Shown here: positions 1-32,000 of the stretch, piece after piece
How positions within the stretch are numbered: the first letter of the stretch is position 1
How the letters are laid out: each line of letters begins with the position of its first letter
Assembly (NCBI GenBank): GCA_017746715.1
Contig: JAGHZQ010000041.1
Span: forward strand, 9,219 to 41,218
Origin: Cyanobacteria bacterium SBLK
GTDB lineage: Bacteria > Cyanobacteriota > Cyanobacteriia > Cyanobacteriales > Spirulinaceae
DNA: 32,000 bases
Direction: 5' to 3'
Position numbers and translations under genes: made by a program
The notes under the pieces: generated by a model
The model's input: the letters and a program-made list of their open reading frames with translations, nothing else
Database searches by the model: none
Told to the model about the DNA's origin: nothing

Positions 1-3000
1 ATGTCACATCAACAATACTCTTTTTCTCCAAAAAACTGAGAAATTGAGAAGGAATAAAACGTTCGTAAGCAAGATTTAAAGTTTGCAAATTTTCATACAA
101 ACGGGCATTTTCTAAAGAGATGGCAGCTTGAGCGGCTAACATCTGTAACAGTTGCAAGCGATCGCGGGTAAATACTCCCGTCGTCAAATTATTTTCCAAA
201 TAGATAATACCTTTGAGCTTGCTTTGATTGATCAGAGGAATGCAGGCGATAGAGCGACATTGATTCCGTCGAATATAAGGATCGTCGGTAAAATTTCCTT
301 CTTTAGTAGCATTATGCAAAAATACAGTTTCTCGAGTGCGGGCGACATAATGAACGATGCGAGCGGAAATAAGAGAAAAATCTTCTAGAGGGATGGACTC
401 AGAGGCGCTGACCTCAGCAAATTCAGATTCTTTTGTCGCTTCGACGTTTAAGCGATCGCCACGAGATAAGAGCAAAATTCCCCGCTCTGCTCCTGCATTT
501 TCAATGAGACTATTCATTAAAGCTGCCAATAAACTCTCTAAAATAATCTCGCTAGAAATTGCATTGGTTGATTTAATTACCGTGGCTAAATCTAATATCT
601 GACTATCCGTTGCCTCTCGAGTGGCGTGAGGATTTAGACCGATCGGCGTAGAGGTCGATACGCTTGAAGATTGATAGAGTTGCGAATACTTTTCCTCAAG
701 ATGTTTTACTTTAGCAATTGCTCCCCAGCGAGAATAGCAATAATGAGCATTCATCATATAGGCACGAGCGGCTATTTCTTGACCATTCGAACTTCGGCTT
801 CGCTCAGTCGAACACTGAGCCGAGTTGAAGCTCCAATCGAGATAAAATTTAGCAGTCAGCTCATTGGCAAGGGCTTCTTCTTGAATATATTCATTTTCTT
901 TTGCTTTGGCGATCGCCAAATTATAAAATTCAATCGCTTTGACTTTTTCCCCGATCGCTCGATAATATTCAGCTTCCACGAGATAGAACTTATGTAAATA
1001 ATTCATTGGAGCAGAATCCGCCCAACATTTCATTCTTTTTTGATTTTTTTGTACCCCAGATAAGAACGCCTCGCGTTCGTTATTATTGCAGTTTTTGCCC
1101 TCATCGATTGCTGACAGCTGAATCAGGGAATTATAAAAACACCAAACAGGTGTTAAAAGATGAATAGTTGCATCCGTTAAAAATATTTGCGCTGAGGTAC
1201 TGGCAGTCAGTGCTTCCTCAAACTCTTCAAAGAGATAACAAAGAATTGCCTTGGGAACATACACCAACCACTGTCCGTATTTATTATTCGCTTTTTGATA
1301 ATAAGCAATTAATGATTCCTCATTCATTGCTTTGCCAACTAATCGATGGGGATGTTCTGAATATCCCTGTAAATTTAACATGGCTTGCCAACAAGGCCGG
1401 GTATAGTTGAGAGCAGTTTTTTGACCGATCGCTGCCAAGATTTCATTATGACGTTCGATATCTCGTACTGCCTCAGAAAGTTCGCAACCCGTTAAAAAAA
1501 GGAAAAAAGAAGCATGATTGGTGACATAACCGGCATAGGCTAGATCTCCTGTTTCTAAACCCACTCGGCAAGCCTGTCGCAAGGGTTCGATTGCTCCTTT
1601 GGCATGAACCGTCCAATGGCTGAGATGACCGTAAATCACATTTAATACTGCTGCTTCAAATTTTCTTTCGTTGAAGTGAGAAAGAATCTTCAGGGCCAAC
1701 CGAGCATATTCGTAAGCAAGCGCAAATTCTTGAAGAGTGCTAGAGAGAACCATTCCATAAGTTGCATAACTAAATGCAGAAACGGGGGCATTGCCATAGG
1801 TGATGGAAAGTTCGATTTGCTTGCAAACCATGAGAGGAAATAAAGGCGGCCGAAGCTGATAGGTAACGGGAGCTATTTTTACTAAAAGCGTCAATATCTC
1901 GTATAGGAGCGGATCTTGCATGACGGGTAAATTTAAGAGAGCCATGGGTTCGCGATCGCCGATAAGATTCTGAGTTGCTGCAATCGCGATTGCCAAGTCT
2001 TCTGGTGAGGGATCTTGGGGAAATTCGATATCTAAAGCCGCCAAACTCTCTAAACCTGCATTCAGTGCTTCGCTAAATCGTTCTTGATTGCTATAGGCAT
2101 CCAGTTTGATTTTTTCCACTTCTAAGCGATCGCGGTGAGTTTTCGCTTCTTTGGCAACGATTTCCACCAACTTTTCCATCCGTTCGATCTCTGCATTGAG
2201 ATAAGCTGCTTTGGCTGCTTCTTGATAGAGGCTGAGGGTTAATTCATATTGAGTCTGCCAGGGATTTTCTTTTAATAGAGACATTCCGGCATTAAAGTAG
2301 GCGATCGCGGCAGCATAAGCTGTAGCATCTTTGGCTTTGCATCCTGCTTGCCAGTTTAAACGAGCAAATTGTTCTCGTTCCTTTTCATTGCGGACAATAT
2401 CCATGCCTTGATTGAATTGATCGACAATATCAAATATTTTTTCGTCTCGTTCGCTTTCTAAAGTATTGGCTAAGAGAATGCGTCCGATCTCTACATGTTT
2501 TTCTGCTCTTTCTGCTTCAAGAATCAGGGTGTAAGCGGCTTGTTGAATTCGATCGTGGGCGAATTGATAGGATTGAATGAGTAAATTTTCGTCAAGTTCT
2601 GAGAGAGGGAAGATTAGATGGCGATCGAGAGCAATTTTTAAGGATGCGAATATTTTTTGCGGAAAGTCTTTCTCGATCCATGTCAACAATTTTAGATTGA
2701 ATTTTGCACCTAAACAAGCTGCAAGAGATAGTATATTTTGACTGGATTGCGGTAATTTTTTCAGTTCGTCTAGCATCAATTCTACAACATTATCTGTAAA
2801 TTCCCTCGCTTCAATTCTCTCAATATTCCATTGCCATCCTCTCTTTTTAGGACAAAAAGTTACCAATTTCTCGTCATGTAATGCCTGCAAAAACTTGTTA
2901 ACAAAGAAAGGATTCCCCCCTGTTTTTTGTTCGATTAATTCTGCTAAATCTCCCGAATTTTCTGGAGTTTGCTGAAGCGTATCGCCAACTAAACACAAAA

Positions 3001-4585
3001 TTTCCTCAATTGATAGACGCAATAATGTAATTTGATTAATTGCTGCATTCTTTTGTCGGAGTTTTTCCAGAGCAAGCATTAAAGGATGGCTTTTCGAAAC
3101 TTCGTTATCGCGATAAGTTCCTAAAAGCAAAAGATACCGAGTTTGACTTTCAATCAATAGCCTTTCCATTAATTTTAAAGTTACCAAATCAGACCACTGT
3201 AAATCATCGAGAAATAAAGTTAATGGATGCTCTTGACTGCAAAAGACGCGGATAAAATTACCAATAACCAGATTAAAGCGATTTTGTGTTTCATTAGCTC
3301 CTAAAACAGGTACGGGAGGTTGTTTGCCAATAATCAATTCGACTTCAGGAATAACGTCAATGATAATTTGTCCGTTATTTCCCAAAGCCTGTAGAAGTTT
3401 GTTTCGCCATACTTGCAATTTCGACTCATTTTCTCCCAATAATTGCTCCATCAACCCGCGAAAAGCCGAGACGATCGCGGAATAGGGAATATTGCGTTGA
3501 AATTGGTCGAATTTCCCGGCAATAAAATAACCCCGACGGGCTGTAATTGGTTTGTATAGTTCTTGGACTAATGCCGATTTTCCAATCCCAGAATAGCCAG
3601 AAACTAGCATTAATTCGACATTACCCGTTTGGGCGACGCGCTCGAATGCTGCCAGCAACGTTGCAATTTCTGCTTCTCTCCCGTAGAGTTTTTGGGGGAT
3701 ATGAAATCGTTCGCTAATATCTTGACGACCTAAAGCAAAAAAGTCAATTTGACCTTGTTTTTCTAATTGCTGCTGGCAGGTTTCTAAATCTACTTTCAAT
3801 CCATAAGCACTTTGATAACGATCTTCGGCATTTTTTGCCATCAATTTCATGACAATCTGAGAAATAATCGCAGGAATAGATAGCTTGATTTCAGCAGGCG
3901 ATCGCGGAGTTTTAGCAATATGACAGTGAGCTAACTCTAGGGGCTCTTCTGTCGCGAAAGGTCGCTTTCCTGTTAGCAATTCGTAAAAGGTGACCCCCAA
4001 AGAATAAAAATCCGTGCGGTAGTCCAAGCCTCGATTCATTCTTCCGGTTTGTTCTGGAGAAATATAAGCCAATGTGCCTTCTAAAACATTAGGATTTTTT
4101 AAAGTCGGATTTTCTCGATTTAATTGAGTTGAAATTCCAAAATCAATAATTTTGAGTTCTTGAGTTTGAGGATTAACAATCAGATTAGCGGGATTAATAT
4201 CTTTGTGAATAATATTTTGTGCGTGAATTTGTGCTAAACTTTCTGCTATGGCGATCGCGATCGCCAAAAACTCTTTTAAAGACAATGGTTCTCGTTCTTG
4301 CAGCCATTGCTGGAGGGAAATGCCGCCAAAGTCTTCAAGGGCGATGGCATAGCTTCTTTGCCATTCTTCGAGGCGATAGGCTTTAATAATGCCGGGTGCA
4401 TCTAATTGATGAGTGAGGGAATATTCTTGCTTGTAACGACGTATTTGTTCTGGTGTGGGATACTCTCGATTGAGAAATTTGAGAATCACGGGTTGCCCAT
4501 CTTCAACTCGTCGAGCGCGATAGACCTGCGAATTGCTGCTATCGTGAATTTGAAGGAAATTCTCGTATCCGGCAAGAGAGATCAT
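1..4585 (-). CDS. Giant signalling protein, paralog A, 3' end cut by the window edge: Ser/Thr kinase - AAA_16/STAND-type ATPase - helical/TPR region - GAF - first residues of a class III nucleotidyl cyclase
   Basis: Absent from the ORF track because no stop codon lies inside the window. Manual reverse translation from the ATG at 4585 gives [26 protein letters not shown]...VILKFL...HKDINPANL...IDFGIS...AYISPEQ. It continues with LYGREAEI, Walker [12 protein letters not shown], Walker [13 protein letters not shown], and a GAF ([21 protein letters not shown]). It ends ...SLENARLYENLQTLNLAYERFIPSQFLSFLEKKSIVDV, identical to the GAF-cyclase junction of 4637..9958. The track reports no minus-strand ORF of 60 aa or more in 1-4636, which implies this frame stays open to the edge. 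Confidence 0.85.
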   Translation of the reverse strand, partial: MISLAGYENFLQIHDSSNSQVYRARRVEDGQPVILKFLNREYPTPEQIRRYKQEYSLTHQLDAPGIIKAYRLEEWQRSYAIALEDFGGISLQQWLQEREPLSLKEFLAIAIAIAESLAQIHAQNIIHKDINPANLIVNPQTQELKIIDFGISTQLNRENPTLKNPNVLEGTLAYISPEQTGRMNRGLDYRTDFYSLGVTFYELLTGKRPFATEEPLELAHCHIAKTPRSPAEIKLSIPAIISQIVMKLMAKNAEDRYQSAYGLKVDLETCQQQLEKQGQIDFFALGRQDISERFHIPQKLYGREAEIATLLAAFERVAQTGNVELMLVSGYSGIGKSALVQELYKPITARRGYFIAGKFDQFQRNIPYSAIVSAFRGLMEQLLGENESKLQVWRNKLLQALGNNGQIIIDVIPEVELIIGKQPPVPVLGANETQNRFNLVIGNFIRVFCSQEHPLTLFLDDLQWSDLVTLKLMERLLIESQTRYLLLLGTYRDNEVSKSHPLMLALEKLRQKNAAINQITLLRLSIEEILCLVGDTLQQTPENSGDLAELIEQKTGGNPFFVNKFLQALHDEKLVTFCPKKRGWQWNIERIEAREFTDNVVELMLDELKKLPQSSQNILSLAACLGAKFNLKLLTWIEKDFPQKIFASLKIALDRHLIFPLSELDENLLIQSYQFAHDRIQQAAYTLILEAERAEKHVEIGRILLANTLESERDEKIFDIVDQFNQGMDIVRNEKEREQFARLNWQAGCKAKDATAYAAAIAYFNAGMSLLKENPWQTQYELTLSLYQEAAKAAYLNAEIERMEKLVEIVAKEAKTHRDRLEVEKIKLDAYSNQERFSEALNAGLESLAALDIEFPQDPSPEDLAIAIAATQNLIGDREPMALLNLPVMQDPLLYEILTLLVKIAPVTYQLRPPLFPLMVCKQIELSITYGNAPVSAFSYATYGMVLSSTLQEFALAYEYARLALKILSHFNERKFEAAVLNVIYGHLSHWTVHAKGAIEPLRQACRVGLETGDLAYAGYVTNHASFFLFLTGCELSEAVRDIERHNEILAAIGQKTALNYTRPCWQAMLNLQGYSEHPHRLVGKAMNEESLIAYYQKANNKYGQWLVYVPKAILCYLFEEFEEALTASTSAQIFLTDATIHLLTPVWCFYNSLIQLSAIDEGKNCNNNEREAFLSGVQKNQKRMKCWADSAPMNYLHKFYLVEAEYYRAIGEKVKAIEFYNLAIAKAKENEYIQEEALANELTAKFYLDWSFNSAQCSTERSRSSNGQEIAARAYMMNAHYCYSRWGAIAKVKHLEEKYSQLYQSSSVSTSTPIGLNPHATREATDSQILDLATVIKSTNAISSEIILESLLAALMNSLIENAGAERGILLLSRGDRLNVEATKESEFAEVSASESIPLEDFSLISARIVHYVARTRETVFLHNATKEGNFTDDPYIRRNQCRSIACIPLINQSKLKGIIYLENNLTTGVFTRDRLQLLQMLAAQAAISLENARLYENLQTLNLAYERFIPSQFLSFLEKKSIVDVT

Positions 4586-4636
4586 AAATGTTAGGTTGAG
4601 AGAAAAAGGCGGTTATTCTCGTTTTAGCATAAAAAT

Positions 4637-7600
4637 TTAATCGATATACTGTTGACAGCGTTCTAAATAACTGCGAGCAGCCCGATCGCCTTGATGGTAT
4701 TCTAAGCATTGTCTAAATAATTCTGCCGCTTCGATAAATGCTTGCTGGTGAAAGAGAATTGCACCTTTTTCAAAGAGTCCCTTTGAGGCTTTTTTTGCTT
4801 CTCGCAAATCCGGCGAATCCGCAGAAAAGATCTCGAATAAACTCACCGCTTTGGCTTTTCCTTTGGCCGTCACTCGTTCGATAAAACGAAAATCGTACTC
4901 AAAGAAATTTTTTAAACCCAGAAAAGTTTGCTGGGTAATTAAGAGAGAAATACCGTAGGTTTTGGTCAATCCCTCCACCCGCGAAGATAAATTGACCGAA
5001 TCTCCGATCGCCGTCCCATCCATGCGATCTGCTCCCCCGACAGTGCCTAACATTAACCGACCCGCATGCAAACCGATACCGATGCGAAGGGGAACGAGAT
5101 CGGCCTCGATACGAGATAAATTGTAAACTTGCAACTCTTCTAACATGGCGATCGCGGCTTGCAGGGCATCATCGGGAGTATTGCCAAAGAGCGCCATAAT
5201 CGCATCGCCGATATATTTGTCGATAAAACCACCATATTGTTGAATTAGGGGTTCCATACGTCCCAAATAACCGTTAATAAAAGCAAAATTCTCGGCCGGG
5301 GTCATCTGTTCGGAAATGGTGGTAAAATCGCGAATATCGGAGAATAAAACCGTCATTTCTCGCTCTACTTGATCCCCTAAATCTACATCGACAATGCTCT
5401 TTTTCTCCAAAAAACTGAGAAATTGAGAGGGAATAAAACGTTCGTAAGCCAGATTTAAAGTTTGCAGATTTTCATACAAGCGTGCATTTTCTAAAGAGAT
5501 GGCGGCTTGGGCGGCTAACATCTGTAACAGTTGCAAGCGATCGCGAGTAAAAGCCCCAGAGATGAGATTATTTTCAAGATAGATAATACCCTGTAATTTT
5601 CCTTGATTGATGAGGGGAGCGCAGGCGATCGATTGGCATTGATACTGTTGAATATAGGGATCTCCTGCAAATTGACTGTCCTCTTCGGCATCTTGCAAGA
5701 CAACGGTTTTTTGGGTGCGGGCGACATAGTAAACAACTTGATGAGGAATGTCGGATAACTCTTTGAGTGTCGGGACTTCTCCCCCTCGGGCAGGGGAAAC
5801 GATCGCCGTATCGGAATTTGCCTCTTTAATGGCAGCAACAGAGAAGTCGTCGGTTTCCTCCCGAGGGGGATTTGCACTCAGAGATAACAAAATGCCCCGC
5901 TCGGCTCCGGCATTTTCCACGAGAATGTCCATTAACGCTGCCAGTAACTTATCCAACACGATTTCGCTAGAAATCGCACTGGTGGATTTCATGACTGTCG
6001 CGAGGTCTAAAACATCGCTGTTTCGATCTTGTCGGGTCGTGCGCGTTCCTAGAAAATGGGGGGTTTTGGGGGACGATCGCGGTATTTCCCGCTCATTGGC
6101 AGCGAAAAGTTGGGGATATTTCTCCTCGAGCTGCCGAACCTTGGCAATTGCCCCCCAACGCTGACAACAGTAACGCGCTTCCATTGCATAGATGCGAGCG
6201 ATTGGCATTTTGTCCCAGTCGAGATAAAAGCGAGCGGCGAGTTCGTTGGCTAAGGCTTCTTCGTGGAGGTATTCATTTTCTCGCGCCCCAGCAATGGCTC
6301 GATCGTAATACTCGATCGCTAAGGCGCGATCGCCGGCAACGCGAGCCCGTTCGGCTGCCACGAGATAATATTTATGTTGATAGTTCATCGGGGCAAGTTC
6401 GGCCCAATGCTGCAAATCATTTTGATGTTCCGCAATTTCTACCGGTAACGCTTCTGTATCTTCTTCCATGCCAACGACAGCCAAGCGGGCCAAAGCATCG
6501 TAAAAGCGCCAAACGGGAATGAGGGCGTGGCCGATGGCAGCAGATAAGCACTCTCCTGCCGCTTCTCCCGCCGCGATCGCCCCTTGGTGATTGTCAAACC
6601 AATAGGTCAGAATTAATTTTGTAACATAAATCCCCCATAAACCGCTCCCATTTTTCCGGTCTTGATAATAGGCAATCAGTTTTTGCTCGTCCATGACCGT
6701 ACCCGTCAGGCGATCGCTCTGCCGAGCCCGGCCTTGAAAATTCAGCATGGCTTGCCAATAGGGGCGATTGTAATTGAGGGCGGTTTGCTGGCCGATGCCC
6801 TCGAGCAATTCGCTATAGCTTTGCATTTCCCTCACGGCTTCGGAGAGTTCCATGGCCGTCAGAAACAGGCGCAAGCAATACCCTTGGTTGCAATAGCCGC
6901 TATAGGCAAAATCCCCCGTTTCCAGACCAACGGCGAAACCGTGCTGTAAGGGATCGAGGGCTTCTCGCAAATGGATTTGCCAATGGCTGATAAAGCGATA
7001 AACGACCATTAACACCGCCGCTTCAAACTCGCGATCGCTCGAGGCGGCCAAAATATTTAAAGCCAATTGCCCGTACTCGCACCCGAGATGAAATTCCCCT
7101 ACCACACCACAGAGAATCATGCCATAGGCTGCATAGCCAAAAGCAGAAGCCGGGCTATTGCCATAAGTTACGGAGAGTTCCACCTGTTTGAAAACGATGA
7201 GGGGGAACAATAGCGGTGCGGCAAAATAAGTGACGGGAACGATTTTAATCAGTAAAGGGAGAGCAACCCGAGAGAGATCGCCTTCCATGGGGGGCAAGTC
7301 GAGCAAATCTCGAGGTTGGCGATCGCCAATGAGGGTTTTGGTTTTGGCCAAAGCGGGGGCTATATCTCCTCGGGAAACTTCTCGAGGAAATTCGATGCCC
7401 AAAGAAGAGAGCATCTCCAAACCGACGGCTAAGGCCTCCACCACGCGATTTTGATTGGTGTAAGCATCCAGTTTGATTTCGCAGATATCCCCGCGATCGC
7501 TCTGGGTTTTCGCCCGAGGGATGGCAATGGCGGCCAGTTCTTCCATGCGCTGGATATCTGCGTTAAAATAGCTGGCTTTGACGGCTTCGCAATGAAGGCC

Positions 7601-9958
7601 GAAGGCGAGGGCATATTGATTTTCCCAACAATCTGGGGGTAGGAGTTGAATGCCGATATCCAAATAGGCGATCGCGGTTGCGTAAGCGGCGGTGAGATTG
7701 GCTTTGCGTCCGGCTTGCCAATTGAGACGGGCGAGGGTTTGCCGCTCTTTGGTATCGACAATGAGGGCAATGCCGCGATTGAGGCGATCGACGATATCGA
7801 AGAGCTTTTCTTCTCGTTCTCCCTCGGTAACGCGCTCCAAGAGCAGGCGGCCGATTTGCAGGTTGACGGCGGGGCGTTCTTCTAGAGGAATGAGGGTATA
7901 GGCGGCCTGTTGAATGCGATCGTGGTTGAATTGATAGGCTTGGATGAGTAAATTTTCGTCGAGTTGGGAGCGAGGGGAAATAATGCCGCGATCGAGGGCA
8001 ATTTTTAAATCCCGAAAGAGGATTTTGCGGGGTTGAGAACTCACTAAAGTTAAAGTGCTCAGGTCAAACTCCGCCCCCAAACACGCTGCAAGGGATAAGA
8101 TGCGTTGGGTTGATGGGGGGAATTTTTGCAGTTTGCCCACCATCAATTCCACCACGCTATCGCTCAATTCTATGGCTTCGATCGCGGCAAGATCCCATTG
8201 CCAACATCGAGAAGGGCGATGGAACATTAAAAGATTTTCATCATACAATTCTTTTAAAAATTCATTGATAAAGAAAGGATTGCCTTCTGTTTTTCGCAGG
8301 ACTAATGTCGCTAGAGCTTTTACGGTTTTCGGTGGAGATTGCAGGGTTTCGCCAATTAACTGGGTAATTTCGTCAATTTTAAGATTACCGAGGAAGATAC
8401 GAGCCAATGCTTGCTCTTTTTGTTGCAGTCGTTCGAGGGTAATGAGGAGGGGATGCCCCGAGGATACCTCATTATCTCGATATGCCCCCAATAGTAAAAG
8501 ATATTGCGTTTGGCGATCTTCGAGCAATCGTTCTACTAATTTCAGCGTCGCCAAGTCCGACCATTGCAAATCGTCGAGGAAGAGGGTTAAGGGATGTTCC
8601 GAACTGCAAAAGGCGCGCATGAAGTTCCCAAAAACAAGATTAAAGCGATTTTGCGACTCGTTTGTCCCCAATGTGGGAACGGCCGGTTGTTTCCCGATAA
8701 TCAGTTCGACTTCGGGAATGACATCAATGACGATCTGACCGTTATTTCCCAACGCCCGTAACAGTTTTTCGCGCCATACTTGCAATTGGGATTCGGTTTC
8801 GCCTAACAGTTGTTCGATTAATCTGCGAAAGGCACTGACGATGGCGGAATAGGGAACATTGCGTTGAAATTGATCGAATTTCCCGGCAATAAAATAGCCT
8901 CGACGGACGGTAATGGGTTTGTATAGTTCTTGGACTAATGCCGATTTTCCAATGCCGGAATAACCGGAAACAAACATTGCCATCACCTGCCCCGTATTGG
9001 CAACTGTTTCAAAGCCGTCAATTAACTTGGCAATTTCTACTTCTCTACCGTAGAGTTTTTGGGGAATTTGAAAGCGATCGCTAATATCTTGACGGGCGAG
9101 GGGAAAAACAGCAATTTCTCCTGTCGATTTCAATTGCTGCTGACAGCGTTCTAAATCAGCTTTTAATCCATCAACGCTTTGATAGCGATCCTCGGCATTT
9201 TTCGCCATTAATTTGAGAACAATTTCTTGTAAGGTTGAGAAAATTTTGAATTTTGAATTTTGAATTTTGAATTGAGCGGGTGGTTTGGCAATGTGAGCGT
9301 GAACTAATTCCAAAACATCTTCAGTTGGGAAGGGTAAGTTTCCCGTCAGCAGCTCGTAAAAAGTCACGCCTAAAGAATAAAAATCCGTGCGATAGTCCAG
9401 ACCGCGATTCATTCTCCCTGTTTGTTCTGGGGAAATATAAGCTAATGTTCCTTCTAAAACATGAAGGTTCTTCAATGTGGGATTTTCTCGATTTAGCTGT
9501 GTGGCAATCCCAAAATCAATGATTTTCAGTTCTTTGGTTTCGGGATTCAAAATAATATTGGCGGGATTAATATCTTTATGAATAATCTTTTGGGCGTGAA
9601 TCTGTCCCAAACTTTCGGTTGTCGCGATCGCGATTTCCAAAAATTCTTCTAAGGTCAATTTTTTCCGTTTCTGCAACCATTGCTGAAGAGAAAGTCCGCC
9701 AAAATCTTCGAGGACAATTGCATAACTTCTCTGCCATTCTTCGAGACTGTAGGCTTTAATGATTCCGGGGGCATCTACGCGACAAGTAAGGTAATATTCT
9801 TGCTTGTAACGGCGAATTTGTTCTGAAGTCGGGTAATCGCAATCGAGAAATTTGAGAATGACGGAGGTGCGATCGCTAATTCTCCAAGCGCGGTACACTT
9901 GCGAACTAGTGCTATGGTGAATTTTCAGAAAATTCTCGTATCCGGCAAGAGCAATCAT
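4637..9958 (-). CDS. Giant signalling protein, paralog B: Ser/Thr kinase - AAA_16/STAND ATPase - helical/TPR - GAF - class III (IIIb-like) adenylate cyclase - short TPR-like tail
   Basis: 1773-aa ORF. Kinase motifs: [28 protein letters not shown]. ATPase motifs: LYGREVEI then Walker [12 protein letters not shown] and Walker [16 protein letters not shown]: [21 protein letters not shown]...SLENARLY. The cyclase maps to about nt 4830-5365, with metal-binding Asp in VLFSDIRDF and IGDAIMALF and Asn/Arg in GDSVNLSSRVE. The substrate Lys (IDKYIGD) is paired with Thr (GTAIGD), as in class IIIb adenylate cyclases such as Anabaena CyaB1 (recalled from memory). The C-terminal helical tail is GAILFHQQAFIEAAELFRQCLEYHQGD. 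Confidence 0.95.
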   Translation of the reverse strand: MIALAGYENFLKIHHSTSSQVYRAWRISDRTSVILKFLDCDYPTSEQIRRYKQEYYLTCRVDAPGIIKAYSLEEWQRSYAIVLEDFGGLSLQQWLQKRKKLTLEEFLEIAIATTESLGQIHAQKIIHKDINPANIILNPETKELKIIDFGIATQLNRENPTLKNLHVLEGTLAYISPEQTGRMNRGLDYRTDFYSLGVTFYELLTGNLPFPTEDVLELVHAHIAKPPAQFKIQNSKFKIFSTLQEIVLKLMAKNAEDRYQSVDGLKADLERCQQQLKSTGEIAVFPLARQDISDRFQIPQKLYGREVEIAKLIDGFETVANTGQVMAMFVSGYSGIGKSALVQELYKPITVRRGYFIAGKFDQFQRNVPYSAIVSAFRRLIEQLLGETESQLQVWREKLLRALGNNGQIVIDVIPEVELIIGKQPAVPTLGTNESQNRFNLVFGNFMRAFCSSEHPLTLFLDDLQWSDLATLKLVERLLEDRQTQYLLLLGAYRDNEVSSGHPLLITLERLQQKEQALARIFLGNLKIDEITQLIGETLQSPPKTVKALATLVLRKTEGNPFFINEFLKELYDENLLMFHRPSRCWQWDLAAIEAIELSDSVVELMVGKLQKFPPSTQRILSLAACLGAEFDLSTLTLVSSQPRKILFRDLKIALDRGIISPRSQLDENLLIQAYQFNHDRIQQAAYTLIPLEERPAVNLQIGRLLLERVTEGEREEKLFDIVDRLNRGIALIVDTKERQTLARLNWQAGRKANLTAAYATAIAYLDIGIQLLPPDCWENQYALAFGLHCEAVKASYFNADIQRMEELAAIAIPRAKTQSDRGDICEIKLDAYTNQNRVVEALAVGLEMLSSLGIEFPREVSRGDIAPALAKTKTLIGDRQPRDLLDLPPMEGDLSRVALPLLIKIVPVTYFAAPLLFPLIVFKQVELSVTYGNSPASAFGYAAYGMILCGVVGEFHLGCEYGQLALNILAASSDREFEAAVLMVVYRFISHWQIHLREALDPLQHGFAVGLETGDFAYSGYCNQGYCLRLFLTAMELSEAVREMQSYSELLEGIGQQTALNYNRPYWQAMLNFQGRARQSDRLTGTVMDEQKLIAYYQDRKNGSGLWGIYVTKLILTYWFDNHQGAIAAGEAAGECLSAAIGHALIPVWRFYDALARLAVVGMEEDTEALPVEIAEHQNDLQHWAELAPMNYQHKYYLVAAERARVAGDRALAIEYYDRAIAGARENEYLHEEALANELAARFYLDWDKMPIARIYAMEARYCCQRWGAIAKVRQLEEKYPQLFAANEREIPRSSPKTPHFLGTRTTRQDRNSDVLDLATVMKSTSAISSEIVLDKLLAALMDILVENAGAERGILLSLSANPPREETDDFSVAAIKEANSDTAIVSPARGGEVPTLKELSDIPHQVVYYVARTQKTVVLQDAEEDSQFAGDPYIQQYQCQSIACAPLINQGKLQGIIYLENNLISGAFTRDRLQLLQMLAAQAAISLENARLYENLQTLNLAYERFIPSQFLSFLEKKSIVDVDLGDQVEREMTVLFSDIRDFTTISEQMTPAENFAFINGYLGRMEPLIQQYGGFIDKYIGDAIMALFGNTPDDALQAAIAMLEELQVYNLSRIEADLVPLRIGIGLHAGRLMLGTVGGADRMDGTAIGDSVNLSSRVEGLTKTYGISLLITQQTFLGLKNFFEYDFRFIERVTAKGKAKAVSLFEIFSADSPDLREAKKASKGLFEKGAILFHQQAFIEAAELFRQCLEYHQGDRAARSYLERCQQYID
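9243..9270. repeat. Four perfect tandem copies of a heptanucleotide (ATTTTGA; TCAAAAT on the coding strand) inside paralog B
   Basis: The plus strand reads aa-attttga-attttga-attttga-attttga-attgagc. On the minus strand this encodes QFKIQNSKFKIF in the kinase C-lobe. Confidence 0.9.
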
Positions 9959-10043
9959 GAAAAGTTGAATGGAAAAAAAGAAAGAAAGCTATTCTCTAAC
10001 AATAATCTAGACATTTAGTAACTGCGGGATTTGACCGGCTACT

Positions 10044-13000
10044 CTATTGTAACTCTTCAAGGAGTTGCCGAATGAGATCGAGTTGAAAGTCATCGACTAA
10101 GTTCGTCAGGCAATCGGCTAAAGATGCTTGACTTGCAGGGATTTCTCGAATGAGTGCCAAAATTGCCTCATCATCTAGGATTTCGCTGGCTTTATACATT
10201 CGTTTCTGCCATTCTAACGGCATCACTTGTAAATCGGACAATTGCAAAGGAGAATATTGCTTTTCTTCTTTTCGTTCTGCTTCATCATAAATATATTCAA
10301 TCCCTAAATACTTGCTGAGGATCTCAAAAATCTCCACTTCTCGAAAGGGTTTCTTGAGAAAATCATCGCATCCAGCTAACAAGGCGCTCGCCTTTTCTCG
10401 TTCCAATACGCTCGCCGTTAAGGCAATAATAATGGTGTCTTTTCCTTCTGGTTTGGCTTTAATGGTTCGCGTCGCCTCATAACCATCCATTTCGGACATT
10501 CTCATGTCCATAAAAATCAGATGCGGATGCCAGTTTTCCCATTGAGCGATCGCTTCTCGTCCGTTACTCGCTTCCCGCAAGTCGAAGCCGAGGGGTTGCA
10601 ACAATTTGACCAATAATAAACGATTTTCGGACCGATCGTCGGCGATGGCAATTTTGTAGTGTGGCTGTCCGGGTTTGAGAGCAATGACTCGGCGAGAATT
10701 GCGATCGGATTCTACCTCCGCTCTATCCACAAGCGTGGCATTAATATTAAAAGTCATGGCCGTTCCTTCACCAACCTGACTGCGAACGGCAATTTCTCCT
10801 CCCATCAATTGCACGAATTTTTGCGAGATTGGCAGCCCCAACCCCGTTCCTTCTTGAGTTTGTCGACCGCTCTGAGTTTGAGCAAAGGCCTCAAAGAGTT
10901 TCCCTATCTCTTCTTCGGCAATCCCCATTCCCGTATCTCGTACTTCAAATATGATTTGTTGTTGGCATTGCCCCGAGCTTGTCGAAGGGTTGTTTTTTTT
11001 CCCTCCCTTACGAAGGGGGGTTAGAGGGGATTGGCAATGGGTGACTGTTACTGAAATGCCGCCTTCTGATGTGAATTTAATACTATTGTTGATGAGATTC
11101 AGTAAGACCTGACGCAGTTTGGTTTTATCGGTGCAGATATATTGCGGGACGTTTTCTTGCCATGCGAACAGCAGTTTTAATCCTTTAGTTTCAGCTTTGA
11201 GCTGCAATAAACCTTCGACTTCTGTCAATAAAGCATAAAGATCGAAAGGAGCGATCGCGAGGGTCATTTTCCCTGCTTCGATTTTCGATAAATCTAAAAC
11301 ATTGTTGATTAACGTCAGCAAATAATCGCCGCTACGATTGATAATATTGAGATTATCTCGGTGTTTGGGCGGCAAATCGCCGTCGCGGATGGCAATTTGC
11401 GAAAAACCTAAAATCGCGTTTAAGGGGGTTCGCAATTCGTGGCTCATATTGGCTAAAAACTCGCTTTTGGCTTGGTTGGCGCGATCGGCAGTTTCTTTAG
11501 CTTGTTGCAGTTGAGCGGTGCGCTCTTCAACTTTGCTTTCGAGGGTGCGAGAATGCTCTTCGAGTTGGTTATAGAAACGTGCATTTTCGAGGGAAATGGC
11601 GGCTTGAGTGGCGAGGGTTTGCAATAATGCCATGCGTTCTTGACTAAATGCCCTCATGCTAAGATTGTTTTCTAGATAGATAATCCCTTGTAATTTTCCT
11701 TGATTAATAAAGGGAATACAGGCAAGAGAATAACATTGATTTTGTTGAATATAAGCATCCTCGGTAAAGTTGCCCGTACGGACGGCATCATCTAAAAACA
11801 CGGCTTCTCGGGTGCGAGTGACATAGCGAACAATACTGAGTGGAATGGCGTGAAATTTTTCTAGAGGAATGTCTTGCAGGGCGATCGCTTTTTCCGATTC
11901 TGTTTCTTGGGTTGCTGCAACCACTAAATTTTCTCCTCTCGACAGAAGTAAAATTCCTTTCTGCGCTCCGGCGTTTTCGACAAGAATATTCATTAAAGCC
12001 GAGAGTAAGCGATCGAGAAAAATTTCGCTAGAAATGGCTTGAGTGGCTTTGATAACTGAAGCTAGATCCAGATTTTTGCTGCTTTTTGAGGTACTGGTCG
12101 TTGGCGTTATTTTCGCCTTTTTTGGTGAGGTTGAATCTGGTGTTTCTGTAAAAGAAAATAGATGGGAATATTTTTCTTCGAGATGTTTGACCTTGGCGAT
12201 CGCGCCCCAGCGTTGATAGCAATAATGAGCTTCTTTTAAATACAAACCGGCAATGTTTTCTTTCCCGTTCGGTCGAGCACAGTCGAGACTCCAATTAAGA
12301 TAAAATTTAGCAGCAATTTCGTTAGCGAGGGCTTCTTCTTGGATGTATTTGTTTTCTCTGGCTCCGGCGATCGCGCGATCGTAATAATCCATTGCTTTGA
12401 CTTTTTCCCCCAAGACTCGATAATATTCTGCCTCGACAAGATAGAATTTATGTAAATAGTTCATGGGAGCGGATTCTGCCCAACGCTTTAGCTTCTTTTG
12501 ATTTTCTCGAACCTCATTTAAAGTATTCCGATCTATTGTTTCAGGACGCATTAATTTGATTAAAGAATAATAGCAATAAAATAGAGGAAATGACGGACTT
12601 TTCATAGGATTAAGTAAAATCCCTTCTCTCTCGATCGCTATCACGAGGGATTCGTTAAAATCTTCAAATAAATAACACAGAATTGCTTTTTGAAAATAGA
12701 TATTGTGCAACACGGTATTATTGTTATTATTTTGACACTCTAAAATCAATGAATCTTCATCCATTGCCAAACCTGTGAGATGATAGGGGGATGCCGATTT
12801 TCCTTGTAAATTTAAAACTGTTTGCCAATATATTTGTATAAGATCTAGAGAAACTTTTTGGCCGACTTCCTTAAATATTTTACAGTATCGTTCGATTTCT
12901 CGTTCCACTTCAGATAATTCGCAACCGCTTAAATAAAGCTGAATGCAATAACTACTACCAAGATGGCCGCTATAAGCTAAATCCCCGATTTCTAAACCAA

Positions 13001-16000
13001 ATGTAAAACCTTGCTGTAATGAATTAAATGCCTCGTTGATGTGATTTTTCCAATGATGGATAAAATAATAAACGAGCAAGAAAATGGAAGGTTTAAATTT
13101 TCGATCGTCAAACTGGGCAAGAATATCTAAGGCCAATTGGCCGTATTCATAACCGAGAGAAAAATCGTTCCCGATCTCACATAAAATCATGCCATAGTTT
13201 GCGTAGCTAAAGGCAGAAGCAGGTGTATTGCCATAAATGATTGAAAGTTCGAGGGTTTTGAAAACCGCAAGGGGATACAAAGCAGGTTTGGTAAAATAAA
13301 TCGCCGGTGCAATCTTCACTAAAAGCACTAATGCCTCGCGTATCAGATCGTTTTGCATTTTAGGTAAATTGGCAAAGTCGGTCGGTTGACGATCGCCAAT
13401 TAATCCTTGTATTTCGCCGAAAGCGTTGACAAAATCCTCTTGAGAGGGTTGGGATGGAAACTCAATTCCCAAATTTTGTAAAGCCTGCAAAGCCACATCG
13501 AGGGCTTCTAGCAATCGCACTTGATTGGTATAAGCATCAACTCTAATTTGTGCCAATTTGAGGCGATCGCGAGGCGTTTTTGCTTCTCGATCGATAATCG
13601 TTGCAAATGCTTCCATGCGTTCGATCTCTGCATTGAGATAAGTGGCTTTCATCACTTCTTGATATAGCTCGAGGGTTAGTTCGTATTGAGCGTCCCAACG
13701 ATTCGCCTCGAGTAGAGAGATGCCCGTCTCAAAATAGGAGATCGCTGCTCCGTAAGCATTGGCTGCTCTCGCTTTGCATCCTGTCTGTAGATTTAAGCGA
13801 GTGATAGTTTCTCGCTCTTGAGAAGTCGTGAATAAGGTAAGGCCGCGATTGAGGAGATCGACAATATCAAAGAGTTTTTCTTCGCGATCGCCCTCTGGAA
13901 TCTTTTCTAAAAGAATGCGCCCGATCGCCACATTTTTCTCGGCTTTATCTGCTTCGGGAATGAGGGCATAGGCCGCTTGTTGAATGCGATCGTGGGCAAA
14001 TTTACACGACTGAATCAGTAAGTTTTCATCTAATTCCGATATGGGAACGATAACGTTGCGATCGAGAGCCATTTTTAACGACTCAAACACTTCTTGCGGC
14101 GATCGCTTGACAATCCATGTCAGGGTTGTTAAATCGAACTCGGATCCCAAACAAGCAGCAAGGGATAAGATTTCGCGATCGCCTTGCGGTAATTGTTGTA
14201 GCTTTTCGACCATCAACTCAACCACGTTATCCGTGAAATTTCTGGCAGCGATCGCTTCAATATCCCATTGCCATCTCCTCGCTTTAGTTTCAAAGTTTAG
14301 TAAGTTTTCGGCATACAAAGCCTGTAAAAACTCATTTACAAAGAAAGGATTACCTTCAGTTTTCTCTTGCAATAATTGCGTCAATTTTCTCACTTCATTG
14401 AAGGTTCGTCCGAGAGTATCGCTTATCAAGTTGCCAATCTCAGAAAGCTGCAAAGGATTGAGGCGAACTTGCACGAATGTTGCTTGATGCTGTCGGAGTT
14501 TTTCGAGAGAAAGGTGCAAAGGATGACTGCGCGATATTTCGTTATCTCGATAGGCTCCCAACAGCAATAACGATTCAGTTTGAGCATCCGTTAATAATCT
14601 TTCCATTAGTATTAAAGTTGCCGAGTCTACCCATTGCAGATCGTCGAGAAATAAGGTTAAGGGATGTTCTTTTTGACAAAATACGCGCATAAAATTGCCA
14701 ATTGTCAAATTAAAGCGATTCCGTGCTTCATTTGCTCCTAACTCGGGTAGGGGAGGTTGTTTGCCAATAATCAGTTCGACTTCGGGGATGACATTAATAA
14801 TGACTTGCCCATTATTACCTAATGCTTCCAGTAATTTGTTTTTCCAGACTTGCAATTGTACTTCGCTTTCTCCCAATAATTGCTCGATTAAACCTCGAAA
14901 CGCCGCTACGATCGCAAAATAGGGAATATTGCGTTGAAATTGGTCGAATTTTCCCGAAATGAAATAGCCTCGATGTGCTGTAATGGGTTTGTATAATTCT
15001 TGGACGAGGGAAGATTTACCAATTCCCGAATATCCCGCGACTAAGATGAGTTCTACTTTTCCCGTATCGGCAACTCTCTGAAAAGCGGTTAATAGAGTTT
15101 CGATTTCTTTTTTTCGTCCATAGAGTTTCTGCGGAATTTGCAAGCGATCGCTAATATCTTGACTGGCTAAGGAAAATGAAAGAATGTCTCCAGTTGAGTT
15201 TAATTGCTGCCAACAATATTCTAGGTCGGCTTTTAATCCCCAAGCACTTTGATAGCGATCTTCTGCATTTTTTGCTATCAATTTCATGACAATGTTAGTC
15301 AGAGGGGTGGGGACTTGAGAGTCGGGAATGGGAGGGGAGGGTTTGGCAATATGACAGTGAATCAATTCCAGCATATCTTCAGTCAGAAAAGGGAACATTC
15401 CCGTCAGCAGTTCGTAAAAAGTAATGCCTAAAGAATAAAAATCCGTACGATAATCCAAGCCTCGATTCATTCTTCCGGTTTGTTCTGGGGAAATATAAGC
15501 GAGGGTTCCTTCTAAAACATTAGGATTTTTCAAGGTAGGATTTTCTCGGTTGAGTTGGGTCGAAATTCCAAAATCAATAATTTTCAGTTCTTTAGTTTCG
15601 GGATTAAAAACTATATTGGCAGGATTGATATCTTTATGAATAATATTTTGGGCGTGCACTTGTCCCAAACTTTCAGTAATGGCGATCGCTAATTGCAAAA
15701 ACTCTTTGAGAGAGAGTTTGTCGCGTTGTTTCTGCCATTTTTTGAGGGAAATGCCGCCAAAGTCTTCAAGGACGATCGCGTAGCTTCTCTGCCATTCTTC
15801 GAGACTGTAGGCTTTAATAATCCCCGGAGCATTTAACTGGCAAGTGAGATAATACTCTTGCTTATAGCGGCGAATCTGCTCTGACGAAGGATAATCGCAA
15901 TTGAGAAATTTGAGAATGACGGGGGTGCGATCGCTCGTTCGCTTGGCGCGATAGACTTGCGAGTTACTGCTGTTGTGGATTTGCTGGAGCTCCTCGTAAC

Positions 16001-16016
16001 CTGTCAGAGAAACCAT
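10044..16016 (-). CDS. Giant signalling protein, paralog C (HstK-like): Ser/Thr kinase - AAA_16/STAND ATPase - helical/TPR - GAF - HisKA - HATPase_c - receiver - helical C-terminal tail
   Basis: 1990-aa ORF whose first roughly 1400 aa are collinear with paralogs A and B ([61 protein letters not shown]). After the GAF come a coiled coil and the H-box [12 protein letters not shown] (His codon about 11439-11441). These are followed by N-box [10 protein letters not shown]1 DTGMGI and G2 GTGLGLPIS. The receiver reads IADDRSENR...[11 protein letters not shown] (Asp codon about 10506-10508)...KKPF. Confidence 0.95.
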
Positions 16017-16172
16017 ACACCCAACTTGAAAAAATATGACAATTCTGATTGTAACATAAAATAGGATTTTGGATTGTCTGGTTTTGCTGAGATCTGGCGG
16101 CGTTCGGAAAGATAGGCTCGAGGGTGCAATATAGAATGTCTGAGGTAGCGGAGAAATGGCGATCGCTTCACT

Positions 16173-16694
16173 TTATCTTTCAATGGCCAAGTGCCACTCT
16201 AATACGACTGCGGCGGGAATTTGCAAGGCGATCGCGCGATCGTTTTTCATCTTTAATAAGAATTGTACCGATGCCAATTGTGGCAATTTTGGTAATATTT
16301 CTTTGAAGTCAAATTCTCCGACGTTATCCGCCGAAGATTGCGGGGAAAAAATATCTTCGGCGGATAATACTTGTCCGGTAGAGACAAAGATTTTTAAAGC
16401 GCGATCGCGATCGAATGCAGCAACGTCGGGGAAACCCACCAAACGCAAATGCACGGGAGTTTCTTCGCGATTTTTTTCTCGTTTAAAGAGAATAACTTGC
16501 CAAGGTTCTCCAAATTCATCCCGCAAGGTATGGCGAGATTGATAGAGCATTTGGCCGGGGGCTTCTTCCATCTGATAAACTGCGGCTGTTGCGTGAGGAA
16601 TTGTTCCCCAACTCAACATTAATAGTCCGATAATCAAGCTGAGAATTAGCGATCGCCATAATAATGAGAGTCTCATTTTGCTCCTCCTTTGCAT
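16173..16694 (-). CDS. Small secreted protein of unknown function, DUF3122-like
   Basis: 173-aa ORF with a signal peptide (MRLSLLWRSLILSLIIGLLMLSWGTIPHATA). The mature part (YQMEEAPGQMLYQSRHTLRDEFGEPWQVILFKR...LRLVGFPDV) resembles the cyanobacteria-restricted DUF3122 family as I remember it. This needs an HMM check. Confidence 0.7.
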   Translation of the reverse strand: MQRRSKMRLSLLWRSLILSLIIGLLMLSWGTIPHATAAVYQMEEAPGQMLYQSRHTLRDEFGEPWQVILFKREKNREETPVHLRLVGFPDVAAFDRDRALKIFVSTGQVLSAEDIFSPQSSADNVGEFDFKEILPKLPQLASVQFLLKMKNDRAIALQIPAAVVLEWHLAIER

Positions 16695-16940
16695 AGATGT
16701 TTTAACGTACTAAGGGATTCTATCGCATGTTTGCGTTTCCGATTTCTTCCGGTGCGATCGATGGGATTCCCCGATTAGCAGTGTTTTTTTGATGCAGAGA
16801 TGTTTTCCGAAGGTGTCTTTATCTCAAATCCGGATAATTGTCCGAATTTAGAACTCGCCACTCCCGAGGCTTCCGATGCTCCCCCTGCTTCCCCCGCTCC
16901 CTCACTGGGAAGCATGGTGATTCAAGCAGATTTGATATTA

Positions 16941-17306
16941 CTATTTTGCAGGGGTATTGAAGGCTTTTAATTGATGGATGCGATTGGCTTGTTCTTGTAT
17001 TCTGTCGGCAAGGCGATCGCAAACCCATTCGCAGAGATCGAATATTATCGGATCGCTGATGTCATAATAGACGCTCGTGCCGACGGGTTTGCGGTTTAAA
17101 ATGCCTGCTTGTGTTAAAATTTTGAGGTGTTTGGAGAGATTGGCTTGTCCCAGTCCGGTTTCTTCGGAAAGCTGCGTCACGTTCATTTCTCCCTGCCTCA
17201 AAGCGTTTAAAATTTGCAGGCGACTAACTTCTGAGAGCATTTTAAAATAATCGGCGACGGGGGCAAGGGCAGCCGCAGATTTTTTATGGTTTAGCGTTTT
17301 ATCCAC
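16941..17306 (-). CDS. ArsR/SmtB-family winged-helix transcriptional regulator without obvious metal-ligand motifs
   Basis: 121-aa ORF with the typical ArsR HTH core FKMLSEVSRLQILNALRQGEMNVTQLSEETGLGQANLSKHLKILTQAGILNRKPVGTSVYY. It has no CxC in helix 3 and no His/Asp-rich alpha-5 site. Confidence 0.85.
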   Translation of the reverse strand: MDKTLNHKKSAAALAPVADYFKMLSEVSRLQILNALRQGEMNVTQLSEETGLGQANLSKHLKILTQAGILNRKPVGTSVYYDISDPIIFDLCEWVCDRLADRIQEQANRIHQLKAFNTPAK

Positions 17307-17515
17307 TGTTCGGATTATTTGTATCTATTTAACTAAGTAATAATATAGCATTATATTGAATGAAAAGCTAGTTTTAGAAGCGCGATCGCATTTTTTATTC
17401 TCAATGTTAAGCTCCCGATATAAAAAGAAAACTCGGCGACTCATTTATCCCCGAATTATCGGCAATTCTCGGTGGATCTTGTTTAAACTGAGGGAGAAGT
17501 TTGAGAAAAAAACCG

Positions 17516-17968
17516 ATGGATCCAATCACTGCGATCGCGACTCTTGCTGCGACAAAATTTGTTGAAACGGGTGCCGAAAAACTGGCAGGGGGAACTTTAG
17601 AGATAATCAACCGACTGCGAGAGAAGATTTGGCAGAAGTTGCGGGGAAAACAGGAGTTGGAGAAAGTCTTACAGGAGGCGAAAGATGGGGCTCCTTTTGC
17701 TTTGGAGCAAGTTGCGGGTTATTTGGATGCGGCAATGAAGGAGGATAGGGTTTTTGCGGAGGAAGTGAGAGAGGAGATTGAGGAAGCAATGAAAGAGAAT
17801 GAGACTTTTGCGAGGGAGATCGGCGATCGCGCTCGAGAGATTTTTAATATTGACACGGTTGAGGGACAAAATCAGATTATTGGCGATCGTGGGATTCAAA
17901 ATCCAACGAGATCGGTAATTGTTGAGAATAATCCCGGCACTATTATCATTAACGAAAAACCCGATTGA
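17516..17968 (+). CDS. Helical N-terminal domain ORF ending in an N/Q/G/I-rich strand motif; probably the detached 5' part of the downstream NB-ARC/TPR gene
   Basis: The track ORF 17501..17968 starts at a TTG. An ATG at 17516 lies behind a purine-rich GAGGGAGAAG. The protein reads MDPITAIATLAATKFVETGAEKLAGG..., then charged helices, then VEGQNQIIGDRGIQNPTRSVIVENNPGTIIINEKPD. It ends at TGA 17966-17968 and is in the same frame as 18104..20245. Confidence 0.6.
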   Translation: MDPITAIATLAATKFVETGAEKLAGGTLEIINRLREKIWQKLRGKQELEKVLQEAKDGAPFALEQVAGYLDAAMKEDRVFAEEVREEIEEAMKENETFAREIGDRAREIFNIDTVEGQNQIIGDRGIQNPTRSVIVENNPGTIIINEKPD

Positions 17969-18103
17969 CTGAACTCGTCGGCATCGAAACCGATTCAACA
18001 ACATTCGCACATTCCCAATAATATCAGGCGCACTCCCTCGAACAAGTTTTTTGGTCGGGATAAAGATTTAGAGAAGATTCACGAGAAATTAAAGCAGGGT
18101 GAT

Positions 18104-20245
18104 GTGGCGATCGCTGCTTTTTATACGACGATAAGCGGTATGGGAGGCATTGGCAAAACCGAGTTAGCGTTGCAATATGCGACTCGCAAACAGGCCGATT
18201 ATCCCGGTGGGGTTTGTTGGGTGGATGTGGGAGGGGGAGATATGGGGATTAAGATTTGTAGTTTTGCGCGAGAGGGTTTAAAAATGCGGGTACCGGAGGA
18301 GGGAGAGTTAAGCGATCGCGTTGGTTATTGCTGGCAAAATTGGGGCAGGGAGGGGGATGTTTTGCTGGTTTTGGATGATGTGGTGGCGTATGATGCGATC
18401 GCGCCTTATTTGCCTCCCGTGGGGTCTCGGTTTAAGGTTTTGGTGACGACGCGATCGCAAGATTTAGACCCAAAACGATTTAAAGAGGTGGGGTTATTGG
18501 TATTGGATGAGGCTACATCTCTCGAGGTGCTGCGATCATTTTTACAGGATAGGGAAGGAGGACGAATTGATGACGATTTAGAGGCAGCAAAGGGATTGTG
18601 TCAATGGTTGGGTTATCTGCCTTTAGGGTTGGAATTGGTGGGACAATATCTGCGAACCCATCAAGATTTATCGTTGCAGGAAATGCACGCACGCTTGGAG
18701 AAACAACGCTTAGAAGAAGGCGCGTTAAAAGATAAGATTACAGCCGTTTTTGAGTTGAGTTGGCAGGAGTTGGATGAGGATGAGCAAGAATTAGCCTGTT
18801 TGTTGGGTTTATTTGCCCCTGCTCCCATTCCTTGGGAGTTCGTTGAAGGGTGTTTTCCCGACCGAGATAAGGTACAGTTAGAAACAATTCGCGATGAAAT
18901 ATTGTGCGGGTTGAGTTTATTGGAACGGGAAGGGAAAGGGGTTTATAAACTGCATCAGTTAACGCGGGAGTTTTTGCAGTATAAATTAAAGCGATCGCCT
19001 TGGTGCGATCGACCCAAACAGGGATTTTGGCAGCGTTTGCGAGCAAGATTTAAAACACCTTGTTCTAAGAGCGATGAATTAAAACGAAAATGCGTTCGAG
19101 TTATGGTAGAAGTTGCAAAAGATATGCCAGAAACACCGACATTAGAACACATAGAACAATTTTCTATCTTAATTCTGCATTGGGAAGAAGTTATCGCAAA
19201 TCTGTGCAACTGGATCGAGAATGAGGATTTGATTTTGCCATTTTTAGGATTGGGTGGTTATTACAAGGGACAAGGACTCTATAAAAAAGCTGAATCTTGG
19301 CAAAAGCAAAGTTTATCGATATGTCGCGATCGCTTAGGAGAAGACCATCCCGATGTTGCCAGTTCTCTCAATAATTTGGCAGGACTCTACTCATCCCAAG
19401 GGAGATATGAAGAAGCAGAACCCCTCTATTCTCAAGCCTTAGCGCTGAGGAGAAAACGCTTAGGAGAAGACCATCCCCATGTTGCCAGTTCTCTCAATAA
19501 TTTGGCATCTCTCTACTCATCCCAAGGGAGATATGAAGAAGCAGAACCTCTCTTTTCTCAAGCCTTAGCTCTGAGGAGAAAACGCTTAGGAGAAGACCAT
19601 CCCCATGTTGCCAGTTCTCTCAATAATTTGGCATCTCTCTACCAATCCCAAGGGAGATATGAAGAAGCAGAACCTCTCTATTCTCAAGCCTTAGCTCTGA
19701 GTAGAAAACTCTTAGGAGAAGACCATCCCGATGTTGCCACTTCTCTCAATAATTTGGCATCTCTCTACACATCCCAAGGGAGATATGAAGAAGCAGAACC
19801 TCTCTTTTCTCAAGCCTTAGACCTGAGTAGAAAACGCTTAGGAGAAGACCATCCCCATGTTGCCAGTTCTCTCAATAATTTGGCATCTCTCTACCAATCC
19901 CAAGGGAGATATGAAGAAGCAGAACCTCTCTTTTCTCAAGCCTTAGACCTGAGTAGAAAACTCTTAGGAGAAGACCATCCCGATGTTGCCAGTTCTCTCA
20001 ATAATTTGGCAGAACTCTACTCATCCCAAGGGAGATATGAAGAAGCAGAATCTCTCTTTTCTCAGGCTATTTTAATCATTGTCAATCGCTTGGGTTTTGA
20101 ACATCCAAATAGTAAAACTCTCATCCAAAATTTTGGTTATTGCTTACAAAAAGCGATCGCAGTCGGACAAAGAGACAAACTCGGCAATCATCCCATCACC
20201 CAAGATATCCTCGCACAGATCGACGCAGCCAGCAAAGGAGAATAA
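18104..20245 (+). CDS. NB-ARC (STAND) NTPase with C-terminal kinesin-light-chain-type TPR repeats; the 5' boundary is unreliable
   Basis: P-loop GMGGIGKTELA, Walker B LLVLDDV, KVLVTTR, and a GLPLA-like motif YLPLGLELVG. These are followed by repeated LGEDHPxVAxSLNNLAxLYxSQGRYEEAEPL units. The track start is a GTG just before the P-loop, but the frame is open upstream to 17969. That upstream stretch encodes the conserved pre-P-loop motif FFGRDKDLEKIHEKL, so the real gene begins further 5'. Confidence 0.85.
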   Translation: MAIAAFYTTISGMGGIGKTELALQYATRKQADYPGGVCWVDVGGGDMGIKICSFAREGLKMRVPEEGELSDRVGYCWQNWGREGDVLLVLDDVVAYDAIAPYLPPVGSRFKVLVTTRSQDLDPKRFKEVGLLVLDEATSLEVLRSFLQDREGGRIDDDLEAAKGLCQWLGYLPLGLELVGQYLRTHQDLSLQEMHARLEKQRLEEGALKDKITAVFELSWQELDEDEQELACLLGLFAPAPIPWEFVEGCFPDRDKVQLETIRDEILCGLSLLEREGKGVYKLHQLTREFLQYKLKRSPWCDRPKQGFWQRLRARFKTPCSKSDELKRKCVRVMVEVAKDMPETPTLEHIEQFSILILHWEEVIANLCNWIENEDLILPFLGLGGYYKGQGLYKKAESWQKQSLSICRDRLGEDHPDVASSLNNLAGLYSSQGRYEEAEPLYSQALALRRKRLGEDHPHVASSLNNLASLYSSQGRYEEAEPLFSQALALRRKRLGEDHPHVASSLNNLASLYQSQGRYEEAEPLYSQALALSRKLLGEDHPDVATSLNNLASLYTSQGRYEEAEPLFSQALDLSRKRLGEDHPHVASSLNNLASLYQSQGRYEEAEPLFSQALDLSRKLLGEDHPDVASSLNNLAELYSSQGRYEEAESLFSQAILIIVNRLGFEHPNSKTLIQNFGYCLQKAIAVGQRDKLGNHPITQDILAQIDAASKGE
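19331..20086 (+). repeat. Six tandem, near-identical 126-bp (42-codon) TPR-coding units
   Basis: Unit starts at 19331, 19457, 19583, 19709, 19835 and 19961, each beginning cgc/ctc-tta-gga-gaa-gac-cat-ccc. A degenerate unit starts at 20087 and another precedes 19331. Differences between units are confined to a few codons. Confidence 0.9.
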
Positions 20246-20365
20246 GAAGAAATAGAAGTGCAAATCTAGAACAAAAAACTGTTATGATAGAACTGCAAAC
20301 AACAAGAGAAGAGAGAAAGATGGTCGGCGCGATCGCTTTTTGTGTTAAAATTCAAAAGGGAATTA

Positions 20366-20397
20366 TTGTTGGGTTTCGATCCTCAACTCAACCTACA
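20366..20397. repeat. Short dispersed cyanobacterial hairpin repeat (TTGGGTTTCG..CCTCAACnCAACCTAC type)
   Basis: The sequence tgttgggtttcgatcctcaactcaacctac forms a stem GTTGGGTT/AACTCAAC with one G-T pair. I recall this element family as common in cyanobacterial spacers. It lies in the convergent spacer between the NB-ARC and CHAT genes. Confidence 0.4.
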
Positions 20398-20454
20398 CGA
20401 CTTAGGCTTTTCCTGCAAAATTCTTCTTCCCCCGCTCCCTCCGCTCCCTCCGCT

Positions 20455-23400
20455 TTAATAAGGATTGCCAATGAGAGTAAAACCACTCCAATAATAAGGA
20501 TGGGATAAAATCCGATCCCTCGGTACGCTCAATTCATCAGGCAACGCGATCGCTTCTTTCCCCGTTTGTAACGTTCTCTTTTCTAAATAAGTTTCTCCGC
20601 GTAACAAGGATAATTGTGCCCGTCGGATGGCTTCCGCTTTTACGGGAGTCTGTTTTAATTGTTCGTAAAAACTCGTCATTAATGCCAGCGTTCCCACATC
20701 GCTCACATACCACAAACTCCCCAACGCAGACTTAACCCCCGCCGCCACGGCCAGCCCGGCAAACCCCAATTCAGCATCTTTATCCCCCAAAGCCGTCCGA
20801 CAGGCACTCAACACCAATAACTCTACAGGAGGATCGCGAAATTGCAGGGTTTGCAAGCGATCGAGAGGCAAGCGATCGTCCCAAAGTTGAATGTAAGAAT
20901 TGCCCGGTTTTCCTGGTCGGAATTCCCCGTGAGTCGCCAGATGCACGATCGCGTAAGGAGCATTCGCTCGCGTATTTTTGAGGTTTTCGAAGGTAAACGC
21001 CTCATTAAGGAAAGATTTTCCCGGCCAAAGACGGCCTGCGATCGTTTCTAATTCCGTCGGGACTGCCGGGAGGGGTTCGAGATCGGCAAACTGCGATCGC
21101 CCCATGGCTAAAACCGATAAATTTGCGAGCGGAGTATATTCGATTTGAGTGAGGGTAAAACTGGGGAGCAGTCCGACGCTATAGCGTTCGATGAGAAACT
21201 GCTTGCCGTCGTGAAGGGCAGCCAAAGGCAGCGATCGCAATCCTTCATCGGCGATAAAAGCTAAATTCTCAATTCCTCGGGCTTCTAATTCTGCCTCCAA
21301 CGGGGCAATTAACCAACGATAGAGTTGTCCTGCCGATTTCAGATAGGCAGAAGGACGGCGAACGTTTGTTACGGTACGGCGAAACTCCAAAGCAACCTCT
21401 CTCACTATCTCCCGCGTTGCCCCCTCGATACGCCATCGCTTCGGTTTCCCATCAGCAGAAATGAGGAGTAATTCCAACACATCGCTATCTTGGGGGGCAA
21501 AAGCAATCGGCGGTGCATTTAAGGTCGTTCCGGGGGCGAGTAAAGCTCGAAAGGCTTGACTCGTTTGCGCCTCGCGACTGGTAAAATCAGAACGCCCTGC
21601 CAGCGATCGCGGTAAAAAACTGGCATAGACGATCGCCGATTTTACCCCCGTCAGGGCTTCAATATCGGCTAACTTGGCCTTTGCTTCTGCGAGGGAAGCG
21701 AGTTCGAGGGTCTTCGAATTGCCGCGATCGCCGGAACGATTGAGAGAGAGGGCGGATAGAGGACGAATTTGGGAAGAAGATAGAGAATCGGACGTTTGTG
21801 TTAAAATCGAAATCCCCTCCGAACTAAAATCCGCATCAAAAGCACGATTGGGGGAAAGGCTCAAATCTCCCCCATCAATTGCTCCCAACGTTCCATTGGT
21901 GACAGAATCCCCCACGGTAAAAATCCCCCCACCGTGGCGAATAATAATCGAACCATTCCCCGTAATCCCCGCAGCGATCAGACTGGCTCCTGTTTCGGAA
22001 CGGGTGGCGACACTCCCCAAACTCTGGATAGAACCATCCTGAAAGCGAATAAAGCTATCATCCCCGGTCGTATCTATAAATATCGATGCTAATGCCCGAA
22101 ACGTTCCCGATGCCGTAATATCGATATTTCCCCCCGCACCGCCGGCAATACTGGAACTGGAGATCGCCCCCAAGCTAATATCTTCCCCCCTCAACGTCAC
22201 CGAGTTGCCATTTCCCCCCGTAGAGAACGCAAAAATTCCTTGCGCGATCGCAATATCCCCCCCCGCAGAAAGCAAAACTTCGCCAGCATTTCCAGAACCC
22301 GCAACGGCACTAAAAACCGACATGCCGACATCGATCGCCCCACCCGCATTCAGAAAGATATTCCCCCCCGTTCCCCTTCCTCCAATATTCGAGCGATCGA
22401 TCGCTCCCGAAATCAGGCTATCCCCTATCTCGATATTTCCCGTAGCAGATAGGGTAATATCGCCACCGGTGCCATTCCCCGTTCCGGGATCGACTCCCGA
22501 AGTCACTCCAGCGATCTCGATATTGCCATGGGTGGCAGAAATCGAGACAGTTCCCCCATCTGCTGCTTCCGATCCCGTGAGAATCTCCCCCGCAGTAACA
22601 TTTCCATTAGTGGCGGAAATCGTCACGGAACCGCCGGGGTTTCCTACAACACCCGAAACAGTTTGTATTGCTCCTGTCGTGACGTTTGCTCCCGATATTT
22701 CCAGCGATCGCCCGGAAGTAAAAATAGTATCCCCCCCATCCATGGAAAACGCCCCCGAGCCATCTCCATCGGTATCGGCACGAAAAGCGATCGCCCCCGT
22801 CCCTGCAAATGCTAAAATTCCATCGCTTAAGGACTCGATGATAATATTGTTACTCGCTTCGAGAATGACATCGGCGTTCGCTCCCAGCAGTTCGAGATTA
22901 TCTTCGTAAAGAATAAAAGGCGAACCCGCTTCGGATTGGAAAACATCGGGTAGGGTTACCGTATTTGTTCCCGTTCCCAATCCCCCGCGAATGAGAATAT
23001 CTTCGGGATCGAGGAGTAGGGTTCCCTTTTCGCCGCGATCGCTCCTTAAATCCGCCTCTCCCTCATAAATTAAGCTGGACTTGCCAGAAACTTCCACAAA
23101 TCCCCCATCTCCTCCCGCTTCTCCTCCTCGGGCTCTCGCTTTTCCAGCAAAAGCCGTCAATTCATCCGACCAAATAATAATATTTCCCCCTTCTCCCCGT
23201 CCTAAAGCATCGGCACGAATGCTCGTGTTTTCGTCAATAAAAGTTCTTCTGGCACGCGGAAAATTGCCTTCTCCTCGGCGATCGCCGCCAATTCTTACAT
23301 TTCCTCCCCCACCCGATCCCGAAACATCGATATCGGCATCGAGAAGGGCAACGCGATCGCCAAAAATGTTAATTTCTGGGGGGGCAACTTCTCCAAGTTC

Positions 23401-24255
23401 GAAAGCGTTAAGTTCTGAAGAAGATACGGAAACCGTTCCGGAAATTTGGGTCGTTCCAGGGGCAATAGGTTCTGCTGATTCTCCTGTCAGTAAAGCGGGA
23501 AGATCGAGAGGACTCAGGGGTAAAATTGTTCCTTTTGCATCTCGAGGGGGTTCGATTTCTAAACTTAATAAACCTCCCGGTTGAGACAGTCGAATTAAAT
23601 GGGTTTCGGGAATGGAAGCTACAAGAATATTCCCCCCTGGGGCAATTAATTCTCCTGTAGAAACAATGCTTCCTCCCAATAACATTAAACGCTGTCCTTC
23701 TGGAACCTCTAAGCGTCCGGCATTGGCGATCTCGGCGGTTGTTTTGCGATCGAAAGCAAAGAGCAAAGGCGTTCCCGTCAAGTTGGCATAATTGTTATTT
23801 CCCAATGCCTCAAACCAGCGATCGCCGCCAAACCCGATCGCTGTTGCCGTCGTAGCAAAAAAATCTCCCGATACATTTAAACGAGCATTTTCCCCAAAGA
23901 GAATCCCCGCAGGATTCATTAAATATAAATTCGCTTCGCCACCGTTAATTTGGAGCATCCCATCAAACACAGAGGGACTTCCCCCTACCACGCGAGCAAG
24001 AATATTCTCAATATTGGCATCGACCCAAAAATTGCCGATTTCTCCCGTATTGAGTCCCAATTCTGAAAAACTGTGAAATAAATTTTCACCGCCGATCGTG
24101 CCGCCGGAAATCTGATAAGTATTGTCATCAAAAATAACAATAGTTCCCGTTCCATCATGAGCGGGAATGATGGATTGAGAGAAGACGGGCAGTGCGGTTA
24201 TCGCAACAGAACCCAGTCCCAAACAACCCCAATACCAAACTTTTTGCCACATCAT
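20455..24255 (-). CDS. Secreted TpsA-like exoprotein: signal peptide - filamentous-haemagglutinin-type TPS secretion domain - Gly-rich beta-helix repeats - C-terminal CHAT (caspase-like) protease domain
   Basis: 1266-aa ORF with an N-terminal signal (WYWGCLGLGSVAITALPVFSQ). TPS motifs: NLFHSFSELGL and LMNPAGILFG. A long G/S/T/I-rich repeat region follows. The CHAT domain starts near QLYRWLIAPLEAEL, with His in VHLATHGEF (about nt 20920-20946) and Cys in LVLSACRTALG (Cys codon about 20800-20802). Confidence 0.9.
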   Translation of the reverse strand: MMWQKVWYWGCLGLGSVAITALPVFSQSIIPAHDGTGTIVIFDDNTYQISGGTIGGENLFHSFSELGLNTGEIGNFWVDANIENILARVVGGSPSVFDGMLQINGGEANLYLMNPAGILFGENARLNVSGDFFATTATAIGFGGDRWFEALGNNNYANLTGTPLLFAFDRKTTAEIANAGRLEVPEGQRLMLLGGSIVSTGELIAPGGNILVASIPETHLIRLSQPGGLLSLEIEPPRDAKGTILPLSPLDLPALLTGESAEPIAPGTTQISGTVSVSSSELNAFELGEVAPPEINIFGDRVALLDADIDVSGSGGGGNVRIGGDRRGEGNFPRARRTFIDENTSIRADALGRGEGGNIIIWSDELTAFAGKARARGGEAGGDGGFVEVSGKSSLIYEGEADLRSDRGEKGTLLLDPEDILIRGGLGTGTNTVTLPDVFQSEAGSPFILYEDNLELLGANADVILEASNNIIIESLSDGILAFAGTGAIAFRADTDGDGSGAFSMDGGDTIFTSGRSLEISGANVTTGAIQTVSGVVGNPGGSVTISATNGNVTAGEILTGSEAADGGTVSISATHGNIEIAGVTSGVDPGTGNGTGGDITLSATGNIEIGDSLISGAIDRSNIGGRGTGGNIFLNAGGAIDVGMSVFSAVAGSGNAGEVLLSAGGDIAIAQGIFAFSTGGNGNSVTLRGEDISLGAISSSSIAGGAGGNIDITASGTFRALASIFIDTTGDDSFIRFQDGSIQSLGSVATRSETGASLIAAGITGNGSIIIRHGGGIFTVGDSVTNGTLGAIDGGDLSLSPNRAFDADFSSEGISILTQTSDSLSSSQIRPLSALSLNRSGDRGNSKTLELASLAEAKAKLADIEALTGVKSAIVYASFLPRSLAGRSDFTSREAQTSQAFRALLAPGTTLNAPPIAFAPQDSDVLELLLISADGKPKRWRIEGATREIVREVALEFRRTVTNVRRPSAYLKSAGQLYRWLIAPLEAELEARGIENLAFIADEGLRSLPLAALHDGKQFLIERYSVGLLPSFTLTQIEYTPLANLSVLAMGRSQFADLEPLPAVPTELETIAGRLWPGKSFLNEAFTFENLKNTRANAPYAIVHLATHGEFRPGKPGNSYIQLWDDRLPLDRLQTLQFRDPPVELLVLSACRTALGDKDAELGFAGLAVAAGVKSALGSLWYVSDVGTLALMTSFYEQLKQTPVKAEAIRRAQLSLLRGETYLEKRTLQTGKEAIALPDELSVPRDRILSHPYYWSGFTLIGNPY

Positions 24256-24456
24256 TTTGGTTGCCGCGAAAGAAAATCAATCAGCCCAATAGAACTCGGT
24301 CGTTTTACACCTTCACTTCTCAAATTTTAAGCACTGCATCCGGAAGAATGGGTTAAGAATCCTTTATTTTTGGCATTGATACGCTCTAAAACTGCCTTGA
24401 GAACGCGATCGCAAATGAACAGATCGTCAAGATCGAAGGCAATTCCCATCTCGCTT

Positions 24457-25248
24457 TCAAAACAAAAGGGTCAAAAAAACCAAATAAAATGCTTCTGTCC
24501 ATTCTACGATCGCGCCGTAAGTATCTCCCGTATGCCCGCCAAATTGCCGATAAAACCAATATCCGACAGCGATCGCGAGAACGAATCCGGCGATCGCGAC
24601 TCCTCCAGCCACAGCCCATTTTTCCCCCCAGAGAAGCCGAGGGAGCAAACTCGTCCCGATCAATAACCAGAAACCCCCTAGAATATCTCCCGGCCAGTGC
24701 AAGTGTTCTTTGTGAAATGCGCCTTTTCCCTCGGGTTTGAGATAGGGATAGAGGGCGATCGCCATAACTTGCCCCCAACGCCCCCATCCTGCCGCCAGCA
24801 TTAACCCCAGACCGCGAAAAGAAGAAATCTCGCTGAGGGCGAAGGTTTTTAAGGAAAAAATAACAATTGCCGCCATCACCCCAAATGCTCCACTCCGGCT
24901 ATCCTGCATGACCTGCAAGCGGCGATCGCGATCGAGAACCGCCAATCCATCCGCCGCATCCATTGCCCCATCGAAATGCAATCCCCCCGTTAAAAAAATC
25001 CAGAGGGCAATGAGGAAAGCACTGCGAGGGAGTACGGGCATGCGTAACAGTTGTAAACTCCAATCTGCCCCTGCGAGTAGCACCCCGACGAGCAATCCCA
25101 TCACTGGGGCAAAGCGGGCAATGCGATCGAACCTTAACTGCTGCATCCTTGGCAAGGGCAAGCAAGTATAGAAAACGATTGCCGCCAAAAAAGACTGCCA
25201 AAATGAAAATAACTGCTTTAAGACGCATGGGGGTTTCAATTGTTTCAT
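24457..25248 (-). CDS. cobS: Adenosylcobinamide-GDP ribazoletransferase (cobalamin synthase)
   Basis: 263-aa polytopic membrane ORF carrying the CobS signatures LTGGLHFDGAMDAADG, RRLQVMQDSRSGAFG and FGGHTGDTYGA. Confidence 0.9.
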   Translation of the reverse strand: MKQLKPPCVLKQLFSFWQSFLAAIVFYTCLPLPRMQQLRFDRIARFAPVMGLLVGVLLAGADWSLQLLRMPVLPRSAFLIALWIFLTGGLHFDGAMDAADGLAVLDRDRRLQVMQDSRSGAFGVMAAIVIFSLKTFALSEISSFRGLGLMLAAGWGRWGQVMAIALYPYLKPEGKGAFHKEHLHWPGDILGGFWLLIGTSLLPRLLWGEKWAVAGGVAIAGFVLAIAVGYWFYRQFGGHTGDTYGAIVEWTEAFYLVFLTLLF

Positions 25249-25471
25249 CTCCTGTTAGACTGAAAACGAGGCAGTTGAAAAATATTGAGCTAACATTGGG
25301 TTAAAGGTCGGTAAAAAGGTCAAAACATGACCTCAGAATGGTCGGACCTCCCCAATTGGTTGCGGTGTTATTGGCAGATAACCCCACGAGATCGATTTCT
25401 AGAGCGACATCCCATTGCAACTAGAGAGACATCTTCAACTGCTCGAGGGAACTTTCAATATAGTTTCAAAG

Positions 25472-25515
25472 CAGTTCTTTCAAGAAGCCATTCTTTCAAG
25501 ACAGTTCTTTGCAAC
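25472..25515. repeat. Three tandem 14-16-nt direct repeats in the cobS / hypothetical-tgt spacer
   Basis: The copies are cagttctttcaaga (25472-25485), ccattctttcaaga (25488-25501) and cagttctttgcaac (25502-25515). Confidence 0.5.
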
Positions 25516-25638
25516 TAACGCAGAATAAGTTCATTTCTCTCGATTCACTTCCATTAGTCCATTTCCCCGAGTCCATGTTGCCATTGCATGGAACGATGAA
25601 AAAATCTCATGAAATCCTCGCATTAATGGCTGTTTCCC

Positions 25639-26085
25639 ATGAGTCACAATCCATTTCCCCAATCACTTCCCGCTCCTTGTATCGTCGATAACGGCCTGAT
25701 CGTCAATAAAGACGATATGCGTCGCTTGCTCGGTTCTTTAACGCGGGTCTATTATATTCACTCCCTCGATCGTCAGGTGCAAACTCAGGGAGAAGGTTAC
25801 GTTTTAGAAGTTTTTGCCGATGCAGGGCAGGCCACTTTAATTGCCAATCACGCCCTCTATATCAACGTGCAGAGTTTCGATTACCTGCACCTTCATCAAT
25901 CCCCCGATCGCGAAACCTATTTCGATCTCATCCAAGATAATCGTCAGTTGCGATTGATGCCCTTGAGCAATCCCCTACAGGATCGCGAAAATTCGGATAA
26001 TTTGGACGAAGCCGCCCTCGAAGTTATGCTCGAACAAGTCCTCGCAGCCAAATGGGACGTACAAATGGATGATGAAGATTTTTAA
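25639..26085 (+). CDS. Hypothetical protein; looks like a conserved cyanobacterial protein, but I do not recognise the family
   Basis: 148-aa ORF with a non-repetitive, balanced composition and an acidic tail. It sits 11 nt upstream of tgt on the same strand. Confidence 0.6.
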   Translation: MSHNPFPQSLPAPCIVDNGLIVNKDDMRRLLGSLTRVYYIHSLDRQVQTQGEGYVLEVFADAGQATLIANHALYINVQSFDYLHLHQSPDRETYFDLIQDNRQLRLMPLSNPLQDRENSDNLDEAALEVMLEQVLAAKWDVQMDDEDF

Positions 26086-26096
26086 AAGGATAAAGG

Positions 26097-27275
26097 GTGA
26101 AAGATGAAGAATTACGGAAAGATAAAGGGGAGGTAACAAAACAGACCGACCGGAGAGATGTCCCTCCTTCCCCTTTTTCTTTTCAGGTCCAAAAAACTTG
26201 TTCTCGCACGCGGGCGAGGGCGGGTATTTTTTATACTCCTCACGGTATTGTAGAAACGCCTCGTTTTATGCCTGTAGGGACGGTGGGGACGGTGAAGGGA
26301 CTGACCCCGGCTCAAGTGGAACAAACCGAGGCACAAATGATCCTCGCCAATACCTATCACCTCCATTTACAACCCGGAGAGGAGTTAGTAGAAAAGGCGG
26401 GGGGATTGCATCGGTTTATGGGGTGGAAACAGCCAATTTTGACGGATTCCGGCGGTTTTCAGGTTTTTAGTTTGAGCGAGTTGCGAAAAATTGAGGAAGA
26501 CGGCGTAACTTTTCGATCGCCTCTGGACGGTCGCCTCATTTATTTCACTCCCGAAGGTTCTATTGCCATTCAAAATACCCTCGGTGCCGATGTTATCATG
26601 GCGTTTGATGAATGTCCTCCCTATCCCGCAGAGCGGGAGGCGGTGAAGGCGGCGACAGAACGAACGTATCGCTGGTTGGAACGTTGCGTCGAGGCGCATC
26701 AACGCCCCCAAGAACAGGCATTATTTGGCATCGTACAGGGGGGAGTCTATCCGGATCTACGAGTGGATGCGGCGCGATCGCTCCTCGATTTCGATTTGCC
26801 GGGATACGCGATCGGGGGGGTGAGCGTAGGAGAACCGCCAGAACTGATGTATCCTATCGTAGAAGCCGCCGCGCCGATTTTACCGGAAAATAAACCCCGC
26901 TATTTGATGGGGGTGGGGACTTATCGAGAAATGGTGAGGGCGATCGCTGCCGGGATCGATTTGTTTGATTGCGTTATTCCCACTCGCTTTGGCAGGCACG
27001 GGACGGCAATGGTACGAGGAGAGCGGTGGAATTTAAAAAACGCCCGGTTTCGCGAGGATTTTCGCCCCCTCGACGAGACTTGTCCCTGTTATTGCTGTCG
27101 GACGTTTACCCGTGCCTATCTCAATCATCTGATCAAGTCCAAGGAAATGCTCGGTTATATTTTGCTGTCTTTGCACAACGTGACGGAGTTGGTGCGCTTT
27201 ACCCAACGCATTCGGGAGGCCATTTGGCGCGATCGCTTTACTGAAGAATTTGCCGAGTGGTTGGATGGGGAGTAG
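26097..27275 (+). CDS. tgt: Queuine tRNA-ribosyltransferase (tRNA-guanine transglycosylase)
   Basis: Tgt motifs: [35 protein letters not shown], and the zinc site CPCYCC...H ([21 protein letters not shown]). The only canonical in-frame start is the GTG at 26097. That adds a charged extension of roughly 25-30 aa before the usual FSF...ARAG N-terminus, so the true start is uncertain. Confidence 0.93.
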
Positions 27276-27344
27276 TTCGCCATACTATGTTAAAATCTAT
27301 TGCAATTCTTAATAAATGCTGTATCGGAAGGACTTAATAAATCA

Positions 27345-27482
27345 ATGAACGTTGCAATGCTGCTGGCTGAGTTACCCGAAGCCTATCAAATTTTCGATCC
27401 CCTCGTGGACGTACTCCCGCTTATTCCCTTATTTTTCTTGTTGCTTGCTTTTGTTTGGCAAGCGGCTGTGGGTTTCCGATAA
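27345..27482 (+). CDS. psbK: Photosystem II reaction centre protein K precursor
   Basis: The internal ATG at 27345 of track ORF 27300..27482 gives a 45-aa product, [45 protein letters not shown]. This matches the PsbK consensus ([27 protein letters not shown]). Confidence 0.9.
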
Positions 27483-27518
27483 ACTACTTATTTTAAGTGG
27501 TACGGGATGCTTGAAAAT

Positions 27519-27547
27519 AAGACACCTCTTTAAGGGGTGTCTTTTGA
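27519..27547 (+). terminator. Rho-independent terminator after psbK
   Basis: An 8-bp perfect stem, aagacacc (27519-27526) with ggtgtctt (27536-27543), is followed by a T-rich run. It lies 37 nt after the psbK stop. Confidence 0.6.
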
Positions 27548-27598
27548 TATTTGTGAGGATTGATTGGGCGATCGGGCCCGATTGCGGAACTTGTTCTT

Positions 27599-27782
27599 TA
27601 TAGCACTACGTTTCAAGATTAGGACATCTCTAAATCCTGAAACCCAGTCAAAACTTGACTATTGCCCATTCGCTGTTCCCTGTTTTCTAGCACGTAGTGC
27701 TATATCAGTGAAAAAAATTTACCAAAGAGATACGAAGAGAGGAAGAAAAAATAGTCTTAATCTGCTTTTGTAGTGCTATATT
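27599..27782. repeat. 13-bp perfect inverted repeat enclosing 80 nt, plus a third direct copy of one arm
   Basis: tatagcactacgt at 27599-27611 is the reverse complement of acgtagtgctata at 27692-27704. gtagtgctatat recurs at 27770-27781. Confidence 0.5.
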
Positions 27783-27860
27783 AATGTCAGTTCGGGTTAA
27801 GGAAATACAATTTTTAAAAAAGTTAGAGTGTTGATAAATCTTTGCTGAGAATCATAAGTT

Positions 27861-27935
27861 GTCTGGGGGGCTAGCCCCCCAGACCCCCCATTGGGAGCGC
27901 AGCGCCGCCCCCAACCCCCCCGCGCAGGGCTTCGC
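27861..27935. repeat. GC-rich palindromic element
   Basis: A perfect 24-nt palindrome, gtctggggggctagccccccagac (27861-27884), is followed by C-rich sequence (ccccccattgggagcgcagcgccgcccccaaccccccc). Its composition stands out sharply from the AT-rich surroundings. It looks like a dispersed intergenic repeat type. Confidence 0.5.
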
Positions 27936-28101
27936 TATAGTTTGAGGGTCTCTATACTTAACAACATTCTTTCTAACCCATAAGAATGAGCACAATACTT
28001 CAGTTTAGAGTTTTAATGAATGTTTACTCATTAAACGGATTTGGTATTAGGTGTTAATTGATGATTTATAATTTGAGTATTAATTGTTTTTCCTCCTTCT
28101 T

Positions 28102-28311
28102 TTAATGGTGATTTTGCCAGCGAACTTGCAAATTTTGCGTTTTTCCAATATAGGCAAAGCGAGGGAGATTGTCCCGACAAACAACAAAATATAAACCGGG
28201 TGACTGGGGAAGAAATCCGCGATCGGCAAAAGAGACACATGAACCAGTTGTGAGGAGTTTTTCTAATGTGATATCAATCATATTTGTGGTGTTTTTCCAT
28301 CGCAAAATCAA
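28102..28311 (-). pseudogene. Truncated GIY-YIG nuclease-family ORF (N-terminal half only)
   Basis: The 69-aa ORF contains SPGLYFVVCRDNLPRFAYIGKTQNLQVRWQNHH, which covers the GIY...YIG...R part of the fold. It stops right after HH, where family members normally continue for another 40-50 aa with the catalytic Glu/Asn. Confidence 0.5.
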
Positions 28312-28366
28312 AATATCCCACTATGTTAACTGATTCGCTAGGTGGGAAATTGCTTGTTCTGGATTG

Positions 28367-28665
28367 TCAGGCTGAGGCTTTTTCTTCTTCACTCAGTCCA
28401 AACTCCAAACGCAATTCTTCAACGGTAAAAGACGGGTTGCTCTTTTCTCGATATCGTTCTAAAGATTCCAGCAAATGCTTGGTATTTTTGTGAGACTGAA
28501 ATAAATAAACTGTCTCCAACAAACTCTCTAATTCCGCAGTCGAAGCAGGGAAACACTTTCATCACCTTCACGAACAATCGCGATCGCTTGACCATCGCCA
28601 ATTACCGTGTCATAAATCTTGTCAAAATTTTGGATTGCCTCGGTATAAGGAATTTCAACAGACAT
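28367..28665 (-). pseudogene. Frameshifted Phd/YefM-family antitoxin
   Basis: From the ATG at 28665 the frame reads MSVEIPYTEAIQNFDKIYDTVIGDGQAIAIVREGDESVSLL, then hits a stop. A second frame continues STAELESLLETVYLFQSHKNTKHLLESLERYREKSNPSFTVEELRLEFGLSEEEKASA, ending at TGA 28367-28369. Joined together, they match the YefM pattern (..VV.S.E.YESL.ET.YLL.S..N...L..S). The shift is at about 28540-28546 and is consistent with loss of one T. Confidence 0.65.
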
Positions 28666-28761
28666 GGATTTTTTTGTAGATATGGCAATTATCAGTTTAA
28701 CCCAACGATTCCCATAGCAACTTAAAAAGTGCGATCGCTTTTGGGGATGCGATCGCTCATC

Positions 28762-30072
28762 TCATTCTTTTGTTGTTTGTCCGATCGCCATTGCATATAA
28801 AATCGAGCGATCGGTTTCTAAAAAGGCTTGCACTTCATCGTCAAAAAATGCACCAATGCCGCTACAACCAATATTAAGGGCAGTCGCCGCGAGATAGATG
28901 CGCTGTCCGATGATACCCGCTTGATTTAACGCGATGCGATAATTGTCAAAACGGGCAGTAAAGAAAAAGACTACCGCACTATCCCGAGCGATCGCTTGAT
29001 TAATGCAAAGATAGCCCGTTTGCTTCTGAAATTCTCCGGCTTTAAGGATTTTTTGGCTGAAGGGATAGCGATAAATTCCCGGCTGCATATCCGTCACGCA
29101 TTGCACAATGGCGAAAATCTCAACCGTTTCCAACTGTTCGCTGGGAATGGGTTGTTGCAATGCCTCGCAAACCATCCCAAAATCATCGCGGCTAATGGGA
29201 CGGGGGAAAAATCGCCGTGCCGATCGCCGTTGTTGAGTCGCTTGCAACCATTGGGGAGGGGCGAGGGGAAAGATGGGCTGCTGCAGGGAATAACGGCGAG
29301 GCATCTCGCTGAATGTATCGTCGTAACCTGCTTCAATAAAGGAATTGGGTTCAAAATAATCGCTGCCGGAAACAATGGGCATCGGCGATCGCAACCGTCG
29401 CGCCGTTTTCTCTTTGGGTTCTCCGGCGATCGCGACTGCGGTGAGAAATTCTTTGTTTTCAAAGCCAAAAACTTCATTGAGGGCAAGGCGATCGAAATCG
29501 AACAACAGTCTGTAAGGATAACCCAATATATACGCTGCCGCCTCGATCGCTCCCAAATGATGACCGCTATCTAAAAAACAATAGCGCAAGCTGCGTTTTT
29601 TGTATTTCCAACTGGAGCGGAAATAGACGCAGCTCACTAAAAAGATACATCCGTGAATGAGGCGATCGTCGTGCAAGTATCCTTCGATACCGTCGTCGAT
29701 GAGTTCGTAAATCAGCGTAAGGACATTATTTTGCGGTTCTAAATGGTATATCCCATCGAGCATTCCCTTAATGCCCCGGATTTGCACGTATAATTCCGTA
29801 GGGTAGAGACCGCCGGCAGAAGGTTGAACGCGCAATAATTGCGTCGTCCCGTCGCGATATTCTTTTTGATAAGTGATAGCACTGGTGAGGGAGAGGAAGC
29901 GATGCAGGGAATTTTCCGGCTCTAAGGGAAAGCGCCGGAAAAAATGGGGATAGGTTTTAAAGGCGACGGGTTGCGTTCTCGGATCGACGTAATTGGGATC
30001 GATCTGAACCGAGAGAGGGGTATGTTTGGTCGCCTCGTGGTATTTGTTAGCGATCGCGCTAGACAGTAACAT
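28762..30072 (-). CDS. SagB-type (nitroreductase-fold, two-lobed) dehydrogenase family protein
   Basis: 436-aa ORF with the N-terminal KYHEATKH signature, RVQPSAGGLYPTELY, and a second nitroreductase-like half starting QQRRSARRFFPRPISRDDF. Its start overlaps the upstream ankyrin gene by 14 nt. Confidence 0.85.
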   Translation of the reverse strand: MLLSSAIANKYHEATKHTPLSVQIDPNYVDPRTQPVAFKTYPHFFRRFPLEPENSLHRFLSLTSAITYQKEYRDGTTQLLRVQPSAGGLYPTELYVQIRGIKGMLDGIYHLEPQNNVLTLIYELIDDGIEGYLHDDRLIHGCIFLVSCVYFRSSWKYKKRSLRYCFLDSGHHLGAIEAAAYILGYPYRLLFDFDRLALNEVFGFENKEFLTAVAIAGEPKEKTARRLRSPMPIVSGSDYFEPNSFIEAGYDDTFSEMPRRYSLQQPIFPLAPPQWLQATQQRRSARRFFPRPISRDDFGMVCEALQQPIPSEQLETVEIFAIVQCVTDMQPGIYRYPFSQKILKAGEFQKQTGYLCINQAIARDSAVVFFFTARFDNYRIALNQAGIIGQRIYLAATALNIGCSGIGAFFDDEVQAFLETDRSILYAMAIGQTTKE

Positions 30073-30526
30073 TTTTCAGTATCTTGATAATGTTGAAGTT
30101 GGCCGCAAAATCGATCGCTTGAAAATCATCTAAATTCTTTAATTTGGCATCGGCATTCATCGCCAAAAGTGCCCTCACCATCTCGGTTTTACCTGCCGAG
30201 GACGCATACATTAACGCCGTTGCCCCGTTATCATTCTGGTTGTCGCAGTTGATGCCTGCTTCGACCAATAGTTCGATCAGATCGTAGCGATCGCGAAAAC
30301 AAGCGAACCATAAGGCATTGTTGCCGTCGTTATTTCTCGCATTCAACAAGGCTCCGGCTCGAATCAGCGATCGCGCGGTTTCCAATTCTCCTTCCCGCGT
30401 TGCCTGCATCAGAGCCGTATCGCCATTTTCCCCTGGCTGCTCTAGATTATTAGCATCGAATCCCCGCACCTGCAACCAATTTTCGAGAATCGGATCGATG
30501 CGATCGCGAACAGATACTTGACTCAT
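30059..30526 (-). CDS. Ankyrin-repeat protein (about 3-4 ANK repeats)
   Basis: ANK consensus: GDTALMQATREGELETARSLIRAGALLNARNNDGNNALWFACFRDRYDLIELLVEAGINCDNQNDNGATALMYASSAGKTEMVRALLAMNADAKLKN. The track ORF starts at the TTG at 30559. I prefer the ATG at 30526 (MSQVSVRD...). Confidence 0.85.
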   Translation of the reverse strand: MSQVSVRDRIDPILENWLQVRGFDANNLEQPGENGDTALMQATREGELETARSLIRAGALLNARNNDGNNALWFACFRDRYDLIELLVEAGINCDNQNDNGATALMYASSAGKTEMVRALLAMNADAKLKNLDDFQAIDFAANFNIIKILKNVTV

Positions 30527-30801
30527 GGTATTTTTGTAATATTGAAATCGGCTATCCAAATGTTGTCGGGGATGGCCGCGGACTTTACCAGTTTAGAATG
30601 AGAAAAAAATGGATTCGCGATCGCTATTAACCCCCTACTCAGTGGCGAGAATTGAATTGGGGCAAGGATTGGAACATTGCGATCGGGTGAGGGAATGAGA
30701 ATTTACTAGATACTGTCTCTCTCTCGCTATTTCTGGGCGCTACAGAGAGGGGATAAAAATGCGATCGCGCTTTTCAATTCTCACCGTGTATTGCGTCCGC
30801 T

Positions 30802-30941
30802 AGGGATTGAAAATCCCTGGCTCATATGAAAAATCCATTGAAATGGATTGCGATCGCTACATCCATTCAACTTGTTATATTTTGAATTGATGAGTCCTCT
30901 TGAGAGGACTTTTTGTATGAGACGGGGAATTTGATTCCCCG
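30802..30941 (+). other. Cluster of four short perfect hairpins in a 0.5-kb spacer; the third is terminator-like
   Basis: The four hairpins are agggatt-gaa-aatccct (30802-30818), aatccatt-ga-aatggatt (30832-30849), agtcctct-tg-agaggact followed by tttt (30893-30914), and cggggaat-ttg-attccccg (30923-30941). Confidence 0.4.
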
Positions 30942-31079
30942 GTGGTCGCTGAGCACTGCCGAAGCGCGGATCGAAAATGAGAGGATAAACGCTATTACAT
31001 TTTCTTTCCCTGTTACCGTGGCGATCGCACTTCCTATCGATGGAAATGCGATCTCTAAATCAACCCTTTTTTGAATTGA

Positions 31080-31739
31080 TTACTGTTTTTTCTTCACTCC
31101 CCATGCACCTAAACTGAGGAGAGCTAATACTCCCAATATGGCGGTGGGTTCGGGGGTTGTTACGGGATCGGGATCAGGATCGGGATCGGGATTGAAACCG
31201 AGAATTCCATCAATGTCAGCCTGAAAAACGAGAGGAGCATCACTTTGGGTAAAACCATTCTCCCAAACTAATTCTAAGGAGGTACGCACATCATCTAATG
31301 TATTAGGTATAGAACCCGAGTAAGTAAAAGAGGTTGGAGGAACACCACTACTACTTCCAACAGAAGTTCCAAATCCCGTTCCGGGAGTTAGGCCTGGGTA
31401 AAAGATAGAATCAAATACGGCATTAGCCGGAAGTGCATTAATAAAAAGAGAGGAGATTGCACCATTTCCAGTGTAGCCAAATGTCCAGACAAAACGAAAG
31501 TCAGTATCGCCATCTTTGGATAAAAACCAATCAGATCGCCTTGCTTCCCCAGAATCGCTGCTTGTTGCTTCCCAAATGTCTCTTTCTGTAGTACCATCAA
31601 CATACTTAACTGTAACCTCAAGCCCCACCAGATCGGCTCCGTTAATTTCATCCACGAAAGTGAATGCTGTTGCTGATAGAGGAAACATCAAAAACGTTCC
31701 CGCTATTGCTAAACTGAGGGTTTTGATTGAATTCATCAT
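31080..31739 (-). CDS. Secreted PEP-CTERM sorting-domain protein
   Basis: 219-aa ORF with the signal peptide MMNSIKTLSLAIAGTFLMFPLSATA. The C-terminus reads DPDPDPDPDPVTTPEPTAILGVLALLSLGAWGVKKKQ, which is a PEP motif, a transmembrane helix and a basic tail. Confidence 0.8.
   Translation of the reverse strand: MMNSIKTLSLAIAGTFLMFPLSATAFTFVDEINGADLVGLEVTVKYVDGTTERDIWEATSSDSGEARRSDWFLSKDGDTDFRFVWTFGYTGNGAISSLFINALPANAVFDSIFYPGLTPGTGFGTSVGSSSGVPPTSFTYSGSIPNTLDDVRTSLELVWENGFTQSDAPLVFQADIDGILGFNPDPDPDPDPVTTPEPTAILGVLALLSLGAWGVKKKQ
31164..31193. repeat. Hexanucleotide microsatellite (GGGATC-like, 5 units) encoding the (DP)5 linker
   Basis: gggatc gggatc aggatc gggatc gggatt lies inside the PEP-CTERM gene. 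Confidence 0.8.
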
Positions 31740-31869
31740 ATCAACCTCTTTTTATACCTTGAAAAAATAAAAACTTCTTGCGTTCTCCATTCATTACACC
31801 CTAATTACTATTTACCATGAATCCAAGAAAAACTGATAAAAAACACGGAAAGTTTAACTAGATAAAGAA

Positions 31870-32000
31870 ATGATGAAAAAATCCCTTGCTGTTAACTTGA
31901 AAATTGCTATTCTGTCGCTTGGTTTAGCATCCTCTTTCGTTGTACCTGCGAGAGGAAACTCGTTGCAACCTGTTGACAGTACGGCGATTACTCAAAATGG
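31870..32000 (+). CDS. 5' end of a probable secreted protein (runs off the window)
   Basis: The ATG at 31870 gives MMKKSLAVNLKIAILSLGLASSFVVPARGNSLQPVDSTAITQN..., which is signal-peptide-like. There is no stop before the edge, so the ORF is not in the track. Confidence 0.4.
   Translation, partial: MMKKSLAVNLKIAILSLGLASSFVVPARGNSLQPVDSTAITQN

Follow-up and report, generated by a model that had tools for sequence, protein, structure and literature searches.

Three very large genes lie side by side on one strand of a contig from Cyanobacteria bacterium SBLK, and the locus raises the question of whether their products serve ordinary signalling or form a STAND array of the immune or conflict type. 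The whole stretch of DNA analysed, 32,000 nt in length, is referred to here as the window.

Organization of the locus

The genes, termed A, B, and C, are adjacent on the minus strand, with the order C, B, A along that strand. ORF coordinates bear out the original prediction of three co-directional paralogs separated by spacers of 51 and 85 nt. The features of the locus are as follows.

16941..17306, minus strand: ArsR/SmtB-family HTH regulator gene, upstream of the DUF3122 gene; same position in the related locus L001
16173..16694, minus strand: DUF3122 gene, 156 nt upstream of C; same position in L001
10044..16016, minus strand: gene C, 1990 aa (ORF, Pfam, motifs, ortholog), an HstK-type hybrid histidine kinase with Ser/Thr kinase, AAA_16 STAND NTPase, helical repeat, GAF, HisKA, HATPase_c, and receiver
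15147..16016, minus strand: C kinase head, residues 1-290 (Pfam, motifs)
14562..15128, minus strand: C AAA_16 NTPase, residues 297-485 (Pfam, motifs)
12057..14561, minus strand: C helical arm and TPR-like repeat region, residues ~486-1320 (homology to the modelled B)
11583..12017, minus strand: C GAF domain, residues 1334-1478 (Pfam)
10740..11471, minus strand: C HisKA and HATPase_c, residues 1516-1759 (Pfam; SHELRTP H-box, N, G1, and G2 boxes)
10317..10652, minus strand: C receiver domain, residues 1789-1900 (Pfam, motifs)
9959..10043, minus strand: C-B spacer, 85 nt
4637..9958, minus strand: gene B, 1773 aa, with kinase, AAA_16, helical repeat, GAF, and predicted class IIIb adenylate cyclase
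9089..9958, minus strand: B kinase head, residues 1-290, with Gly-loop IHHSTSSQVYRA (Pfam, motifs)
8492..9058, minus strand: B AAA_16 NTPase, residues 301-489 (Pfam, motifs, Foldseek)
5999..8491, minus strand: B helical arm and TPR-like repeat sensor, residues ~490-1320 (AF2 model, Foldseek)
5486..5956, minus strand: B GAF domain, residues 1335-1491 (Pfam)
4850..5362, minus strand: B class III cyclase catalytic domain, residues 1533-1703 (FSDIRDFT, DKYIGDA, DGTAIGDSVNLSSR)
4586..4636, minus strand: B-A spacer, 51 nt
<1..4585, minus strand: gene A, first 1528 of 1772 codons; 3' end beyond the window edge
3716..4585, minus strand: A kinase (Pfam)
3125..3691, minus strand: A AAA_16 (Pfam)
581..3124, minus strand: A helical repeat
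107..541, minus strand: A GAF (Pfam)
1..106, minus strand: start of the A linker toward the cyclase, which itself lies outside the window

The full-length product of A was recovered from the same contig (P0003, 1772 aa) and contains the cyclase (PF00211). In C, an unassigned C-terminal tail of ~85 aa extends beyond the receiver. Both spacers were scanned for promoter- and terminator-like consensus sequences; none were found on the coding strand of either, with scan counts overall equal to shuffled expectation. Co-transcription is suggested by the narrow spacing of the genes on a common strand and by a lack of terminator-like sites, the latter from a consensus scan that performed no better than chance and is uninformative on this point; A, B, and C are probably an operon downstream of the ArsR-family and DUF3122 genes. 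An NB-ARC-TPR gene and a TPS-CHAT gene also lie near the array; both are types often discussed as components of conflict systems.

Domain architecture and outputs

Pfam searches returned Pkinase (E 7e-37 to about 1e-39), AAA_16 (E 1e-38 to 1e-40), and GAF (E 1e-13 to 1e-18) in all three proteins, and the Walker A (GYSGIGKS) and Walker B (LFLDDL) motifs are intact in each. For the 600-800 aa middle region of A, B, and C, no Pfam TPR model matched, and a phmmer search with the middle region of B against PDB sequences gave nothing even at E<=1. When a profile of full-length homologs was run against the PDB, kinase and cyclase matches dominated, and the middle region was resolved only by a predicted structure and Foldseek. 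The AF2 model of B has a pLDDT of 81, rising above 90 in the helical region. Foldseek ranks the STAND-TPR protein 6mfv first for this model (E 1.4e-8), with further matches to ORC/Cdc6, NRC2, Dark, MalT domain III, and TPR proteins; for MalT domain III (1hz4) the TM-score, normalised to the target, is 0.63. The TIGR03903 kinase/cyclase fusion model also matches the NOD region. The modelled fold supports a NOD arm followed by a putative helical-repeat, TPR-like sensor. Of the STAND and TPR scaffold proposed from the DNA alone, the AAA_16, kinase, and GAF parts are thus recovered by Pfam in all three proteins, and the TPR part by predicted structure only.

The C-terminal outputs had been expected to differ, with a cyclase in A and B and a HisKA-HATPase-receiver module in C. 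Within the window this holds for B (Guanylate_cyc, E 9e-17) and for C (HisKA, HATPase_c, and Response_reg, E about 1e-23 each, with NCBIfam matches too), but the cyclase of A is seen only via P0003. The motifs FSDIRDFT, DKYIGDA, and DGTAIGDSVNLSSR occur in B and full-length A, where the metal Asp, Lys/Thr, and Asn/Arg residues are intact, and the cyclase aligns with the adenylate cyclases CyaB (3r5g) and OaPAC, whose catalytic motifs match it residue for residue. In C, the H, N, G1, and G2 boxes and the receiver Asp are intact, with the receiver motif DMRMSEMDG. Judged by these residues, the output of A and B is shown to be a class IIIb adenylate cyclase with a Lys/Thr specificity pair and that of C a hybrid histidine kinase plus receiver. 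In each protein, the GAF domain is predicted to be joined by a continuous helix to its obligately dimeric output.

Family membership and relatives

Kinase and GAF domains together with full-length homology confirm the HstK-like assignment: A, B, and C are members of the cyanobacterial HstK / cbSTKIII "dual protein kinase" family, which has been known since 2001. The HisKA and HATPase module of this family is present in C, and A and B carry Guanylate_cyc instead, as do published variants with a cyclase output, which cluster with the family (PMC2176072, PMC2853384). More than 8000 matches with the same architecture were found in filamentous cyanobacteria, with members from Nostoc, Oscillatoria, Microcoleus, and others sharing 45-66% identity over 85-100% of B. 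In a search of 5.8 billion proteins, the closest relatives were 66% identical for B, 70% for A, and 83% for C. Searching with the STAND-helical scaffold gave 11,933 clusters (50% identity) at E<=1e-30. In most of the best 150 of these, the scaffold begins near residue 290, so that a domain the size of a kinase would fit N-terminal to it. PAS-containing relatives were also seen (P0025, P0085). A scan of viral contigs gave only 6 weak matches (23-33% identity), with no phage carriage of close relatives seen.

Tandem arrays with mixed outputs occur elsewhere: four genes at the syntenic L001, four plus fragments at another locus, and two in Okeania. Within this family, domain shuffling is documented, 38 dual kinases have been reported in filamentous nitrogen-fixing strains, the adjacent genes alr0709/alr0710 are co-transcribed under NtcA/iron control, and Tery_2857, within the cbSTKIII cluster, has a GAF and cyclase output (PMC2176072). 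In the HstK-like NIES39_A07100, an adenylate cyclase likewise replaces the histidine kinase (PMC2853384). The suggestion that a triple array with swapped outputs is an undescribed unit was therefore not upheld, since the cyclase swap and adjacent co-transcribed pairs are published (PMC2176072, PMC2853384) and mixed arrays of 2-4 members are found in other cyanobacteria.

The three proteins are accordingly best described, with a probability of roughly 0.7, as large cytoplasmic multi-input sensors of the HstK/cbSTKIII family, built on a MalT-type STAND scaffold and encoded in a probable operon.

Evolution of the array

Over the scaffold, the paralogs share 55-63% amino-acid identity. The kinase and NTPase heads are 72-89% identical, with the kinase head the best-conserved part, and the sensors are 30-60% identical; diversification is concentrated in the sensor region, as had been anticipated. 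For comparison across genomes, the collections searched held one syntenic genome, in which the ArsR - DUF3122 - array locus is conserved (L001). The array there has four genes as against three here, and in both genomes the histidine kinase gene comes first and the cyclase genes last. C and its ortholog (L001g2/P0059) are 85% identical, with dS 0.47 and dN/dS 0.19. In windows, the ratio is uniform along the gene (0.11-0.37; sensor windows 0.11-0.29), and the flanking genes at the syntenic locus give 0.16-0.24. Among the paralogs, and between A or B and the cyclase genes of L001, dS is 1.4-2.4 or undefined through saturation, and the resulting ratios (0.15-0.22) were not relied on; A and B have no clear orthologs at L001. 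A conserved triad under uniform purifying selection had been named as the mark of ordinary signalling rather than of a diversifying system. Synteny and purifying selection on C were indeed found, but copy number is three versus four, and the A and B scaffolds are without 1:1 orthologs.

The cyclase cassette behaves differently from the scaffold that precedes it: A and B share 94% identity there, and its identity to L001g3/g4 is 81-85%, against only 53-61% for the scaffolds. At the DNA level, A and B share one tract:

1..305, minus strand: 3' tract common to A and B, from the GAF C-terminus on; B copy at 5385..5684, ~83-93% DNA identity

This is likely to be a gene-conversion tract. In the kinase heads, dS is only mildly lowered. 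B also appears mosaic in composition, its centre (codons 391-1440) having a GC3 of 0.525 as against 0.40-0.43 at the ends (p = 4e-6), and segment trees of the array genes (NJ, no support values) are incongruent. An origin of the GC3-rich centre outside the cyanobacteria was considered and rejected: the HIP1 octamer GCGATCGC, present in 84 copies in the window versus 0.8 expected, occurs there at a density similar to that in the rest of the window. The donor, if any, would thus be another HIP1-rich cyanobacterium, or the segment is long resident. The array probably arose by an old duplication, followed by gene conversion, clearest on the cyclase cassette, and by recombinational replacement of sensor segments. 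What is mildly new here, as read from these comparisons, is a cyclase cassette that homogenisation has apparently kept alike in A and B and that is conserved from one genome to another, next to sensor scaffolds that appear mosaic or replaced.

The same history could also be read as a tandem arrangement with no functional meaning, in which independent sensors were left adjacent by duplication and homogenisation is a passive effect of proximity. Of about 22 loci sampled, only 4 had an array; A's closest relatives (P0004, P0006), like many other members, stand alone in unrelated surroundings; the paralogs diverged long ago (dS of at least 1); and the two syntenic genomes carry arrays of unequal size. 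The 51- and 85-nt spacers on one strand, a gene order conserved in two genomes, the co-transcribed precedent of alr0709/alr0710 (PMC2176072), and the retention of the cyclase cassette at the locus while the scaffolds changed argue the other way, and we regard this reading as somewhat unlikely.

Kinase head and its glycine-less loop

Aligned with PknB, the kinase heads retain its Lys, Glu, HxD, and DFG, and the motif check agreed with the earlier statement that the catalytic motifs are intact: the VILK lysine, alpha-C Glu, HKD, DFG, and SPEQ are kept in all three (in C, K36, alpha-C Glu, HKD, DFG, and SPE). The Gly-rich loop had been called atypical. Read from Pfam Pkinase profile positions 8/10/13 in ungapped register, its three glycine positions are H14/S16/S19 in A, B, and C, so that all three glycines are indeed replaced, but this is no peculiarity of these genes: the Gly-less loop is the consensus of the whole family, I[HY]xSxNSxVYR[AG]. 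The replacement of all three P-loop glycines may leave the kinase with little or no catalytic activity.

It is accordingly conceivable, though unlikely, that the head is an ATP-binding regulatory (pseudo)kinase module and not an output enzyme, leaving one catalytic output per protein, by analogy to animal receptor guanylyl cyclases, where a kinase-homology domain stands ahead of the coiled coil and the cyclase. The H/S/S replacement extends to proteobacterial members, the head is the most conserved part, as a structural or regulatory module would be, and reports of kinase activity for the family were not found in the literature searched, outside of which the original HstK paper lies. Set against this, all copies, and most of the relatives inspected, keep the beta3 Lys, alpha-C Glu, HKD Asp, Asn, and SPE, a set unusual for pseudokinases (the DFG or HxD pattern was unmatched in four distant relatives); the active kinase PknB also has Ser at the third Gly position; and the heads match the Pkinase model strongly (E about 1e-39).

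Proposed mechanism

A mechanism for the multi-input sensors can be proposed by analogy to MalT-like STAND proteins, the GAF-cyclases CyaB1/CyaB2, and histidine kinases. A cytoplasmic ligand or partner would bind the repeat sensor, the GAF domain, or both and relieve autoinhibition, whereupon the NTP-bound STAND module would self-associate, a step extrapolated from other STAND proteins. Self-association could join the kinase heads for trans-phosphorylation, and could set the register of the C-terminal helix dimer so as to switch cAMP synthesis (A, B) or a His-Asp phosphorelay (C) on or off. Most likely, A, B, and C each sense a different input and feed it into one of two kinds of output.

An improbable extension of the mechanism is that mixed oligomers of A, B, and C form through their conserved kinase and NTPase heads and that the array encodes a co-assembling STAND "signalosome", in which several sensors jointly gate cAMP and the His-Asp phosphorelay and the locus keeps its output cassette while exchanging sensor scaffolds; if true, the locus would be a modular set of exchangeable receptors, perhaps one with which a filamentous organism recognises non-self or cell-state signals.

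The layout of a STAND core with enzymatic heads in diversifying copies had also suggested a conflict or immune system, whose TPR-like sensors would recognise invader molecules and whose effectors would be the kinase and the cyclase, working by phosphorylation of the abortive-infection kind or by raising a cyclic-nucleotide alarm. The tripartite head-NOD-repeat layout, with predicted structural similarity to the NLR-type NRC2 and Dark, is compatible with this, as are the divergence of the sensor region, the variable copy number with one array containing decayed fragments, the mosaic recombination signals, the NB-ARC-TPR and TPS-CHAT neighbours, and matches of PADLOC kinase models (PD-T4-6, mad6, MkoA) and PycC to the kinase and cyclase domains. 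Those matches, however, cover only residues ~5-315 (kinase) and ~1530-1665 (cyclase); no PADLOC defence model (Avs, bNACHT, Pycsar, PD-T4-6, MADS, Mokosh) matches a whole protein or the NTPase/sensor. The C ortholog pair is uniformly under purifying selection, sensor included, and Pfam finds no nuclease, protease, TIR, or pore-forming effector among the outputs, which are those of classical signalling; the Lys/Thr adenine-specifying pair is that of housekeeping adenylate cyclases. Published work on family members deals with expression that depends on nitrogen and iron and is controlled by NtcA (PMC2176072). On plasmids of Fischerella and Nostoc, relatives present in single copy are directly followed by LuxR-type response regulator and oxidoreductase genes, a pairing with ordinary response regulators, and about 12,000 clusters and 38 dual kinases (PMC2176072) fit a general sensor scaffold. 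The conflict reading thus gained no positive support, defence models matching generic domains only, and is very improbable.

Ordinary cytoplasmic signalling is the most likely role of A, B, and C. The discovery is incremental, in that publications already cover the family, its cyclase variant, and pairs in tandem, and nothing points to a new kind of system. Its interest lies in a natural experiment, the same head and NTPase being wired at one locus to two dimeric outputs with a clear breakpoint at the GAF/output helix, which could guide the design of chimeras and tests of STAND control over a cyclase or histidine kinase. The kinase-STAND-GAF scaffold is very large, at about 12,000 clusters, and no mechanistic study of a full-length member was found in the literature searched.

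Comparison with known systems

Antiviral STANDs (Avs, bNACHT) share with A, B, and C a STAND core, a repeat sensor, and an enzymatic N-terminal domain, and the cyclase is homologous to PycC of Pycsar at the domain level. The proteins differ from these systems in having no toxic effector and no defence-model match on the NTPase/sensor, in the purifying selection on the C ortholog, and in the adenine-type specificity residues of the cyclases.

Closer are the GAF cyclases (Anabaena CyaB1/CyaB2 and the class IIIb enzymes P. aeruginosa CyaB and Spirulina CyaC), in which a GAF domain also lies upstream of a class IIIb domain and whose metal Asp residues, Lys/Thr pair, and Asn/Arg pair are conserved in A and B. 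In contrast to these, A and B have a single GAF domain with no obvious cNMP-binding signature by eye, preceded by ~1300 aa of kinase-STAND scaffold.

With MalT-type STANDs (E. coli MalT; archaeal PH0952, 6mfv), the likeness is in the AAA_16 domain with Walker A/B, the helical arm, and the TPR/SUPR-like sensor. M. tuberculosis PknK and AAA_16-containing cyclases also belong in this comparison. A, B, and C lack a DNA-binding output and instead add an enzymatic head and, after the repeats, a GAF-cyclase or GAF-histidine kinase.

NIES39_A07100 (Arthrospira) and Tery_2857 (Trichodesmium) resemble A and B in combining a Ser/Thr kinase head, GAF, and class III cyclase. NIES39_A07100 has an extra PAS domain that A and B lack, and both reports concern single genes, as opposed to the array here. 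The closest system is the HstK family itself (Anabaena alr2258 HstK; alr0709/alr0710, Pkn40/41 per PMC2176072), with many paralogs per genome and a kinase-middle-GAF-HisKA/HATPase layout identical to that of C, although the middle region was not called an AAA_16/STAND NTPase in older papers. A and B depart from it in carrying a cyclase in place of the histidine kinase, and the array in being three genes of mixed output.

Domain organization and catalytic motifs of the tandem genes

ORF calling and a Pfam scan confirmed three long minus-strand ORFs (A, B, and C), separated by spacers of 85 and 51 nt and sharing the kinase, ATPase, and GAF scaffold anticipated from the sequence, with Pkinase, AAA_16, and GAF matched in each. 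Two further genes on the same strand precede the array:

16941..17306 (-), ArsR/SmtB-type regulator gene
16173..16694 (-), DUF3122 gene
10044..16016 (-), gene C, ORF of 1990 aa
4637..9958 (-), gene B, ORF of 1773 aa
4585 to beyond the window start (-), gene A, ORF with 1528 codons inside the window

The C-terminal output of C comprises HisKA, HATPase_c, and Response_reg, whereas that of B is Guanylate_cyc. A class III cyclase had been assigned to both A and B in the original prediction; for B it lies in the window, but for A it falls outside, where it was confirmed by the full-length product P0003 (1772 aa, PF00211) from the same 238-kb contig. Over the last ~260 residues, P0003 and B are 94% identical. 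In C, the receiver is followed by a tail of ~85–90 aa (10044-10316, minus strand; residues ~1901-1990) that was matched by no Pfam or NCBIfam model and, lacking a histidine, is not an Hpt domain.

By sequence comparison, the catalytic signatures of the kinase are all intact, with the VILK Lys, the alpha-C Glu, and SPEQ present, as are the Walker A (GYSGIGKS) and Walker B (LFLDDL) motifs of the NTPase and the receiver Asp and H, N, G1, and G2 boxes of the C histidine kinase. The cyclase signatures FSDIRDFT, DKYIGDA, and DGTAIGDSVNLSSR match those of the class IIIb adenylate cyclases CyaB (3r5g) and OaPAC residue for residue, and the Lys/Thr pair predicts ATP as the substrate. The kinase heads do indeed lack glycine in the Gly-rich loop, where H14, S16, and S19 (Pfam register) are found instead. 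Because the family consensus, I[HY]xSxNSxVYR[AG], is itself glycine-less and such variants also occur in proteobacterial members, the loop is, on the sequences compared, a family hallmark and no peculiarity of this locus.

Predicted fold of the middle region and a candidate mechanism

The ~800-residue middle region of A, B, and C, anticipated to be a long helical/TPR region, was matched by no Pfam TPR model, but the predicted fold agrees with that description. Residues 281-1330 of B were modelled from a 40-sequence alignment, giving a mean pLDDT of 81, with values >90 over most of the helical part. The top Foldseek match to this model in the PDB was the archaeal STAND-TPR protein 6mfv (E 1.4e-8), followed by ORC/Cdc6 AAA+ modules, the plant NLR NRC2, Dark, TPR proteins, and MalT domain III, the last with a TM-score, normalized to the target, of 0.63. 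A STAND module plus a TPR-like sensor is therefore supported for the middle part at the level of structure prediction.

In the candidate mechanism, the order of the domains, the integrity of the catalytic residues, and the predicted fold come from the present analysis, whereas the dynamic steps are inferred by analogy to MalT-type STANDs, GAF-cyclases, and histidine kinases. Ligand would be bound by the TPR-like sensor, the GAF domain, or both, followed by NTP-dependent self-association of the STAND module; the kinase heads would then be activated by proximity, and the helix driving the dimeric cyclase or histidine kinase would change register.

Family size and distribution

A, B, and C belong to a family that is already known and very large. 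With B as the query, at least 8000 matches were obtained, and the best 120 all had at least the kinase-AAA_16-GAF scaffold, most ending in a cyclase and a few carrying a histidine kinase or AAA_35 domain; they came from Okeania, Symploca, Spirulina, Microcoleus, Coleofasciculus, Oscillatoria, Planktothrix, and Nostoc. The STAND-helical core alone retrieved 11,933 clusters (50% identity) at E<=1e-30, a number that rose to 66,064 at E<=1e-3. For most of the 150 best listed clusters the core match begins at ~residue 290, which leaves space for an N-terminal kinase-sized domain, and total lengths among the matches listed range from ~1100 to 3169 aa, indicating many different C-terminal outputs. 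The scaffold extends beyond cyanobacteria, to Colwellia and Burkholderiales genomes, and 228 plasmids or chromids carry it, of which Rhizobium accounts for 74 and Pantoea for 52. Distant STAND-helical relatives (23-33% identity), which may be true phage genes or host flanks, are also present on six contigs of the IMG/VR viral collection (L022-L027).

Arrays and single genes in other genomes

Of the genomes in the searched collections, the closest is the MAG "Cyanobacteria bacterium P01_E01_bin.42", which contains the same locus (L001); there, ArsR-family HTH and DUF3122 genes are followed by four family genes with histidine kinase, histidine kinase, cyclase, and cyclase outputs, compared with ArsR, DUF3122, histidine kinase, cyclase, cyclase in the window. 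These two genes lie upstream of the array and are co-directional with it in the window (16173-17306) as well as in L001 (508-1429); ArsR is 83% identical with dN/dS 0.16, and DUF3122 71% identical with dN/dS 0.24. This conserved position hints at a regulatory or functional link with the array.

A metagenomic contig (L002; JGI 3300001596, 2519-3452 and 3786-21502) carries a tandem of four family genes, the outputs of which are AAA_35, cyclase, AAA_35, and PAS-cyclase, and Okeania SIO3I5 a cyclase-cyclase pair. Just upstream of the L002 array are three short remnants of a decayed copy (kinase, 84 aa; helical, 163 aa; AAA_35, 103 aa). In two of the L002 members (P0071), and also in the Symploca proteins P0058 and P0061, an AAA_35 ATPase-like domain replaces the cyclase or histidine kinase. 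Solitary genes in unrelated surroundings were found in Spirulina CCY15215, a Prochlorotrichaceae MAG, proteobacterial loci, the closest relatives of A (P0004 and P0006), and eleven Oscillatoriales loci, 10 of them from Microcoleus. On two plasmids, Fischerella NIES-4106 plasmid2 (L028, 2651-9364) and Nostoc ATCC 53789 pNsp_a (L029, 14128-20717), a single HstK-type histidine kinase is directly followed by a LuxR-type response regulator and then by SDR, thioredoxin/DsbA, GST, and hydrolase genes. This layout resembles that of an ordinary two-component system sensor, and the HstK-type protein may control a conserved redox/detoxification regulon.

Evolution of the array

C and its counterpart in L001 (L001g2) are clear orthologs, being 85% identical with dS 0.47 and dN/dS 0.19; across 150-codon windows dN/dS ranged from 0.11 to 0.37 and was not raised in the sensor region. 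The A and B scaffolds are related to the L001 cyclase members (L001g3 and L001g4) at the paralog level only (53-61% identity), whereas the cyclase cassettes are 81-85% identical to those of L001g3/g4 and 94% identical between A and B. From the end of GAF onward, the tract shared by A and B has dS 0.54 and dN 0.04, compared with dS >1.3 just upstream; in the kinase heads dS is mildly lower. The center of B (codons 391-1440) has a GC3 of 0.525, against 0.40-0.43 at its ends (chi-square p = 4e-6); the corresponding part of A and C has 0.34-0.38. The cyanobacterial HIP1 palindrome GCGATCGC is present in 84 copies in the window, where 0.8 would be expected, and occurs in all genes, which identifies the window as chromosomal DNA of a HIP1-rich cyanobacterium; its density in the GC3-rich center of B is about that of the rest of the window. 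Per-segment NJ trees, constructed without support values, were incongruent, the L002 kinase heads, for example, grouping together and L001g3 switching partners from one segment to another.

Taken together, these sequence patterns indicate that the array is old, that its cyclase output cassette has been homogenized, and that recombination has exchanged parts of the sensors. No other feature than this combination of birth-and-death and mosaic evolution points toward the diversifying copies of the original prediction. The contrary expectation, a conserved core-genome triad under uniform purifying selection, holds in part: the locus is kept at L001 and C is constrained, but copy number is three against four and the A and B scaffolds are paralog-distant.

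Genomic neighborhood and a possible role in immunity

The remaining genes of interest in the window are as follows:

17501..17968 (+), 155-aa helical ORF with no Pfam match
18104..20245 (+), NB-ARC-TPR ORF
20455-24255 (-), 1266-aa protein with an N-terminal TPS/filamentous-haemagglutinin secretion domain and a C-terminal CHAT (caspase-like) protease domain
28762..30072 (-), SagB-type (TOMM/RiPP-like) dehydrogenase gene
30059..30559 (-), 166-aa ankyrin-repeat gene, upstream of the SagB-type gene, which overlaps its end by 14 nt

The first two ORFs are in frame, with a lone stop (17966-17968) between them, and the intervening stretch (FFGRDKDLEKIHEKL...) is a normal NB-ARC domain start; 17501-20245 looks like one ~900-aa STAND gene broken by a stop, whether as a pseudogene, a sequencing error, or read-through. 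The TPS-CHAT gene sits in a higher-GC stretch (~0.50-0.52).

It had been speculated that the array follows the grammar of conflict or immune systems, for which the adjoining NB-ARC-TPR and TPS-CHAT genes provide suggestive context. However, neither gene is tied to the array by an operon or conserved synteny, and neither was seen within the L001 sequence examined. PADLOC matches were confined to the generic kinase domain (PD-T4-6, mad6, MkoA, and Stk2) and cyclase domain (PycC), with no model matching the NTPase or sensor of A, B, or C; no toxic effector domain was found, and the C/L001g2 pair is under purifying selection. A term search of two wide-ranging surveys, on STAND and conflict systems, found no passage that describes the HstK family. 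An immune function for the array is therefore highly improbable.

Comparison with known dual protein kinases

The observation behind the original prediction was thus confirmed, its interpretation only in part. A triple array with output swapping had been thought undescribed, but A, B, and C belong to the cbSTKIII "dual protein kinases" defined previously (PMC2176072), of which HstK is alr2258 and 38 are present in filamentous nitrogen-fixing strains. In that study, alr0709 and alr0710 form a neighboring, co-transcribed pair under iron and NtcA control, Tery_2857 (GAF plus cyclase) falls within the same kinase cluster, and domain shuffling is documented or inferred for the family, so that both tandem pairs and output swapping were already described. 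Beside these cases, the present locus retains value for its clean exchange of outputs at a defined junction and for the pairing of a conserved output cassette with exchanged sensors.

Follow-up and report, generated by a model that had tools for sequence, protein, structure and literature searches.

A candidate stop-codon readthrough cassette between Bell-type effectors and NLR-like sensors of filamentous cyanobacteria

Described effector-sensor systems and the SBLK locus

Two-gene amyloid signalling clusters, in which a Bell-domain/BASS gene is paired with an NLR, have been described in multicellular bacteria, with no mention of stop codons or readthrough (Dyrka et al., 2020, bioRxiv 10.1101/2020.01.06.895854). 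Similarly, the Bab/Agp antiphage system of E. coli has a Bell-related effector with a MEPIS-type helix and a C-terminal amyloid motif, which is switched on by a sensor that has this motif too, and Bell proteins and domains act in abortive-infection defence (preprint 10.1101/2024.11.07.622273).

The locus considered here lies in a 32,000-nucleotide stretch of DNA from Cyanobacteria bacterium SBLK (the window), and all of its features are on the forward strand. As in the clusters of Dyrka et al., a Bell-type protein of ~140 aa with a G/N/Q/V/I-rich tail is encoded collinearly upstream of an NB-ARC and TPR gene, in filamentous cyanobacteria. Unlike those clusters, the NLR of the window has neither an N-terminal motif copy nor a start codon, and the two halves share one frame, with a conserved UGA followed by a pseudoknot between them. 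The effector likewise resembles that of Bab/Agp in its N-terminal MEPIS-type helix and C-terminal amyloid-like tail, whereas Bab/Agp consists of separate genes with paired motifs and a TPR-GreA/B-C-PIN rather than an NB-ARC sensor, and involves no recoding. From comparative sequence analysis we propose, with a probability of roughly 60%, that the locus encodes a Bell/BASS-type effector-NLR module for cell death or immunity, and that this module is expressed by programmed stop-codon readthrough. The Bell/BASS-NLR gene family has been described before; the recoding cassette is apparently new.

The two halves of the locus and the stop between them

Translation of 17399-20245 in the ORF frame places a small ORF (17516-17968) and an NB-ARC and TPR ORF ending at 20245 in a single frame. 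The only stop between them is the TGA at 17966-17968, which is followed by C and is the proposed readthrough site; the original prediction of one in-frame TGA splitting two ORFs was thus correct. The small ORF begins at ATG 17516, with TTG 17501 as an alternative start. The 45 codons 3' of the TGA (17969-18103), LNSSASKPIQQHSHIPNNIRRTPSNKFFGRDKDLEKIHEKLKQGD, encode a linker and the N-terminal helix of the NB-ARC domain, FFGRDKDLEKIHEKL. As had also been predicted, they contain no stop and no ATG, GTG or TTG, and the first canonical start downstream of the TGA is GTG 18104. Other ORFs in the window end on TGA as an ordinary stop, so this codon has not been reassigned in the genome. The TGA is also present in the Logan assembly of run SRR14108923, where a 3574-nt contig, possibly built from the same reads as the MAG, shows identity to the window along its full length.

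The small ORF encodes a 150-aa hypothetical protein (MBP0018019.1), the presumptive termination product, which exactly matches P0001 from the MAG 'Cyanobacteria bacterium SBLK' and has 753 homologues, nearly all of 134-152 aa. An AF2 model of this protein has helices to about residue 110 (pLDDT 61-87) and, together with the family consensus, delimits a putative Bell-type all-helical domain (aa 1-110; 17516-17845) with the N-terminal hydrophobic helix MDPITAIATLAA. These lengths agree with those of Bell effectors, which are short (~120-150 aa) and have some 100 aa of helical domain. The N-terminus of the window effector, MDPITAIATLAATKF, is of the 'MEPIS' type, with a hydrophobic helix and an acidic residue at position 2-3, and the family consensus N-terminus reads MEP..LTA.AIATLAFTKF. 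A Pfam search with the N-domain gave no match, and Pfam holds no model for a direct Bell test. A profile search of the PDB with the same domain returned nothing relevant, and a Foldseek search of the PDB with its AF2 model (moderate confidence, pLDDT 65.8, pTM 0.56) gave a best E of 8.6. These searches thus returned no HeLo/MLKL-like fold, the four-helix type cupping helix 1 to which Bell domains are related. Indirectly, the effector is linked to recognised Bell proteins by homology, because it matches P0003 (E 4e-10), which like many other members of the family has the Bell-side BASS9 string DNAKGWQTKVEGGTAYI of Dyrka et al. Table S2.

The Bell-type domain is followed by an amyloid-signalling-like C-terminal tail, DTVEGQNQIIGDRGIQNPTRSVIVENNPGTIIINEKPD (17846-17965), recognised by its disorder in the AF2 model and its alignment to related loci. 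This tail, VEGQNQIIGDRGIQNPTRSVIVENNPGTIIIN, is of the ~20-40 aa type, enriched in G/N/Q/V/I and modelled at pLDDT <50. Related loci have IQGQNVQNVYGGEA...APVIQGGSGHNITFN tails that align with it, and effector tails have a pN/pS of 0.38. By string comparison, the consensus tail of the family is the published BASS9 motif. The motif of the window tail is absent from the BASS motif pairs of Dyrka et al. Table S2 (BASS1-10), and string matching, done without the authors' HMMs, gave 0 hits in that table for the related tail type (..APVIQGGSGHNITFN). On these homologies, the small protein is a member of a cyanobacterial Bell family whose members carry the BASS9 amyloid motif.

In the downstream half, Pfam bears out the originally proposed NB-ARC and TPR grammar. 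The NB-ARC NTPase domain (PF00931, E 3.8e-16) occupies 18059-18754, or residues 31-262 of the post-stop product, with FFGR at 18047-18058 and the P-loop GMGGIGKT at 18137-18160. A TPR_12/TPR_10 sensor array follows at 19328-20080 (TPR_12 E 2e-125), within which Tandem Repeats Finder reports a 126-nt unit in 5.8 copies of 94% identity (19331-20064). No second copy of the amyloid motif lies ahead of the NB-ARC core of the window, where there are only the 45 codons of linker and FFGR helix. Across the homologous pre-start stretches of 18 loci, pN/pS is 0.49 at a pS of 0.64 and the motif NFVGR..EL..LH.KL is conserved; by these substitution rates the pre-start codons are coding and under purifying selection.

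Conservation of the junction and the RNA element behind it

The same layout, a ~140-aa Bell-type protein with an amyloid-like tail, a stop, an 8-nt spacer, a pseudoknot and an in-frame STAND NTPase, occurs in 31 genome loci and 60 metagenome loci (about 90 cyanobacterial loci), which are homologous, so that locus counts are not independent events. A stop with in-frame continuation was found in 30 of the 60 genome loci from the N-domain profile search and in L007, the Spirulina contig of L001/L002, which is counted besides these 30; together they span >15 genera. Checking whether the codon is sense in related strains, as had been suggested, showed the stop to be kept in these loci and in the Spirulina orthologue (56% aa identity), which shares the GAT TGA junction and whose post-stop peptide is conserved. 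In 32 aligned loci and the window, the stop position holds TGA in 30, TAG in one (L008), TAA in one (L061) and GAG in one (L068), and all three stop codons are in use among neighbouring genes. The following base is C in all aligned loci except the Spirulina orthologue (G). In E. coli, no stop context terminates more weakly than UGA-C. The ORFs that follow the stop are long, 909 aa in L011 and up to 938 aa, and in a few loci (L013, L060, L021) short or broken. As judged by these alignments, the in-frame TGA is real and conserved rather than an assembly artefact.

Directly behind the stop, an 8-nt spacer of constant length across loci, CTGAACTC (17969-17976), leads to a compact H-type RNA pseudoknot (17977-18007). 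In S1, 17977-17981 (GUCGG) pairs with 17990-17994 (CCGAU); in S2, 17985-17988 (CGAA) pairs with 18004-18007 (UUCG), leaving 17995-18003 as L3. The pairing is supported by covariation in two data sets. Among 29 loci, 85.9% of cells are paired, compared to 17-47% in slid controls, and the stems contain 27 double-sided changes, a number reached by 0 of 500 shuffles. In an independent set of 54 metagenome sequences, the free positions of S1 are 96-100% paired, with CG/UA and CG/GC swaps, and the 3' arm of S2 is 92% paired, at the correct offset only. Furthermore, linker positions 4 (Ser/Pro) and 9 (Thr,Ile/Ala,Val,Gly) covary, which makes sense only as U-A/C-G pairing. The synonymous rate is low at the pseudoknot (pS 0.26 versus about 0.6), and this constraint is limited to the first 14 post-stop codons. 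The pseudoknot of the window is weak, with S1 closed by a G-U pair and two A-U pairs in S2; S1 is present in the MFE fold of the window, and the nested-fold z of -0.33 is not significant.

The element is not in Rfam. A 20.5-base pattern of it matched 60 metagenome contigs, all in the same context, and a covariance model placed it once in each stop-containing locus and in 0 of 24 loci with separate genes. In all of these 24 loci, which have no pseudoknot, the NLR starts at an ATG and carries the effector's amyloid motif a second time, followed by ..SPPNNIPYRGVANFVGR, the same as the sequence after the pseudoknot in stop-containing loci. Consistently separate genes with a bona fide NTPase start had been named as the outcome that would speak against a split fusion gene; such starts do exist in orthologues, only where the pseudoknot is absent and the second motif copy present, and not elsewhere. 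This complementarity, in which pseudoknot loci lack the NLR motif copy and motif-bearing, ATG-started NLRs belong to loci without the pseudoknot, supports readthrough. Moreover, the family includes uninterrupted Bell-motif-NB-ARC-TPR proteins (P0024, P0036), and P0020 has GAG at the stop position with the same linker; given these homologues, the fusion architecture is a viable one.

The same cassette of ~45 nt, encoding L(Q/E/K)S(S/P)..ER.K.NP, also stands behind different effectors (Bell proteins with at least four tail types, and alpha/beta-hydrolases) and joins them to varied downstream parts (NB-ARC-TPR, NACHT-TM, kinase and TM-TPR). We consider it somewhat better than an even chance that filamentous cyanobacteria own a portable readthrough cassette, made up of UGA-C, the 8-nt spacer and a 5+4-bp pseudoknot, between death or immune effectors and STAND sensors. 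Like the weak pseudoknot of the window and the few short or broken downstream ORFs, two further observations weigh against the readthrough model. Motif sharing offers no rationale for loci in which the cassette stands behind alpha/beta-hydrolase effectors that have no amyloid motif. In addition, the sense-codon variant L068 still carries the element, which may therefore have another role, unless the mutation in L068 is recent.

Proposed readthrough, its alternatives and known recoding systems

Among the three explanations first put forward for the split, a free effector with a readthrough fusion is the one best supported by the comparative data. We infer readthrough, the inserted amino acid, the product ratio, amyloid templating and membrane attack as parts of the following model. 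Most ribosomes would stop at UGA 17966-17968 and yield an abundant free 150-aa effector, with its Bell-type helical membrane-targeting domain and amyloid-like tail. With the UGA in the A site, the pseudoknot 8 nt downstream would sit at the mRNA entrance of the ribosome and, together with the weak UGA-C context, could allow the stop to be decoded by a near-cognate tRNA (probably Trp) in a minority of translation rounds. The product of this rare event (17516-20245) would be a fusion of ~909 aa, ordered Bell - motif - X - linker - NB-ARC - TPR, that acts as the sensor, and readthrough would be the sole route by which the NLR of the window gains an N-terminal signalling motif. Ligand-triggered oligomerisation may then cluster the motifs, which would nucleate an amyloid fold and recruit the excess of free effector, leading to membrane damage.

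The best surviving alternative, which we nevertheless regard as improbable, is termination-reinitiation, in which the pseudoknot holds the ribosome for a restart on a non-canonical codon after the UGA, giving two proteins and an NLR without the motif. In its favour, the stop is followed by the codon GTG in L002/L007 and by CTG in the window, tight coupling or overlap is usual for Bell and NLR genes (Dyrka et al., 2020), and structures right after stop codons do influence reinitiation (PMC7518266). However, the published structures are described as insulating against it, and in most loci the codon in question is CTA, two mismatches from AUG, or CCG in L017/L029, with no Shine-Dalgarno sequence or start conserved across loci. 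Reinitiation needs no shared frame, yet all loci are in frame, and its product would be missing the motif that is present in each ATG-started sister NLR.

It is less likely still that the junction is a DNA or RNA module boundary, such as a recombination patch or an mRNA processing or stability site, with the NLR translated from an internal start, for example GTG 18104. The linking of different effectors to different NTPases and other domains by one ~45-nt cassette would fit such a boundary, as would nucleotide conservation above protein-level needs and the retention of the element beside a sense codon in L068. Against this, compensatory changes that keep base pairing point to a folded RNA rather than mere sequence homology, and neither recombination nor processing explains the TGA-C preference and the fixed 8-nt spacing. 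In addition, purifying selection acts on the codons ahead of all internal starts, which specify the conserved FVGR helix of the NTPase, and in L009, L026 and L054 the first canonical start is a Met codon inside the P-loop motif.

The variable position of that start, at codons 25-54 after the stop in most loci and 15-54 overall, with none before the P-loop in the three loci just named, also makes it quite unlikely that the NLR is simply translated from GTG 18104 as an N-terminally shortened NTPase, behind a structure that merely insulates the cistrons. Gene callers do annotate the locus as two genes, with the NLR beginning at the first downstream canonical start, and GTG 18104 precedes the beta-strand and the P-loop. 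A promoter-like match lies at 17922-17949, but such matches are no more frequent than chance, and the skipped codons are conserved as protein.

A UGA with a closely placed conserved hairpin is the layout of the bacterial SECIS, and the locus shares this resemblance. Insertion of selenocysteine or another specific residue is nonetheless very unlikely, as the same element is found behind TAG in L008 and behind TAA in L061, the sense-codon homologue L068 has Glu and not Cys, the site is a low-complexity linker rather than a redox motif, the loop of the hairpin takes part in the pairing of the pseudoknot, and the window holds no tRNA gene. Least probable are the fresh pseudogene and base-call error of the original prediction, neither of which was borne out: a lone in-frame stop in an otherwise intact fusion-like ORF does look like a new nonsense mutation, but the second assembly is identical, and stop, frame and downstream coding sequence persist at the same codon over many genera, in about 90 loci with synonymous sites near saturation and both halves under purifying selection.

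If programmed readthrough is indeed how the locus is expressed, one mRNA would supply abundant free effector and a small fixed fraction of effector-sensor fusion, and the cassette would take the place of the second amyloid motif copy that canonical two-gene systems carry, connecting an NLR to its executioner in a new way. Readthrough stimulated by a pseudoknot is not known to us from cellular genes of bacteria, and literature searches found neither an example nor a published description of this cassette; as far as those searches show, programmed readthrough that depends on a pseudoknot would here occur for the first time in chromosomal genes of bacteria.

Several parallels are viral. In phage Q-beta A1 and alphavirus nsP3/nsP4, a leaky UGA gives a minor, C-terminally extended protein that is needed beside the major product; the alphavirus opal codon also shares C as the following base, whereas Q-beta has, to our knowledge, no downstream pseudoknot. 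The layout also resembles that of murine leukaemia virus gag-pol (PMC5009743), where an in-frame stop, an 8-nt spacer and an H-type pseudoknot likewise set the ratio of short to extended product, in a eukaryotic virus rather than in bacterial chromosomal genes and with UAG-G in place of UGA-C. The pseudoknot of the window is much smaller than that of the virus, with 5 + 4 bp and an A-rich 9-nt loop, and luteovirus frameshift pseudoknots are closer to it in size. Within operons, ribosome termination structures are similar in being conserved mRNA structures directly after a stop codon. These are described as simple and stable, and as limiting reinitiation on a next cistron that has its own start (PMC7518266), unlike the covarying pseudoknot at fixed spacing described here, which precedes an ORF without a start. 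Finally, the predicted readthrough product has exactly the architecture of 'all-in-one' NLRs with an N-terminal Bell/HeLo-like effector; unlike in those proteins, the fusion would here account for a minor part of the output, and free effector would be made as well.

Reading frame and stop in the SBLK locus

Translation of the window places the small ORF (17516-17968) in one frame with the NLR coding sequence that follows it to 20245, and the TGA at 17966-17968 is the sole stop, as the original prediction held. The 45 codons after it (17969-18103) were also said to lack both a stop and a canonical start, and this is confirmed: they contain no ATG, GTG or TTG and encode FFGRDKDLEKIHEKL, the helix preceding the P-loop (GMGGIGKT, 18137-18160, forward strand) of NB-ARC. 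The NB-ARC domain (Pfam, E = 3.8e-16) and the TPR_12/TPR_10 array after it were likewise recovered where they had been predicted. The small ORF is annotated as MBP0018019.1, with a 150-aa product, in the MAG 'Cyanobacteria bacterium SBLK'. Since other ORFs in the window also end in TGA, beside TAA and TAG, this codon is a normal stop in the SBLK genome. Scans of 17250-20500 gave promoter matches not above chance and no convincing internal terminator, and a tRNA scan of the whole window found no tRNA gene.

The stop could be a base-call or assembly error, or the mark of a freshly inactivated gene, but both accounts are contradicted by the comparative data. In the Logan assembly of run SRR14108923, a contig of 3574 nt matches the window without a difference and also has the TGA. 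This assembly was made independently, although its reads may be those of the MAG and the sequencing is not proven independent. The closest orthologue, from Spirulina sp. (56% amino acid identity), has the same junction (...GEKRD TGA GTG AAG TCG TCG...) and a conserved post-stop peptide (VKSSGSEPIKQHPH, compared with LNSSASKPIQQHSH in the window). Furthermore, a profile search with the small protein yielded 60 cyanobacterial genome loci, and in 30 of these (31 if L007, a Spirulina contig already present as L001/L002, is counted) the ORF of ~140 aa ends in a stop followed in the same frame by a long ORF, of up to 938 aa, without further stop. This layout occurs in Spirulina, Fischerella, Rivularia, Scytonema, Plectonema, Spirirestis, Hassallia, Brasilonema, Iphinoe, Calothrix, Dapis, Caldora, Symploca, Coleofasciculus, Mastigocoleus and other genera. 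Cultured carriers of such a locus include Scytonema sp. HK-05 and NIES-4073, Fischerella muscicola PCC 73103 and Calothrix sp. CCY 0018. The first canonical start lies at codon 25-54 after the stop in most loci and at codon 15 or 18 in two, and in L009, L026 and L054 no canonical start precedes the Met codon within the GMGG P-loop.

Whether related strains have a sense codon here was addressed by aligning the stop position of 33 sequences, namely the window and 32 loci. A stop is present in 32 of them, as TGA in 30, TAG in one (L008) and TAA in one (L061), and the codon is sense (GAG) in L068 only. The next base is C everywhere except in the Spirulina orthologue, and the following codon is mostly CTA or CTG. 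Decayed loci are L013, L021, L035 and L060. At L035 (3960-4500) the Bell ORF is frameshifted and the cassette and a NACHT-like ORF are kept; at L021 (4400-4450) only TGA CTA GAG TCG remains before another stop.

The small protein belongs to a family of 753 homologues, almost all cyanobacterial and 134-152 aa long; the family consensus reads MEP..LTA.AIATLAFTKF... and goes on to several helices and a tail rich in G/N/Q. In the AF2 model of the small protein, helices extend to about residue 110 (pLDDT 61-87), and the remainder is disordered. Pfam and NCBIfam searches with the 150-aa N-domain gave nothing significant, Foldseek of the model against the PDB gave no match (best E 8.6), and a PDB sequence-profile search hit nothing but a designed repeat protein, which is spurious; the suggested HeLo/MLKL fold was thus not confirmed by these searches. 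The Bell effector domain has been described as opening with a hydrophobic helix and carrying an acidic residue at position 2-3, as in 'MEPIS' (10.1101/2020.01.06.895854; 10.1101/2024.11.07.622273). Length, N-terminal helix, association with NLRs and BASS amyloid motifs, and a filamentous cyanobacterial host are features that the small protein shares with Bell. The Bell-related Bab/Agp proteins have been reported to act in abortive-infection antiphage defence (10.1101/2024.11.07.622273). Membrane attack by the small protein studied here is inferred.

Selection on the post-stop codons was assessed as pN/pS from Nei-Gojobori counts over locus pairs. The ratio is 0.29 in the Bell domain (pS 0.63), 0.38 in the C-terminal tail (pS 0.63) and 0.37 in NB-ARC (pS 0.62). 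From codon 15 to the P-loop it is 0.44 (pS 0.58), and it is 0.49 (pS 0.64) when only the stretch from codon 15 to the first canonical start is counted. An NFVGR..EL..LH.KL motif is moreover conserved 5' of every possible start, and these values together therefore indicate protein-coding constraint where canonical initiation cannot reach. By this measure, the codons between the stop and any start are very probably translated. The initial 14 codons past the stop differ from the rest: suppressed synonymous change (pS 0.26, compared with ~0.6) raises pN/pS to 1.06 there, which signals a constraint at the RNA level.

Several other features of the window were recorded. The TPR sensor array contains a 126-nt tandem repeat (19331-20064, forward strand; 5.8 copies, 94% identity, no indels), which suggests recent homogenisation or expansion of repeats in the sensor. 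The NLR gene has a convergent neighbour on the reverse strand (20455-24255), whose 1266-aa product has a two-partner-secretion (TPS) domain at the N-terminus and a CHAT protease domain at the C-terminus; CHAT is a cell-death-associated effector domain. Also on the reverse strand, two neighbouring genes (4637-9958 and 10044-16016) encode giant signalling paralogues of 1773 and 1990 aa. Both combine a Ser/Thr kinase, an AAA_16 STAND-like NTPase and GAF; one ends in a guanylate/adenylate cyclase domain and the other in HisKA-HATPase_c-receiver. The HIP1 octamer GCGATCGC occurs 83 times in the 32 kb, against ~0.5 expected by chance, with several copies within the studied locus.

A pseudoknot element downstream of the stop

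The 29-locus alignment shows, after the stop, a spacer of constant length (8 nt), then a first stem of 5 bp (S1), a loop and a second stem (S2), in which the 3' part of the loop (typically GGGA/CGGA) pairs with UCCC/UCCG nine nucleotides past S1. The element is thus laid out as an H-type pseudoknot with an A-rich third loop of 9 nt. In the window, the spacer occupies 17969-17976, S1 pairs 17977-17981 with 17990-17994, and S2 pairs 17985-17988 with 18004-18007, all on the forward strand. The proposed partners pair in 85.9% of alignment cells, compared with 17-47% when they are slid by 1-3 columns, and 27 cells are changed on both sides, a number matched by none of 500 shuffles. Swapped pairs occur, for example, in S1 (CG13/UA10 and CG13/GC7) and in S2 (GC15/CG7). 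The corresponding linker residues covary, with Ser or Pro at position 4 and Thr/Ile or Ala/Val/Gly at position 9, and the first codon base is the only thing that each set has in common.

An independent set of 54 distinct metagenome sequences was obtained with a scan pattern in which three S1 pairs and the entire 3' arm of S2 were free. The free S1 positions are 96-100% paired (CG27/UA24; CG37/UG8/GC5/UA4), and the S2 arm is 92% paired at the predicted offset compared with at most 69% elsewhere; C-G replaces G-C in five of the seven sequences with C as the 5' base. The window's own pseudoknot is thermodynamically weak: when folded alone, S1 appears in the minimum free energy structure, at an energy no better than that of shuffles (z = -0.33), and so the structural case rests on covariation. 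An Rfam scan of 17300-18400 returned no matching family.

Partner modules and two-gene relatives

With a covariance model, every stop-containing locus gives a single match to the element, loci outside the training set (L026, L029, L035 and L067) are matched too, and the 24 loci with separately started genes give none. A 20.5-base pattern matched 60 metagenome contigs, and in all 60 an ORF ends at the TGA and its frame continues with L(Q/E/K)S(S/P)..ER.K.NP..; where the contig holds enough sequence, a STAND NTPase comes after this linker peptide. The Bell-type proteins upstream carry at least four types of tail, namely BASS9-like GYQT.., BASS5-like KLAEKIGLVIQGG.., KIVNFAQRDIN.. and FIQNIEKAINAAQTQTIDQR... 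The cassette is not restricted to Bell proteins, because TGA and pseudoknot also follow alpha/beta-hydrolases of ~220-320 aa (L078, L093, L105, L110 and L118), part of them without an amyloid-like tail, with NACHT NTPases downstream. Among the modules downstream are NB-ARC-TPR, NACHT with transmembrane regions at the C-terminus, protein kinase, TM+TPR and unknown domains. The NACHT NTPase of L119 has a long, glycine/leucine-rich and apparently multi-pass transmembrane C-terminal stretch in place of TPR/WD repeats; the downstream ORF of L125, which gives a NACHT score, is cut by the contig end, and its visible portion lacks such a region.

Where the element is missing (24 loci), the NLR has its own ATG 11-75 nt past the effector stop, usually in another frame, and its N-terminus repeats the effector tail (for example, effector MTQINQDNAKGWQTKVEGGTVYQGEINIHH and NLR MNQSNQDKAKGWQNKVEGGTVYQGDIRIYN). 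Beyond this repeat the NLR reads ..SPPNNIPYRGVANFVGR, which is also what stop-containing loci have after the pseudoknot (..NPPNNIPYRGVANFVGR). This arrangement is the published Bell/BASS-NLR architecture, in which BASS9 has MTQNN.DNAKGWQTKVEGGTAYI on the Bell side and LIQINEGNAKGFQTLVTGGIANI in the NLR partner (Dyrka et al., Table S2; 10.1101/2020.01.06.895854). A cluster look-up of family members against the Bell proteins of that study gave no accession match, and the link to them therefore rests on motif identity. The NLRs of this clade take two forms: one has both a start and a motif copy of its own, and the other has neither and lies in frame behind a putatively leaky stop and a pseudoknot. 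In the start-less form, the sensor could bear the signalling motif only by way of readthrough. In the Nostoc two-gene loci (L033-L055), ATT GAG CCA ... comes just past the effector stop and runs to a second one (..*IEPS*), which resembles the cassette start CTG GAG TCG and hints that one architecture may have evolved from the other.

Uninterrupted fusions of the same family exist as the homologous proteins P0024 (957 aa) and P0036 (967 aa). In P0020 (L068:3001-4182) Glu replaces the stop, and the same linker leads into a TM segment and then GUN4; even so, a pseudoknot can be traced beside its sense codon, with a third loop of 10 nt. As such, the fused architecture is viable. A further apparent fusion, P0041, with Trp at the stop position, was rejected because its DNA (L067, contig k141_901044) has TGA and the gene caller apparently used code 4; this entry is spurious, and database fusions of the family need to be checked against DNA. 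Bell with a BASS9-like tail is also joined without a stop to CHAT, TRADD-like_N and TIR in P0012, which P0077 resembles by eye only, and to TIR in P0030, these domains standing in place of an NLR.

Proposed readthrough and competing accounts

In E. coli, UGA is leakier than the other stops, and termination is weakest at UGA-C. With the stop in the A site, a structure 8 nt downstream lies at the mRNA entrance of the ribosome. The MuLV gag-pol readthrough signal has the same geometry, including the 8-nt distance, and the stimulators of -1 frameshifting place their structures similarly. Frameshifting was rejected as the sequence has no slippery site and the downstream ORF continues in the zero frame; readthrough is thus the recoding event that fits.

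It is proposed that termination at the UGA would yield the free Bell-motif effector, and that pseudoknot-assisted decoding of the UGA would yield a minor Bell-motif-linker-NB-ARC-TPR fusion of ~909 aa (17516-20245). Ligand-driven oligomerisation of the fusion could cluster the motifs and nucleate an amyloid fold, which would recruit the free effector. For hydrolase effectors without an amyloid tail, the stop may simply keep a dangerous fusion at low dose. Such a free effector with a read-through fusion was the third explanation in the original prediction, and it is favoured here as probably the best fit to the pseudoknot, the start-less frame and the coding constraint. Its weak points are that the element persists beside a sense codon in L068, that the cassette also follows hydrolases lacking an amyloid tail, that the window's pseudoknot is weak and that a few loci are decayed.

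Rival accounts, namely termination-reinitiation, a junction for recombination or processing combined with internal initiation, and selenocysteine insertion, each miss at least one of the facts to be explained: the obligatory in-frame continuity, the absence of a start, selection on pre-start codons, the TGA-C preference, the TAG, TAA and GAG variants, and the all-or-none relation to the NLR-side motif. A pseudogene or sequencing error fails on the same list.

The gene family itself, Bell/BASS-NLR, is already known; the conserved stop and pseudoknot cassette and the one-frame, two-product arrangement appear undescribed. A search of openly accessible literature found no bacterial precedent for pseudoknot-dependent readthrough, and no description of such a stop and pseudoknot in cyanobacterial NLR/amyloid systems. 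For annotation, pipelines pick an arbitrary internal start for these NLRs or, once here, genetic code 4, and screens for amyloid motif pairs would miss the whole class because the motif is present only once. Pseudoknot-stimulated readthrough signals have so far come mainly from eukaryotic viruses. If readthrough is true, the compact, covarying element would be such a signal in bacterial cellular genes, and the ribosome would set the stoichiometry of sensor to effector. This would constitute a third way of coupling sensor and executioner, beside all-in-one fusions and two genes with paired amyloid motifs.
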